Shown: positions 1 through 64,000 of the stretch, one piece after another
Numbering within the stretch: the first letter of the stretch is position 1
Layout: each line of letters opens with the position of its first letter
Assembly: GCA_034439575.1 (NCBI GenBank)
Contig: JAWXAQ010000008.1
Location: 1 to 64,000 of the forward strand
Direction of reading: 5' to 3'
Source: Leptospira sp.
GTDB taxonomy: Bacteria > Spirochaetota > Leptospiria > Leptospirales > Leptospiraceae
DNA length: 64,000 nucleotides
Notes under the pieces: model-generated
What the model was told of the DNA's origin: nothing
Seen by the model: the letters and a program-made list of their open reading frames with translations, nothing else
Databases searched by the model: none
Program-made: the position numbers and the translations under genes

Positions 1-1
1 G

Positions 2-73
2 CATCACGCTCGCGAGTTGTAGTCTCGCAGTCGAGGCAAGGTCACTTGCCTCTTGTGCTCCGACTGGCCATCC
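2..73. repeat. Dispersed palindromic (REP/MITE-like) repeat, copy 1 (may extend beyond the left window edge)
   Basis: Ungapped match of 64/72 nt to 13632-13703; internal hairpins GAGGCAAG-GTCA-CTTGCCTC (33-52), GCGAG-N7-CTCGC (12-28) and CAGTCG...CGACTG. Confidence 0.85.
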
Positions 74-118
74 CATAGATTGGATACTCTGTCGTATAAA
101 GATTGTTAAAAGAGTAAG

Positions 119-150
119 AGCCTTTGGTCGAAAGATCGGAGGCTTTTTTT
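119..150 (+). terminator. Rho-independent terminator
   Basis: AGCCTTTGGTC-GAAA-GATCGGAGGCT stem (with G-U pairs) followed by a T tract. Confidence 0.8.
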
Positions 151-186
151 GTTTTATGAGAACAAATTAACCTATTCGATCTGTAA

Positions 187-411
187 CGGCTGGCGGAATG
201 TTTACAGAACGTAAGCGAAGCCGTTGTGGCACGAATCGTTGCCGACATCGATGCCATCGTACGAGTAGTGCGCTTTCCTGGATGGCAAACGACTACAGGT
301 GGTGAACGCGAGGTCCAAAAGTCTTTACGAAAGGCACTCTTGAAATACAAGCTTCATACTGATCAGGTCCTGTTTGATCGGGCATATGCGTATATTAAGG
401 AATACTATTAG
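187..411 (+). pseudogene. hsdR: C-terminal remnant of type I restriction endonuclease R subunit
   Basis: RIVADIDAIVRVVRFPGWQ...GEREVQKSLRKALLKYKLH...LFDRAYAYIKEYY resembles the extreme C-terminus of HsdR proteins; in-frame TAA at 184-186 and a terminator just upstream, so the helicase/nuclease body is absent. Confidence 0.7.
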
Positions 412-521
412 ATGGAAGGAGAATTTACCTGCATTGTATAGAATCTGCGATAGAGATATACTTAAAAAAAGTTAGCTCTATTGCTTGAAAATAATTTAAA
501 GCTATCATGATCTTCTAGTAT

Positions 522-927
522 TTAAATTTGCTCAGATCGTAGATAGATTGTCTCGTATAACAAAGCAATGCTGGAAGGTGAAAATGATGAATATCTCAGC
601 TGCGTTGAAAAATCAGATAGATAAGATGCACTGAAGTTTAAAAGCTTTTCCTTTCGTTGTTTCTTTGATGCTCGAATGTAAGTATATCCGTATAACACTG
701 CAATGACCTCATTTACAAAGAGGCAAGGGTTTCAATTTTCTAAACCAGAAAGTTATACTACCTGAAATTTTATATTCCGATGGATCTTTTAAGTCGAGAA
801 GGTAGGTGTTGATTTTTGAAATGGATTTCTCCAGGATTGCCTGATCAACAATTATATTACGTGAATATGTGCTCTCAATTTGAGGTATTATATTTTCAAA
901 TAGTACCTCAAGACTTACCGTAATCAA
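522..927 (-). pseudogene. Frameshifted small hypothetical gene
   Basis: ORF 927-709 ends ...FWFRKLKPLPLCK*; a second frame continues without stops from ~722 to TAA at 522 (CLFVNEVIAVLYG...LRYSSFSPSSIALLYETIYLRSEQI*). Confidence 0.55.
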
Positions 928-930
928 TTA

Positions 931-1179
931 TTACTTCTCTGATCTCATTTGTTCCAGGTAATTTGAAATTGTATCTTTTTCAGATCGAAAGAGCTCTTCT
1001 GCTGACTCTTTTAGTATAGCAGTATTCGTAACGGCTCCTCCATGATTTTCGAATTTGCCAGCATTTTTTAAAAATTGCAATCCCCGCGTTAGGGATCGAC
1101 CGAGCGCCCTCGTCGAGGGATGGTATTCCCCTTTTATTTCGGAGAAAAATTTAAGAGCATCGCTTTTGGTTTTTTGCAA
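931..1179 (-). CDS. Small hypothetical protein (82 aa), probably co-transcribed with the frameshifted gene
   Basis: TTG start with GAGTGG upstream; 3-nt gap to the next ORF. Confidence 0.5.
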   Translation of the reverse strand: MQKTKSDALKFFSEIKGEYHPSTRALGRSLTRGLQFLKNAGKFENHGGAVTNTAILKESAEELFRSEKDTISNYLEQMRSEK

Positions 1180-1321
1180 TTATAAAATCCACTCTTCGAG
1201 TAGTTGAATTCTATTATTCTTTTTTTGCAGAATGAATTCGAATTCTTTTTTTCCTTTCTTAATCGGTGTAATTTCTTTCTTTACTTCTGTCATATATTTA
1301 TCTCGAGATTCATACATTGAC

Positions 1322-1666
1322 TTATTGTTGTTTGATTGAAAAAATCAAAATCGAAAGATTCATCAACATAAGGATCAATGAAGGTGTCGATTCCAAAATC
1401 CCGTCTTTTAATCTAACTCTTACACCAAAAGCAACTAACATAAGGGATGTCAAACCAAGAGAAGAGAAAATTAGTAATGGATTCCAAATTACCCCAACCA
1501 GTAATCCCATTCCTCCAAGAATCTCAAGGATACCAGTTAGTATTCGAAGCTTTTTAAATCCAAACCGTTCGAATTCAACAATCATATTTAAACTAACTAA
1601 ACAATGAATCCCATAGGCTATGAAAGAAAAACTTGATAATAAGATTAGGACCGAAAGAAACCACAT
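1322..1666 (-). CDS. DoxX-family membrane protein
   Basis: Hydrophobic helices; EFERFG...TGILEILGGMGLLVG pattern. Confidence 0.75.
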   Translation of the reverse strand: MWFLSVLILLSSFSFIAYGIHCLVSLNMIVEFERFGFKKLRILTGILEILGGMGLLVGVIWNPLLIFSSLGLTSLMLVAFGVRVRLKDGILESTPSLILMLMNLSILIFSIKQQ

Positions 1667-2014
1667 TTACCTTAAATATCCAGAACCGACACCCGCAACA
1701 AATAATGAGAGTAATAGTAATATGAAGGAAGGAACAAATTTTATGAGTGGGTTTTTTACTTTTAAGTGAAAGTATTGAGCAGCTAACATAAGTAATGCCA
1801 TTGTTAAGGCAGGAATGACGACTAGTTCAGGATGCCAAATACCAACGACAAGTAGTGTAGCCAGTGAAATTTTTGTCGCACCAACGATACTTCGAATTAG
1901 TGGAGAGATTCCATATTGTTCAAATTCTTTCACGATATTTTCGAATCTAAAAACCCATACAACAGCAATGGAAATTGCAATAAAAATTTGAGTAAAAACA
2001 CTAAGCAGGATCAT
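1667..2014 (-). CDS. DoxX-family membrane protein
   Basis: Hydrophobic helices; WVFRFENIVKEFEQYG...VGATKISLATLL; ATG 2014 preceded by GAGG; abuts the next DoxX gene. Confidence 0.75.
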   Translation of the reverse strand: MILLSVFTQIFIAISIAVVWVFRFENIVKEFEQYGISPLIRSIVGATKISLATLLVVGIWHPELVVIPALTMALLMLAAQYFHLKVKNPLIKFVPSFILLLLSLFVAGVGSGYLR

Positions 2015-2171
2015 AAATACCTCGTTTATCAATAATTCATATTAGACGACTTTTTACTTAATAATACCAATATTTGATTATGAACATATAGGAAGTTGGA
2101 AGGGTTTTTTCCAGAACCACACCCCAAAAACGCAATAGGGAAGCCCGATATTCGCTACACAATCCTCATTA

Positions 2172-2192
2172 TAGGAATCCAGTCGGCTTAAA
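2172..2192 (+). repeat. Degenerate IS200/IS605-end-like motif, copy 1
   Basis: TAGGAATCCAGTCGGCTTAAA, 20/21 identical to 7069-7089. Confidence 0.5.
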
Positions 2193-2588
2193 CGCACATC
2201 ATAACTTGCATAATTCTAAATCAAAATGAGAATGTTTCCTTGAAGCCAGCATTTGGATCATAATTTTACAATCCTCTTTTTCTAACTCTTTAAATACCTT
2301 CATTCAATCTACATTAATTCATTCGCACCTGTTTAGATGAGAATCTTACAAGGATATGTATCCGTAACGTGATTAGATCAACACAAGAAAGATATCCAGA
2401 GACCCTGAAAACGATTCTGATCCATGAGGAAATTTTTTGATGGAAATTCGTAAGGCAAGAGCAAGTCGACTCCTACTGTATCAATATTATCCACAAAATG
2501 CATTAGGGTATTTACTCAAAATTTTTCTCGTAAATAATTTGGAATAAATTCAATCTGTTCTTAACCAAGAGATCTGTAGATAATTCAA

Positions 2589-5500
2589 ATGGGTGGCATC
2601 CAAAATTATACCTTCACGAGATTGGCATTCGGAAAGAGCTTTCCCTTGGGTCATTGTGTACACGTATCTATAAGGTCCAAAGGGTCCACCAGGGCTAGAT
2701 GGAAGAACCTTTCCACTCATCTCACCTTTCTCAAAATCTTGATTTTGTTTTTGCCTTTTGTTGCTTCGGCTTGTGTCCCATCATTGGCGAGAAACCCACT
2801 AGAAATATTTAGCATTTTTCGGTATTTTTCCTCAACCTCCACACCACCGCCAACTCTCAGTTATAATGGAAGTCCTTATACCTTTACGCAAGGTCTCGCA
2901 ATTACAACGGTGAATCCTTCAGTCTCTGGAAGTATATCCAAGTGCATCTCCTCTCCGTCATTACCGAGTGGCCTAACCATTGACAATATTACCTGTGCCA
3001 TTAGTGGTACTCCCTCTGCCAACCAAACTTTAACGGAATATTCTATCACGGCATCGAATCGCACGGGAAGTGCAACGGCGAAAATAGGGATCACAATAAA
3101 TAACGAAGCACCGCAAAACTTGAGTTATGGTTCAACGAGTTATGTTTTTTCTGATGGGTTCCCTATCACCACACTCAATCCGACAGTTAGCGGAACTGTT
3201 ACATCCTGTTCCTCAAGTGGTGGATTACCAACTGGCTTAACTCTTTCCTCAACTTGCTCCCTCAGTGGTACACCTACAGTGATTCAAGTCAGTTCGCCCT
3301 ATACTATCACTGCAACAAATCTTTATGGAAGTACTTCTATTACGATAAACATACAAGTGATCGCTTCGCCAGTTGTCACTTTGAGTGTTGCTGGTCTCCA
3401 GGCATTGGATACGCTCGTAGTCACGGAAACTTTGAATTCTCCGTCGGCTCCGGTAACGATTACCGGTCCATCCGTGGCAACAGGAACAATTCCAGTTCCT
3501 TCCGGAGTTACTTATAATTTCAAAGTTGGTACATTTTCGAAATCAGCAGGAAACACAGATAAGGTTTGTTCCATTCAAGAAATGCAATATGGATCAACAA
3601 CAATTCCCATTACGTTAAATATCAATTGTGTCAATGGTGTTGAAAATGGTAAGGGAGTAAGTCAGTCCCCGCTTGCAAAATTCGACTATCGTTTATACCA
3701 AGGCAATGTTTCTTTAGCAAAAACAGCTAACACTCTCTCAATTCCTGGTTTGGCAATTTTTAATGGGAATTTGTATTATTTCGATAAATCTACAAATACT
3801 GGTTATGTGTTCTCAACATCGACAATGATAGAAAGTGTTTTGTTTTTGGGAACTGCTGTTACACCGAATGCGACGGATCTTCGACACCCTGTCACAGATG
3901 GCACAAATTTATATTTTTCTGATTGGCCAAATAGTCGTATTTTAAAATTTGCATTGAACGGAACCTATATTGGCTCCTTTCCCGTGGGAGTTGTTGGAGC
4001 ATCGGGACTTGCACTTGATCAAGCGAATCAGATTCTTTATATCACTATTCGCAATTCAACGATAATCAAAAGACTTAATTTATCAAATGGTAGCTTTCTT
4101 TCTGATATAACGGGCATTAATGATGCTGAGGATATTACTTTATTAAATGGTGATCTCTATGTAGCCAATCATGGCGGAAATAATATTCTGAAAATCACTA
4201 CTCCTAGTGCAACACCTGGTGTAAGTGTATATGCTGGTACGGGCACTATGGGATTCTCGGATGGAAGTCTTTTAGGTCAATCTCAATTTGATAAACCTCA
4301 TGCAATTACACATGATGGCACTGATTTATATGTTGCTGAATTTGGAAATAATCGTGTCAGAAGATTAGACACCAAGCGAGGAATTGTAACAACCATTGCT
4401 GGTGATGGTGCAAATTCTGGATCCATGTTAGTGGGTGCAAAAGCTAGTTTCTCGGGGAGTCTTACTGGTATCATATCCAATGGTAACAATTTTTATTTAT
4501 CGGATAGCCAAGCATCTTTGTATAAATTAGGAGACAATGGAATCGTTGGATATTGGTCATTGTTAGCCGATACATTGGATCGTAATAGTGGAGGTTCCGC
4601 AATCAATAATGGGACATGGATTGGAACCGCGACATATCCCGCTAATTCAGGAAGAAACAGCACAGATTCTTCTGCCTCTTTCGATGGCACTACACAATAC
4701 ATTTCAGGAACTGATACGGGACTGCCTTCTGGAACTTCCGCTCGGACTATGTGTTCTTGGTTCAAAACTAGTTCCTCCGCAGGAGGTATTATCCTAAGTT
4801 ATGGGACACCAATGGCGGGCCAAGCTAGTAGTCTAGCAGTCGTAACAGGTACCATTGGCTTTTCAGGATGGGGAGGTGGTGTTAATGCTGCTCTTGTAAA
4901 TTTTAAATATGATACGGGACTCTGGACTCATCTCTGTAGCACTTATAACGGTTCTTTGGCTAAAATTTATGTGAATGGTCATCTACTTCTTGAGAAAAAT
5001 GTAACAATCAGTACCGTATTGGGAACCTTGAGGATAGGATCACAAATTGATAATAATTCTAGATTTACAGGTTATATCGCAGATGTTAGAATCTATAATC
5101 GTGTGTTAAATGAAGGTGAGATAAATGAATTGGCTCAGGATGCTGTATCGACTAACGTAGGACAGAGTTTTAATACTGGGGGGACAGGGTTACTCAGCCA
5201 ATATAGTTTTAATGCAGTTTCGAATAATGGAATTGGACAGGATTCTGGACCACTTGCAATCGTAACAAACAATGTAAACGGAAATCTTGCAGCATCCGGT
5301 AAGGATGGTGATGCATCTGGATCGTTTAGATTCAATGGATCGACACAGTATTTGACGGCTGCCTCCCTTTCGGGGCTACCTACGACGGCAAGTCCTAGAA
5401 CACTTTGTGCTTGGGTCAATCCTGACAATCTACCAAGTACGTCTGGATTATTTCTCGTAGCCAACTTTGGAGCGGCAGCTAGCAGTCGAAGTTTTGGTTT

Positions 5501-6929
5501 GTTCCTGGACAATCCATCAGGCACTCAGCGAGTTGGACTCACAGGTAGCAATGATGATGTTATAGTCAATCATACGCTTCCTATCAACACATGGTCTCAG
5601 TTATGTGGAACTTATGATGGCACAACCGCTAAACTCTATGTAGGTGGAGTGATGATTGGTTCTTCAACTAAAACTTATGACACAGGGAATTCTTTTTTCC
5701 AAATCGGAGCACAGATTGGACCAGGTCAATATTTTAAAGGTAAAATTGACGAAGTAAGTGTTTATAACTCTGCGCTGAGTTCTGGACAAATACGGCAACT
5801 TGCCACAGAAGTACCCGCAGGTCTTGTTGCGAAGTATGACTTTAATGGAGATGCTAACGACCAAAGTGGTTGGGGAAATGATCTTTCAAATACAGGTGCG
5901 ATTTACAATGCGACAGGTGGTAGATTCGGTACTTATGACGGAGCATACTCCTTTTCAAATGCGAGATTGAATACCACGAGTAATCTTGGATTTCCTACAG
6001 GTAATTCTGCTAGAACTATTTGTGCGTGGTTTAAAGCATCTGGCACGTATGCTGCATTCAACGGAGTTGTTAATGTTGCTGGTTCCGATACTTTTGGTAT
6101 CAACGTCTCCAATGAAACTTCAGCAAATCTTTATCTGTCGCTTGGAGGTTATTCCTCAGTATCGAGTTTTTCGCAAACCAGTATATGGAATTTTGCCTGT
6201 TCTGTAGATCATGGGAACAATACGCAAAGTTTTTACTACAACGGCTCCTATATAAACGGAGCAACGCAGACACTTAACACAACAAATCCTGTACTTTATA
6301 TCGGAAATCTCGGAGCCGCATCAAATTATAATCCTTTTGACGGAATCATCGATGAGGTGAGACTGTATAATCGACCGTTAGTCGCCTCTGAAATACAGGC
6401 ATTGGTACAGCAACCGAATAAGAAAATAGTTGAGACTACTAATACTTTCGACGGAACGATGACAAGGTCCTCAGGATTAGTTGCTGGAACTGGAGCCAAT
6501 GGAATCGCTAAGGCAGATAACTGGTGTCAGGCTGAGTTTGGATCGACATACAAATCCATGATCGTGGACGGAACTCCGAATCGACGTGCTTGTACGACTG
6601 CCTTTTGCAGTACAGGCGTTGTTGAAAATTATAATTGGGTCTTGCGACCAAATATCACTTATCTTCGTGCAGATGGGATTACACCCGTAATGACAGTAGG
6701 CTGGAATGGAGTCTTTACAACATTGTCAAATGGCATAGGAACGGCAGGCGAGGTCTGGACAGGATTAGATTCTACTTGGACCACATTGGGAACATGTACA
6801 AATTGGACGAGTAACTCTGCTGGATTATCAGCGCCTGTCGGTGATTCGGCGGGTGGTTCCAATTTCCTACATCGATATTTGCAAACGTGCGATCGATTGA
6901 CTGTTAATTTGTATTGCGTAGAGCAGTAG
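2589..6929 (+). CDS. Large surface (lipo)protein: 2 putative Ig (He_PIG-like) repeats, NHL-like beta-propeller, 3 LamG/pentraxin-like domains, C-terminal DUF1554 (Len/endostatin-like) domain
   Basis: LPSGLTID...ISGTP repeats; FDKPHAITHDGTDLYVAEFGNNRVR (NHL); three RTxCxW...F.G.I.(D/E)V..YN..L...I..L blocks; GIAKADNWC...YKSMIVDG...NWVLRPNITY...LYCVEQ; true start uncertain (lipobox-like FVASAC near aa 60). Confidence 0.85.
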   Translation: MGGIQNYTFTRLAFGKSFPLGHCVHVSIRSKGSTRARWKNLSTHLTFLKILILFLPFVASACVPSLARNPLEIFSIFRYFSSTSTPPPTLSYNGSPYTFTQGLAITTVNPSVSGSISKCISSPSLPSGLTIDNITCAISGTPSANQTLTEYSITASNRTGSATAKIGITINNEAPQNLSYGSTSYVFSDGFPITTLNPTVSGTVTSCSSSGGLPTGLTLSSTCSLSGTPTVIQVSSPYTITATNLYGSTSITINIQVIASPVVTLSVAGLQALDTLVVTETLNSPSAPVTITGPSVATGTIPVPSGVTYNFKVGTFSKSAGNTDKVCSIQEMQYGSTTIPITLNINCVNGVENGKGVSQSPLAKFDYRLYQGNVSLAKTANTLSIPGLAIFNGNLYYFDKSTNTGYVFSTSTMIESVLFLGTAVTPNATDLRHPVTDGTNLYFSDWPNSRILKFALNGTYIGSFPVGVVGASGLALDQANQILYITIRNSTIIKRLNLSNGSFLSDITGINDAEDITLLNGDLYVANHGGNNILKITTPSATPGVSVYAGTGTMGFSDGSLLGQSQFDKPHAITHDGTDLYVAEFGNNRVRRLDTKRGIVTTIAGDGANSGSMLVGAKASFSGSLTGIISNGNNFYLSDSQASLYKLGDNGIVGYWSLLADTLDRNSGGSAINNGTWIGTATYPANSGRNSTDSSASFDGTTQYISGTDTGLPSGTSARTMCSWFKTSSSAGGIILSYGTPMAGQASSLAVVTGTIGFSGWGGGVNAALVNFKYDTGLWTHLCSTYNGSLAKIYVNGHLLLEKNVTISTVLGTLRIGSQIDNNSRFTGYIADVRIYNRVLNEGEINELAQDAVSTNVGQSFNTGGTGLLSQYSFNAVSNNGIGQDSGPLAIVTNNVNGNLAASGKDGDASGSFRFNGSTQYLTAASLSGLPTTASPRTLCAWVNPDNLPSTSGLFLVANFGAAASSRSFGLFLDNPSGTQRVGLTGSNDDVIVNHTLPINTWSQLCGTYDGTTAKLYVGGVMIGSSTKTYDTGNSFFQIGAQIGPGQYFKGKIDEVSVYNSALSSGQIRQLATEVPAGLVAKYDFNGDANDQSGWGNDLSNTGAIYNATGGRFGTYDGAYSFSNARLNTTSNLGFPTGNSARTICAWFKASGTYAAFNGVVNVAGSDTFGINVSNETSANLYLSLGGYSSVSSFSQTSIWNFACSVDHGNNTQSFYYNGSYINGATQTLNTTNPVLYIGNLGAASNYNPFDGIIDEVRLYNRPLVASEIQALVQQPNKKIVETTNTFDGTMTRSSGLVAGTGANGIAKADNWCQAEFGSTYKSMIVDGTPNRRACTTAFCSTGVVENYNWVLRPNITYLRADGITPVMTVGWNGVFTTLSNGIGTAGEVWTGLDSTWTTLGTCTNWTSNSAGLSAPVGDSAGGSNFLHRYLQTCDRLTVNLYCVEQ

Positions 6930-7068
6930 AATTTATCTACTTTCGATTTCCATATTTACCACATAGTACTTTGGTGAGGGTTTTTCCAATAACCAGTCCC
7001 CAAATCCAGAACGGATGTTACGTCTGCGCGACAGATTGCTCAATACTTACGGCGAGCCCGTCGAACCG

Positions 7069-7095
7069 TAGGAATCCAGACGGCTTAAAGGCGAC
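7069..7095 (+). repeat. Degenerate IS200/IS605-end-like motif, copy 2
   Basis: TAGGAATCCAGACGGCTTAAAGGCGAC(T); partial hairpin AG.CG.C-TTAAA-GGCGACT. Confidence 0.5.
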
Positions 7096-7606
7096 TATAT
7101 TTAAGCAAGCCAGTGAATTCTGGCTTTTTTGGGAGCTCTCGTTGGAAAGAATTGATGGTTTTTGGTAAAAATAGCCATCGATCAAATTGTATTTCTTTTT
7201 CAACTCCTTATCTTTGTTTGGTGCCAGGAAGGTATCGATGACATCGGAATTCGCGATTCGAGTTTTAATCTCTTTGCAGGTCTCACGTAAATGCCATAGT
7301 CACTAGATTTTACGAAACACGAATCAAATGGGGAACGCCCAGTTCCAACCGAACAAGGTAATAAAACAGATTTTTTCCATTAGGTGCATCATAAAATCTA
7401 TTGAATTGATGTGTAAGAGTACTGAAGTTTCCCTGCCAAGAAAAACATTTCCAATCATTAAGTTAGAACAAAACATTTGTTAACTGATTCTTTTTGGAAA
7501 AAATTCTCGGATCGACGAATTTCACTATAGATACCATGATCTTAAAGAATCAGTCTAAGAAAAATACCGATCGAGGTAAATTTGAGCCAATGGAACATTG
7601 CGAGGT

Positions 7607-8341
7607 ATGAACAAGTTTGGAAATCTGACAATTTTGATTCTTTTCTTCTCTGCGATCACTGGATTGTTTGGCGAGGCAGTGAACGATAATGGCATAAGAT
7701 CTTTACTTCGAACAGAAAGGGAACAATCGCATTATAATTTAGAGTCTCACCTGAACACTAAGGTTTACATATGGCTCTCCAAGATGGATTGGTATGTCCG
7801 AGAAAGAGATCCTAAACATAACGAGGAGCTTTATGATTTTTGCAAAGATATTTTTGCAGACAGGTTCTATTATGGGATGGTCGGGGCGCAAGGTCACGGT
7901 GCCGAAATGATGAACGATTTGTGGAAATCAAGAGAGTATGAACTGCGAGAGTGGGTCTGGTCACAAGGAATTGAAGAAATGCAAAGAGTCGTTAAGCATG
8001 GGGCGTTTGTTGCTGCACCTAGACCGCATTATATGGAAGTGATTGAACCTGGAAAGATTGTTAAACTAAGAGGTTTTCATGATCATATATTCTGGGGCGA
8101 TTTTGCATTTTTTTTAGGTAGCTCAACTCATGTTGCCTGGGAGGAAATTACATTTGAAAATTTCAAAGGCCGTTGGCTTATCACGCATTATAATGAAATC
8201 GTATATGACAGCACACCGATTTTAATTCACAGAGGAAATTTGTTCATTGTTATATTATTAGTAAGCTTGGTATTCATCGCTGTTTTACTTTCTTTCTTGA
8301 ATTTCTGGAAGTTTAAGAAACTACAGCGATCGCACCCATAA
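7607..8341 (+). CDS. Exported, C-terminally membrane-anchored hypothetical protein (possible NTF2/SnoaL-like fold)
   Basis: ATG 7607 after GAGG; N-terminal signal peptide; C-terminal TM helix; ...EEITFENFKGRWLITHYNE final-strand pattern. Confidence 0.65.
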   Translation: MNKFGNLTILILFFSAITGLFGEAVNDNGIRSLLRTEREQSHYNLESHLNTKVYIWLSKMDWYVRERDPKHNEELYDFCKDIFADRFYYGMVGAQGHGAEMMNDLWKSREYELREWVWSQGIEEMQRVVKHGAFVAAPRPHYMEVIEPGKIVKLRGFHDHIFWGDFAFFLGSSTHVAWEEITFENFKGRWLITHYNEIVYDSTPILIHRGNLFIVILLVSLVFIAVLLSFLNFWKFKKLQRSHP

Positions 8342-8520
8342 AATGATTCCTTTTAGAAAGAACCATTCGGTATATTAGTCTGTGTATTGTATATCAATGA
8401 TATACTTCGCTTGGTCCTTTTACGCAATTTCTATTTTCCTAATATGATAATACTACGATAGAAACCATTCTTTCGCCAAACTTTCAAAAACAGTTTCGCC
8501 CTACGAAATCATCGTATGCG

Positions 8521-9570
8521 AATTTTGGACTTTCTAACAAAGAGCTTTGTTTGAAAGTGGAAGTAAAGCTAGAACAAGATCGAGAGATGATTTTTGAAGT
8601 AGCTCTCCACTTTTAAATAAAATTAAATACTTTCAGGTTTGCGATGGAAGATTAAGACGGTATTTTCTTTCTGAATTAAAGCATCGAAATTCCGAATGAC
8701 CTGCCCATCCAAACTATCATTTTTTTGTAACTCCTGAATCAAAGCTTTGAAATTTTACGCAATTTTTACTTCTATTTTTGCTCTTTTATTTGCGAACCAA
8801 TTTTTACAGCTAAAGAGTATTGGGCTTAAATTATCAAAGGTTTATTGCTAGTAAATTTATTTGCAGGAATTGCGATTTCTTCCATCATCTTAACCATTGT
8901 TATGAGTTTACGATCTGGATACAAACCAGCCATATTTTTTGCCATTGCTTGGGTTAGTTTATTAACAACTATTAGCATATTTGTTGCTGAAAATCTAACG
9001 GTGATTGATGGAAATGTCTATACACACTTTTGTCAAGTAGTGGGTGCGAGTTTAGAAGCAGTTCTATTTACAGACATACGAGACTTTACCGCCTTATCAG
9101 AGAAAGTCGGAACTGAAGCAACCTTTGTTTTTTTGAATAAGTATTTAGAGATAATGGAACCTATCATCATGTCCCACTGCGGATTCATAGATAAATTTAT
9201 TGGCGACGCCATCATGGCATTATTTTCGGATCCAGAGAGCGCAGTTTTAGCCGCCATGGAAATGGCAAATAGCACTCAGAATTTACCTCTTGAGGATGGT
9301 TCTGTTTTACAAACAGGATTTGGCATCCACTATGGGGAATTGATTCTAGGTACAGTCGGATCAGAAAATCGTCTTGATACGACTGTTATTGGTGATACCG
9401 TTAATTTAGCGAGTCGAATTGAATCCTTGTCCAAGGAATGTGCAGCTCGGATTCTTGTTTCATCTGAAAGGATTTTAAGTTATGTACGAATATGCGAATA
9501 TTCGTTTTATCGAAAATTCAATACTTACTACACAATTGCAAGCTGCCAACAAATTCGATTTTTCAAATAG
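8521..9570 (+). pseudogene. Decayed 7TM-DISM class III adenylate cyclase
   Basis: Fragments NFGLSNKELCLKV (DISMED2-like) and ALLFANQFLQLK upstream; ORF 8845-9570 has 7TM-DISM helices fused directly to VLFTDIRDFT...IDKFIGDAIM...TVIGDTVNLASRIE; C-terminal VKGK strand missing. Confidence 0.8.
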
Positions 9571-9617
9571 AATAAAATTTTTACTCGAAATCCCTCTCAG
9601 TTGATAAGCGTTAGCTG

Positions 9618-10853
9618 TTATAGGTCCGGCAGAGTTGGCTGTAACCCGTCTTCTCTTCGCAACCAATAGGTTTCACATTTTTTCCAATAGTTAAAGAAAG
9701 AAGGAAAGTATCCTTGGACTTCAGGAAATATCCAATCTCTTGGCTCTTCAAAGCCAATAAAACAATTGTTTGTGGGATGCTCCTTCCAATAAAATGGTTC
9801 TTTCCATTCCTTTTCCGATTTGTATATGTCTTCCCATTCTCCCCAAAAGAATTTTATCTTGGGAATGTGATGAGATAGTGAAAAAATAAAATCCATGGTC
9901 TTTGGTGAAACAGGATACTCTTTGTAATAAGAAGGTCTCATGAGAAAAATGCGATTTAATTCCTCACCTTGATGCCATTTGGGATCTAAATTATAAAAAT
10001 CATAGAGTAAGGTCGGGAGATTGGGATTAAGGTCCAGCTCACTGGCGTTATCTGTAAATTGAGTCTTGATTTCCCTCGATATTTCATATTTAACTTTTTC
10101 ATAGAACCAATTTTTTGTATTCTGGAATGCCAGGTCCATGTCCCAGATCACTAGTTCTTCTAATGGTTTAGGAATGGAAATAAACTGCGCAATCTCTTCA
10201 TAAGTCTGATCAAGATAAGTGCCTCTCTCTTCGGTTTTTAAATACCGATTGATGTTTTCCTGGTTGGCAATATATTTTTTCGAACTAAAAGTTCCAGCTA
10301 CCCACTGCCAACTGCAGGTATTACTCGCAAAATCTGCATCTAACAAATGATAATACATCCATTGGGATGGCATTTTCCAATGTGCACCCCCCACATTACA
10401 AATGATTGATGAAAGATACATGCGAATATGGTTATGTAAGTAGCCATGTTCATAGAAATCTACAAGTTCCTGGTCTATTCCATTGATACCTGTTGCCAAT
10501 GATTCTTTCAAAACAGCCTTTGGAAGCTGGTGATGTCGAACCAAAGGTTGTGGTTGCTTCAGATCAAATGCGAGGTTATCTCGTTTCGTTTTCCAAACCT
10601 GTTGAAAATAATCTCTCCATGCCAATTCTTGGACAAATTTCGAGATAAGATACGGCTTTCTCCCTTGACTCAAAATGTCATCAAATACCTGCTTTGTGGA
10701 AATAAATCCACGAGCAATATAAGGAGAAAGTAGAGTTACTGCTCCATCTATATAATTTCTGGATTTGCCATAAAGCTCTGGATCAATGGAACGTATTCGT
10801 TCTTCAATAGATTTTATATCAGTGGGAAAACAGACTTTCAAAATAATAGCCAA
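9618..10853 (-). CDS. DNA photolyase, short inverted-topology (NewPHL-like) type
   Basis: FAD-domain motifs at the N-terminus (SRNYIDGAVTLLSPY, ELAWRDYF, GYLHNHIRMY, HLLDADFASNTCSWQWVAG); antenna-like alpha/beta segment at the C-terminus. Confidence 0.85.
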   Translation of the reverse strand: MAIILKVCFPTDIKSIEERIRSIDPELYGKSRNYIDGAVTLLSPYIARGFISTKQVFDDILSQGRKPYLISKFVQELAWRDYFQQVWKTKRDNLAFDLKQPQPLVRHHQLPKAVLKESLATGINGIDQELVDFYEHGYLHNHIRMYLSSIICNVGGAHWKMPSQWMYYHLLDADFASNTCSWQWVAGTFSSKKYIANQENINRYLKTEERGTYLDQTYEEIAQFISIPKPLEELVIWDMDLAFQNTKNWFYEKVKYEISREIKTQFTDNASELDLNPNLPTLLYDFYNLDPKWHQGEELNRIFLMRPSYYKEYPVSPKTMDFIFSLSHHIPKIKFFWGEWEDIYKSEKEWKEPFYWKEHPTNNCFIGFEEPRDWIFPEVQGYFPSFFNYWKKCETYWLRREDGLQPTLPDL

Positions 10854-10959
10854 TTTCTCACGGAGACAACATATTTAAACATATAATATTAAGAATTAGA
10901 ACCGAAACAAAGAAGAATTAGCATTAGTTAAAATTTGAATGTGATTTTAAAAATAAATT

Positions 10960-13035
10960 CTACTCTTCAATTTTAAAATATGAAACCAATTGACTCAATT
11001 CACTCGATTGTGTGGTTAAATTATTGGCGACGGCTGCCATTTCTTCTGCATACGCTGCGGAGGCTTGCGATTGCTCCGAGTTAATTGAAAATGTTTTTTT
11101 CAAAAATTCCACAGATTCTTTCTGATCATTTACTTCTTTGTTGATTTCATGGAAAACTTTCATAAAGTCCGAGAAATCTTTTCTCATCAACTTCATCTCT
11201 CCATTTTGAGTCATTACCAGAGAATCAACTTTAACCATATCGACATTTAGTGTTTCAATCTTTGCGATCATTTCGGTCAGAATTTTTGATGTGACGTTGG
11301 CATATTCTAGGGCTTCATGAACCGCTTTTTCCGAACTTAGAATCATTTTCTTTATTATTGTGACACTTGCCTTAGTGGATGCTGCTAATTTCGAAATGCT
11401 TTCTGCGACGACTGCAAATCCCCTGCCATGTTCCCCTGACCTAGCTGCTTCGATAGCGGCATTGAGTGCTAAAAGATTTGTTCGGTCTGATATATCGGTT
11501 ATCACGGAAACACTTTTGTTTACTTCCAAGGAGACTCTTTGTACTTCTTTCATCGAATCCGTAAGTAAGGTGATTTTCTCGCTACCTTCAAATGATTTAT
11601 CTCTCGTCTCTTTTGACTTTAAGGAGACTGCTCGTGAAATATCATTCACATTTGTATTTAAATTTATCAAATTTTCTGTGAGCTTAAAGACTTCTAAGAT
11701 GCTCGTATTTCCCTTTTCAGTCCGATCAATTAGCCTTCCAAAGGATGTAACCATCAACTCTAAAGTGGATGCCGATTGTTCTGAGGAAGCTGCAAGCTCC
11801 TCTGCCGATTGGGCGGAATGGTCTGCCGCCATCCTTATTTCTATGGAGTTTGTTTCTAATCTACTACTGCTAGATTGTATCCCAGAAATTAACTCCGATA
11901 ATTTGTTTGTCATCAGAAACCAAGAACTTTGTAAAGTTCCAAACTCATCCGTACGATTAGAGCTCTTTGCAATTTTTAAATGTCCATTAGCAATGTTAGA
12001 ACTTTCTAATACAAATTCATTGAGTGAAACTGTGATATCTTTTGTAAGAATACTTGTGAATAGGATACTCACAAGTAGAAAGATCATGACGACAAAGGAT
12101 TTAAGGACTAATGCCTGTCTTGCGGAGGAAAGAATAGTCACCGCAAGTTTTGAAGTTTCCTCTGAATAAAAATCTTGGACATTCTTAAGTCGGTTGATTC
12201 TTTCTGTGGATACTCTCCACCAATCTTTTGGATTCTGATAGAATACACCTTCATACATAGATTTCTTTGCACTGATACGAAAGGCGTCAAATTCATTGAG
12301 GTATTCTCCTTGAAGAAGGGATTCAAAGACTTCGTATTGTTTTGCGTTGGATTGTGTTTTAATCTCTTTTTGTAAAATATTTTGAGAGGAAGAAAACTGT
12401 ATCCATCGTTCGTAAGCACCGTCTTCAAATTCTCTTTTGGAAAAAGCCCCATTAAGAGTAGCTCTTTCTAATCCAGCACTTTCTTTGAGAACCATAACTT
12501 TATAATAGGAGTTAAGTGTACTTGCTAATTCACGACTTTCTACATTGCTCGTACTTTCAAGCACAGATTCTAATAGAACTTGAATCCCATCCGCATATGT
12601 TTTCATTGCTGCTTGGGGTGCTATTTTGAAATCATCAATTTTTCTCCTGTTTTCATTAATATCAGAGTTTAGTTTGTTCTTAAAATTTATCTTTTCTATT
12701 CGATCTTCCTTTGATGGGAAGTTCTGATAGGATGTGATAAAGTCGGAGTAAAAATTTAACAAATTGTATGTCACAATTCTTTGCTTCTTAAGCTCAGGTC
12801 CAAACTCATTACCCTTGCTCGAAAGATAACCCGACGACATACCACGCTCTTTTTGGAGTTCATGTGCGAGATTACCTATGATTTTAAAATACTCCGAATC
12901 ACTTACGATCGACTGGCTCACCTTAAGCTCCACATAGGATGCATTCAATGTGAGAATGGCAAATGATAAAGCGGCCATAAGTGGGATCATCGACAATACA
13001 GATAATTTCGCTTTAATCTTCCAATTTTTATACAT
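10960..13035 (-). CDS. Methyl-accepting chemotaxis protein with periplasmic NIT (nitrate/nitrite-sensing) domain and HAMP
   Basis: [10 protein letters not shown] and [12 protein letters not shown] motifs; two TM helices; [26 protein letters not shown]. Confidence 0.92.
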
Positions 13036-13631
13036 TACTAAATATAGACCTTGTGAGACAATTTTTATTGAGGATAATAATTCAACTAAATGTTTTTTTA
13101 ATCAATTTATTTTTGATTACACTTTGGTTTATATTATGTTAGGTGAAATAAATATTTACCTTATTAAGGGATTGGACAAAATGAGCAATCGATAGATGAT
13201 CTCACTCGTGAGCACTAAGTCCACAAAATGGTCTGTAGTTCCCAAACATCCTTCGAAACTCGATGATTCCTTTTCGTTACAAACTTATTCACCAAGAATA
13301 AAATCTCTGGAAAATATGGCTAACATAGGTTAGTCTTACTGTCTTCACTCGCAATTGGCATTTAAAATGGTTTCTGAGAGGCCATGCTATTTTAAGACGA
13401 AATTTTTCTACTTATATAAACAAAAATTCTGAATGACAGAATCAAAAGTGTCATTGTCATTCAAAGTTGTCGTTTCCGTAGAAAATAAAATAGAATTAGG
13501 AGAGGAAGTATTATTAAATCACTTAGGACTTTGGTAAGGGATTTGGCACGATTTAGCCCCAAATTCTTGGCAGATAGATTATTATCTTGTTTGGTAATTA
13601 GCGCCAACGAATTTCGCGTTTAGATACTAAT

Positions 13632-13703
13632 CATCACGCTTGCGAATTGTAGTCTCGCAGTCGAGACAAGGTCACTTGCCTCCCGTACTTCGACTTGCCA
13701 TCC
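13632..13703. repeat. Dispersed palindromic (REP/MITE-like) repeat, copy 2
   Basis: 64/72 identity with 2-73, same orientation. Confidence 0.85.
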
Positions 13704-14054
13704 TACCGATTTTTCTACCAACGGTGGCGTCATGTTTTCAATTTTCGGAAAATGTTCATTCAACAACCGCTGGACGGATTGTGTTGCAGAACTATGTTCA
13801 CATCATCTAACACATTCGTTTATCCATAATGTTGAATATTAAATTGGCAAAAAATTATTACTAGAATCAGTTTCTATAAGTAAAAAATTTGTATTATAAA
13901 TAAATTTCAAAAAATCACCGATCGAATAACTTAGTTTATATTTGTCACATTTTTTCTCTTTACAAAGAGAAAATATAGTCGCCATTATATCGATAGACTT
14001 ACTGAATCATGAATAGTGTGGCGAATATCTGTAAGGATTCATTGGGGCTTGATC

Positions 14055-15536
14055 ATGGAATTTATTTTACTAAAATCATATTTAACCAAAAGGTTCCCTA
14101 AACGAATATTTAGAGGAGTCATTTTTTTATTGATACAAATATCTATGAATGCATGTCTTTTGAATCCAATTGTCCAAAGTCTAATTATGGATAAAAAAGA
14201 TAAATCGCCATTATTATGTTATGCTACCTTTGCTTCGCTACTTTCCGGTCCAAGCAATAGCAATAATTCAACATCCCAACTTCCTCCTCAAATTAGTTCT
14301 TTGTCGATTAGTAGTGGCATAGAAGGTGAAGCAATTACTATCACAGGGACAAATTTTTCCAATGAAACAAATGGAAATAAGGTATTATTTTCCAATTCGG
14401 TGGAAGCCACAATTGATTCCTTTTCCAGCGAATCCATTTCTGTTCATATTCCCATCGGGGCAAAATCAGGCCAACTAACAGTCACAACACAAAATGGTTT
14501 AGCAACAAGTAGTGGATCAATAACTGTATATCGATATTTTGTTTATGCTCCTGGAGGTACAAATGCTAACATCTATAAACTCGATATTAATAATGGTGCC
14601 TTGACCGCTATTTCGGGCTCTCCCTTTGCCAATACTCCGATTGGATTTTTTCATCCCAATGGAAAATTCATGTATACTTCGACTGGATCTGGTCCACCAA
14701 ACAATGTGATTCGATACAATGTAAATAACGAGACGGGTCAAATTTCTTTGGACAATCTAACATACGGATCGGCAAACAATTATCCGACTTATTTATTTTT
14801 TCATCCAAGTGGAAATTTTCTATATGCAACTAACTATACTACCCTAGATATATCTGCATTCTCAATTGATGTATCTAATGGAAATTTAACAAAGATTGGT
14901 GAATATCCAACTAGTTGCGGTTGCACCGACCTTGCACAAATTAATGTTTCAACAAATGGAAAATTTCTCTATGTGACTGGAAATAATCCATCACAAATTA
15001 TCGCTTTCTTATTGAATCAAAGTACAGGCATACCGTCATTAGCTGGTAGTGTTGCTGTACCTGGCTCAGTGGATGAAGTAATGATACATCCCAATTCAAC
15101 ATTTGTCTATGCAGTTAGTAGCGTTGGAAATATTTCCGGAGCATCTATCAACCAAACTACGGGAGGCTTAACATTATTGTCTGGATCACCATTTACCGGT
15201 AATAATGGAAATTATCGTGGTGCAATGCATCCGAGCGGAAATTATCTCTACACAGTAAATATTGTAAGTGCTCCGATTTCTGTTGGAAAGCATAACATAG
15301 CGACAGATGGTTCACTTTCTGCAGTCTCCAACTTAAGCTTTGGTACCAATTTACAATTTGTTTCTCTTGATCCTTCTGGAAAATACGGATTCGTTAACAA
15401 TGGTTCGGGTACCAATACTTTTTATGAATTTTCAATTGACCAGAATTCTGGTACTGCCAGCCTTTTGAATGGAGGAAGCCCCATTAATGTAATTGGAAAT
15501 GCAGGTAAGGTATATTCCGTACGAATTGCACAGTAG
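14055..15536 (+). CDS. Lipoprotein with IPT/TIG domain and lactonase-like beta-propeller
   Basis: ACLLNP lipobox region; PQISSLS...ITITGTNF...V.IP.GAKSG (IPT); repeated HPSGNFLY / HPNGKFMY blades. Confidence 0.8.
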   Translation: MEFILLKSYLTKRFPKRIFRGVIFLLIQISMNACLLNPIVQSLIMDKKDKSPLLCYATFASLLSGPSNSNNSTSQLPPQISSLSISSGIEGEAITITGTNFSNETNGNKVLFSNSVEATIDSFSSESISVHIPIGAKSGQLTVTTQNGLATSSGSITVYRYFVYAPGGTNANIYKLDINNGALTAISGSPFANTPIGFFHPNGKFMYTSTGSGPPNNVIRYNVNNETGQISLDNLTYGSANNYPTYLFFHPSGNFLYATNYTTLDISAFSIDVSNGNLTKIGEYPTSCGCTDLAQINVSTNGKFLYVTGNNPSQIIAFLLNQSTGIPSLAGSVAVPGSVDEVMIHPNSTFVYAVSSVGNISGASINQTTGGLTLLSGSPFTGNNGNYRGAMHPSGNYLYTVNIVSAPISVGKHNIATDGSLSAVSNLSFGTNLQFVSLDPSGKYGFVNNGSGTNTFYEFSIDQNSGTASLLNGGSPINVIGNAGKVYSVRIAQ

Positions 15537-15700
15537 GATGATTCATTAGATATTTTTAAATATTACAAAACTGAAGCTAAACAGAAAGCAAAATACTTGT
15601 TAGCTCCAATTTTATTTACAATCACATAATTTTCATCAAATAGAAAAAATCTTAAATAAAAAATTAGACTGAAATTTTACATAAACATACAATTCTATTT

Positions 15701-16309
15701 TTACTCAATCGGTTGTTGATTTACATTAAAATTCCCAAAATACTTTTTCGAAATCGCTTCCTCAAACGAAGCACGCATTTGATCTCTATAAATATTTTCT
15801 ATTTTTGATATTGGTCTTTGAAATGGTGTAACAAGGATTAAAAATAATTGTGCCCAATAGGAGTAGGATTCTTTTCTAACAATTTTACCTAAAATTTTTC
15901 CAGACTTATTTTTTATTTCTAATTCCGATGTTAAATCTGCATCAATATAAAATGGAATCAAGCCAGCAGTGAATCCAAATAAAAAGCCTAGTCCATCGTT
16001 CGTTTTCGAATCTTCTATCACATGATAGTGAAGATTGAATTCGGCGCCAGTTTCAGAAGCAGTAAACAAACCAGTTTCATCAATAACTGCGTTCAATTGC
16101 TTTTGACGTTCTGCAATAAAGGCAGGCTGGGGTGTCGTGTTATTTCCGTTTACTAATGCAGTAGAACTAAAATCTAACTTATAGGTTAATTTTTTTGTGA
16201 CAGGATTTACGACTGTTACTGCAGAATTGTATTTGGCTAAATCATTTTTTCTAAGAGTTATACAATTTACAATAAATGTTAGAAAGATTAAAAAAAGAAT
16301 TTTGAACAT
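15701..16309 (-). CDS. Hypothetical lipoprotein
   Basis: MFK plus hydrophobic core plus IVNC lipobox; 202-aa ORF. Confidence 0.7.
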   Translation of the reverse strand: MFKILFLIFLTFIVNCITLRKNDLAKYNSAVTVVNPVTKKLTYKLDFSSTALVNGNNTTPQPAFIAERQKQLNAVIDETGLFTASETGAEFNLHYHVIEDSKTNDGLGFLFGFTAGLIPFYIDADLTSELEIKNKSGKILGKIVRKESYSYWAQLFLILVTPFQRPISKIENIYRDQMRASFEEAISKKYFGNFNVNQQPIE

Positions 16310-16463
16310 AGATACTCCGTTTTCAAAGAATTATTGTCATGTTAGTAAATAATAGATAGTTAGCATATTAGATTTAATAAGATAAAAAAATCACTTCAAT
16401 TTGTAAAATATAGTTTTCATATTTTTATCAAGACTATGCCAAATAGTATTTTCATCATTCATT

Positions 16464-17570
16464 TCAAAAGAAAATAGCGCTAGAGCTTAAAGTCGAAGTG
16501 CAATGTGTGCTTGCAGTGCCTGCAGTATATGGAGCTCCACCATTGCTATAATAATTATGTACTAATGGACCTACATCTATAAAAGGAACTAGGCATGTAC
16601 CAACAACAACTCCAGTCCCATTCACTCCTGCGCAGTTTTGAGTGCCACTATAGGTACCGCTTAAACTTCCAGTACATGTCGTAGAAGTGAAACCATTATG
16701 ATAGTCTGGGACATTATAACATCGACTTGCCCCCGAATACCCGTTACAACTGATGGAATAAGAACCATTACTTGCCTGGGATATAATGATTAAATTCACA
16801 GTGCTCGTTGTATTAGCGGCTGAAGCATATAACTCAATGTATACATCAGCTGTAGAAGAAATTGTGAATTTGGTTGCTGTCCCAGTAGAATTAGCACCAC
16901 TAGTCGCCAATATCGTTCCTGATAACGAAAAACTGTTGTTAATATAAAGCTGATAGTTATTGGTACCAGCACCACCGAAGGCATTGACGAGATAAGTTCC
17001 AGCAGACAAATTTACTTTATATATCTTTGTTCTTGGAGTCGCACCTGTAATTCCTTGGCTAACGGTTCCTAATGTCGGTGTTATCTTTGTTGCGATGCTC
17101 AAAGAACTAACATCCAACACAGTAAGGTTACTGCTAGATGTTGCAGTGTTACTTCCTACTTTTACAGATACCGCCGAAGCATTGTTGGATGTCACTTGTG
17201 GTGCAGTTACTGTCAATGATGACACGCTTGCGCTTGTTACGGTTAATGTTTGACCACCCCATGTAACAGTATTGCTCGTAGCTGTTGCAGAAAAATTCGT
17301 TCCAGATATTGTAACAGAACCTCCTTCCATTACAGCGACCCCACTGGAAATAGGGTATGCTCCTGTGACTGCGGACATCGAACTTATCGTTGGATTATTG
17401 CTTGTTGAAGAATCGCTACTGCTAGTAGAACTCGTACTAGTACTGCTCCCTCGCGATAAAGCGAGTAATGGCAATAGAGTTTCCGATTGGTCAGCCTTTT
17501 TCGCAGGGGGACAATGAATTAGGCTCAAACTTAAAGCAATAAGAAAAAGTAAACGTAATACTTTCTTCAT
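16464..17570 (-). CDS. Ser/Thr-rich lipoprotein with IPT/TIG domain and Cys-rich C-terminus
   Basis: ATG 17570 after GGAG; LIHC lipobox; PTISSMS...VTISGTNFS...VTWGG. Confidence 0.75.
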   Translation of the reverse strand: MKKVLRLLFLIALSLSLIHCPPAKKADQSETLLPLLALSRGSSTSTSSTSSSDSSTSNNPTISSMSAVTGAYPISSGVAVMEGGSVTISGTNFSATATSNTVTWGGQTLTVTSASVSSLTVTAPQVTSNNASAVSVKVGSNTATSSSNLTVLDVSSLSIATKITPTLGTVSQGITGATPRTKIYKVNLSAGTYLVNAFGGAGTNNYQLYINNSFSLSGTILATSGANSTGTATKFTISSTADVYIELYASAANTTSTVNLIIISQASNGSYSISCNGYSGASRCYNVPDYHNGFTSTTCTGSLSGTYSGTQNCAGVNGTGVVVGTCLVPFIDVGPLVHNYYSNGGAPYTAGTASTHCTSTLSSSAIFF

Positions 17571-17980
17571 TTCGTATCTCCAATTTTCGATTATAATAAG
17601 GTAGTAGTATTTATTCTTCAACTAACCCACATTTACGATCATAAAATAGGAAATCGACGTCAATTTATAAAATTTAGATTTGTTCGAAAAATTTATGTGA
17701 TACTACTTTCTCAAAAATTTCATTATAATAACTCTTTAACATAATATTATTTGGCCCATTCTATGCCATCGTAATTTATTATATTCATGAATTTATGAAA
17801 ATTGAATATGTAATTTATCTGAATTCGCAATTTTCGATAATAGTATCGTATAAAATTATTATCAATCTGTAAGTTTGGTTTTCTTTTCTATATTTATATG
17901 AATAATATCGAGTTCCTCAATATTATTCCCCCCAGAAGAATAATAAATATCCAAAAAGGCTTGTCAGACTCCCAAACTCA

Positions 17981-19573
17981 ATGTTACGATTGGGTTCGAT
18001 GAAAATAATTACCTGGATGCTTTTTCTTCCACTGATGATAACAGGAATTTCTTGTACATCAAATCATCCAGGAGACCAAAACGTAACTAGTCATTTTGAA
18101 TACTTAATAGACAGTAGTCAGGAAATTCCTTTTGACCAAATTCAAAAAGAAACAGCTTGGAATCAAATTTCTACACCTCATTTATCATTTAATTTTTCAA
18201 ATGATGTGATTTGGCTCCGAGCGAAATCTAATGAAAATGTGTTTTCGAAAGATAGGATACTTTCGCTCGAATGGAAGGCACTCGATTCCGCCATATTATA
18301 TTATCCATTAAACCAGAAAGAATTTCAAAACTTTAACACGGGTGATACGACACCTAAATCGAAGTGGGCATTCCCTGATGCTTTGTATCCTAGCTTTAAG
18401 ATACCAATCAAATCCAGTGGGTCATATTTTTATATTAAAATACATTCCAAGTCATTGATCTCATTTCCGATTCGTTCTATAGATCAAAAATCATTAAATA
18501 AGAGAATGATTTTAGAAACGGCTATCACCTGGCTTATTTTAGGTGTTTGTGCTGTTATGATAATTTTTTCTCTATTCTATTATTTTGCTTTTGGACTTAG
18601 TGAATTTTTTTTCTACGCTGGTTATGTGGTCTGCACTGTGTTATGGTACAATGTTCAATATGGGAATGCTTACGACGTGCTTTGGCCAGAATTTACGTGG
18701 TGGCAGAACAAAGCTATTTTAGTATTTTCTACATTAGGGATATTCTTTTCGTTTCAATTTGTGCGAATGTTTTTGAATACCAAAGTAAATAGCCCAAGAA
18801 TTCATAAAATTTTAATGTTTATCGGGATTGTAGCACTCTTATTGGTTCCTGCGATTCTTATTTCAGATACGACAAAAATATTTTCTAGGATTGCCACTTA
18901 TATTTATTTATTTTCCATTCCTATGATCCTTGGTACTGGATTGCACCTTTATATCAAAGGCGAAAAACGAATCTTATTCTTTTTGTTAAGTTGGGGATCA
19001 TACTTTATTGTCAGCTACAATACGATTTTTTATTTTTTAGGAATCCTTCCATATTCGACTCCTCTCCTTTATTCTGCTGTGTTTATTTTTCCCATAGATT
19101 TGTTTTTCTTATTGTTTAATCTATTACAAAAATATGAGAAATTAGAAGGGGAACGAAATGAAATTCTTCATAGGATCCTCACTTTAAACAACACACCAAC
19201 TGCCCGTTATGTGAAATCAAAGCTAAATTCAATCAACACGGAAGAATCACTAGCAAAATTAGAAAACTGGATGCGGGAAACTAAACCTTATTTGGATGAA
19301 AAACTGGATCTAGAGATTGCCTCTCATGCCATAGGGCTAAATGTCCAACAGACTTCTGAATTACTAAATTCTAAATTGGGAGTGAGTTTTCGCGCTTACT
19401 TGAATTCATTTCGAATAACAGAGGCGAAGAATTTGCTCAAGGAAAAATCGGATATGTCAATTCTTTCCATAGCGTATGCCACAGGATTTGGTTCCAAAAC
19501 GGCCTTCAATGTAGAATTCAAAAAAGCCACAGGACAAAGTCCGTTACAATACAAACAGTCAGTAGGTGAATAA
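17981..19573 (+). CDS. 7TM-DISM sensor fused to AraC-family HTH regulator
   Basis: DISMED2 (FSNDVIWLR), seven TM helices, C-terminal IAYATGFGSKTAFNVEFKKATGQSP. Confidence 0.9.
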   Translation: MLRLGSMKIITWMLFLPLMITGISCTSNHPGDQNVTSHFEYLIDSSQEIPFDQIQKETAWNQISTPHLSFNFSNDVIWLRAKSNENVFSKDRILSLEWKALDSAILYYPLNQKEFQNFNTGDTTPKSKWAFPDALYPSFKIPIKSSGSYFYIKIHSKSLISFPIRSIDQKSLNKRMILETAITWLILGVCAVMIIFSLFYYFAFGLSEFFFYAGYVVCTVLWYNVQYGNAYDVLWPEFTWWQNKAILVFSTLGIFFSFQFVRMFLNTKVNSPRIHKILMFIGIVALLLVPAILISDTTKIFSRIATYIYLFSIPMILGTGLHLYIKGEKRILFFLLSWGSYFIVSYNTIFYFLGILPYSTPLLYSAVFIFPIDLFFLLFNLLQKYEKLEGERNEILHRILTLNNTPTARYVKSKLNSINTEESLAKLENWMRETKPYLDEKLDLEIASHAIGLNVQQTSELLNSKLGVSFRAYLNSFRITEAKNLLKEKSDMSILSIAYATGFGSKTAFNVEFKKATGQSPLQYKQSVGE

Positions 19574-19614
19574 ATAAAATATTAAAGTATATATCAAAAT
19601 TAATTATACTTCTT

Positions 19615-20751
19615 TTAATATGCCATCCCATAGCTATGAATCTGACTTATTTGGGTACTGCTTAATGCCGTTCCATATATCTGAATATCATCGAGTGCAC
19701 CCCGCCAGTAAAATGCTAAGCCTCCACTACCGGTCCAAGTTCCTATCGCGAGTGAAGCTGAAATTGTATTGAGTGGCCCGCCTCCTGCGAAAGTCGAAGT
19801 CCCAATAAAAATTCCATTGACATAAAAACTCGCAGTAGTTCCTCCATTGAAAGTAGAACATAAATGAGACCAGGTGTTAATCGGTATAATATAATCGGCA
19901 TAGGCATCGTATGAGCTTCCAATAAAAGAAAGTTGGTGCACACCAGCATTATTCGAAATTCCTAATACAGAGACGTTAGTTGCGGCTGTATTACCATATC
20001 GTATGACCATATGATGAAATGTATTTGCAGGAAGGACAGAAGGATTGATCCATGAACACATTGTCCTCGGACTTGCCCCCATAGGCAAACCAGTATCTAC
20101 TCCTGTAAAATATTGGTTGTTCGTAGTATAAAGATAGGCTCCATTAGAGTCGCCGTCTTTACCAATTGTTACTGTTGGTGCCCACTCAGGCGAACCTAAG
20201 GTAATCGCCAATGAACCAGAATTTATTGTGGAACCGTTCGTAAAATGATATCGCACTAAAGGTTGAATCATCAGAGACACAGCAATTGAAATAGTCGTTT
20301 GCAGATTCCCATTTGCATTTGTCGCCGTGATGTTATAACTCGTGGCTACTTGCGATACAGTTGGCGTGCCACTGATCGAACAGTTTGTCACATTGATGAT
20401 AAGCCCTGTCGGTAAAGCAGGCGTTATTTCGCAGGATGATAAAGTTGCTGTTATAGAAGGTGAAATAGACGTGATCGGAACGAATTGTAAAAAAGTGAAT
20501 GGACTTCCAGTGTAAATCAAAGAATTTACCAATTCGGTTTCACTTGTGCTAGTACTGCGAGAACAAGCAGAACCTTTCAGAATACATGATAATATTTGTG
20601 TTTCAGTAAATTCATGGCTATCGAAATCTCCTGCATTGTTGAATTGTTTATGTGTGCAACCAATAAGAGAATATAATAAAATTAGAATTAAAAAGAAAAA
20701 TTTACAAAGACTAGAGAGATAATATTTACAGTGACTCATTCGCATTTTCAT
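19615..20751 (-). CDS. Lipoprotein with Ig-like repeat and LamG domain (partial paralog of 2589-6929)
   Basis: LIGC lipobox; YTGSPFTF...LPTGL...ISGTP; GKDGD...GLPMGASPRTMCSWINP; start could be upstream (20784). Confidence 0.8.
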   Translation of the reverse strand: MKMRMSHCKYYLSSLCKFFFLILILLYSLIGCTHKQFNNAGDFDSHEFTETQILSCILKGSACSRSTSTSETELVNSLIYTGSPFTFLQFVPITSISPSITATLSSCEITPALPTGLIINVTNCSISGTPTVSQVATSYNITATNANGNLQTTISIAVSLMIQPLVRYHFTNGSTINSGSLAITLGSPEWAPTVTIGKDGDSNGAYLYTTNNQYFTGVDTGLPMGASPRTMCSWINPSVLPANTFHHMVIRYGNTAATNVSVLGISNNAGVHQLSFIGSSYDAYADYIIPINTWSHLCSTFNGGTTASFYVNGIFIGTSTFAGGGPLNTISASLAIGTWTGSGGLAFYWRGALDDIQIYGTALSSTQISQIHSYGMAY

Positions 20752-20871
20752 CTTAACAAAGGAGTATAATTGATCGGTGCACATCCGTCGTTCCGATATA
20801 TAATTCTGAACAAATTTATAGATTATTTAATAGATTTAGCATATGGCTTCATACTAAATTAGGGATACATA

Positions 20872-20975
20872 GGGCTTGGTTCGCCATTTTGGCGAACGGG
20901 AGCGAATGCGCACCCCGAAGTAGCCCGACCCATTCTTAGATCCATACTTTGAAATGAAAAAAATCGGGAACGCCC
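20872..20975. repeat. GC-rich palindromic intergenic element
   Basis: GTTCGCCA-TTT-TGGCGAAC hairpin inside GGGCT...AGCCC; ends in GGGAACGCCC, also found at 7331-7340 (GGGAAGCCC at 2138-2146). Confidence 0.6.
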
Positions 20976-20980
20976 ATTAA

Positions 20981-21454
20981 CTAATTCTCTAAAGACTTTT
21001 CTTCATCAGATTCTAAAAATTCTTCGATGCAAGGAAAGAGAATTTCAGTTCGATCAATTTCTGAAACGGGACCAATTTCTCCACCATGCTTTCTCATCGT
21101 CATTGGCCTAAAATAATCATGATAATTTATCGTATAAATCATATCAGATAAATCTAAAGTATTTGGAGAAGACTGTCTGACTAAAGCGCTACAAGAAATA
21201 TAGGAACCATGTTTGGTTTTGTTTTTTCTATAAAAGGTAATTTTATAAATTCCCTCACTGGAATGAAATCGCTGCATTCGATTAGGAAATTGGTTCTTCT
21301 TTAATTCCAACCAATCATAAATATTCATTCCATTCGGTAACGGTATTGGATTCCTAGGATAAATTCTCTTTTCTGGCGGAAGGAGGCTCGCACAATTTGA
21401 GAAAATAAAGAATGAAGTAAAAACGAAAAATTTTATTAATTTAATAACATTCAT
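20981..21454 (-). CDS. Hypothetical lipoprotein
   Basis: Phe-rich signal peptide with FSNC lipobox. Confidence 0.65.
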   Translation of the reverse strand: MNVIKLIKFFVFTSFFIFSNCASLLPPEKRIYPRNPIPLPNGMNIYDWLELKKNQFPNRMQRFHSSEGIYKITFYRKNKTKHGSYISCSALVRQSSPNTLDLSDMIYTINYHDYFRPMTMRKHGGEIGPVSEIDRTEILFPCIEEFLESDEEKSLEN

Positions 21455-21597
21455 AAGTGCAATGTTATCGTAAAAAATTAAATTCTGCTATAGATGATTG
21501 CCACAATTGTGGAGAATACCTATATCGGAATGATTGTTTCACGTAACATAACATGGAACAATCGAAGAATAAAGCCAAAAATAACAAGTGTTTTTTA

Positions 21598-21987
21598 CTA
21601 TCTTTGTGACCATGCCGAACACCATCCTTTGGATGAAACCACACCCGTAGATATGATGTTACACTTTCCCCATGCTTCATTTAACTGATTAAACTGTGCG
21701 CAGTATTTGCATACTTGTTTGGCGGCAGAAGGACTTTTACGTTCTGGATAAAGATCAAAATTTGTTTGTTTTGCATCATGATGAAAACCAAGGGCAATGG
21801 CTGTCGGTTCTGTTTCTAAAACTGGGATTTCGCCATTTGGAAGGGGAGATTTTTCCAAACCTGATTCTTTTGTTTTCTCTTTAGAATCAAGCGAATCAAA
21901 TGATTTCAATATCATCGAAACAATAAGTAGAGACGATCCATAATGGATCGCCCCTTTCAAAAAACTTTTCCGAGTGAGTCTCTTCAT
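21598..21987 (-). CDS. High-potential iron-sulfur protein (HiPIP) with Tat-like signal
   Basis: EPTAIALGFHHDA...CKYCAQF...GKCNII...VSSKGWCSAW four-Cys HiPIP motif; TRKSFLK leader. Confidence 0.88.
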   Translation of the reverse strand: MKRLTRKSFLKGAIHYGSSLLIVSMILKSFDSLDSKEKTKESGLEKSPLPNGEIPVLETEPTAIALGFHHDAKQTNFDLYPERKSPSAAKQVCKYCAQFNQLNEAWGKCNIISTGVVSSKGWCSAWSQR

Positions 21988-21988
21988 A

Positions 21989-24235
<2,247 letters not shown>

Positions 24236-24331
24236 TTATACTAAGTATAAAATTAGATTAAATATAGTAAATTCTGGCAAGTAATTTTTTAGAATGAATC
24301 TAAATTTAAAGTAAATTTTAAAAACAGAATT

Positions 24332-25831
24332 TTATGGCAAAATGGTAATTCTTTCTTCCCAAGCATTCGCTATGGCAAATAGGGAATCCTTTTTATCCGG
24401 ATTCATTCTATTTAAATTTCCAACGAGCATCGAAGTTCTCGGATTTTTAAGAAAATGTTCTTTATGTTTTTCTACAAAGGACCAATACAAACCGTCGACA
24501 GCATTTTCCCATTCCCCTGATTTGTAATTTCCCATTTTTTTATAATAATTTGAACCGCATATGTAAGGTTTCGTGGAGAAAATTCCTCCATCACTAAATA
24601 AGGCCATACCAAAAACATTGGGTCCCATAACCCAATCCGAAGAATCTATAAACATTTCCATAAAGAAGCGATATGCTTCCTGCGGATTAATTTCAAAAAG
24701 TACCATAAGAGAGCCGACAACCATCAATCTTTCGATATGATGTGCATAAGCATATTCATTACATTTGCGAATTACATGATCTAGTGGTGCAATGTTTGTA
24801 TTCCCAACATACCAATGTTTGGTGAGTTTTCTTTTGTGATTGAAAAAATTTGTATTCCATTGCACTTCACTATAGTTTTGATAAATTCCTCGAATGAATT
24901 CCCGCCAACCAATGATTTGTCGAATAAATCCTTCTAAAGATGCAATGGGTATTTGATTATTTTCTGAAAACTTCAACGTTTCGCTGATCACTTCTTTCGG
25001 TGTTAGTAGTCCCACATTTAGAAATGGTGTGAGAATCGAATGTTGCAGAAAAGGAAACTCAGTTGACAGAGCATCTTCATAAGGACCAAAATCATGTAGC
25101 CTATGTTTTAGAAAATCGCGAAGCCAATCCTTCGCTCCCTTTCTTGTCGTCGGTAACCAGAAACATTCCACCTTACCTGGATGAGATGGAAAATGGTATT
25201 CTACTAAATCAAATACTTCTTTATCAACATTTGTGATTTCAATTTGTGGAATTGATGGTGGGAAATAGGTTTTTGGGATCTTTTTTCTGTTTTCTAAATC
25301 ATAGCTCCATTTACCACCTATTGGTAAATTTTTCTCATCTATCAAAATTTTCAATTTTTTACGTTGGTATTGGTAAAATGTTTTCATAAACGGTTTTGAT
25401 GATGTCGCCAAATAAGCATTAAATTCGGATCTGGTAGTTAAAAACATAGGCGATTTATGTTCAAAATACTTAACATTGCTAACATTTAGAATTTGTTTGA
25501 TGCGTTTTTCAAAGAATTTATCTTCGATTTCAAATAAATGGATTTCTGAAAAATTGTTTTTTATAAGAAATGAAGAAAATTTTTCATCATATGATTCATT
25601 TGATTTAATAAATGTTTCATAATGAACATTAAAACCAAATTCCCGTAATTCTTTTGCATAATTGCGCATAACCAAAAAGAAAAAGACGATTTTTTGTTTG
25701 TGAAAATGATAGTAGTTACATAACTCTTCATCTTCGCGCATAAAGATTGTATAATCTGCTCTGTTCTTCTCTGGAATGAGAGAAGAGAGATCAAAGAGTT
25801 GGTTTCCCAATATAAGTAATGCTTTTTTCAA
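24332..25831 (-). CDS. Cryptochrome/(6-4) photolyase of the PhrB/CryB group, lacking the Fe-S cysteines
   Basis: LILGNQLF, FHKQK, GGKWSYD, RQIIGWREFIRG, YAHHIERLM, WVMGPNVFGM, KPYICGSNY. Confidence 0.9.
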   Translation of the reverse strand: MKKALLILGNQLFDLSSLIPEKNRADYTIFMREDEELCNYYHFHKQKIVFFFLVMRNYAKELREFGFNVHYETFIKSNESYDEKFSSFLIKNNFSEIHLFEIEDKFFEKRIKQILNVSNVKYFEHKSPMFLTTRSEFNAYLATSSKPFMKTFYQYQRKKLKILIDEKNLPIGGKWSYDLENRKKIPKTYFPPSIPQIEITNVDKEVFDLVEYHFPSHPGKVECFWLPTTRKGAKDWLRDFLKHRLHDFGPYEDALSTEFPFLQHSILTPFLNVGLLTPKEVISETLKFSENNQIPIASLEGFIRQIIGWREFIRGIYQNYSEVQWNTNFFNHKRKLTKHWYVGNTNIAPLDHVIRKCNEYAYAHHIERLMVVGSLMVLFEINPQEAYRFFMEMFIDSSDWVMGPNVFGMALFSDGGIFSTKPYICGSNYYKKMGNYKSGEWENAVDGLYWSFVEKHKEHFLKNPRTSMLVGNLNRMNPDKKDSLFAIANAWEERITILP

Positions 25832-25946
25832 TATTAATTAAGAATCAAAAATTATCTAATTAAGAACTATAAGATACAGATCCTATTAATAATTTAGACT
25901 TAAAAGTTTATGAAAAATTTTGAATCATTTGCGATTAAATAAATTT

Positions 25947-26531
25947 CTATAAACCTAGCCAAATCTTTAGAGGAATTTTTGCTGTGGGTAAGAGAACTAA
26001 AATACCGATGGCAAAAACTATATAAAGAGTTTTGATTTTCTTCATAGGAAATTCTGAGTCTCCACCACGTTTTAACTGTAGATAGGCGACAATAGACATA
26101 GCAAAAACCAATTCAATTAAAACCGCGATGTAAGGAACACTCGTGTAGGTATTAAAACCTATAGGTTGAGATTCATACCACATAACTTGATGCGCATAAC
26201 CAACGATATAGTCACAAAGTACGTGAATTACTACAAGGGAGACACACCAAAGCATCAGTTTGAGATTTCTATATATGATTAGAATCAATAAGCCTGTCAC
26301 TACGGATTGAATCAATGCGGGTACTAAGTTGTGGCTGTATTTCATATCCACTTGTAGATTTGATAATGCCGCATCCAGTATAGAAGATGGCAAGGTCGGC
26401 TCAAGACCAATTGTTGCCAGAAGTAACCAAAGGAATTCTGGAATTTGAGCGCATAACAAAAATAACCAAAAGGGAGCTTTGACTTTATGAGCTACAGGAA
26501 TTAAGGCGGCAGCGTAATGTCCGATAACCAT
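25947..26531 (-). CDS. Membrane protein, possible metal-dependent hydrolase (YdjM-like)
   Basis: GH..., YSHNL, HVLCD His/Asp motifs in a polytopic membrane protein. Confidence 0.6.
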   Translation of the reverse strand: MVIGHYAAALIPVAHKVKAPFWLFLLCAQIPEFLWLLLATIGLEPTLPSSILDAALSNLQVDMKYSHNLVPALIQSVVTGLLILIIYRNLKLMLWCVSLVVIHVLCDYIVGYAHQVMWYESQPIGFNTYTSVPYIAVLIELVFAMSIVAYLQLKRGGDSEFPMKKIKTLYIVFAIGILVLLPTAKIPLKIWLGL

Positions 26532-26808
26532 TAGAACTTCCCTGATTTGGATTTACTTTTTACTATTTTATTTATGTACCAAAAGAAAATCGCGTAAAAT
26601 ACAATCAGTCCGCCAATCAATGGAGTCATAATCCGAATTTACATTCGATGTCAATCGTTTGCAAGGAAAAAATAACTCAGCAATTTTCTCTAAGAGCAAA
26701 TTCAGAAATAACTATTAAAGATTAGATTTGGATATTCTTAGTTAGGTTATTCTTGGTTGTATAGGTTTGATTGGGATCCTGGTTTTAGAATCCCAATTAA
26801 AAAAATGA

Positions 26809-27537
26809 CTAATTGTTAAAATTGGCCGTGAATTTAATGGTCTGGTTCACAGGTTTTCCCCCAACGGTTCCAGTTACGACAGCATTTTCTTCTAAAGTTC
26901 CAGTAAAGCTAGTAGATGATAATTGTATGATGGTAAATTTTGATTTATCTCTCTTGAATATAAGATCAAATTCTGGTGAAGCGATTCCATTTACTTTGTA
27001 ATCACTCGATTTCATACTTTCTGTTCCGCTCATTATGACTGTGGTGGTATCACCATTTTTTGTGGTTTCTTGACTCGATTCTACATTTCTTAAAATTGAA
27101 CCTTCAATAACTATTTCTGTAGGTGTCGCTTCACCATTAGATCCTATCGCTGCTACTCTTTGTTTACATGCATTAAAGGTCATAGTCAAATTCGAAAGCG
27201 AAAACTTGATAAGATTCGAATTAACAGGAGTCGCAGTAAAGGTACCATTAAAACTCTGCGTTCCACCTAACATACAATTTTGTGTCATAGTGGCAGTTTT
27301 TTTATTGTCATTTCTTGAAATTCCATTTGAGTTATGAACGCTCCTAGTTCCACTCTGGCCACCTAAAGGATTGATAGCACCTAGTATTTGTGTAAGCTGA
27401 TTTGTTGTTTGTTGATACTCTGCTGAAGAGTTAATTAATGTTAAGGCAAAATATTCCTTATTTTTGTTTTTGTTCTCTTGTGAGCAAGATAAAAATATTG
27501 TTAAGGCCGCTATTAATATCATTTTTAATTGAATCAT
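26809..27537 (-). CDS. Hypothetical lipoprotein
   Basis: AGGAGA RBS; FLSC lipobox; beta-rich body. Confidence 0.75.
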   Translation of the reverse strand: MIQLKMILIAALTIFLSCSQENKNKNKEYFALTLINSSAEYQQTTNQLTQILGAINPLGGQSGTRSVHNSNGISRNDNKKTATMTQNCMLGGTQSFNGTFTATPVNSNLIKFSLSNLTMTFNACKQRVAAIGSNGEATPTEIVIEGSILRNVESSQETTKNGDTTTVIMSGTESMKSSDYKVNGIASPEFDLIFKRDKSKFTIIQLSSTSFTGTLEENAVVTGTVGGKPVNQTIKFTANFNN

Positions 27538-27570
27538 GTACGAATCTCCTTTCGATTGAATCTAAAAGGT

Positions 27571-27598
27571 AATACTATTATCAAAATCAATTGCGCCA
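27571..27598 (-). promoter_or_regulatory. Putative ECF-sigma promoter TGGCG-N18-GTATT
   Basis: Same boxes and spacing as the motif upstream of the ECF sigma gene (28497-28524). Confidence 0.55.
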
Positions 27599-27605
27599 AA
27601 ATTTT

Positions 27606-28487
27606 TTAAAAAATCCAATTTAATGTTATCAGAGTAGAATGCCCCCCATCTGTATTTGTTATATGGATAGATTTTGGAATAGCGCTGTGGTGAAAATATT
27701 GGCTTAATCCGATGTCAATGGCAATGGTGGCTATAAGAGCTGAAGCATAAAGATTTCTATTGTGATAAAATGTGGACTCTTCTAATATATTATTTTGCGA
27801 TGTGACAATCATTTGTTGCCCAGTGTAATTAAAATAAATAACTGGTAAGGGGCTCTTAAGATTTCCACTGATTATTGAATAAGTTATATAATCAAACCTG
27901 GCCTCAGTAGATGGTCCAAAATTTGTAACATATTTTTTTGGTTCATCAAAAAATTCAATACCTTTATACATTAAAAAAATCTCACTTATTGAAGTTACAA
28001 CACCTAAACTACTTTCCAATGAATCATTTGATATTATCATTGGAGACCATCCTGGAATGATGGATTGAAAAAATTTACCCGTACGAGTCATAAAAAAGTT
28101 AGAATCTTGATCTTTGATTTCATGCTCATTACTTCCTTCAGATCTTATCAATGAAGTTTCAATTGCCGAGTTATGGTAATTATAAATATTAGAATATACG
28201 GGAATTATACTCTGATTAGTTTTCTTACGATTAGATAGACTTGTTTTATGGGGCAAATTTTGTTCTTTTTGGGATATTATGCTTTTAATTTCAAAAAATT
28301 TAATTTCATTAATTTGTTTTCCAATAGTATACTCTACGTTTTTATTTGGTTTAAGTTTAACATGGTCCACAATTAATTTTTTACCATTTTTCAGAATTAG
28401 TATCTCGGAGCCGAGCATTGGAGGGAATAGAATCAAACCAATAAAGCAAATAAGCATAATGAAATTTTGATTGTGAATAATAATCAT
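27606..28487 (-). CDS. Exported hypothetical protein
   Basis: Signal peptide then EILILKNGKKL N-terminal motif; SIIPGW motif; terminal Phe. Confidence 0.65.
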   Translation of the reverse strand: MIIIHNQNFIMLICFIGLILFPPMLGSEILILKNGKKLIVDHVKLKPNKNVEYTIGKQINEIKFFEIKSIISQKEQNLPHKTSLSNRKKTNQSIIPVYSNIYNYHNSAIETSLIRSEGSNEHEIKDQDSNFFMTRTGKFFQSIIPGWSPMIISNDSLESSLGVVTSISEIFLMYKGIEFFDEPKKYVTNFGPSTEARFDYITYSIISGNLKSPLPVIYFNYTGQQMIVTSQNNILEESTFYHNRNLYASALIATIAIDIGLSQYFHHSAIPKSIHITNTDGGHSTLITLNWIF

Positions 28488-28496
28488 AGAAAAAAA

Positions 28497-28524
28497 TGGC
28501 GATCTCCTTCGTTAGATACGTATT
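28497..28524 (+). promoter_or_regulatory. Putative autoregulatory ECF-sigma promoter TGGCG-N18-GTATT
   Basis: Ends 24 nt before the sigma ATG; duplicated at 27598-27571. Confidence 0.55.
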
Positions 28525-28548
28525 GAATATGTAGGCAAATGATTTCTA

Positions 28549-29094
28549 ATGAACTCAAGTTTAGGGAACGCAGAGTACATATACATAAACTATTACAATC
28601 GGCTCAAGTATTTCTTTCAAAAATCTGGAATATCTCCTGAAACTGCGGAAGAACTAAGCCAAGATACAATCGTGAAGGTATACTCAAATCATGATAAGTA
28701 TCAAGAAACATTGGGTAAAGAAAGTTCTTGGATCTATGCAATAGCCAGAAACGAAATGATAAATTATTTTCGAAAAACGAAAAAAGAAGAATTATATATT
28801 GATAATCAAGCAAATGAACTGATATTTAATTCATATTCAAAAGTATTGCTTGAGGAAGATAAGGATGAAACCTTAAATGCTTTGAGAACGGCGATCAAAG
28901 AACTCAAAGAACCTGAAAAAAGTATAATATTATTACATTGTATTCAAGGCAAGACTATAGCCGAAACGGCAAAGTATACTGGGATATCTCAACGAACTAT
29001 AAGTAGGCGACTCGTATCAGCTCTTATCCTTTTGAAAGATGATCTAAAATCTAAGGGTATCAACAAAGAAATTTTGGCAGGGTTAACAGAATGA
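28549..29094 (+). CDS. ECF RNA polymerase sigma factor
   Basis: AEELSQDT, SSWIYAIARN, region 4 GKTIAETAKYTGISQRTISRRL. Confidence 0.93.
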   Translation: MNSSLGNAEYIYINYYNRLKYFFQKSGISPETAEELSQDTIVKVYSNHDKYQETLGKESSWIYAIARNEMINYFRKTKKEELYIDNQANELIFNSYSKVLLEEDKDETLNALRTAIKELKEPEKSIILLHCIQGKTIAETAKYTGISQRTISRRLVSALILLKDDLKSKGINKEILAGLTE

Positions 29095-30128
29095 ATCATA
29101 AGCGTATTGAAAAATTAGCTAAAATATTTGATTCTAAAACAAACCCTACTGAAATAGCTGATATATTAAAAGATCAAGATATTAGAAAAGAGTATTTCTC
29201 TTTGATGTTTGTTAAGGCTAAATTAGGTGAATTACCACCTAAAGAATTTCAAATTCCTTTTGTTCCTAAGATGACTATTTGGAAACAAGCGGCTCCATTA
29301 ATATTTTTGGCTGCATCAATGTTAATTGTTATATCTTCGTCCGTTTTGTATAATTTTTTTGGAAATAATATTGAATCGTATAGTCGAGTGATTAGCTCAC
29401 ATGGAAATTGTTTCCAAGTATATGAAAATAACGAATTAATACGATATTCTTCTTATCAAAATTCATATTGTGATATTGAAATCAATAAGTATGGTAAGTT
29501 ATCCTTGCGTATATTCCCAAATACAGAGGCTAAATTTTCTATAAAAGGAAACCAGTTAGTTATATCTATATACACTGGTTCAATTTTGGTTACATCCAGC
29601 AAAAGAGAAAAAAATATAAATATAGAAGTTCGTGCTAACCACTTAAGAGCTGTTTTGTTAGGCACTTCTTTCTATATAAAAGTAACTGCATCAGAAGAAA
29701 GACTTTCGCTTGTAGAAGGTTCGCTTATGGTCAGGTCAAATAATCAAATCGAATCTGAAAGTAAACTCATACATGCTGGTGACTTTATCCTTTACAATCC
29801 ATCATCAACAAATTCAAATTCCTTGAATGAAGGAAAGCTTACAGGCATGGAAGTAGAATTCATCAAAAATTTGGCAAGAATTGAAAAATCCACATCTCCA
29901 AATAACAAATCGTCGACAGAATTAAACTTATCGATTCTTCGAAATTTTGAAGAATCGAATGATTATTTTAATTATCCATATGTATCATTGACGGAAACTA
30001 ATGGAAAAAAATGGGAAGGATATTTAATTGAATTGGCTGATCATTATTCTCTTTTCGTAGTAGGTATAGGAAAAATTCGTATCGAACGATCCAATGTGAA
30101 AACTATGGAAACCATTCGAACTTATTGA
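29091..30128 (+). CDS. FecR-domain anti-sigma factor
   Basis: ATGA overlap with the sigma gene; single TM helix; AVLLGTSF...LSLVEGSL FecR motif. Confidence 0.85.
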   Translation: MNHKRIEKLAKIFDSKTNPTEIADILKDQDIRKEYFSLMFVKAKLGELPPKEFQIPFVPKMTIWKQAAPLIFLAASMLIVISSSVLYNFFGNNIESYSRVISSHGNCFQVYENNELIRYSSYQNSYCDIEINKYGKLSLRIFPNTEAKFSIKGNQLVISIYTGSILVTSSKREKNINIEVRANHLRAVLLGTSFYIKVTASEERLSLVEGSLMVRSNNQIESESKLIHAGDFILYNPSSTNSNSLNEGKLTGMEVEFIKNLARIEKSTSPNNKSSTELNLSILRNFEESNDYFNYPYVSLTETNGKKWEGYLIELADHYSLFVVGIGKIRIERSNVKTMETIRTY

Positions 30129-30457
30129 AGTGGTTTCACTTCTTTAATATCACAAGTGGCAAGTACTGCTAGATCATTACCAAGGATTCGGAGTAGGTTA
30201 AGCCTTTGTTTGCAATCGTCTAAACTCCCTCTTGTATAATAGGAAGACTCATTGATGCCAGCTATGATTTTTATAAGAAAAGAATTAATAGCAGCATCAA
30301 CTATATTCGTTGGTACTAAATATGCCTCAATCGCTGTTTTAACATCCTTACCACTCACCTTATCATCGTTCAATTTTGTTAAGGGAGGTTTGTTACAGTT
30401 ATAGGTAATCGAGATTAAAAAAAGGAGAAGGAATAATTGTGTCAATTTATGTTTCAT
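30122..30457 (-). CDS. Small Leptospira lipoprotein (TIGR04452 YY-C type)
   Basis: YNC lipobox; VSGKDVK...YYTRGSLDDC...CDIK. Confidence 0.75.
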   Translation of the reverse strand: MKHKLTQLFLLLFLISITYNCNKPPLTKLNDDKVSGKDVKTAIEAYLVPTNIVDAAINSFLIKIIAGINESSYYTRGSLDDCKQRLNLLRILGNDLAVLATCDIKEVKPLQ

Positions 30458-30550
30458 AATGTTGCATCAATTGTTCTATGAAAAATTAATTAATCAAGTG
30501 AATAGTTTTTTAAATTTGAGAAAAAAACATTAAATTAATAAGTATTTTTG

Positions 30551-31040
30551 TTATGCAAATTGCCAATTTTCAAATAAAGATTTTGTTTTTTCATCCGCAG
30601 GAATTAGGGATTCAATCCTAAGTTCTTGAGTGGTTAAATCAAGCGGTGTACCCAAAGTCGTAATCGTAGTAAAAAAATTTGCCTTTGCGTCTTGCCATTG
30701 AAAGGTAAGGGGCAATACGGGTATAAGATCATCTTTATCTTTTGGAGATTCATTATAGATCGGGTGCATAGAATTTATTTCTTTGTAAAATGAAATTATC
30801 TTCTCACTTTGCGCGGATATAACCTATCAAATAATATTGTTAATAAAAAATTTGAATTCTATCCCAATTACAAATAAACTTAGACAAACCATTTGGTTCA
30901 AATATCAAATTCATATTATTCATATTTAGTTTTGAATAATATTTTTAACTTGGTTTTGATCTTCCCGTTATAAGAAAGCTTAGGTGTTTGGTGAAAATTC
31001 CTACATCGAATGCTAATTGGCTGAGTCTTTTTAGATTTCG
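30551..31040 (-). pseudogene. Decayed MmyB-like XRE-family transcriptional regulator
   Basis: HTH remnant RLSQLAFDVGIFTKHLSFLITGRSKPS* (~31040-30945) and ligand-binding-domain tail FFTTITTLGTPLDLTTQELRIESLIPAD (ORF 30769-30551), separated by stops. Confidence 0.8.
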
Positions 31041-31157
31041 TAAAACTGTGATTGATGGATTTCAAAAACACAAACTTATAGATAAACTAAATCATTGGTA
31101 TTCGAATAGGATTTTGTTTGTTTGAATTTTGTTGGAAAATAAATTTTAATATTATTT

Positions 31158-31808
31158 TCATTTCATTCCGATATATGCATATTCTGTGACGGTTTGAATG
31201 AAATTTTCCATTTCAGATATATCATTTTTTATCTTCAATCGTCCCTCTAAAAAAAGCATTGTTATACCATGAATCATCGCCCAAGAAGCTAAAGTTTTTT
31301 CTCTAGTTTTATCTTTCTCTAAATAGCCAAGGTTTTGACCCAATCGAATGATGTCATGTAACTGGCGATATGTTCTTTTTGAAACTGCCGATAAAGCTGG
31401 GTTACTATTTAAATCTATACCTATACCACCAAACATGATTCTTGCGAATTGTTTATGGGTCATGATAAATTGAAAATAAGTCCAGCCGAGTGCTTTGAAA
31501 CGGCCTTTAAAATCCTGGTCTGTCCTTTTTAATTCAGTTTGATACGTTTCAAAATATTTTTGAAATCCGATTTCCGCAATGGCTGAAAATAACGCTTGTT
31601 TGTTTTCGAAATGGTGGTAGGACGCAACATGGCTAACACCTGCGATTTTTGCCACATTACGTAGCGAAATCTCTTCTATGGAATTTGTATTTAATAATTG
31701 AATCCCAGCTTCGATAAGCGCCTCTCTCACATCGAGCGCATCCTTTTTGAAGGGTCTACCTACGGATAATGGCTTTTTTTTAAGTTTAGTTTCTTTTTTT
31801 TTGGCCAT
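31158..31808 (-). CDS. TetR/AcrR-family regulator (WHG-type C-terminal domain)
   Basis: ISLRNVAKIAGVSHVASYHHFENK; WAMIHG. Confidence 0.93.
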   Translation of the reverse strand: MAKKKETKLKKKPLSVGRPFKKDALDVREALIEAGIQLLNTNSIEEISLRNVAKIAGVSHVASYHHFENKQALFSAIAEIGFQKYFETYQTELKRTDQDFKGRFKALGWTYFQFIMTHKQFARIMFGGIGIDLNSNPALSAVSKRTYRQLHDIIRLGQNLGYLEKDKTREKTLASWAMIHGITMLFLEGRLKIKNDISEMENFIQTVTEYAYIGMK

Positions 31809-31846
31809 GATTCTATGATTATTTGGATATAATTTGTTGGAAACAC

Positions 31847-31867
31847 TTATTTACCGTTGGTAAATAA
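31847..31867. promoter_or_regulatory. Putative TetR operator 1
   Basis: Perfect inverted repeat TTATTTACC-GTT-GGTAAATAA in the divergent tetR/fadH gap. Confidence 0.7.
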
Positions 31868-31893
31868 TGGGATTGCTTTGAAATACGAATATA

Positions 31894-31906
31894 TTACCAA
31901 TGGTAA
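31894..31906. promoter_or_regulatory. Putative TetR operator 2
   Basis: TTACC-AAT-GGTAA, same core as operator 1. Confidence 0.65.
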
Positions 31907-31935
31907 ATTAATGATCATTCTTTGGGAAAAATCAA

Positions 31936-33930
31936 ATGGATAATGCTTTTACATCAATAAAAATCGGCAATTTCACTCTTCCAAATCGTTTTATCATGGG
32001 TTCTATGCATCTAGGACTTGAGGGAGAAGTAAATACGGCGGAAAGAATAGCCGCCTTCTATGAAAAAAGATTTTTGGGTGGAGTCGGTTTGATCGTTACA
32101 GGTGGAATCAGTGTGAATGAGGAAGGGAAAGGATCTCGTACTTTCTTTAATATCCAAAACAAAGATCATGCAAATGAATTATTAAAAATGAATCATTTGT
32201 TAGCTGGTAAGGGAAACATGTGTGCACAACTTTTTCATGCAGGTAGATATGCAGCAGATAGAAGTTTGGTCGCACCTTCTGCCATTCGAGCACCAATCAG
32301 TCGCTATGTTCCTCGGGCTCTATCTGAGGATGAGTGTTGGAAGACAATTGAAGATTTTGGGATTGCGGCAAAAATTGCGAGGGAAATAGGTTTTGCATCT
32401 GTCGAGATCATGGGAAGTGAAGGGTATCTGTTGAACCAATTTTTCTCACCTGTCACTAACCATAGAGATGATTATTTTGGCGGTGATGCAAAGCGAAGAA
32501 TGAATATGTCCATCGAAGTCCTTCGCTCAGTCATCAAAAATTTACCATCAGGTTTCCCTGTCATTTTTCGTATGTCTGGAATTGATTTAATTCCTGGCAA
32601 TGCACCTTTTGAAGATGTTGTCCAACTAGCAAAAACATTACGAGATGAAAATGTATCAGCTTTAAATATTGGGATCGGATGGCATGAATCACGCATTCCG
32701 ACAATCAGCCAATTAGTTCCAAGAGGTGCCTGGGCAGGTATCGCAGGTCGGATCAAAGCAAATACTCTTGGTGTTCCCATCATTGCTTCGAATCGGGTGA
32801 ATGATCCTATTACCATGCAAAAAATATTCGATAATCACCAAGCAGACATTATATCTATGGCGAGGCCATTTCTTGCCGATCCAGAAATAGTTAATAAATT
32901 AACAAATGGAAATGCCCATCGTATCAATACTTGTATAGCTTGTAACCAAGCCTGTCTTGATCATGCTTTCCAAGAAAAATCTGTTTCTTGCATTGTAAAT
33001 CCAGAAGCCGTTAACGAACTTCAGTATCAAAAAACAAAAACAAATTCTCCTAAAAAAATTGTAGTCGTAGGCTCTGGTCCTGCTGGTTTAGAAGCCGCAA
33101 GAGGTTCAGCAAATCTCGGTCATAATGTCATACTTCTGGAACAAGCAAATGTGTTAGGTGGCCAGTTTCAATTGGCCTCACATATCCCTGGCAAATCCGA
33201 ATTTAAAGAAACGATTCGATACTTTACAAATGAACTCACTGCTATTGGCGTGGATATTCGATTGAATGTTAAGGCTACTATCGAACTGTTAGAAGAATTA
33301 AATCCTGATGTTATCATTTTTGCTATTGGTGTGAAACCAAGAAACATTGAATTGAAAGGTATAAAGAATCTTCCATACGGAAGTTATACTGATTATTTAA
33401 ATGGAAAATTTAAACCTGGGCGACGCGTTGCCGTCATTGGTGGAGGTGGAATCGGTGTCGACGTAGCACATAAATTAACAGAAGACGGTGATCCAACCTT
33501 GGATTCGTATAATAAAAAATATAACATTGATTCATTTACAAATGTAGTGATTCAAAATGAAAAAGCTAATAGAGATGTGGCAGTATTTCGTAGAAACGGA
33601 AAACATGGCGCAGGCCTCGGTCCAACTACTTTCTGGGCTCTTAAACAAGAATTGGAATCTGTCGGAGTTCAATTCTTTCATGGTTTAAATTATAAAGAAG
33701 TCACAAAAGAAGGGTTAAAAATAGAATATAAAAATGGCGAAGAGTTTATTTATCCTTGTGACTCTCTGATACTTTGTGTCGGACAAGAAAAAGAAAATGA
33801 TCTCTTTGAAGAATTTAAATTAAAGAATCCCGATAAACGAATGTTTATTGTCGGCGGTGCTAAGGATGCCAATGGTGTTGATGCCAAACGAGCCTTTGCC
33901 GAAGGATTGGATGCGGCATATCAAATTTAA
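31936..33930 (+). CDS. fadH: 2,4-dienoyl-CoA reductase (NADPH)
   Basis: NRFIMGSMHLGLE, EIMGSEGYLLNQF, GWHESRIPTI, NTCIACNQACLDH, GSGPAG. Confidence 0.93.
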   Translation: MDNAFTSIKIGNFTLPNRFIMGSMHLGLEGEVNTAERIAAFYEKRFLGGVGLIVTGGISVNEEGKGSRTFFNIQNKDHANELLKMNHLLAGKGNMCAQLFHAGRYAADRSLVAPSAIRAPISRYVPRALSEDECWKTIEDFGIAAKIAREIGFASVEIMGSEGYLLNQFFSPVTNHRDDYFGGDAKRRMNMSIEVLRSVIKNLPSGFPVIFRMSGIDLIPGNAPFEDVVQLAKTLRDENVSALNIGIGWHESRIPTISQLVPRGAWAGIAGRIKANTLGVPIIASNRVNDPITMQKIFDNHQADIISMARPFLADPEIVNKLTNGNAHRINTCIACNQACLDHAFQEKSVSCIVNPEAVNELQYQKTKTNSPKKIVVVGSGPAGLEAARGSANLGHNVILLEQANVLGGQFQLASHIPGKSEFKETIRYFTNELTAIGVDIRLNVKATIELLEELNPDVIIFAIGVKPRNIELKGIKNLPYGSYTDYLNGKFKPGRRVAVIGGGGIGVDVAHKLTEDGDPTLDSYNKKYNIDSFTNVVIQNEKANRDVAVFRRNGKHGAGLGPTTFWALKQELESVGVQFFHGLNYKEVTKEGLKIEYKNGEEFIYPCDSLILCVGQEKENDLFEEFKLKNPDKRMFIVGGAKDANGVDAKRAFAEGLDAAYQI

Positions 33931-33954
33931 GCTGATAATTCTCAAAGGAAACCT

Positions 33955-35700
33955 ATGATCGCTAACAACTATTTCGCAGATGATGAAGATCTGCAGGTAT
34001 TTTTTCAACAATTGATAGATTGGAATCCCATCATTCTTGAAGTCGAGGGGGAAAAATTTATTGATCATCAAAAATATGTACATTCAAAGGATTCAAAATT
34101 TGAAATGGCTCCTTCCAATGAAATAGAAGCTAAGGATTTATATGAATCCAGTCTATTTTCGTTAGGTGAATTTTTTGGCAAAGAAGTTTCACAACATTCT
34201 AAAGCAATGGATGTCAAAGAATTAAAATATGACAAAGGGAAAGTGATCTTTCCGAATGAAACAAAAGACATATATGAAAAATTTATAGCAACCGGTCTTA
34301 TGCCTTATGCAATTTCTAGAGAAGCAGGTGGATTGTCATTTCCAGCCACAATGAGTGCGTTATATGCTATGATTATGGCACGTGCCGATGTTTCTTTTTG
34401 TATGACCATTACGCTTTTGAATCTTGCTCAGATCGTAGCTAGATTTGGAACATCAGAACAAATTAGCAATTTTGCGAGAAAAGCCGCGACGGGTGAGTGT
34501 TTATTTGCTATGGCTTTGACTGAACCGGATTATGGTTCAGACTTAAATAATATCAAAACGGTCGCGATAAAGTCACCTGATGGTAGTTACAGATTAACAG
34601 GCGCAAAACGTTTCATATCCCAAGGTTGTGGTTTAGGAGATCATTCTGCCTTGCTATTGACACTTGCTCGTACAGGAAAATCTGAAGGTGGGGCGAGGGG
34701 TCTATCTGTATTTATCGTAAAAAGCACGGATGTATTTGTAGCAGGCATAGAAAAGAAAATGGGGATTCACGCCTCTCCTACTTGTGAAATTGTTTATGAA
34801 GATACATATGGGGAGATATTGGGCGAAGAGGGAATGGGTTTAACTCGTTATACGGCAGGTATGACAAATTTTATGAGACTTAGTAGTGCCTCTGGTGGAC
34901 CCGGTGGTGGCGCAGGTGTTTATTATGAATGTAAAAAATATGCAAGTGAAAGAATGCAATTTGGAAAACCAATCATTGAAATTCCTGCTGTCGCAGAAAT
35001 GCTTCATAAAATTAAACGAGAAACAAACGCTATGCGACTTATTGCTCTTGAAACAGCACGCGTAATAGATATGTTTCAGCACCATCAAATAAGATTAGAA
35101 AAAGCTGGATTACCTGATCGAGAAATCAGAAAAGATGATAAAATAAAATATTGGTCATCACTGGCAAATACTCTTACACCTATTGCAAAATACTATGGAT
35201 CGGAAGAGGGGCACAAATGTGCTTATTTAGCTGTTCAAATTTTTGGCGGTGCTGGTTATACGGAAGATTACGATGTTTCCAGAATGTTCCGCGATTCTAG
35301 GATCAATACAATTTATGAAGGAACCAGTCAAATTCATGTACGAATTGCAACTGGTGGCATTATCGCTGGTATGGCAGGCGAAGGAAATTTCAAAAAGTAT
35401 TTAATAGACTTAAACAGTGATATTTTGAATCCTTCAAAATATTTATTAGAACAATACAAGTTGTTAGAAGAATCAATTGAAACATTACGTTCTTTGAATG
35501 ATGAAAATAAAAAAGAAAAATTATCAGAAAGTTTAATGATACAAATGGGACGATATTTATGTAGTCTGTTATACGAAAGATCATTATTTAAGTTAAAAGA
35601 AAATGAAGTATTGAATCGATGGACTGACGATTGTTTGGCTTATGTTATAGATAGCACTTCCATTTCTTTGGCATGTCACTATAAAATTCAAAATTTATAA
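33955..35700 (+). CDS. Acyl-CoA dehydrogenase
   Basis: MALTEPDYGSD, GIEKKMGIHASPTC, QIFGGAGYTEDY, IYEGTSQI. Confidence 0.93.
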   Translation: MIANNYFADDEDLQVFFQQLIDWNPIILEVEGEKFIDHQKYVHSKDSKFEMAPSNEIEAKDLYESSLFSLGEFFGKEVSQHSKAMDVKELKYDKGKVIFPNETKDIYEKFIATGLMPYAISREAGGLSFPATMSALYAMIMARADVSFCMTITLLNLAQIVARFGTSEQISNFARKAATGECLFAMALTEPDYGSDLNNIKTVAIKSPDGSYRLTGAKRFISQGCGLGDHSALLLTLARTGKSEGGARGLSVFIVKSTDVFVAGIEKKMGIHASPTCEIVYEDTYGEILGEEGMGLTRYTAGMTNFMRLSSASGGPGGGAGVYYECKKYASERMQFGKPIIEIPAVAEMLHKIKRETNAMRLIALETARVIDMFQHHQIRLEKAGLPDREIRKDDKIKYWSSLANTLTPIAKYYGSEEGHKCAYLAVQIFGGAGYTEDYDVSRMFRDSRINTIYEGTSQIHVRIATGGIIAGMAGEGNFKKYLIDLNSDILNPSKYLLEQYKLLEESIETLRSLNDENKKEKLSESLMIQMGRYLCSLLYERSLFKLKENEVLNRWTDDCLAYVIDSTSISLACHYKIQNL

Positions 35701-35758
35701 TTTTACTTTACAGGAATTAACTTTCACCAATTATCTTTTCAATTATTGAGGTAGTAAA

Positions 35759-36406
35759 TTGCATCAAATAAAAGGAATTATCTTTGATATGGACGGTGTG
35801 ATCGTTGATAATCACAAATACCATTTTCGTGCATGGATGGAATTTGCGACTAAATACCATTTTATATTAAATGAAGAAATTTATAGAACGAAGTTCAATG
35901 GAAAAACAAATGCGGATCTTTTTAGAATGATTTTTGGTGAGATAACTAATGAAAAGATTTTCTCATACGCAAAAGAGAAAGAATTAAACTATCAAAACAT
36001 TTATAAATCTGAAATTAAACCACATACAGGACTTTTGGAATTTTTAGAAGAACTAAAGATAAAAAAATATAAGTTGGCCCTTGGAACTTCTGCACCGAAG
36101 ATGAATGTAGATTTTACCTTGAATTCATTGGGGATTCGCGATTATTTTGATGTAATCGTCGATGGATCCGAGGTAAAAAAAGGTAAACCTGATCCTGAAG
36201 TTTATATAAAATGTTCTGCTTTTTTGGGACTGCAACCGAATCAGTGTGTGGTTTTCGAAGATTCTTTGGCAGGTTTAATTTCAGGAAAAAATGCGGGCTG
36301 TCATATTATTGGTGTCGCTACATCGCATAACAAAGAAGAACTTATGTCAATTGTAGAAGATATTATCGTAGACTTTACAGAAATTAGAAAATTTATTACA
36401 ATTTGA
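35759..36406 (+). CDS. HAD-family phosphatase (beta-phosphoglucomutase-like)
   Basis: FDMDGVIVD, GKPDPEVY, VFEDS. Confidence 0.92.
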   Translation: MHQIKGIIFDMDGVIVDNHKYHFRAWMEFATKYHFILNEEIYRTKFNGKTNADLFRMIFGEITNEKIFSYAKEKELNYQNIYKSEIKPHTGLLEFLEELKIKKYKLALGTSAPKMNVDFTLNSLGIRDYFDVIVDGSEVKKGKPDPEVYIKCSAFLGLQPNQCVVFEDSLAGLISGKNAGCHIIGVATSHNKEELMSIVEDIIVDFTEIRKFITI

Positions 36407-36492
36407 AAATTATAAAAAAATACTATTAAAAGTTAATATTAAAAAAGAATATAGATAATGTCCGAAGGACAATATCTATAGAGAGGATATAA

Positions 36493-37494
36493 ATGGTAAG
36501 CGGAAAAGATAAATTTGAATTCCAACTTGGAAAGTTAGACATTATATTAGGTGATGCTTCTTTAGAAATTAATCCAGAAGAATATCTTTATAGAAATGAT
36601 GGACGTACCCCTTTGTTTATGTTGCAAGGACTTTGCCGCTTGTATGGTGAAATCTATAACAAAAATAAATTTGAAAAATTAAAAGATCTATTCAAATTAT
36701 TTGAAGATCATCTTGGTGCTATTGATTATTACGAATATTATTCTAAATCATTTTCAGAAAATACAAAGGTTCCACAATCCATCAAGGATTATATGAACCA
36801 TCAGCTGGCATTGAAGTTAGAAGCCTTAAAACAGAATTTATATTCTCATGGATGGCTTGAAAAAAAAGGAAATCGATTTAAAGAAATTAAGAAAATTCTG
36901 AATGAAATAGATTGGTCGAGTGAAAAAAAAGAAATCAATGCTATCCAAGAATATTATATTAAAGAGATTGAAGCGATTAAAAAGTTTATTTCAAAATATG
37001 GAAAACCATTTACTGAAGTTGAAAATCATGTGCATGAATTACGAAGGGATGTACGATGGTTAAGTATCTACCCTCATGCCTTACTAGGCCAGATTCAATA
37101 TGCAAATAGAACAGGGAGTGGAAGCACACTCATAAAGTATCTTACCGAAGATGTAATCAATTCAAAATACAATAAATTCCCCGAGGTTGGTAATCATAAA
37201 CGAGTTCTTTTACTTGATATTCATCATTTTTTTGCACTGAGTTGGGTGATTGCAGAAATTGGAAAATTAAAGGATGAAGGTCTCGAATATTTTGCCTTAC
37301 TTGATGCCTTTCACCATTCAGAAATTATACCAGAAAATCAAGCCGCAATGAAAGCAATCGAGGTCTTGGGTTGGAATGATCGAAAAATTTCCGAATTGTT
37401 ATTATCAGCAACAGAATTAGCCAAACAGTCTATAAGCGATGGCATATTCGATGGTTTGGTATTTGGCACTGCAAAAGTATATCAAGAAAATTGA
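36493..37494 (+). CDS. Helical hypothetical protein, CHAD-like
   Basis: EDHLGAIDY, HELRRDVRWL, IGKLKD patterns; AGAGGA RBS. Confidence 0.6.
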   Translation: MVSGKDKFEFQLGKLDIILGDASLEINPEEYLYRNDGRTPLFMLQGLCRLYGEIYNKNKFEKLKDLFKLFEDHLGAIDYYEYYSKSFSENTKVPQSIKDYMNHQLALKLEALKQNLYSHGWLEKKGNRFKEIKKILNEIDWSSEKKEINAIQEYYIKEIEAIKKFISKYGKPFTEVENHVHELRRDVRWLSIYPHALLGQIQYANRTGSGSTLIKYLTEDVINSKYNKFPEVGNHKRVLLLDIHHFFALSWVIAEIGKLKDEGLEYFALLDAFHHSEIIPENQAAMKAIEVLGWNDRKISELLLSATELAKQSISDGIFDGLVFGTAKVYQEN

Positions 37495-37639
37495 AAAAAA
37501 TTAATTCCTACGAAGTGGAAGTAAACGCACTGAAAATGAACTAAACTTTCTATAACACTTGACATGGGACCAATTTTCCATTCAAATTTGTGATTCAATA
37601 ACTATTCAATTTGAAAAATAATTTCCTGGAGGCGCCTGT

Positions 37640-38041
37640 ATGATAAGTGAAAACCAGAAGAGTGCCATTGTATGCGTTGATGATGAACCTATTATTTTGT
37701 TATCTCTCGTGCGAGAATTGAAGCGCGAAATCGGCTCTGAATATTCATTTGAAACTGCTTCAAATCCGAGTGAAGCCATGGAGGTTATCGATTACCTTTG
37801 CCAAACACAAATCGAAGTTATATTAATCGTATCTGATTGGTTGATGCCAGGAATGAATGGTGACGAATTCCTTCGCGAAGTTCACAAGAAGTACCCGCAT
37901 ATAAAATCGATAATGATTTCAGGCCATGCGGATTTAAAAGAAATGGAAAAATTGAAAACAGAAGCAAATACAGTAGCTATTTTTTCAAAGCCATGGGATG
38001 CCGATGAACTTTTGTCAGCTGTTCGCAATTGTTGTTCATAG
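37640..38041 (+). CDS. Single-domain response regulator
   Basis: CVDDE, SDWLMPGMNG, ISG, KPWD. Confidence 0.93.
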   Translation: MISENQKSAIVCVDDEPIILLSLVRELKREIGSEYSFETASNPSEAMEVIDYLCQTQIEVILIVSDWLMPGMNGDEFLREVHKKYPHIKSIMISGHADLKEMEKLKTEANTVAIFSKPWDADELLSAVRNCCS

Positions 38042-38066
38042 ATTAATTTTTTAAGAACCAAAGACA

Positions 38067-39716
38067 ATGGAATCTATTGAAAGCCAACTTCAAGTAGCAA
38101 GAATCCAGCAAAAGGTAGTTGCTATGGTTTCTTCACATCCTGCCATTCTATCAGGTGACATTAAATCATTAGCACAATTCATTACTAAAACTGTAGCACA
38201 GTTGTTAAATATCGAACGCGTAGGTGTATGGATTTTTAATGATAACAAAGATGAACTTATTAATATAGATATTTATTTTCTTAGTACTCAAACACACACA
38301 GAAGGAGCGATTCTTCGGGAACATGAATTTCGTGAAGAATTTCATTATTTAGTCACTGAAAAATATGTAGATGCTAATGATCCATACCATGACCCTAGAA
38401 CTAAAGGTTTTATTGAAGGTTATTTAAAACCAAATGGCATTACTTCTATGTTAGACGGTGTGATTCGGATGGGTGAAGAACTCATTGGCACACTTTGTTT
38501 TGAGCATGTGGGAGTCAAGCATACTTGGGAAGAAGATGAAATTATTTTCTGTAGCCAGTTGGGTGATCAAATCTCATTAGCTATTAGTAATAAAAAAAAG
38601 AATTTGGTCACGGAAGCCTTGCTCGCAAGCGAAGCAAAATTAAAACATTTGAATGAGTCCTTGGAATCCATCGTTCAAGAAAGGACATCAAATTTAGAAA
38701 AATCGCATGAGGCTTTAGAAGTTACGATTTCGGACTTAAAAAAAGCCCAAGCTCAACTCGTATTATCCGAAAAGATGGCATCTCTCGGTCAGCTTATATC
38801 TGGAATCGCTCATGAAATTAATAATCCTATCGCCGCGATCCAGGCATCCAACCAAAACTTAAAACAAACCTTAAATTTTTCAGCAGGCGGAAGATTTCAT
38901 ATTGATTTACCTCTTTTTTTAAAAAATGAAGAATTAATCAAACTTGCCAGCCACTTCCTAATGCAAGTTAAAGCAAGGCGCATTTCTTATACAGGCCGTG
39001 AAAGAATTGAACAACGTAAAAAAATTCAAACTTGGATAGATTCAAAAAAATGTTATTTGATTCGACCTGATGATCTCATCGATTGTGGTATTGATTTCCA
39101 ATTACTTAGTGAGTATGAAGATCTTTTTGTAAATAATAATGATGAATTATTACGATTGTTAACCGAAGAAATTTGTGTCTCTCAATGTATTTCGATCATC
39201 GAACTAGCCGTTGAACGTGCTTCCAAAATGACATTTGCTTTAAAAAATTTTACCAGATTTGATGAAGCCAGTGAAAACAAAATGATTGATGTGATAGAAA
39301 ATATAGAAACGGTTATCACTATATATCAAGGTCAATTTAAAAAGAATGTAACTTTAGTTAGAGAATTTGAACCACTACCTTGGGTTCCTGGTTTTCCAGA
39401 AGAGTTATTGCACTTATGGACAAATTTGATCTATAACGGATTGCAGGCGATGAAGTTTAACGGAGAGATGATCATCCGTACAGAAAAAGATAATGGATTT
39501 GTAAAAATTACCATTGAAGATACAGGTTCTGGAATTCCCAGTGAACTTAAAGATAGAATCTTTGAACCCTTTTTTACAACAAAACCATTAGGGGAAGGAA
39601 GTGGATTGGGATTGGATATTTGTAAAAAAATAGTCGATAGACATCAAGGCAAAATTTATTTTAATTCGATTCCAGGAAAAACAAAGTTTATTGTGGAACT
39701 ACCTTGCTCTCGTTAA
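38067..39716 (+). CDS. GAF-domain sensor histidine kinase
   Basis: GAF (SMLD...GTLCFEHVG); SEKMASLG...AHEINNP; DTGSG, FFTTK, GSGLGL. Confidence 0.93.
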   Translation: MESIESQLQVARIQQKVVAMVSSHPAILSGDIKSLAQFITKTVAQLLNIERVGVWIFNDNKDELINIDIYFLSTQTHTEGAILREHEFREEFHYLVTEKYVDANDPYHDPRTKGFIEGYLKPNGITSMLDGVIRMGEELIGTLCFEHVGVKHTWEEDEIIFCSQLGDQISLAISNKKKNLVTEALLASEAKLKHLNESLESIVQERTSNLEKSHEALEVTISDLKKAQAQLVLSEKMASLGQLISGIAHEINNPIAAIQASNQNLKQTLNFSAGGRFHIDLPLFLKNEELIKLASHFLMQVKARRISYTGRERIEQRKKIQTWIDSKKCYLIRPDDLIDCGIDFQLLSEYEDLFVNNNDELLRLLTEEICVSQCISIIELAVERASKMTFALKNFTRFDEASENKMIDVIENIETVITIYQGQFKKNVTLVREFEPLPWVPGFPEELLHLWTNLIYNGLQAMKFNGEMIIRTEKDNGFVKITIEDTGSGIPSELKDRIFEPFFTTKPLGEGSGLGLDICKKIVDRHQGKIYFNSIPGKTKFIVELPCSR

Positions 39717-39895
39717 AGTATAGAAAATAATTTACAAAAATTTATATGATTTCAAAAAGGTAAAAGGTAACAAAAGTAAAATACTCCCATGAGCCTGTAA
39801 AACCTTCCACAGATTCGGATAATCAGAATATAACATATCCTAGGTTATCCTTCCTCTCAATTTAGCGAATTTTAAAAAACATTATAGGTTTATAT

Positions 39896-41275
39896 ATGAA
39901 AAATTTACGAAAAACCGTAACATCGGTCTCCGTAGGTATTAAAGAATTATTTCCGATTGCTCTTCCGATTTTTTTTTCACAGGCGATTGATGTGGTTATG
40001 GTATTTACGGATCGATTTTTTTTATCTCGATTAAGTAAAGAAGACTTGGCGGCTACATTAAGTGGAGGATTGATATTATATCTTTTTTCTACTTTTATAC
40101 TGGGAACCTTGGGGCAAATTACAGCCTTAGTTGGTCAATACCGAGGTGCAGGATTAGTCAAAGATTCGATTCGTACTGTGCATCAAGGAATCTTTCTAAC
40201 ATTAAGTGTCGGTAGCATTCTTGTTTTACTTAGTTATGTTTTTGCTCCTTCCCTCTTTCGATTTTTTGGACATGAATCTTTACTTTTACAAAAAGAAATA
40301 GAATACTATTCTGTACTTGCTTTCTCCATTCTTTTAGTTTCGATTCGTACTAGTTTTTCTAGTTTTTTTATTGGGATAGAACGTTCAAAGATCGTCACAT
40401 ATGCTTCGTTAGGAGCTGTTTTGATGAATATTCCTTTAAGTTATATCCTAATTTTTGGTAAATTAGGTTTTCCTGCTATGGGGATCGCAGGCGCGGCTAT
40501 CGGAACAGTGATATCAGGATTTATTCCTATATTGATATTTGTTTTAAAGTTTTATTCAAAAGAATTTCAAAAAATTTATCATACGAATCTCTTTCCTGAA
40601 ATCAACTTTTCAATTATGGGAAAACTTCTGCGTTATGGACTTCCCGCTGGAATGGAAATGATGATCAATGTTGCTGGCTTTATGTTTTTTACAATGATCA
40701 TGTATTCCTATTCAAGTGATGTGGCAGCAGCGACAACAATAGTTTTAAATTGGGATATGGTATGTTTTATCCCACTTCTTGGGATTGGACAAGCAGTATC
40801 AGGTCAGATAGGAAAGTATCTGGGGGAAAAAAATAAAGCTTATGCCCTTCGTTCAGCGTATGCCGCATTAACATTTGGATGGATATATGCTATATTCATC
40901 ACGATTATCTATTTTTCTCAAAACTACTATTTGGTTACGATCTTCTCGCCCGAGTTAGATGGCCAATCATTTGCGAATGTTTATCATTATGCAACTACTA
41001 TGTTGCGAATTTCATGCCTTTATTTTTTGTTCGATTCAACCTATTCCATATTAGGTGGAATTCTTAAAGGATCAGGAGATACTCTTTGGACTATGATAAC
41101 GTCCAATCTTATGATGTGGTCATGTGCATCTATCGTTTATATTGCAAAAAATAAATATGAATTTGGACCTTTCATGAGTTGGTGGATTTTAACCGGAATG
41201 GTAATGTCACTCGGTCTCTTATATTCTTGGCGATTCTGGAATAAAAAATGGTTGGAAAGATTGATGATCGCTTGA
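39896..41275 (+). CDS. MATE-family efflux transporter
   Basis: About 12 TM helices; LIFGKLGFPAMGIAGAAIGT; GILKGSGDT. Confidence 0.92.
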   Translation: MKNLRKTVTSVSVGIKELFPIALPIFFSQAIDVVMVFTDRFFLSRLSKEDLAATLSGGLILYLFSTFILGTLGQITALVGQYRGAGLVKDSIRTVHQGIFLTLSVGSILVLLSYVFAPSLFRFFGHESLLLQKEIEYYSVLAFSILLVSIRTSFSSFFIGIERSKIVTYASLGAVLMNIPLSYILIFGKLGFPAMGIAGAAIGTVISGFIPILIFVLKFYSKEFQKIYHTNLFPEINFSIMGKLLRYGLPAGMEMMINVAGFMFFTMIMYSYSSDVAAATTIVLNWDMVCFIPLLGIGQAVSGQIGKYLGEKNKAYALRSAYAALTFGWIYAIFITIIYFSQNYYLVTIFSPELDGQSFANVYHYATTMLRISCLYFLFDSTYSILGGILKGSGDTLWTMITSNLMMWSCASIVYIAKNKYEFGPFMSWWILTGMVMSLGLLYSWRFWNKKWLERLMIA

Positions 41276-41292
41276 AGAAGCGATCATCTTTT
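41263..41292 (+). terminator. Terminator between convergent MATE and DUF4349 genes
   Basis: GATGATCGCTT-GAAG-AAGCGATCATC followed by TTTT. Confidence 0.7.
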
Positions 41293-41304
41293 CCAAATAA
41301 TAAA

Positions 41305-42216
41305 TTACTTTCTTTTGAAAATAGTAACACCAAATTTTTTTAAGATAAAGTTTGATCCATAAAGAATTCCAGATCCCAAAAGCAAAAATGGTATTATCCA
41401 TATCAAATAATATGTTAATTCTAAAAACATATTAAACAATCCTATGAATGCATTTTTGTAAACAGGGACTTGAATTTGATCTGGTGGAATTGGTGTTGAA
41501 AATTGGATTTGGATTGTCGCCCATTTGATTCTATCTTGTATTTTCCAAGTTTCATGCTCAGCCAAATCCATTTGGTCTTCACTTTTAGTAAGTGATTCGT
41601 CAATGGCAGACCAATTTTTAGAACTTGCGTCGATTTGATTGTTCGCTTTGTTCTTTCTACCCAAACGAATTTTTTCACGATTGATTTTGCGTTTTTGCCA
41701 TACCATACCTTCTGTATGATCGATAGTTGTAATGTCTTCCGATTGTATAACTCCCAATTTATCTAAGTCTAATAATGCTTCGTATAACTTAGATGAATCG
41801 ACAAAGATTGTGGCGGACATATATGGTGATCGTGAATTGACAGCTGAACTATTTGCCAAATAGCCATATTTTGATATAAATTGGATCAATTCTTTTCTTG
41901 TTTTTATTATATCTGAAGATTCGTAGTTTAGTATAACTCGAAATTCTAATAAACGTTCAGTTGAATTGATAGTTGGGTTAAAAACCTTGCCCAAGTTATT
42001 TTCAGGCTTATCTTGTGTCAGAATGTCTTTTTTTTCCGCTCTTAATTCGGATTCATCTGCCTCATTTTGAACCATTTCTTCTGCCATTTTCGCAGATGGT
42101 GACATCTCTCTCGAAAGAGTCGCTGTTTCTGCAGGCGATTCACTTTGACTTTCACTTTTGCCACAAGTGATGAACAAAATGAAAAATAAGTAACTGACGA
42201 TAAAAGACTTTTTCAA
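41305..42216 (-). CDS. DUF4349-like lipoprotein
   Basis: FITC lipobox; YGYLANSS...EDITTIDHT...coiled coil...WATIQIQF; C-terminal TM helix. Confidence 0.75.
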   Translation of the reverse strand: MKKSFIVSYLFFILFITCGKSESQSESPAETATLSREMSPSAKMAEEMVQNEADESELRAEKKDILTQDKPENNLGKVFNPTINSTERLLEFRVILNYESSDIIKTRKELIQFISKYGYLANSSAVNSRSPYMSATIFVDSSKLYEALLDLDKLGVIQSEDITTIDHTEGMVWQKRKINREKIRLGRKNKANNQIDASSKNWSAIDESLTKSEDQMDLAEHETWKIQDRIKWATIQIQFSTPIPPDQIQVPVYKNAFIGLFNMFLELTYYLIWIIPFLLLGSGILYGSNFILKKFGVTIFKRK

Positions 42217-42293
42217 AATAAAACTCTCCGTAATGCTTTCCTTCTCTTACTAACAAGTAGTGAATCTGTAATTATCTTATATTTGTAAAAAAA

Positions 42294-43076
42294 TTAAATT
42301 CGAGAAAGGGCAACAGCCAAAGCATGTGAAACATTCAGTGAATCTACATTATTTTTCATCGGTATATAAAGTATAGAATCAGCTATTTCTAAGATTGGTT
42401 TTTGTATGCCTTCACTTTCATTCCCAACAACCAAAACGAATTTATCATTAAATTGAAAATCATTTAAATTGATAAGTTTATGACCAAATGTTTGTTTGTC
42501 TTTTGGTAAACTAAGGCTTATGACCTTGCCTCCCTTGCTTTGAAAATGGAGCAGGTATTCTTTTATATCATTCACTTTTGCAATTTTTGTAAAAAAAATA
42601 TTTCCCATAGAAACGCGTATGCTTCTTCTTAAATAAGGTGAGGCCGATCTATGATCAAAAACGAGAGAATTGATTCCGAAGGCGGCCGCAGTTCTAATCA
42701 TTGAACCAATATTTTCGCTATCTGCGATGGTATCGAATAATATTTGTTTTGTGCCCAATTCGTCTACATCCGTCCATTTCGGTAAACCAACAGCCATAAA
42801 TCCTTGGTGAACCGAAAATCCAATCGTCTTTTCGAAAATTTCCTTTTCAGCCAATAAACATTGATTTGGCGAGGTAAGCCGATGATTTAATAATTTTTTA
42901 TGTTTCTCGTAATATTTAGGAAGGCAAAAAACGGATTGTATTGTAATTTCAGAATCTAATAATCGCAAAACGGTTTTTTCATTGTCAGCGATAAATGTAT
43001 CATCACTCTCTTCTTTTGATTTTAGTAAGGAATAATGTTTAAGTCTCGGGTCAGTAGGGGAATCGATAAATATCAA
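42294..43076 (-). CDS. TrmH/SpoU-family RNA methyltransferase
   Basis: ENIGSMIRTAAAFG, VGNESEG, IPM...DSLNVS. Confidence 0.92.
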   Translation of the reverse strand: MIFIDSPTDPRLKHYSLLKSKEESDDTFIADNEKTVLRLLDSEITIQSVFCLPKYYEKHKKLLNHRLTSPNQCLLAEKEIFEKTIGFSVHQGFMAVGLPKWTDVDELGTKQILFDTIADSENIGSMIRTAAAFGINSLVFDHRSASPYLRRSIRVSMGNIFFTKIAKVNDIKEYLLHFQSKGGKVISLSLPKDKQTFGHKLINLNDFQFNDKFVLVVGNESEGIQKPILEIADSILYIPMKNNVDSLNVSHALAVALSRI

Positions 43077-43182
43077 AGTAATATTTGAAGATTAAAAAAT
43101 TAACTTAATTTAAATATGAAAATTTATTTCGAAAAAAGACTAATGCCACTTTAGGAGAAGGTGAAAAATGCACCCTGAAGGA

Positions 43183-43223
43183 AGTAGAATTCATATCATA
43201 TTAGAATGATTATGAATCCTACT
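43183..43223 (-). terminator. Possible terminator hairpin after the DUF805 gene
   Basis: Imperfect inverted repeat AGTAG.ATTCATA...TATGAAT.CTACT. Confidence 0.4.
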
Positions 43224-43242
43224 ATTTGCTTATGTTATGTGA

Positions 43243-43551
43243 CTAAGCTTTTCCTTTTTGTGCCCAGAAATAGATTAGGACAAAAACCCCGATACCAGTG
43301 AGAGCGATAAGCATCCACCAGCCACTTTTTCCGATGTCGTGCAATCTACGAACACCAACTGCTAAGTAAGGAAGCAGGATCGCTAATGAAAATACACCGC
43401 CAGCGATTGGATGAATTTGATTGAGAATGTTACTCACTACAAAATTAAACAGGGCAAACCACCAGAACTCAGGACGAGCTGCAGTACCATTGAAGTCCAC
43501 ATATTTTGTGAAACATGTTTTTAGGGAATCTTGAATCTCTTGTAATACCAT
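43243..43551 (-). CDS. DUF805-family membrane protein
   Basis: KYVDFNGTAARPEFWWF, VRRLHDIGKSGWW. Confidence 0.92.
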   Translation of the reverse strand: MVLQEIQDSLKTCFTKYVDFNGTAARPEFWWFALFNFVVSNILNQIHPIAGGVFSLAILLPYLAVGVRRLHDIGKSGWWMLIALTGIGVFVLIYFWAQKGKA

Positions 43552-43650
43552 ATCTTAATTATCCTTAAATCGAAATTTTTTATCTTTACGACCGAGTGAG
43601 AATCATATCCATTTTTAATCCGAAGTAAAGGAAAAAATTATATTTACATT

Positions 43651-44607
43651 ATGAAATATCAATTTGTACTCATTGCACTATTTTTGGTGAATCCAATGTA
43701 TGCTTTTGATTATCAGTTTATCGATGGAAGTGGGAATTCCTATAAAATAATTCAAGGATCGGGGATTCGTCTAAATTATGATCCCATCACTCCAGAAATG
43801 AGTTCGAGTGGCTTGTATTCAGGTGGTGAACCAAATTCAAGTTTGTTGGCTCCCGGACAATTGAAAGACTTCGAAAATTTGATCCAAACATTAAATCTCA
43901 AAGAAGGTAAGGCTCCTCCAGATCGAAAGAAAGGAACTTCTATTTTTATTAGGATTTCTGACAAAAAAACAGAGACTTTTCATTTTGTCATACATGATCC
44001 CAAGGCAAAAAAGATTGAAACTTTTTTGAAAGATTGTATAAAATCATCGAATGAGTCTGGAGAAATGAAACTCTCACCAACTAACAAATATTTGATTACT
44101 AGGGATGAAAGCCCTTGGAATGGAATGACAGGATCTTATGAAGAAGAAGAAAAAAGCAAAAAAATATTTGCACAAAACGCAAAAACAATAGGTTTGATCC
44201 CTATTTCTACTCCAAAAGAAATCATATTTCAAAACGAATCTTTACTATATTATACTCAAAATCCAAAGTCTGTAGTAGTGGACCAAAAATATTTTTCTAA
44301 TTTAACCCGAGTTGATGTTACAAAATTAAAAAAAGAAGAATCTTTGTTAATCGGAAATTATCATAAACAAAGCGGGATCAATGAACTAACTATCATTAAC
44401 TTTCTTATCAAAGGACAAATATTAATTTCCTATTGGCATATGGATGCCGAATTAAAATTTATCTCGGAAGAAAAATCTGTGCAGAAAAAATGTTTTTCTT
44501 TTTTAGGAAAACATCACTATTATACAAATGAAAAAAACACAGGGCATTATTCATTTAAACTTTGTTTAGATTCAGAAAATGGCGAGATAACTGTGATCGG
44601 AAATTGA
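43651..44607 (+). CDS. Exported hypothetical protein
   Basis: Signal peptide; DGSGNSY...YDPITPEMSSSGLYSGG. Confidence 0.65.
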   Translation: MKYQFVLIALFLVNPMYAFDYQFIDGSGNSYKIIQGSGIRLNYDPITPEMSSSGLYSGGEPNSSLLAPGQLKDFENLIQTLNLKEGKAPPDRKKGTSIFIRISDKKTETFHFVIHDPKAKKIETFLKDCIKSSNESGEMKLSPTNKYLITRDESPWNGMTGSYEEEEKSKKIFAQNAKTIGLIPISTPKEIIFQNESLLYYTQNPKSVVVDQKYFSNLTRVDVTKLKKEESLLIGNYHKQSGINELTIINFLIKGQILISYWHMDAELKFISEEKSVQKKCFSFLGKHHYYTNEKNTGHYSFKLCLDSENGEITVIGN

Positions 44608-44610
44608 TTT

Positions 44611-46212
44611 TTAGTCTAAATTATGTAAAACAGTATCTATGCGAGATGGGGATCTGTCTTCTTTATAATCAGTACTAAAATGCAGACCACGACTTTCTTT
44701 TCTAAGCAGTGCAGATCTTACGATAAGGTCAGCAACTTTAACTAAATTTCTAAGTTCAAGTAGTCCCAGAGAAACAGTAGTTCGGTTGTAATAGTCTTTG
44801 ACTTCTTCTGAGATAAGGCTGAGTCTTCGTAAAGCTCGTTCTAATCGTAAATTGGACCTAACGATTCCCACATAATTACTCATAATAGTTTTAATTTCAC
44901 CTAGGTTATGCGAAATCAATACCCATTCTTCTGTATTTGTAGTGCCTTCTTTATTCCAATCTGGAATTTCTTTACTTTCCGAAGGAAATTGAAGTTTTCC
45001 TTGTTTTCGTATGTCATCTGCTATGCGATGAGAAAAAACGAGGCACTCCAATAAACTATTGGATGCGAGGCGATTCCCACCATGTACGCCAGTGCAAGTA
45101 GTTTCACCACAAGCATATAAATCCTGGATATTGGTTCTTCCAAAAAGATCCGTGGCCACCCCTCCACACATATAATGTGCCGCAGGCACTACTGGAATCG
45201 GGTCAGTGGTAATATCAATGCCTAGTTTTTTACATCTTTCATATATGGAAGGAAAGTGTTGGATGATATCATTGGCAGGTCGATGTGTGATGTCGAGAAG
45301 CACATAGGATTCTCCTCTTTTTTTCATCGTGTCGTCTATCGCTCGTGCTACGATGTCTCTAGGTGCGAGCTCTCCCATTTCATGATAATCCTTCATAAAA
45401 GGACGACCATTCATCTCCCGTAGGATGCCCCCATGACCGCGCACAGCTTCCGAAATTAAAAAGCTATTTCCTTGTTCATGGAAAAGAGAAGTAGGATGGA
45501 ACTGGTAAAATTCCATATTTTTAATCACAGCACCAGCCCGGTACGCACTAGCGACTCCATCACCTGTCGCAATACTAGGGTTAGTTGTATGTAGGTAGAC
45601 TTGTCCTGCACCACCAGTCGCAAGTAATGTTTTTTTAGCGATTACGGGGAATACTTCTGCAGTCTCTGTATCGACAATATAGGCCCCATAACATCGAAGG
45701 GGCAGACCTTCTTTGTTTTTTAAATGGTGGCGCGTCATTAAATCCACGCAGGCATGATTTTCTAAAATTTGAATGTTTGGTGTGGCGTGAACTGCATCTA
45801 ACAAGGCCGCTTCGACGGCACTACCTGTACGATCATGTGAATGTACGATTCTATTTTTTCTATGACCACCTTCTCGTGCGAGATCCAAATTCCCAGAATC
45901 ATCCTTGGTAAATGGCACTCCGATATCCAGGAGTTCTCTCACCCGAGTGGGCCCTTCTTCTACAAGCACACGTACGGCATCTAAATCACATAGACCCGCA
46001 CCAGCACTCAGAGTATCTTCAATATGTTCTTCGAATTTATCTTTGTCATCAAAAACGGATGCAATACCACCTTGCGCATAATTGGTGTTTGATTCGTAGT
46101 CAGCTTTTTTTGTAACAACAACAACACTTCCCAAAGGAGCGAGTTTTAGGGCACTAAATAGCCCACTGACTCCACTCCCAATAATTAGAAAGTCGGTGGT
46201 AATCCGATTCAC
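44611..46212 (-). CDS. nadB: L-aspartate oxidase
   Basis: [42 protein letters not shown]. Confidence 0.96.
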
Positions 46213-48053
46213 TTGGTATTTAAAAAACCTTCTATATAGTCCACTGCTCTTACTAACATATAGTCTGGTTTGATCGCATCACTTGAGTGTTGTTTTAAAA
46301 ATGTGTCTGCTTTTCCATTTTTCTTCACATAGTTTTTGATGGCTTCGATATTGAACTTTGATTTAACAATGCCTTCATGTGGGATTTTAGGTAAGTGGTT
46401 CCACATATCTTCTTCCCGGTAACGGAAGGGAAATCCACCATCGGCTTCTTCTGAAAGTTCGATATCTGGACTCACACCTACAACCTGGATTGTTTTGCCA
46501 GACGGAGCATAATATCTTGAATTTGTGAGTTTTAGCACATAATCGTCATTACCTGGCAGTGGATCGATTAACCTTTGTACAGTGGCTTTTCCAAAAGTTC
46601 TTTCTCCGAGAAGTAAACCACGGCCGTGATGTTGGATAGCACTTGCCACAATTTCCGATGCAGATGCTGATTTTGCATTGATAAGAACAACTAGCGGTAG
46701 TTTTGTGATATCTTCTTTGTTTGCGTATTGGTCATCAGAGGATGTACGATTTGGAACTTTTGTTGATACGATAAGGCCTTTGGAAATAAACATATCTGCT
46801 ATATCTACCGCTAAGTCCAAATACCCGCCTGAGTTATTGCGGAGATCAAGAACGAGCGCTTTCATTTCTTTACCGTTCGCTTTTGCTTCTTCTTCTAATG
46901 CTCGTAATCCTTTTACGATTTGGGATTCGACAGGCTCTTCACCGTTCGCTTTGACAAAGCCAGTTAATTTGATATAACCAATTTGTGGATTTTCTTTGAG
47001 CAAGTGGTGAGTCACATTTTTGATTGTGATTTTATCTCGTATCACTTCGATATCAAGACTTGCCGTATTTCCTTTTCGTTTGATCGTGAGTACAACTTTT
47101 GTGGCTTTTTTGCTTTTGATTTTTTTAACAACTTTGTCGAGGGATTGGCCTTTGATCAGTTTATTGTCAACAGCCACGATGATATCACCTGAACGAATTC
47201 CTGCTTTAACAGCTGGGCTACCTTCAAGTGGGCTTTCTACTATCACTTCTCTTGTGCCACCGCCAGATAGTATAGCGCCGATGCCTTCAAAAGAACCATC
47301 AGAGATCTTTGCCATCGACTCTTCCCACATTTCTTTCAAAAAAACACTAGAATGTGGATCGAGAGAATTAAGATAACCGTTTGCAGCAGCGAGGAACACT
47401 TGTTCCATGGAAAATTCTTTTTTATCTTCTTCTGGCTCTTCTTCTAGGTCACCATCAAGTTCTGCGAGACCCTTTAGAACAGGAGTATTGTAAGTGGAAA
47501 GATTATCTTTTACATAAGTAATCACTCGATCAAAATCTTTTTTAGTAAAATTGATCTCTTCCCATTTAGCGGAGATTACAGATTTCTTTAATTTTTCTTT
47601 CTCTATCAGTTTTTTTAATTCTTCATCAGAAAGTTTTTTATTTTCATTCTTTTTGATTTTTTCTTTCTGAATTTTTTCAACCTGATCATAATCTGGATCA
47701 AATAATACGAATTTGTCGGAAGGAGAAATCTTAAATGATTTTCCTGGATACATTTCCTCTTTGTCTTCGTATTTATCTCTTTCATTGAAATAACTTTCAG
47801 GATAAAGATAAAGCGGATGAGGCATCGTCATCACTGCATAAACGGCCGCATCGGTGAAGGCACGATTTTTGTTAATATTTTTGTCAATGTAGTATTTGTC
47901 GATGGAGTCGACAACTTGTTCAAAGTCAGAATAAGTAAAATCAGTATCCCTTTTGGGAGCTTTTTTAGCTTCTCTTTCGCAAGATATAAATCCAGCGGGC
48001 ATTGTGAAACTAAGGAGTAAGAATATGGAAATTAAATAAAGATTTCGTCTCAA
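46209..48053 (-). CDS. C-terminal processing protease (S41, PDZ)
   Basis: [33 protein letters not shown]. Confidence 0.93.
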
Positions 48054-48166
48054 GGGAACTCTCTGCTTTTGTGGTGTAATTATTCAAGGAAATCTTAAAT
48101 TTCCAGACTGGGCAACTGAAAAAACATAAGACAAACCTCGAATCTGATTATAAGGTAGACATTGTT

Positions 48167-49102
48167 ATGCACCGATTTGGCCCGATTCTTTTTTTTACTG
48201 CACTATTTTTTTCCTGCATCGGCAATGGGAATCATCCAACCAGTGATCCTTATAGCTTAGAAACTCTGACATTTCTAGAAGAAGTGCTTTTGGATGTCTG
48301 GGAAAGCAGTGAAAGTCGCGAACCAGCCCTGACTCGCCTAAGATATGTCTGTCGAAATCAAGACACAGATGATGGTTTTTTGTGTTATACTTTAGGTCTC
48401 ATAGAGTACAAGAGGGGCAATTTTAACGATAGCTATACGGCTTTCAAAAAGGCACTCGAGAAAAATCCAAATGATTCCCTATATAAAAATCTACTCAGAC
48501 TCTCTGCCGAAAGGTCAGAAAATTTGTCAGATTTAGCCGCTATGAATGAAGAAGGTCGGGTTCAGGCACTTTATTCTGCTACAATCGTAAATTGCCATTC
48601 CCAAACAAAACAAGAAGAACATTTTCCGAGTTTCTTGGCCCTTGCCAAAGAAGGTCACCTTACGCAAGATATGCTAAAAAAAGGTGTGTTTTCTCATTGT
48701 TATTCAAAGTTAACGGAAACAGAAAAATCTGAAATCACTAAGCATGTAAAACCAAGTCGGATCAATTATGCAGAAAGGGCAGTGGCAGACAAAGTCAAAT
48801 CAGATCCCTTTTCAAAAGTTTGGGATACATCCTATTTTCATAAAGGGGTAGAGCCAAAAGATGGATTTACCTATTCGCATCCAATTTCCGAAGTTTGGCG
48901 AAAGCTAAAAATGGCCGCAAAAGCGGGAGATCAAACTTCAGCCCGCAATTATTTAAAACAATTCCAATCCGAAATCCAAACTGCAAAAAAGAGAGGAAAA
49001 ACCGAAGCAGGGCTTGCCTTGGCACTGGAGAGATCCGCCAAACTTTTATTAGAACAAGACCCTTATTATACCAAAGTTAGTTTTTTATCGAAAGAACTTT
49101 GA
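48167..49102 (+). CDS. TPR-containing lipoprotein
   Basis: FFSC lipobox; YTLGLIEYKRGNF...FKKALEKNPND. Confidence 0.8.
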   Translation: MHRFGPILFFTALFFSCIGNGNHPTSDPYSLETLTFLEEVLLDVWESSESREPALTRLRYVCRNQDTDDGFLCYTLGLIEYKRGNFNDSYTAFKKALEKNPNDSLYKNLLRLSAERSENLSDLAAMNEEGRVQALYSATIVNCHSQTKQEEHFPSFLALAKEGHLTQDMLKKGVFSHCYSKLTETEKSEITKHVKPSRINYAERAVADKVKSDPFSKVWDTSYFHKGVEPKDGFTYSHPISEVWRKLKMAAKAGDQTSARNYLKQFQSEIQTAKKRGKTEAGLALALERSAKLLLEQDPYYTKVSFLSKEL

Positions 49103-49838
49103 GATAATCTTTAATCGTTTGGTCCATACCGTCAATTAATGCCTGTGATACGAGACGATGGCCTATGGAAACTTCTGCTAGGTGAGGCAATTTAGCAAAG
49201 ACAGTAAGATTGTTTGTATCAAGGTCATGCCCCGCATTGATTCCAAGCCCTAAGGAATGAGCAAGATTTGCTGCCGATTCATATTCTTTAAAAAAAACTT
49301 TTCCAGATTCGGCAGATTTATCATACGCATGGGCAAAAGGTCCTGTATAAAGTTCAATTCTATCTGCCCCTATGGCTTTTGCGATTTCGTAGCCTTCAGT
49401 ATCGGTATCCATAAAAAGGGAAATGCGAAGGCCAATGGGTTTACATGCCTCGATGGCCTTGATGACGGCCGCTTTTTCGCCCTTATGAAATAAATTAAAT
49501 CCATGGTCAGAGGTAATTTCACCTGGGATCACTGGAACTAAAGTCACTTGGTCGGGTTTCGTTTCCAGGACAAGTTTCATAAAACGATCGCTAGGTTCCC
49601 CTTCGATATTGAATTCTTTTTTGGAATTGTGTTTTTGGTTGTAATTGAGTAAAAAATCTTTGATGGCAAAAACATCTTCTGTTGTGATATGGCGTTCGTC
49701 TTCTCTCGGGTGAATGGTGATTCCGTCTGCCCCCGCATCTAAGATAATTTCGCAAAAATGCGTGACACTGGGTATTTTACCCCCTCTAGAATTTCGTAGA
49801 GTGGCTATTTTGTTTACATTTACACTTAATTGGGTCAT
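49077..49838 (-). CDS. pdxJ: Pyridoxine 5'-phosphate synthase
   Basis: LSVNVNKIATLRNSRG, ITIHPREDERHI, NAGHDL, EVSIGH. Confidence 0.96.
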   Translation of the reverse strand: MTQLSVNVNKIATLRNSRGGKIPSVTHFCEIILDAGADGITIHPREDERHITTEDVFAIKDFLLNYNQKHNSKKEFNIEGEPSDRFMKLVLETKPDQVTLVPVIPGEITSDHGFNLFHKGEKAAVIKAIEACKPIGLRISLFMDTDTEGYEIAKAIGADRIELYTGPFAHAYDKSAESGKVFFKEYESAANLAHSLGLGINAGHDLDTNNLTVFAKLPHLAEVSIGHRLVSQALIDGMDQTIKDYLKVLSIKN

Positions 49839-49943
49839 ATTAAAAAAAATACTTTCCTATAAATTAATTCCAGGAGAAAAACGTCAAATTTCAAAAAGGT
49901 TGTCCCGTGACAGGGGTCTCAAAAGATCGTCAAAAGTACTCCT

Positions 49944-50450
49944 ATGGTAGCAAAGAAAGCATTGAAAAAATCAGCCCCATCGGCGAAGAAAAAAGCACCA
50001 GCCAAAGAAAAGCCTGTAAAGGCAAATAAACCGGCTGGTAAAAATGAGGATAAATCAAAATCCTCTGCGGCGGCAAAACCTGCCCCTAAGTCAAAGTTAT
50101 CTACCCCAGCACCAAAAAGTGCTGGAAAAGAAAAAATTTCTACATCAGGTGCCACAAACACACCAAAAGCGAAGGCCGAAATCAGTTCGAATGGACCCCT
50201 TGGAAAAAAATTCTCCTGTTACTCTTGTAATACAAAATTTTACGATTTAAATAAACCGGAAAAAAAATGTCCCAAATGCGGTGCTGACCAATTGGCAAAA
50301 CCCGCGATCAAATCCAGGTTAGCTGCGATTCGTCAAAGTGAATACGAGGTCGATGAAGAAGAACCAGTTGTGGAAGATGATGAAATCTTAGAAGAAGCAG
50401 AAGAAATCGAAGAGACAGATGAAGAAGAGGTTGTAGCAGAAGAAGAATAG
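49944..50450 (+). CDS. FYDLN-acid (TIGR02300-like) zinc-ribbon protein with Lys/Ala-rich N-terminus
   Basis: [22 protein letters not shown] plus acidic tail. Confidence 0.88.
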
Positions 50451-50492
50451 CTACCCTTACAAAAATCAATTATTGATTTCTGTAAAACATTC

Positions 50493-51398
50493 ATGTCTCC
50501 CGTTTCAAATGTTCTCCCCATTCTTGCCGGACCAACTGGATCCGGCAAAACTTCTCTCGTCACTTCCTTATCCTCAGATGTTTTTGAAGTCGTATCTTTT
50601 GATTCGCGTCAAGTTTTTGCAGAATTGCCAATTGGTACAACCTTACCCACTCCCGAAGAACAAAAAAAAATGCCGCAACATTTGGTCGGTATCTTAAAGG
50701 CAAATGAAGAAATTAATGCAAGGGTATATTCGGAACTAGCAAAAGAAGCCATCAATGTTATATGGGGCAAGGGCAAAATTCCACTACTTGTTTGTGGGAG
50801 CGGTTTTTATTTGCGAGCTTTTTTGAACGGAATGTATCCAGTCCCTCTTGTCACACCCGAAATAAGAAGTGAAGCACAAAACATGGATTTGGTGAAAGCC
50901 ATTCAATTCATCAAATCCAAAGATCCATTAGCATTAACAAATATTGATTCTGCCGACGAATATAGAGTGAAACGAATTTTAGAAGTTTTGCTATCTGGTG
51001 ATACATGGACAAACATTTCGCAAACGACAACCGGAGGATTTTTAAAGGAACATCCTCATCTTTCTGTTCTGGGCTTTTGGTTGGATTGGCCAAGACCAGA
51101 ATTGTACACTCGGATCAATAAAAGAGTGCCTGAACTAATTTCGGGAATGTTAACAGAATCGAAATTTGTAATAAAGGAATACGGAATGGATTGCCCAGGG
51201 CTCAAATCTTTGGGTTATAATTTTGCGCTTGATTTCTTGAATGGAAATATTGATACTAATGCATTCATCGAACGTTTGGCACAGTCGCACAGAAACTATG
51301 CGAAAAGACAAGTGACTTGGTTTCGAAAAGACCCTATCCTCAGATCCATTTCATGGAATGAGGCGTTTGATGAATTAAAAAAAATAGAAAAAATATAG
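50493..51398 (+). CDS. miaA: tRNA dimethylallyltransferase
   Basis: [32 protein letters not shown]. Confidence 0.96.
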
Positions 51399-51415
51399 AA
51401 AATACTCGGGATCCC

Positions 51416-51661
51416 ATGTCTGCAAAAAACAATATCCAAGACCAACTTTTAAACACTGCTCGTAAGGAAAAAATTGACCTCACAATTTACTTGTTAAATG
51501 GAGTTCCTCTCAAAGGGAAAGTTGTTAGTTTTGATAATTTTACCATTATCTTAGAAAACGACGCAAAACAAAATCTCGTTTATAAACATGCCATCTCGAC
51601 CATCATCCCAGCAAAGCCGATTAAGTTGCATTCGGAAGATGCACCAAAGGATGGGGTTTAA
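51416..51661 (+). CDS. hfq: RNA chaperone Hfq
   Basis: QDQLLN...[19 protein letters not shown]...LVYKHAIST; directly after miaA. Confidence 0.96.
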
Positions 51662-51736
51662 ACACCCTTTTTCTTTTCTAGTTTTCGATTTGGTTCGTTT
51701 CTAAAATCTGGCTGTAAACTAGTATCCTTTGAATTT

Positions 51737-52807
51737 ATGGCAAAATTACAAAAAGAATTACCCGTCGTTTTAATTATGGCTGGGGGGAAGGGAGAGAGAT
51801 TTTGGCCCCGATCTCGCACCAACTCACCAAAACAACTCCAAAAGGTTTATTCAAATAAAACCCTTTTGAAAGAAACCATCGATCGTGCGTTAACGATCAC
51901 AAGTCTCGATCGCATTTTTATAGGAACAAATGCAAATCTAAAGAGCGAGATTTTAAAAAGAGACCCTAAATTTCCTTCTAATAATTTTATCATTGAACCT
52001 GAAGGTAAAAACACAGCTCCCATCATTGCACTTTCAGCTCTTTACTTTCAAAAGAAATTCGGCAATCCAAATCTTATTGTTTTATCTGCTGATGCATTTA
52101 TTGATCCAGTAAAAGAATTTACTAAGACCATCCAACAAGCATTATTCGAAACAGAACATGGGCTTGTTTTGTTAGGTGTGAAACCAAATCGTCCAGAAGT
52201 GGGATATGGTTATATCAGCGCGGGAAAACCTACGGAAGTGGGATTTCAAGTGAAGGCATTTTTTGAAAAGCCCGATCTCAAAACAGCACTCAAATACATT
52301 AAAAAATCAAATTTCTATTGGAACCCAGGTATTTTCCTATTTAGAGTGGAAATGATTCTTTCCGAATTTGAAAAACATGCTCCTGGTATATTACAAACCT
52401 TAAAGAATGGTTTTCCATTTAAGAATTTTGGGGATCTTAAAAATGCCTTTGCCATCCTTCCTAGCGAAGCGATTGATACCGCCATTATGGAAAAAAGCAC
52501 TCGCATTCGCATGGTGGAAGCGAGCTTCCAATGGGACGATGTGGGCTCATGGATGTCACTAGAACGGATCTTGCCTGGGGATGCGAACAAGAACCACCAC
52601 CAAGGAAAGGAAGTTTATTACCATAAAGCCAAGGGAAATATCTCTTCGGTGCAAAAAGACCTCGTTGCTTTTTTAGGCGTGAATGATTTAATCGTCGTAG
52701 AGGAACCAGATGTACTCTTTGTATCTTCGAGAGAAGGCTTGGCGGATATTAAATCCATGCTCGCTTCCATGAGGAAAAATAAAGTTTTACAAAAGTACCT
52801 TGATTAG
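51737..52807 (+). CDS. manC: Mannose-1-phosphate guanylyltransferase
   Basis: [15 protein letters not shown]...[19 protein letters not shown]. Confidence 0.92.
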
Positions 52808-52843
52808 AAATTTGGCTTAAACGGCCTAAGTAAGGAGGAAGGA

Positions 52844-52936
52844 ATGCCTTCCGGAAAAAAGAGAAAGCGCAGAAAAATTGCCACCCACAAACGTAAGAAG
52901 AAAAGAAGAGCCAACCGACACAAAAAGAAGAAATAA
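52844..52936 (+). CDS. 30-aa basic protein, small-subunit ribosomal protein bS22 (AURKAIP1/COX24 family)
   Basis: MPSGKKRKRRKIATHKRKKKRRANRHKKKK*; strong AAGGAGG RBS; below the ORF-track cut-off. Confidence 0.88.
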   Translation: MPSGKKRKRRKIATHKRKKKRRANRHKKKK

Positions 52937-52977
52937 TCTTCCTTCAGTGACTTTCTCTTTCCTCCGATAGATTTGCT

Positions 52978-53712
52978 ATGAAGCAAGTCTGGAGGAAGCA
53001 GAAACCCCGTACACCTGGTTTCATCCGAGCCTTTACCACAGTGACCCCTCTAGGAGATATCCTTGAGGCAGAGTTTAACTTTCACGAGAGGCTCGTTCGA
53101 CTAACAGCAGAAATAAAAGAAGAAAGGGGTCGCATTTACGCGACCACGATTCGTAACGGAGTTGTACTCCAAGAAAAAGACGTCTCCTCAGGTCGTGCCT
53201 ATCCCGTTTTTCGTAAGATCTGGCCATTCCGAGAGTATTATTCAGCTATCCCCGATAAAGACCTTGTTGCGACCATAGGTGGCTCATATGAGATCTATTC
53301 GCCATCGGATCCCAAAGATGCAGAAGAGGGAGCCTATCGGCGCGGTAGGAGTTCTGATTCTCCTTATTCGACAAAGTATGACTCTGTCTTTGGCATCATA
53401 CGAGAAACACGATTTCAAAAATGGCTAAGAAAAAGAAGAGAGGCAAAACTTTTACGAGGCACACTTTGGGAGAGATTCAAACGAAGGATCTGGGGTGATT
53501 TACAGGATTTATGCCTTGGTGTAGGACTTGCCTCCTTTGTTTATTATGCTTATTATGATTATGTCTTACTTGGTTGGAGTTTGGCATGTATGGGAATGGT
53601 TGTAGGACTACTTGATTTCCTTGTAAGAAAACGTTCCGTGTTATTTACAAAAGTGTTGTCTTTTCTATCCCTTGGTTCATATTTTTTCTATAATGGTTAC
53701 GTCTATTTTTAA
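52978..53712 (+). CDS. Hypothetical membrane protein
   Basis: Soluble N-terminus, C-terminal TM helices; in the run with cheW. Confidence 0.7.
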   Translation: MKQVWRKQKPRTPGFIRAFTTVTPLGDILEAEFNFHERLVRLTAEIKEERGRIYATTIRNGVVLQEKDVSSGRAYPVFRKIWPFREYYSAIPDKDLVATIGGSYEIYSPSDPKDAEEGAYRRGRSSDSPYSTKYDSVFGIIRETRFQKWLRKRREAKLLRGTLWERFKRRIWGDLQDLCLGVGLASFVYYAYYDYVLLGWSLACMGMVVGLLDFLVRKRSVLFTKVLSFLSLGSYFFYNGYVYF

Positions 53713-53734
53713 GACGGCAACCTCATAGAAAAAT

Positions 53735-54217
53735 ATGGCAAAAGAATCATCAAGTAGCAATCAATTCATTCACGAACAGTACATTATCTTTAATTTAGGC
53801 GATGAGGAATATGCGATACCTATCACTATCGTAGAAGAAATTGTCAAGATTACAAATCTCATTCGCATTCCCCAGTCTAAGAGCTATTTTGCGGGCATTA
53901 TGGATATCAGAGGTAAGGTGGTAAGAATGATTGACCTTACAAAAAGGTTAAACATTCGTAATGCGAATGCAGTTGAAAATGCAGAGCGTGCCATTGTAAT
54001 CAACATTGCAGGAAAATCTGTGGGTGTGATTGTGGACAAAGTATCTCATGTGATCCACTTTCCAGCAAATCAAGTGGATCCGCCTCCACCTTCTGTGAAG
54101 GGGATATCGTCTCGTTATATTACGGGAGTGGGAAAAAAAGATAATCGATTCATCATTTTGATAGATATTGAAAAAATTTTGACAGTAGAAGAAATTTCAG
54201 AGCTCGCAGTTGTTTAA
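53735..54217 (+). CDS. cheW: Chemotaxis coupling protein CheW
   Basis: [16 protein letters not shown]...[17 protein letters not shown]. Confidence 0.94.
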
Positions 54218-54232
54218 ATAGATTAGAACTCT

Positions 54233-54946
54233 ATGATTATTTCTAAGTTTTATTACCTACGCAAAAACCTTTATACTATGGCGGAACTGGTGTTAGAGCA
54301 GGTAATATTACTTAGCGAGGCATTGGAAAATGATGACTACGACCAAGCCAATCAAATCGTAGAACGAGACGACTTGATAGACAATCTAGAAAAAGAAAAT
54401 GATAACCTTTCCCAAATTGCGATCCTTGAGGCGATTACAAATCGAAATATCCTCGGGATGGGCAATGTGGATAACGAGATCATTTTAAAGAAAGACCCGC
54501 TTCGCTTTGCCCTTTCTGCGATCCGGATCACAAGAAATATGGAACGTATGGGTGACCAAGTTGTCAATTGTGCGGAAGTATTTCGTTATAAAACAATTCG
54601 CCCTGGACTCTTTAAAAAAGAAGAACCTATGGGTCTGATACTTTCTCGTGTGACTACTCTCGCGGGGATGGCTATCGAATCTCTCGTTGAAGAAAAAGAA
54701 AGATTTATGGGAAGTGTGAATACCATCGAAGACGAGTTAAACGGTCTTTGTGATGATGCATTTCGCAAATACAGAGAATCGGATATGGCAAAAAATGAGT
54801 TTGCCGATGTATATCGTATTATTTTGGCTTTGGAAAGACTGGGTGATTATGCTGTGAATGTTGCCGAAGAGCTTGTTCGACTCAACACAGGTAAGGACAT
54901 TCGTCATTTAGAAAATACAAGCAGTGGGGCTGGAAAATTTCCTTAG
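54233..54946 (+). CDS. phoU: PhoU-family protein
   Basis: Two repeats: RDDLIDNLE...NMERMGD and EDELN...[13 protein letters not shown]. Confidence 0.8.
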
Positions 54947-54956
54947 AGGAATAGAA

Positions 54957-55703
54957 CTAAGAATCGAATCGTGTTGAAAAAATACGATCCCATAGATCAA
55001 AAAAAAGACCAAAATTTCTGTTTGGATACTTATGATGCAAATAATGAAATTGATTTCCTGAATGAAAAGGAATGTGTTTTTGCCATTCCCATGGAAATTT
55101 GTATCCACAATGACCGGAAACCCCTATCCATTGCCGTAAAAAAATCCACATATAAAAAACCCAGACATTGGCACCTAACAACAATGGGCCGCTATAAAAA
55201 CTGAGTGAAATCAGTATATATTCAATCGGATGAAAATGAATGGCTGCGAGAACCGAGCTATGTCGATAGGAATGATGTATTCGATGTACTTTATGATATA
55301 AGAAGGGAGAATGTAAATGTCTATGATAAAAATAGAATAACAGATCGTCTAACATCAAAAAGAATAGTATTTGTAAAATGGAAATAATAAATCCTGGGAA
55401 TGGGGAAAGATTAATCTGACTTAAACTTAGCAATGGCCAAAAAATCACAGACAAACAAAAAAGTAGGATCGAATTAAGAATAAAAAGAAAGATTGATTTA
55501 TGGCCTAAATTTTTGTTAGTTTTTGTTTCAATTCTATATTTATTAAATCTTGTAATTTTTAAGTGATCAATTATCAAATAGGGAAGTGCAAGAATTATAT
55601 AAGATATGATCGAAAATAAGACCGCATATATCGAAAACCATAAACATCTATCATCTTGGTAAATGTTCAGTATGGGCTGAATAAAAAATGTTAGTTGATC
55701 CAT
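54957..55703 (-). CDS. Sterol desaturase / fatty-acid hydroxylase family di-iron membrane enzyme
   Basis: His boxes YHRHLH, HRIHH, HFHPIE, GHCGY, HYLHH; NFG...WDRIFST. Confidence 0.9.
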   Translation of the reverse strand: MDQLTFFIQPILNIYQDDRCLWFSIYAVLFSIISYIILALPYLIIDHLKITRFNKYRIETKTNKNLGHKSIFLFILNSILLFCLSVIFWPLLSLSQINLSPFPGFIISILQILFFLMLDDLLFYFYHRHLHSPFLYHKVHRIHHSYRHSSVLAAIHFHPIEYILISLSFYSGPLLLGANVWVFYMWIFLRQWIGVSGHCGYKFPWEWQKHIPFHSGNQFHYLHHKYPNRNFGLFFDLWDRIFSTRFDS

Positions 55704-55710
55704 TTGTAAA

Positions 55711-56586
55711 TTAAGTTTTTAATTTAGCTAAAGCAATATTTTCACGAATGGTTTTTTTTAGCTTACTTCCAGGCATTGATTTCAAAACAAAGTTAGGTGA
55801 AATTATTTGCATTAAATCAAATCCTAATGGTTTTAGAAAATCTTTTAAATCCGTTGCTTGAATCCCCCATAAAAAAGGTTCGCGTTTCACTCGAAGATAA
55901 CTATTAACTAACAAATTATTATCATAAAATATGGGTTTACCTTGTAAATTTACCTCGATAAAAGTGAATAAAAGATATACGTTTTTAAAATTGAACGAAA
56001 GGCTGAATAAGTGTTCTTTGATCTTTTGCTCTGATAGATACATAAAAAGTCCTTCTGCATAAACTAAGGTAGATTCTTCGAATTGAATATCTTTCGGAAA
56101 CAAAGCTTCATGAAAAAAGTCTACAGGATGTAATACGAAGTTTTCTTTTTTGATCCCCGTTTTTTCAAACGATATCTTTTTTACTAATTGAGTCGCCGGA
56201 TGATCTAATTCCCAAATTTTAATTTTTGGAAATTGATCAGTTACACGAAGGCTAAAAGTATCAAAACCGGACCCTAACACAAGCAAGGTTGATATTTTTT
56301 CCTTTTCAAATAAATCTAGTGCTATTTCACTCAGAATGTTTTTTCTTATAGCATAGTGTGCAATTAAGTTTGGAAAGAAAGTAGATTCAATCACAGAAAT
56401 AATCTTTCGAAAAAAGGAAAACTTCAATAGTCGAAGAATCAGATTCTTTCTTTTTCCAAAAGAATCTATACAATTTTTTTGAAATAGAATATATTTATTA
56501 GAAACTAAATTTGATTTTTCAAAATGTAAATATAAAATACATAAAGAAATTAATCTTGCTGTACCGCTTGGTGAAGATTCCTTCAT
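55711..56586 (-). CDS. SAM-dependent methyltransferase, LCM/TIGR00027-like
   Basis: SGTA, VLGSGFDT, WELDHPAT, VDF, AEGLFMYL. Confidence 0.88.
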   Translation of the reverse strand: MKESSPSGTARLISLCILYLHFEKSNLVSNKYILFQKNCIDSFGKRKNLILRLLKFSFFRKIISVIESTFFPNLIAHYAIRKNILSEIALDLFEKEKISTLLVLGSGFDTFSLRVTDQFPKIKIWELDHPATQLVKKISFEKTGIKKENFVLHPVDFFHEALFPKDIQFEESTLVYAEGLFMYLSEQKIKEHLFSLSFNFKNVYLLFTFIEVNLQGKPIFYDNNLLVNSYLRVKREPFLWGIQATDLKDFLKPLGFDLMQIISPNFVLKSMPGSKLKKTIRENIALAKLKT

Positions 56587-56597
56587 ATGTTTACCAC

Positions 56598-58214
56598 TTA
56601 ATCATTGATAATCGGTTGTTCATTTGTGAAATAATTCCATTTGTATTGAGAATCGCGCATACCCATTTGAAATTTCCCATATACGATAGAATTAATCGTG
56701 CCTTTCGGAATATTGATTAATCGTAGGGGATTTATCCTTTGTGATTTTCGTTTGGTTTCATATTCCCAATTTGCAATTTGTAAGAAGTCATCAAATTTTT
56801 TTGACAAAACATTTATTTTTTCTTTGTTTTCTATATCAGATATCTCGCAAAACAATTCGTAGCCATTATAATCTTGAGAAGGATATATTATAAATCGTTC
56901 ATCATTCAAAATTAATTCTAGCTTCAATTGTTCTCTTGCAAATAGAAAATGATTGATGTGCAATTTTTCACCGACAAGATCAGACATATCTTTGTTTTTA
57001 CGCATAAATTTTATAATCGGAGCTTCTTTATAAAAACCAGTGACTTGGATGACATCACCTAGGTCATAACGATATAAGCCACTTGCGTTCGTAATTAAAA
57101 TATAATATTCTTTTCCTGCTTCCAAATCATCTATTTGCAAACAATTGTATTGCTCATTTTCGTATTCATTCTTTGGAATGAATTCATAAAAATTATTATG
57201 TATCGCAAGGATTCCCTCTGAAGTGTTGTCTCGAAAAGGTAAACTCATTCTCGCTTCACTTGCGTGAAAGCCCAAATCGCGAAGAGGGATAGATGGAAAT
57301 TTTTCTTTTAATTTAGTAACTTGACTGCCACAAGATCCACCTAACCATACCGAAATCATTTTTAAATTTTCCCAATAAGTGAGCGGATTGAATTTCCCAG
57401 CATTTAAATTTATGTTTTTTTCAAACCGCCTTGCTACATTTATATTTGGTTTGAATAAGTGATTCATTCTTATTTTATCTTCATGGATAGAAAATCCTCC
57501 TTCATAAAAAGATCGTAGTATCATATCCGTAGACTCACCGAGTTTGTCCAATAATTGAAGGATGGTACCAGAGTTAGGTGTCGCGATAAAGGAAATATCT
57601 TTTGTAAGGGCAGATCGAACGATTAATAAATAACGAAGATTAAAATCTTCTTCTTCAAAAACCTCATATGGAACTGCATACTTATTGCGGATGAACCAAG
57701 GAGCTGATTTGTAAGCTATTCCTGATGCGGAACCAATCGGAACTCCCGAAGGAGAGTAAGTCTCTATCGCTCTTCCTGGAATCGCTAATCGAAACCCATC
57801 CATAGCAGATGGATGATCTGTTAATAATCCTCCAATCCAAGTGTCCAATAAATGTTTTGATTGATTATGAAACGAGCGCGTCACAGGAATATGTTTTGGA
57901 TTGTTTGTGGTACCACTTGTTAAATTGAAAAAATTTACTTTTTCTTTTGTCAAAACATTTGGAATTCCCTTCATAATACTTTCAATTTGTGATTGGTACG
58001 AAATATAATTATGTATAGGTATAGATTTCTGAAATTTTGAAATTGAAAAATTTTGATATATTGATTTGAAATCATACTCCTTACCAAAATTAGTATGATG
58101 GTTGTTAACCAAAACATGTTTCAAATATTCGATTTGAATATTTTGTGCGTTCTTGCAACTTTTTTGAAATTGGTTAAATTTATTCTTTAGAAAAGATAAT
58201 AAAATTGGATTCAT
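56598..58214 (-). CDS. GH3-family acyl-acid amido synthetase (adenylate-forming)
   Basis: TNFGKEYDF, TSGTTNNPKHIP, FHASEA, FYEFIP, TNASGLYRYDLGD, DLVGEK. Confidence 0.9.
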   Translation of the reverse strand: MNPILLSFLKNKFNQFQKSCKNAQNIQIEYLKHVLVNNHHTNFGKEYDFKSIYQNFSISKFQKSIPIHNYISYQSQIESIMKGIPNVLTKEKVNFFNLTSGTTNNPKHIPVTRSFHNQSKHLLDTWIGGLLTDHPSAMDGFRLAIPGRAIETYSPSGVPIGSASGIAYKSAPWFIRNKYAVPYEVFEEEDFNLRYLLIVRSALTKDISFIATPNSGTILQLLDKLGESTDMILRSFYEGGFSIHEDKIRMNHLFKPNINVARRFEKNINLNAGKFNPLTYWENLKMISVWLGGSCGSQVTKLKEKFPSIPLRDLGFHASEARMSLPFRDNTSEGILAIHNNFYEFIPKNEYENEQYNCLQIDDLEAGKEYYILITNASGLYRYDLGDVIQVTGFYKEAPIIKFMRKNKDMSDLVGEKLHINHFLFAREQLKLELILNDERFIIYPSQDYNGYELFCEISDIENKEKINVLSKKFDDFLQIANWEYETKRKSQRINPLRLINIPKGTINSIVYGKFQMGMRDSQYKWNYFTNEQPIIND

Positions 58215-58236
58215 AGCTTAACACATTGGGTTCATT

Positions 58237-59382
58237 TTAATTAGAATATTTTTGAAGAATTTTTTCATTGATCGTATATCCAAAACTAAGTGATTTTTGA
58301 ACTTCCAATTTTCCCGCATAACCAATAGAATTTGATTTAAAATCGATATCTGATTTTAATAATAAATTTCCATATCCGCCTTCTAAATACTTTGTTTCTG
58401 TAAAATGAGATGCAAGTAATTGCCCAACTTTTGAAAGGATAGATAGTTCTCCCACATGGCAACCAATCTGGAACCAAATATGATTTTCATTCGCAAGATT
58501 CACCATCTTTATAAAAGGATAAATACCACCAAGCCTGGAGATCCGGAGATTAAAGGCGTCATAACTTTTTGTTTCAATGATGTCGAGAGCATCTTGTTTG
58601 GTGATCAAAGATTCGTCTGCCATGAGTGGAATTCCAATTTCCTTTTTAATATAACTAATTTCTTTATGTTGTCCTCGGATGAAAGGCTGCTCAATGGAAA
58701 TAATATTTAATTTATTGAATTTATTTAAGGAATTAATATCTGATTTATTTTTTAAATCGTAAGCGGAATTGGCGTCTAGTCGGATTCGAATGTTTTGACC
58801 TAAGGCGAAACGAATCATATCCAATCTTTCATAATCTTGAAATCGATTTAATTTGACTTTGTAATCCTTGAATCCAAAAGCAAACATTGATAATGCGAAA
58901 ATAGTAGACTTGATAGGAGGATAGGCACCAATACCAGTTCCATAATTAAGGAATTTTTGATGCAAAGAAAAAAAATCGTGAAAGGAAGCACCGATACGAT
59001 GAAAAAGACAATCTATAAGAGCGAGTTCGGTGGCAGATTTCGCAGCATTCCAAGCTATGACTTTGTCAGATGAAATATTTGGAAATTCCGTGTGGAATTC
59101 TTTTAAGAATTGAAGTAATTCTTTTTGATTTTGAATCAAACAATTCCAATTTTTTTTTATTATCCAGGGATTAATCTGGTTTTTCAAAAAGGATTCACAG
59201 GATAACAAATCTTCACCGGTCACATATGTTCTCGGTGCTCCTTCTCCAAAGCCAATATTTCCTTTTTCATCTGATATCCGTACGATGATTGATTCAGATT
59301 GAAATCGATTGCTAAGATTATGAGAAAAAGAAAACCGCATTGGTATTTTAACTTTGAATACGTGAAATGTATTAATTTTCAT
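58237..59382 (-). CDS. Enolase-superfamily (MLE/dipeptide-epimerase subgroup) enzyme
   Basis: GFGEGAPR.YVTGE; KVK; metal ligands in LDANS, IEQP, ADES; GCHVGE. Confidence 0.88.
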   Translation of the reverse strand: MKINTFHVFKVKIPMRFSFSHNLSNRFQSESIIVRISDEKGNIGFGEGAPRTYVTGEDLLSCESFLKNQINPWIIKKNWNCLIQNQKELLQFLKEFHTEFPNISSDKVIAWNAAKSATELALIDCLFHRIGASFHDFFSLHQKFLNYGTGIGAYPPIKSTIFALSMFAFGFKDYKVKLNRFQDYERLDMIRFALGQNIRIRLDANSAYDLKNKSDINSLNKFNKLNIISIEQPFIRGQHKEISYIKKEIGIPLMADESLITKQDALDIIETKSYDAFNLRISRLGGIYPFIKMVNLANENHIWFQIGCHVGELSILSKVGQLLASHFTETKYLEGGYGNLLLKSDIDFKSNSIGYAGKLEVQKSLSFGYTINEKILQKYSN

Positions 59383-59693
59383 ATAAAGGGATGATTAAAT
59401 ATAAACTAATGTTTGTTTGCAGAAATCAGATATAGGGATTTTAATGCATTAAGAAGTGTTATGTCAAACTCTTCTTTGGATCGTTCAAAGAAGTCTTTCG
59501 ATTTCGAAATGTTTAAACCCTGACTCCTTGAAGAAAAAACCATAATTTCTCATCAAAAAATTGAAACTTCCTCCCATTTCTTGATCCCAATCAGAACTTA
59601 AAAAAACCCAAAAAATAGTTCGATATTGAATTATTTTATATCAAATAAACACACATTCGGTCTAATCAGTGAATTACGCTTTGGAGTTTAAAA

Positions 59694-60767
59694 TTGAGCA
59701 AATTGTTTTCACCTACTGATTTAGGACCTATTAAATTAAAAAACCGAGTCGTTATGGCTCCCATGACAAGATCAAGATCGATTGGAAATATCCCGAATGA
59801 TTTAGTCGCCACCTATTATGAACAGCGTTCAGAGGCTGGGCTGATCATCACTGAGGGAACATCCCCTTCTCCGAATGGACTTGGTTATGCGAGAATTCCG
59901 GGTATTTTTTCTAAGGAGCAGGTAGCTGGTTGGAAAAAAGTTACTGAGAAAGTTCATGCTAAAGCGAGTAAAATTTTTGTTCAATTGATGCATACCGGAC
60001 GAATTGGACACCAAGCGAACCTACCGAATGGTGCAGAGATTCTGGCTCCGTCTGCAGTGCTCGCCAAAGGCCAAATGTGGACAGATGCAGAAGGGATGAA
60101 AGACCATCCCGTTCCAAAGGAAATGACACTTTCTCAAATTCAAGAAGCTATCAATGAATATACCAATGCTTCCAAAAATGCCATCGAAGCTGGTTTCGAT
60201 GGCGTTGAATTACATGCAGCTAATGGGTATTTATTGGAGCAATTTTTGCATCCTACATCGAACATTAGAAATGATGAATATGGTGGCAGTCATCAAAAAC
60301 GATTGAAATTTGTTTTGGAAACTGTTGCTTCCGTCGTGAATGCCATTGGAAAAGAAAAAGTAGGGATACGTTTGTCGCCATACGGTGCATTTAATGATCT
60401 TTTTCCTTTTGAAGAAACCGAAATAGAATATACTCTTTTAGCAGAAAAATTAAATGAATTGGGCATTGCCTATATTCATTTGGTGGATCACTCTTCAATG
60501 GGAGCACCAAAAGTAGAACCGTCAACTGTGAAAAAAATCCGCGAAGCCTTCAAAGGAACTTTGATATTAAGTGGAGGTTATGACCGAGTAAGGGCAGAAG
60601 CCGACATAGATTCTGGAAATGCTGATCTGGTCGCTTTTGGAAAACCGTTTCTATCTAACCCAAATTTGGTGACTAAATTGGAGAAAGGTTTAGCTCTCTT
60701 ACCGATTGACGAATCAAAACTTTATACAGCGGATGAGAAAGGTTATACGGACTATGCTTTAGTATAA
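59694..60767 (+). CDS. Old yellow enzyme family alkene reductase (NemA-like)
   Basis: NRVVMAPMTRSR, GLIITEG, GFDGVELHAANGYL, NIRNDEYGGS. Confidence 0.93.
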   Translation: MSKLFSPTDLGPIKLKNRVVMAPMTRSRSIGNIPNDLVATYYEQRSEAGLIITEGTSPSPNGLGYARIPGIFSKEQVAGWKKVTEKVHAKASKIFVQLMHTGRIGHQANLPNGAEILAPSAVLAKGQMWTDAEGMKDHPVPKEMTLSQIQEAINEYTNASKNAIEAGFDGVELHAANGYLLEQFLHPTSNIRNDEYGGSHQKRLKFVLETVASVVNAIGKEKVGIRLSPYGAFNDLFPFEETEIEYTLLAEKLNELGIAYIHLVDHSSMGAPKVEPSTVKKIREAFKGTLILSGGYDRVRAEADIDSGNADLVAFGKPFLSNPNLVTKLEKGLALLPIDESKLYTADEKGYTDYALV

Positions 60768-60803
60768 AATTGAATCTGATTTAAAAATTTAATAGAAAAT
60801 TTG

Positions 60804-60834
60804 CTCGAACTTTAACATTCAATTAAGGTTCGAG
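60804..60834. terminator. Possible bidirectional terminator between convergent genes
   Basis: CTCGAACTTTAA-N7-TTAAGGTTCGAG followed by TTTT. Confidence 0.5.
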
Positions 60835-61497
60835 TTTTCCTTCCATATACGATTGCAATTCTTGTTGTAAACCTTCTGGTAAATCAAGTCCTCTTGCTCT
60901 AATCCTCTCATTGTACTTGTTAAACGACATTCTATGTTGATTTGTATTTAGGTAACCTTCTAAAGCTTCAGATGCCCAAGGAATAATCTCTCGAACAAAG
61001 TCATGATTTTCTTCTAATTCATCACAATAAGGGATAAATAGAGGACGATTGACAGGTCTACCGATATTGCGATAAAAAAGTAAACAAAACAAAGTTTCAT
61101 CACCAAGTACTTGTTCTGTCCTTATTTTTTCTTCTACATATTTTAGATTAATTGTATCAAGGTATTCAATATTGAAAGTTTCGGGCTGGAGTCGTTTAAC
61201 TATAAATTTGCGGATTTCTTCTTTTACGAAAGTTACATTTGGGCAATGATTTGGGCAGGATCCTTGGTCTTTGTGCAAGTCACATTCAATTAGTAAAATA
61301 CAGTCCACGTCAGAAGTAGGTTCTACTATTCCAAAATTGATGGAGCCCAAAATTTCAAGGGCTACCTCATAGCCTTTGCGTGACAATTCTTGCGTAGCAA
61401 GTCGAAAGGCTTGCATTCGTTTGAGGGCATACTTCGTATCGTAGTTTCGATATTTATTTTTGAGTACCAAATACCTTTCGACTATGTTCTTTGACAT
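60823..61497 (-). CDS. Hypothetical protein with Pol-beta-type nucleotidyltransferase motif
   Basis: ILGSINFG...SDVDCIL; ATG 61497 after GGAGG. Confidence 0.65.
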   Translation of the reverse strand: MSKNIVERYLVLKNKYRNYDTKYALKRMQAFRLATQELSRKGYEVALEILGSINFGIVEPTSDVDCILLIECDLHKDQGSCPNHCPNVTFVKEEIRKFIVKRLQPETFNIEYLDTINLKYVEEKIRTEQVLGDETLFCLLFYRNIGRPVNRPLFIPYCDELEENHDFVREIIPWASEALEGYLNTNQHRMSFNKYNERIRARGLDLPEGLQQELQSYMEGKLEP

Positions 61498-61603
61498 AGA
61501 GCCTCCAAATTCCAAACCCTCAGAATTCTCACAATTTGAATTTCCAAGTTCTGCAGCTTTTGGTATACAGAAATTCTTTTTTCGCCGATAGTTAAGATTA
61601 GTT

Positions 61604-63613
61604 ATGATTTCCCTGAGAGTTTTAAATAGAATCTGGATTTTTGGAATCCTAATTGTAACATTCTCTATTTTGGAAGCTGGGGAAGAAGACCGTAGAAATC
61701 AGCTAAAGGATTTGTATTTAAATCCCTTGCAAGTGATAAGCCCTGAAGAAATCCAATCGCTTGATACCGAAAAAAGAATCCCCATTGATGAAGACTCTGG
61801 TATAGCTTTAAAACCCACACCACCACCGGCTGTAGACCCAAATCTGCCACCAAGTGATTTTCCAGCAGATCCTACAGAAACAGATACCACACAAGAGACA
61901 GGACCCAAAAATTTAGAAACAAAAATACGTGAAGTAGAAGGATTACTTAAAAGATATTACAGTCAATTTATTGAAGAGAAACGGATTTGGGAAGATAGAG
62001 AAAGAGGAAATATTTATAATTCAAGGTCGGATCAAAATGATGTTAGGTTATTACTATGGCAAAATACTCATAAATTAGCTGAGACATTTGTGGTAAGGGA
62101 TTCACCAGTGTTGTACGAATTGCACTTAAGAGCTGCTAAATTATATGCAGAAGCGGGAAAAACGGCACCTTCACTTAGACATTATTTGGCAGGATTTCGA
62201 TATCACCCACTGGATTTAACAGAGGAAATGTTTAGAGAAGGGGAATGGCAAAAAGAAGATTTTAAACAAACCTGGTTACCTCAAGCTAACGAACATAAAA
62301 CGAATTTCGCAGAGTTTAAAAAAGCAGAAAAAGAATGGGAAGAAAGTAAAGATAATTTGCATACATCGCTTGCCAATCTTGCCAAAAAAAATAGATCTCT
62401 CGCAGAAATTCAGAATGAAGAAACTAGACAAAAACAAATCGTATCTTTGAAAGAAAAATCATATTTAGAAGCTTTAAAAAAATATGAATCATCAAAATTA
62501 GAAAATTATAATAAATATTTGGTTCAAAAACAAAAATCGGATTCTACAAACTTATACGAAATGGCCGCCGTAGTTAAAAAAATAGAGGATGATAACAAGG
62601 AAAGGCTTAAAATTATAAACAAACTCGGAACGGCGGGTAAAGGAATTTATGTTTTATTTGATTACAAAAGAAATGTGGATTTTTTCGCCTATGAATTGTT
62701 ACTTGAGAAAGCTTATAGCCAATGGCCAGAAAATCCATCCGTCATATTTGATATAGCGGAACAATACCGTCAAGATAGCCAAAAAGAAAAAGCCATAGAT
62801 TTTTATGAAAAATATGTAAATTTACTGAATAAAGAAAATATTTTAGATGAAATTCAAACTGAAAAATTGAAAAATACTTACCTTCGACTTGCAACTTTAA
62901 ATGCAGATATCAAGCGTAAGGTGATTGCCAGTGCTTGGTATGAGAAATTCTTTCAAATTTCCCAAGATTCAAAAGAAAAAACAAGAGTATCCTTTGAAAT
63001 GGGAGTATTTTTTGCCACACACATTGGTGATTTAAAAAAGGCTTCGAATTATCTTATCTATTGGTTGGAAAGAAATAGTAAAGATTGGAACCCAAGTTTA
63101 AATGAAAATACGGGTTTGGAAGAATTGGAAGCCATTTCCTTTTTTCATCTTTCTCGTTTGGACAAACAGAACCGAAAATCGGAAGCAGAGCGAAGCAAAC
63201 TCAATTTAGCTTACAACCAATGGAAAAAAATCGACGCTGAGTTATTGGAAGCTGAAAAACTATCAGTAGATTTAAAATCTCAAAAACAAAAAATTAAAAA
63301 AGATTTATTGGTAACCACAGAAGATGAAGCACTTTCAAAATACCGCCTTGTTGATTTAAAAATCGAAGACGCAGAAGCAAGACTTCGAGTTTTGAAAACG
63401 AAACTAGACAAAGTGCCAGTATTAAAGATTGTTTATCGGTTGGCTGTACTTGCAGAAGGGAGTCATGATTTTGAAAAAGCCAAGGGATATTATCAAACAG
63501 TGATTGAACTTGGCGGAGAGACCGAAATCCAAGCGGCACTTCGTGAAAAGAAAAGAGTAGAAAAAATTATTTCAACCGGAGTGATTGATCCACCATTTAA
63601 CGAGAGTATTTGA
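61604..63613 (+). CDS. Exported TPR/coiled-coil protein
   Basis: Signal peptide; TPR-like helices (EKAIDFYEKY, FEKAKGYYQTVI). Confidence 0.75.
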   Translation: MISLRVLNRIWIFGILIVTFSILEAGEEDRRNQLKDLYLNPLQVISPEEIQSLDTEKRIPIDEDSGIALKPTPPPAVDPNLPPSDFPADPTETDTTQETGPKNLETKIREVEGLLKRYYSQFIEEKRIWEDRERGNIYNSRSDQNDVRLLLWQNTHKLAETFVVRDSPVLYELHLRAAKLYAEAGKTAPSLRHYLAGFRYHPLDLTEEMFREGEWQKEDFKQTWLPQANEHKTNFAEFKKAEKEWEESKDNLHTSLANLAKKNRSLAEIQNEETRQKQIVSLKEKSYLEALKKYESSKLENYNKYLVQKQKSDSTNLYEMAAVVKKIEDDNKERLKIINKLGTAGKGIYVLFDYKRNVDFFAYELLLEKAYSQWPENPSVIFDIAEQYRQDSQKEKAIDFYEKYVNLLNKENILDEIQTEKLKNTYLRLATLNADIKRKVIASAWYEKFFQISQDSKEKTRVSFEMGVFFATHIGDLKKASNYLIYWLERNSKDWNPSLNENTGLEELEAISFFHLSRLDKQNRKSEAERSKLNLAYNQWKKIDAELLEAEKLSVDLKSQKQKIKKDLLVTTEDEALSKYRLVDLKIEDAEARLRVLKTKLDKVPVLKIVYRLAVLAEGSHDFEKAKGYYQTVIELGGETEIQAALREKKRVEKIISTGVIDPPFNESI

Positions 63614-64000
63614 TGATTTCGTCTTCTTGTTCTGCGGCTAACTCTTGCTCAACGGTTTCTTCAGTGTAACCTTCTTCTGGCAATACTTGAAACTTCACTT
63701 CATCAACCACGTCCCCTTCGTAAACAATCTTTATTAAATATTCGCCTGTTCGTAATTCAGAAAATGAATCGCGGATGGCACCGGATTCCACTTCCACATT
63801 TTTCTTTTTGATATCAATCTCGACGAAATCCAATTCGTATCGATTGAGTGAAATATAAAAGTCCGTTTCAGAACCTGGGTTTCTGGAAAATTGATACACA
63901 TAGTGAATGGTATCTGAAGGAGAAAAGATAAGTCCATCTCTCATCATTTTATAATCAGTCACCATTTGGATATGGCGCTCTAAGATATTTAATTTCTCAG
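63597..64000 (-). CDS. Hypothetical protein (5' end beyond the window)
   Basis: Frame stays open from the window edge to the stop at 63597. Confidence 0.7.
   Translation of the reverse strand, partial: EKLNILERHIQMVTDYKMMRDGLIFSPSDTIHYVYQFSRNPGSETDFYISLNRYELDFVEIDIKKKNVEVESGAIRDSFSELRTGEYLIKIVYEGDVVDEVKFQVLPEEGYTEETVEQELAAEQEDEIIKYSR

Follow-up and report, generated by a model that had tools for sequence, protein, structure and literature searches.

A Compact, AT-Rich Gene Cluster between phoU and an OYE Gene

We analyzed a 64,000-nucleotide stretch of DNA from Leptospira sp. (contig JAWXAQ010000008.1; hereafter, the window), in which the minus strand at positions 54957–59382 contains exactly four open reading frames (ORFs), all co-oriented (Table 1). 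The first encodes an enolase-type protein and is followed by genes for a GH3-family ligase, an LCM-type methyltransferase, and a membrane hydroxylase, with intergenic gaps of 22 nt (58215–58236), 11 nt (56587–56597), and 7 nt (55704–55710). These short gaps suggest that the four genes are co-transcribed as one operon. The stop codon of the hydroxylase gene lies 10 nt from the stop codon of the convergent phoU gene; elsewhere the window encodes a DUF1554 protein, which, like a 47%-identical relative of the hydroxylase that bears the label Leptospiraceae, agrees with Leptospira as the source.

Table 1. Features of the four-gene cluster and its flanks
Feature	Position	Strand	Product length	Basis or remark
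CheW	53735–54217	+		Pfam; flank
PhoU	54233–54946	+		Pfam; flank
Integral-membrane di-iron hydroxylase/desaturase, FA_hydroxylase family	54957–55703	−	248 aa	Pfam, hydropathy, His boxes
LCM-family SAM-dependent methyltransferase (leucine carboxyl methyltransferase-like)	55711–56586	−	291 aa	Pfam, profile, fold
GH3-family adenylating amide ligase	56598–58214	−	538 aa	Pfam GH3 N, M, and C domains; motifs
Enolase-superfamily enzyme, MLE subgroup	58237–59382	−	381 aa	Pfam MR_MLE_C; PDB sequence and fold matches
Promoter-like site, TTGACA-18 nt-TAAAAT	59438–59467	−		Best match (11/12) in scan of 54000–60200
Oxidored_FMN (OYE) protein	59694–60767	+		Pfam; flank, divergent from first gene of cluster

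The promoter-like site is located 55 nt upstream of the first gene, inside the 311-nt gap to the divergent OYE gene. The scan that found it returned 22 sites overall as against 26.4 in shuffled sequences, that is, no excess, and the site is at best a weak candidate for a promoter. Rfam gave no match within 54500–60000, and the leader folded no better than its shuffles (z = 0.41).

The four ORFs have GC contents of 30.9, 28.5, 31.8, and 32.2% (mean 30.9%), as compared to an average of 36.8 ± 3.8% (minimum 29.6%) for the remaining 54 ORFs of the window, and they constitute the lowest-GC set among its 55 runs of four consecutive ORFs. Single AT-rich ORFs also occur elsewhere, 11 of the 58 ORFs in the window (these four included) having a GC content of 32.2% or less. 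The closest relatives of the GH3 protein are 67%, 51%, 50%, and 48% identical to it and then 40% or less; for the enolase-type protein the values are 65%, 63%, and next 40%. The methyltransferase has its closest relative at 54%, and the hydroxylase has relatives at 62%, 61%, 47% (a protein labeled Leptospiraceae), and 40%. Given the low GC content and the fall in identity to about 40% for relatives in other phyla, the sequences suggest an accessory, possibly acquired, cluster. A preliminary description that had claimed four co-oriented genes with these gaps, AT-richness, and an MLE-type enolase, a GH3 protein, an LCM methyltransferase, and an FA_hydroxylase is borne out by the ORF list, by the comparison of GC runs, and by the presence of all the Pfam families in question.

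An Enolase-Type Enzyme with a Noncanonical Active Site

The product of the first gene matches MR_MLE_C with 90.8 bits (cut-off 29.4), and every NCBIfam equivalog falls below its cut-off, the top match being the model for o-succinylbenzoate synthase (1.7e-25; 89.7 against a cut-off of 200.65). A sequence search of the PDB returned 2p88 (4.9e-31), along with dipeptide epimerases and NSAR/OSBS, and 2p88 was also the best Foldseek match (TM 0.84) for an AF2 model of the protein (pLDDT 94.9). By sequence and fold alike, the nearest solved relatives are N-succinyl Arg/Lys racemase, dipeptide epimerases, and NSAR/OSBS, all of which act at the Cα of an N-acylated amino acid.

The protein keeps the KxK motif (K175 and K177) and the metal ligands D203, E231, and D256, which are invariant among the enolase-type sequences aligned, and the capping-domain residues H21, R26, R51, and Y53 are invariant as well. 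The place of the second catalytic lysine of the racemases and epimerases is taken by Arg280, an arginine in 82 of 82 sequences, and arginine likewise occupies the next basic position in the clade of the window's protein. Our assessment of Arg280 drew on the meaning of positions K263 and R266 as given in the available part of a preprint (bioRxiv 10.1101/2022.03.03.481873). The substitution rules out a canonical two-lysine racemase, and because plain two-lysine 1,1-proton transfer is thereby removed, the enzyme may catalyze a different reaction. The preliminary description was right about the MLE subgroup, but this is no ordinary member of it.

The GH3 Ligase, the Methyltransferase, and the Hydroxylase

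The GH3 protein has all three domains of its family (N, M, and C; 170.2, 84.4, and 45.8 bits in Pfam) and intact nucleotide-binding motifs (TSGTT 99–103, ASE 318–320, and YRYDLGD 381–387), of which T-S-G, S-E, and Y-R-Y..D are kept in 78 of 78 GH3 sequences. JAR1 (4.6e-27) and GH3.12 (1.7e-22) are the nearest solved enzymes. The sole NCBIfam match is OlsH, and at 79 bits against a cut-off of 620 we reject the protein as an OlsH equivalog.

The methyltransferase scores 58.1 bits against the Pfam LCM cut-off of 22.3 and 65.3 bits with TIGR00027, below the cut-off of 93.55. Searched against the PDB, a family profile matched ML2640 (1.3e-19), Rv0731c, LCMT-1 (1.4e-13), PPM1, and LCMT2, and the top folds for an AF2 model (pLDDT 94.8) were LCMT-1, PPM1, ML2640c, and Rv0731c (TM 0.61–0.71). 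No transmembrane segment was predicted, which is to say that the enzyme appears to be soluble. Characterized LCM and ICMT members (LCMT-1/PPM1, TYW4, and ICMT) methylate the α-carboxylate of an N-substituted amino-acid residue. The hydroxylase (88.9 bits against a Pfam cut-off of 31) has three predicted transmembrane segments and the His boxes H127xxxH131, H140xxHH144, and H220xxHH224; its sole NCBIfam match is OlsE, at 30.1 bits against a cut-off of 475.

The one characterized bacterial GH3 enzyme found in the literature searched is OlsH, an N-acyl-ornithine synthase whose ornithine-lipid operon, OlsH-OlsG-OlsI, was published in 2025 and also encodes an N-methyltransferase, OlsG (PMC12493201, available part). 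The existence of this operon qualifies the earlier statement that no characterized pathway was known, although the window's GH3 protein is no OlsH equivalog. Conceivably, the cluster specifies an OlsH-type pathway for membrane aminolipids, in which GH3 would produce an N-acyl ornithine-like lyso-lipid, the hydroxylase would act in the manner of OlsE, and the methyltransferase would modify the head group. GH3 and a methyltransferase are present in both operons, OlsH and OlsE are the only NCBIfam matches of the two window proteins concerned, the hydroxylase is embedded in the membrane, and an α/β-hydrolase, the class to which the O-acyltransferase OlsI belongs, adjoins the enolase-type and GH3 genes in the loci with enolase-type proteins nearest the window's clade. 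We nevertheless consider this improbable: both matches are far under their equivalog cut-offs, the window's cluster has no O-acyltransferase gene, and OlsG is an N-methyltransferase, whereas the enzyme here has the fold of an LCM carboxyl-methyltransferase. Moreover, OlsH operons as described in the available part of the 2025 report are without an enolase-type gene (PMC12493201), and the orders with OlsH homologs (at least 30% identity) named in the accessible portion of a 2026 review do not include Leptospirales (PMC12971839).

The Enolase-Type and GH3 Genes Are a Widespread Module

The gene neighborhood was surveyed in 80 loci from 16 named phyla, which were picked via the enolase-type protein, so that the pairing rates hold for that side. 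In 79 of the 80 loci, the enolase-type gene was immediately followed by a co-oriented GH3 gene, at a median distance of 4 nt (50 nt or less in 49 of 61 gaps), and the pairwise identities of one protein correlate with those of the other (r = 0.94; 73 loci, 2628 pairs). The two genes belong together beyond doubt, and they, not all four genes, are the conserved unit; the cluster is centered on this pair rather than, as first described, on GH3 alone. No description of the pair was found in the literature searched, and we conclude that it is an uncharacterized module widespread across bacterial phyla.

LCM methyltransferase genes were present in six loci (after GH3 on the same strand in four), ICMT-family carboxyl methyltransferase genes followed GH3 in 11, and FkbM genes were present in nine, such that 26 of the 80 loci had one of the three. 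Two unrelated families, LCM and ICMT, follow GH3 in different lineages, and the enzyme of the window and the LCM genes linked to GH3 do not make up a single clade (four changes on the tree). An oxygenase (HDO, P450, or PhyH) was encoded in 59 loci, including a CADD-like HDO directly upstream of the pair in 49; seven loci had a chorismatase-like RidA fusion. These likenesses are weak (E = 0.02 and 1.7e-4 for CADD, 5.8e-11 for chorismatase) and far below the respective cut-offs. A hydrolase lay beside the pair in 33 loci (CocE/NonD in 17, M24 Xaa-Pro-peptidase-like in nine, and α/β-hydrolase in the rest), and other architectures included an OleD-like reductase, a lysophospholipase-like hydrolase, and a terpene-oxygenase-like P450.

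None of the 80 loci contained an FA_hydroxylase homolog or the same combination of all four genes. The cluster in the window is, accordingly, a lineage-specific variant built on a two-gene core and not a conserved four-gene pathway. The self-contained pathway that had been claimed, read as tailoring around a GH3 ligase, fares reasonably well with respect to the recurrence of the pair, methyltransferases, and oxygenases, and the co-occurrence envisaged across bacteria is seen for enolase-type/GH3 and, to the extent given above, for LCM, but it does not extend to FA_hydroxylase or to the full set.

Could the methyltransferase and hydroxylase be unrelated neighbors of a functional pair, co-oriented by chance? 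Their behavior in the survey is compatible with this, as is the fact that the hydroxylase has a relative labeled Leptospiraceae whereas no such label occurs among the relatives of the GH3 and enolase-type proteins, few of which are named. We regard such a coincidence as very improbable, however, for the 11- and 7-nt gaps are too short to hold a promoter of their own, low GC content is common to all four genes, their nearest relatives are similarly distant, and methyltransferases and oxygenases recur beside the pair in other loci.

A Possible Route to a Modified Acyl-Amino-Acid Conjugate

The operon probably makes a modified acyl-amino-acid conjugate. Our best reading, held tentatively and at somewhat less than an even chance, is that the enolase-type/GH3 module, the methyltransferase, and the hydroxylase make an oxidized N-acyl amino acid methyl ester. 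GH3 would activate a carboxylic acid as the acyl-adenylate and couple it to the amino group of an amino acid, yielding an N-acyl amino acid with a free α-carboxylate; fold, motifs, and family chemistry speak directly for this step, and the acid is presumably lipophilic. Because its closest relatives all act on N-acylated amino acids or dipeptides, the enolase-type enzyme would be expected to hold the α-carboxylate via Mg2+ and to take the Cα proton of the amino-acid part, resulting in epimerization to the D form or in elimination. It would do so with only one of the two usual lysine bases, Arg280, perhaps with Tyr53, standing in place of the other. The methyltransferase would then turn the α-carboxylate into a methyl ester, giving a neutral compound on which the enolase-type enzyme could no longer act, and the membrane di-iron enzyme would hydroxylate or desaturate the hydrophobic part. 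The predicted product might serve as a lipoamino-acid-type signal or as a surface lipid.

That the substrate is lipophilic and the product a lipid we infer from the membrane-embedded hydroxylase here and, in other loci, from the likewise membrane-embedded ICMT enzymes, the OleD-like reductase, the lysophospholipase-like hydrolase, and the terpene-oxygenase-like P450. The CADD-like and chorismatase-like proteins hint instead at aromatic, not fatty, acids. Also counting against our best reading are the arginine that replaces the second catalytic lysine, the absence of the four-gene set and of the hydroxylase from the survey, the failure of the methyltransferase to group in one clade with the GH3-linked LCM genes and to reach the TIGR00027 cut-off, and the lack of genes for acyl supply, export, or regulation in the four-gene cluster.

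An enolase-type gene placed before GH3, the order seen in all the paired loci, fits equally well with an enzyme that makes the substrate of GH3. Following a MenC-then-MenE logic, a one-base dehydratase or cycloisomerase would generate the acid, GH3 would conjugate it, and the methyltransferase and hydroxylase would tailor the product. The invariant Arg280, as a permanent cation, would suit one-base chemistry. In the OSBS reaction, according to the available part of the preprint, the corresponding lysine is no acid/base and makes just a cation-π contact (bioRxiv 10.1101/2022.03.03.481873). The top NCBIfam match is to the o-succinylbenzoate synthase model, though well short of its cut-off; R26 and R51 would be well suited to a substrate with a second anionic group; and the upstream HDO or the RidA fusion could supply a ring or acid precursor. 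On the other hand, the nearest solved relatives are not OSBS or MLE but racemases and epimerases that act on N-acylated amino acids; the resemblance to CADD and to chorismatase is weak; and, since no partner gene lies upstream in the window, only a common metabolite could serve as the precursor. We consider this route unlikely, if a genuine contender.

Finally, the CocE/NonD and M24 hydrolases could mean turnover rather than synthesis. In a salvage or stereo-inversion scheme, GH3 would N-acylate an amino acid or peptide fragment, the enolase-type enzyme would invert or process its Cα, and a hydrolase would release the product, much as in the acylate-racemize-deacylate route reportedly used with the N-succinylamino acid racemase of Geobacillus. 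Hydrolases do recur beside the pair, and dipeptide epimerases that function in the recycling of murein peptides are among the nearest solved relatives. To this scheme, too, we assign little probability, since the racemase base is missing and the window's cluster has tailoring enzymes (methyltransferase and hydroxylase) and no hydrolase. MurJ, which would fit with murein recycling, adjoins the module in a few cyanobacterial loci, all of them closely related.

A Compact, AT-Rich Operon

The preliminary description had reported four co-oriented genes for an enolase-family enzyme (here called ENO), a GH3 amido ligase, an LCM-type methyltransferase, and a membrane di-iron hydroxylase. Our ORF listing places all four exactly where they had been claimed to lie, with gaps in gene order of 22, 11, and 7 nt, and each product exceeds the Pfam gathering score for its claimed family (see the table). 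The flanking genes also proved to be as described, Pfam finding CheW, PhoU, and an OYE-type (Oxidored_FMN) flavoprotein beside the operon. As for the AT-richness that had been remarked upon, a computed GC profile gave a mean of 30.9% for the four genes versus 36.8 ± 3.8% for the other 54 ORFs of the window, and the operon is the lowest in GC among the 55 runs of four consecutive ORFs. Single AT-rich genes also occur elsewhere, with a GC content of 32.2% or less in 11 of the 58 ORFs of the window (operon genes included).

Genes of the operon, with the Pfam families for which their products exceed the gathering score
Gene	Coordinates	Strand	Product length (aa)	Pfam family or domains
ENO	58237-59382	minus	381	MR_MLE_C
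GH3	56598-58214	minus	538	GH3 N, M, and C domains
Methyltransferase	55711-56586	minus	291	LCM
Hydroxylase	54957-55703	minus	248	FA_hydroxylase

Upstream of ENO is a 311-nt region, beyond which lies the divergent OYE gene. The best promoter-like match of the neighborhood falls within this region, in a scan that overall did not rise above shuffles; promoter and terminator scans of the operon neighborhood both yielded site numbers no higher than in shuffled sequences. A riboswitch or structured leader was considered and rejected, there being no Rfam match at E ≤ 1 in 54500-60000 and the leader fold having a z of 0.41.

ENO and GH3 Are Paired in Loci from 16 Phyla

An alignment (A2) of ENO with 59 relatives, 60 sequences in all, was used to scan GTDB species genomes, and at least 582 genome stretches were found to encode an ENO relative. 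The best 80 of these (L001 to L080) encode proteins 30-39% identical to the window ENO and represent 16 named phyla, including Cyanobacteriota (25 loci), Acidobacteriota (eight), Latescibacterota (seven), Lentisphaerota (six), and Rokuibacteriota (six); five of the 80 records carry no phylum. The window's own genome is not among the 80 loci, its sequence not matching the pattern used for the search.

As judged by tblastn, the next gene after ENO, in the same orientation, is a GH3 gene in 79 of the best 80 loci, all of which were chosen through ENO, and the window pair shows the same arrangement, an Arg-variant ENO (see below) followed after 22 nt by a same-strand GH3 gene. The exception is L077, which has no GH3 gene within 10 kb of its ENO-type gene (10001-11113) and has an alpha/beta-hydrolase gene after ENO instead. 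The median gap between ENO and GH3 is 4 nt, and it is 50 nt or less in 49 of 61 cases (longest-ORF starts, best 80 loci). Pairwise identities of the two proteins are highly correlated (r = 0.94 over 73 loci), as common ancestry alone could yield. When tblastn was carried out with the other two window proteins, homologues of the methyltransferase were found in six of the best 80 loci and homologues of the hydroxylase in none. The preliminary description had proposed a search for co-occurrence of all four families; the full set was present in 0 of the best 80 loci, and it is the ENO/GH3 core that held up (79 of 80). What is conserved as a unit is ENO plus GH3, the opening two genes of the operon. 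A full-text search of the literature did not find a description of such an enolase-type/GH3 pair. PhoU, CheW, and two unidentified window neighbors had zero homologues across the best 80 loci.

Lineage-Specific Genes Surround the Pair

To catalog the genes around the pair, the ORFs of the best 80 loci were clustered, cluster HMMs were built, and representatives were run through Pfam and NCBIfam. Where 700 nt or more of sequence precedes ENO (73 loci), a same-strand gene of one of four types lies directly upstream of it in 71 cases: a heme-oxygenase-like di-iron protein (PF14518; hereafter HDO) in 48, a HAD hydrolase in ten, a 450-aa protein without a Pfam family in nine, and a Hydrolase_4 alpha/beta-hydrolase in four. 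The two loci with none of the four are L003 and L077. The partner types cluster on the ENO tree, which requires eight changes versus 31.7 in shuffles. The window ENO has none of the four partners either, being preceded by the intergenic region and the divergent OYE gene, and an HDO hidden elsewhere in the window was rejected as a candidate, no PF14518 protein being found among the 58 ORFs. Together with two database relatives at 63-65% identity, the window ENO forms a clade of its own, which lacks an upstream partner and is the only clade on the ENO tree of the best 80 loci that has an FA_hydroxylase. The four-gene set is therefore one variant of the two-gene ENO/GH3 core.

Carboxyl-type methyltransferases and oxygenases recur around the pair in the best 80 loci. 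Behind GH3, and in the same orientation, lies an ICMT-family methyltransferase gene in 11 loci and an LCM methyltransferase gene in four; two further loci have the LCM gene on the opposite strand. After GH3 in 17 loci comes a gene for a 158-aa protein whose look-alikes are all hypothetical proteins, and a CocE/NonD hydrolase gene is found in 17. The loci of the HAD type contain genes for a P450, an M24 peptidase, an FkbM methyltransferase, a PfkB kinase, and a PhyH dioxygenase. Counting all families, a methyltransferase is present in 26, an oxygenase in 59, and a hydrolase in 33 of the best 80 loci.

Across all of the best 80 loci, HDO is directly upstream of ENO in 49 (L002, L004, L010, and 46 others; for example, L004:9150-9875), and in 15 of 37 loci the HDO and ENO genes share a 4-nt ATGA overlap. 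Apparent HDO/ENO fusions in the high-GC loci L074, L076, and L080 proved to be longest-ORF artifacts, the true layout being the 4-nt overlap. The conserved residues E81/E82, H92, E144/E149, H180, D184, and H187 of HDO look like a full set of di-iron ligands, and its sole named similarity is a weak one to CADD-type 4-aminobenzoate synthase. The 450-aa partner has weak oligogalacturonate-lyase/beta-propeller look-alikes (at 0.92), recognition being below threshold. We also observed, in seven loci (L001:7440-8585, L005:5849-7039, and five others), a protein of 380 aa that has RidA/YjgF as its C-terminal domain. These belong to Nitrospirota, Lentisphaerota, Planctomycetota, and Verrucomicrobiota and also encode the 450-aa protein and an ICMT methyltransferase. 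The 380-aa protein has a weak match to FkbO/Hyg5 chorismatase (TIGR04444, 5.8e-11) that is far below the cut-off.

GH3 Is a Predicted Acyl-Acid Amido Synthetase

The window GH3 has all three domains of its family (N, M, and C, with 170.2, 84.4, and 45.8 bits, each versus a cut-off of 23.6; Pfam PF03321, PF23571, and PF23572), and its closest solved enzymes are JAR1 and GH3.12. Also intact are TSGTT (residues 99-103), ASE (318-320), and YRYDLGD (381-387), which we take to be the nucleotide-binding motifs of adenylating GH3 enzymes; T-S-G, S-E, and Y-R-Y..D are conserved in all 78 aligned family members. The window GH3 is predicted from its sequence to be an acyl-acid amido synthetase that catalyzes ATP-dependent amide formation. 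Its relatives are few: one at 67% identity, a fragment at 97%, three at 51%, 50%, and 48%, and the rest at 40% or less.

The only characterized bacterial GH3 that our literature search found is OlsH, even though GH3 homologues occur widely among bacteria and might produce further kinds of N-acyl amino acid, according to the available text of the OlsH study (PMC12493201). OlsH is the N-acyl-ornithine synthase of the OlsH-OlsG-OlsI ornithine-lipid operon of Singulisphaera acidiphila, in which OlsG is an N-methyltransferase and OlsI an alpha/beta-hydrolase O-acyltransferase, and it conserves the three nucleotide-binding motifs; its activity had to be assayed in extract (J Biol Chem 2025; PMC12493201, available text). 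Could the window operon specify an aminolipid pathway of this type? The two systems share a bacterial GH3 in a compact operon with a methyltransferase, and OlsH uses ATP to N-acylate an amino acid. However, the OlsH model (NF052613), the sole NCBIfam match of the window GH3, scored only 79.1 bits versus a cut-off of 620 and matched only the N-terminal 210 residues; relatives of the window GH3 scored 57.6-102.7 bits. Moreover, the window methyltransferase is of the LCM (carboxyl) type rather than an N-methyltransferase like OlsG, and Pfam detected no alpha/beta-hydrolase such as OlsI in the cluster or among the 58 ORFs of the window. Finally, the pair in the window is defined by its ENO partner, as in 79 of the best 80 loci, whereas the Ols operon is described with no mention of an enolase-type gene in the available text (PMC12493201). 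Leptospirales is likewise not among the orders listed, in the available portion of a 2026 review, as having OlsH homologues of at least 30% identity (PMC12971839). An OlsH-type aminolipid pathway is, in our view, one of the less likely explanations.

The Methyltransferase and the Hydroxylase

The methyltransferase is a soluble protein with an LCM domain (58.1 bits versus a Pfam cut-off of 22.3) and an LCMT-like fold. Its family profile (A4) matched ML2640, Rv0731c, LCMT-1, PPM1, and LCMT2 in the PDB, and the same proteins were the best fold matches of an AF2 model (pLDDT 94.8). It did not reach the cut-off of TIGR00027 (65.3 bits versus 93.55); the GH3-linked LCM protein of locus L016 scored 124.5 bits on that model. 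In a tree, the window methyltransferase does not form a single clade with the six GH3-linked LCM genes. The hydroxylase has three hydrophobic segments, matches FA_hydroxylase (PF04116) with 88.9 bits versus 31, and contains the His boxes H127xxxH131, H140xxHH144, and H220xxHH224. OlsE (NF052566), its sole NCBIfam match, scored 30.1 bits versus 475, and its relatives are at 62%, 61%, 47% (labeled Leptospiraceae), and 40% identity. PDB searches with the single methyltransferase and hydroxylase sequences gave no usable match.

Characterized LCM enzymes (LCMT-1/PPM1 and TYW4), like ICMT, all transfer a methyl group to the alpha-carboxylate of amino-acid residues that are N-substituted. By analogy with LCMT-1/PPM1 and TYW4, the window methyltransferase would methylate a carboxylate. 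Two unrelated families of carboxyl methyltransferase follow GH3 in different lineages, and nothing else hints so strongly that the product of GH3 retains a free alpha-carboxylate for later esterification.

It could be argued that the methyltransferase and hydroxylase are mere neighbors of the ENO/GH3 pair. The hydroxylase has no homologue in the best 80 loci and the window methyltransferase does not group with the GH3-linked LCM genes; at the same time, methyltransferases and oxygenases accompany the pair repeatedly. We regard mere proximity as one of the less likely explanations. A Rosetta-stone fusion was also considered and rejected: in the only long relative of the methyltransferase, the 765-aa database protein P0231, the LCM methyltransferase domain is naturally fused to an FAD_binding_4 oxidase domain and not to GH3.

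Plant jasmonate tailoring involves JAR1 (a GH3), a carboxyl methyltransferase, and a hydroxylase that acts on the conjugate. The window operon is predicted to have the same set of chemistries, namely GH3 amide ligation, carboxyl methylation, and hydroxylation; unlike it, the plant pathway has no enolase-type enzyme and draws its methyltransferase and hydroxylase from other families. The neighboring OYE recalls plant OPR3, yet it lies outside the conserved module and, with zero homologues across the best 80 loci, was rejected as a member of the pathway.

ENO Lacks a Catalytic Lysine of Its Closest Relatives

Both sequence and Foldseek searches identified N-succinyl Arg/Lys racemase (2p88), dipeptide epimerases (3jva, 1jpm, and 3q45), and N-succinylamino acid racemase/o-succinylbenzoate synthase (NSAR/OSBS) as the closest solved relatives of ENO, muconate-lactonizing enzymes (MLEs) being more distant. 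An AF2 model (pLDDT 94.9) examined with Foldseek confirmed an MLE-subgroup fold. In keeping with this subgroup, the KxK motif at the end of strand 2 (K175 and K177) and the metal ligands D203, E231, and D256 are invariant across all 82 ENO sequences compared (those of the window, P0122, P0123, and 79 loci). ENO shares these features with NSAR, N-succinyl Arg/Lys racemase, and the dipeptide epimerases (2p88, 3jva, 1jpm, and 1sja), whose substrates, N-acylated amino acids, are the class of product made by GH3 ligases.

Unlike these enzymes, ENO has an Arg at the strand-6-end position of K263 (Amycolatopsis NSAR/OSBS numbering) in all 82 sequences, leaving the strand-2 Lys as the only one of the two acid/base lysines of racemases and epimerases. 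The motif reads NIKLMKCGG in 2p88, NLRISRLGG in the window, and FNLRISKCGG in most relatives. According to the available text of one study, K263, the first basic residue of the motif, is the catalytic acid/base of the racemase, and R266, three residues further on (K271 in a Bacillus epimerase), is a second-shell residue (bioRxiv 10.1101/2022.03.03.481873). Also setting ENO apart are four family-specific residues of the capping domain, H21, R26, and R51 in 82 of 82 sequences and Y53 in 81. Across the A2 alignment of 60 sequences, the K263 equivalent is Arg in 53 and Lys in seven. The relatives that keep the Lys (P0163, P0165, P0167, and P0172-P0175) form the most distant sister group and share His21 and Tyr53.

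ENO reached no NCBIfam equivalog cut-off, the epimerase and racemase models giving 81.2 versus 500 and 66.1 versus 400. Given that all 82 sequences have Arg where K263 would be, a canonical racemase mechanism with two lysines is excluded for ENO. Either a single base may suffice, in the manner of OSBS and MLE, or the part of the absent base may be taken by some other residue; a Tyr/Arg pair reportedly serves as a base in another enolase-superfamily enzyme, for which our literature search found no precedent. A route for turnover or stereo-inversion would suit the kinship of ENO with racemases and epimerases; set against the missing Lys, we place it among the less likely explanations.

In menaquinone synthesis, MenC (an OSBS) acts before MenE (OSB-CoA ligase), so that the carboxylate produced by an MLE-subgroup enzyme is activated by an adenylate-forming one. 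The main alternative to the order of steps that we favor below follows this precedent: ENO, as a dehydratase or cycloisomerase with one base, would work ahead of GH3 and provide it with an acid. This alternative could account for the gene order, ENO then GH3, for the weak resemblance of two upstream partners to CADD and to chorismatases, and for the Arg at the K263 position, given that OSBS uses one Lys as its base and K263 for electrostatics only, through a cation-pi contact (bioRxiv 10.1101/2022.03.03.481873, available text). On the other hand, MenE, an ANL ligase, forms a CoA thioester, whereas GH3 belongs to an amide-forming family. On balance we consider it less probable that ENO acts first. 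The narrower idea that ENO is itself MenC was rejected, menC models scoring below their cut-offs (89.7 versus 200.65 and 48 versus 130.55) and Pfam finding no men genes in the window.

A Tentative Order of Reactions

For the substrates, the order of steps, and the lipid nature of the acid, we infer the following scheme, which we favor tentatively and to which we would give somewhat less than an even chance. GH3 would act first, conjugating an acid to an amino acid; ENO would act on the conjugate; and the methyltransferase would then convert the product of ENO into a methyl ester. The hydroxylase would oxidize the lipophilic part, so that the end product would be an oxidized N-acyl amino acid methyl ester. 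We take the acid to be a lipid because of the membrane-embedded tailoring enzymes of the window and of the ICMT-type loci, because another type of locus has an OleD-like reductase and a lysophospholipase-like hydrolase, and because a third has a P450 resembling terpene oxygenases.

A broader reading, possible if rather doubtful, is that ENO and GH3 constitute an undescribed two-enzyme system, present in at least 16 named phyla, with a chemistry not yet cataloged for the MLE subgroup. ENO might use a Lys/Tyr-Arg base pair to act on an N-acyl amino acid, or might catalyze a one-base elimination or cyclization coupled to ligation by GH3. Acting on the product, lineage-specific oxygenases and carboxyl methyltransferases would give rise to a family of small conjugates, the version in the window leading to an oxidized N-acyl amino acid methyl ester of an AHL-like class that lacks known biosynthetic genes.

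N-acyl alanine methyl esters (NAMEs) are made by Roseovarius tolerans, for which no candidate synthase genes were found (PMC11580390). They would be of the same class as the predicted product of the window operon; no titles of roseobacters or other alphaproteobacteria appear among the best 80 loci (five of whose records carry no phylum). Were the product indeed an N-acyl amino acid methyl ester, the operon would provide the genes so far lacking for an established class of bacterial metabolites and would also point to an unrecognized lipid or signal in a spirochete. One large GH3 clade, whose members nearly all have a distinctive enolase-superfamily enzyme as their partner (in loci chosen through ENO), offers a concrete pair of proteins in which to look for a new conjugation chemistry. 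Our results also flag a subfamily of the well-studied MLE subgroup without the supposedly essential catalytic Lys, and there is a real chance that it represents new enolase-superfamily chemistry.

Other Genes of the Window

Finally, we note several features elsewhere in the window. A second OYE-family gene, this one in a fatty-acid context, lies in 31158-35700, where a TetR regulator gene is divergent from genes for a two-domain OYE/pyridine-nucleotide-disulfide oxidoreductase (2,4-dienoyl-CoA-reductase-like) and a long acyl-CoA dehydrogenase. Beside the OYE gene of the operon neighborhood are ORFs of 230 aa (60823-61515) and 669 aa (61604-63613) with no significant Pfam family, sub-threshold hints of TPR and nucleotidyltransferase domains, and no homologue in the best 80 loci. 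A catalase-peroxidase-like gene adjoins a HiPIP gene (21598-24220), and two genes are related to photolyases/cryptochromes (FAD_binding_7 and DPRP; 9618-10853 and 24332-25831). A 1446-aa protein encoded at 2589-6929 has three Laminin_G_3 domains, a He_PIG domain, and a C-terminal DUF1554, the last being in keeping with a Leptospira-like genome, and a smaller paralogue-like protein with He_PIG and Laminin_G_3 is encoded at 19615-20784.
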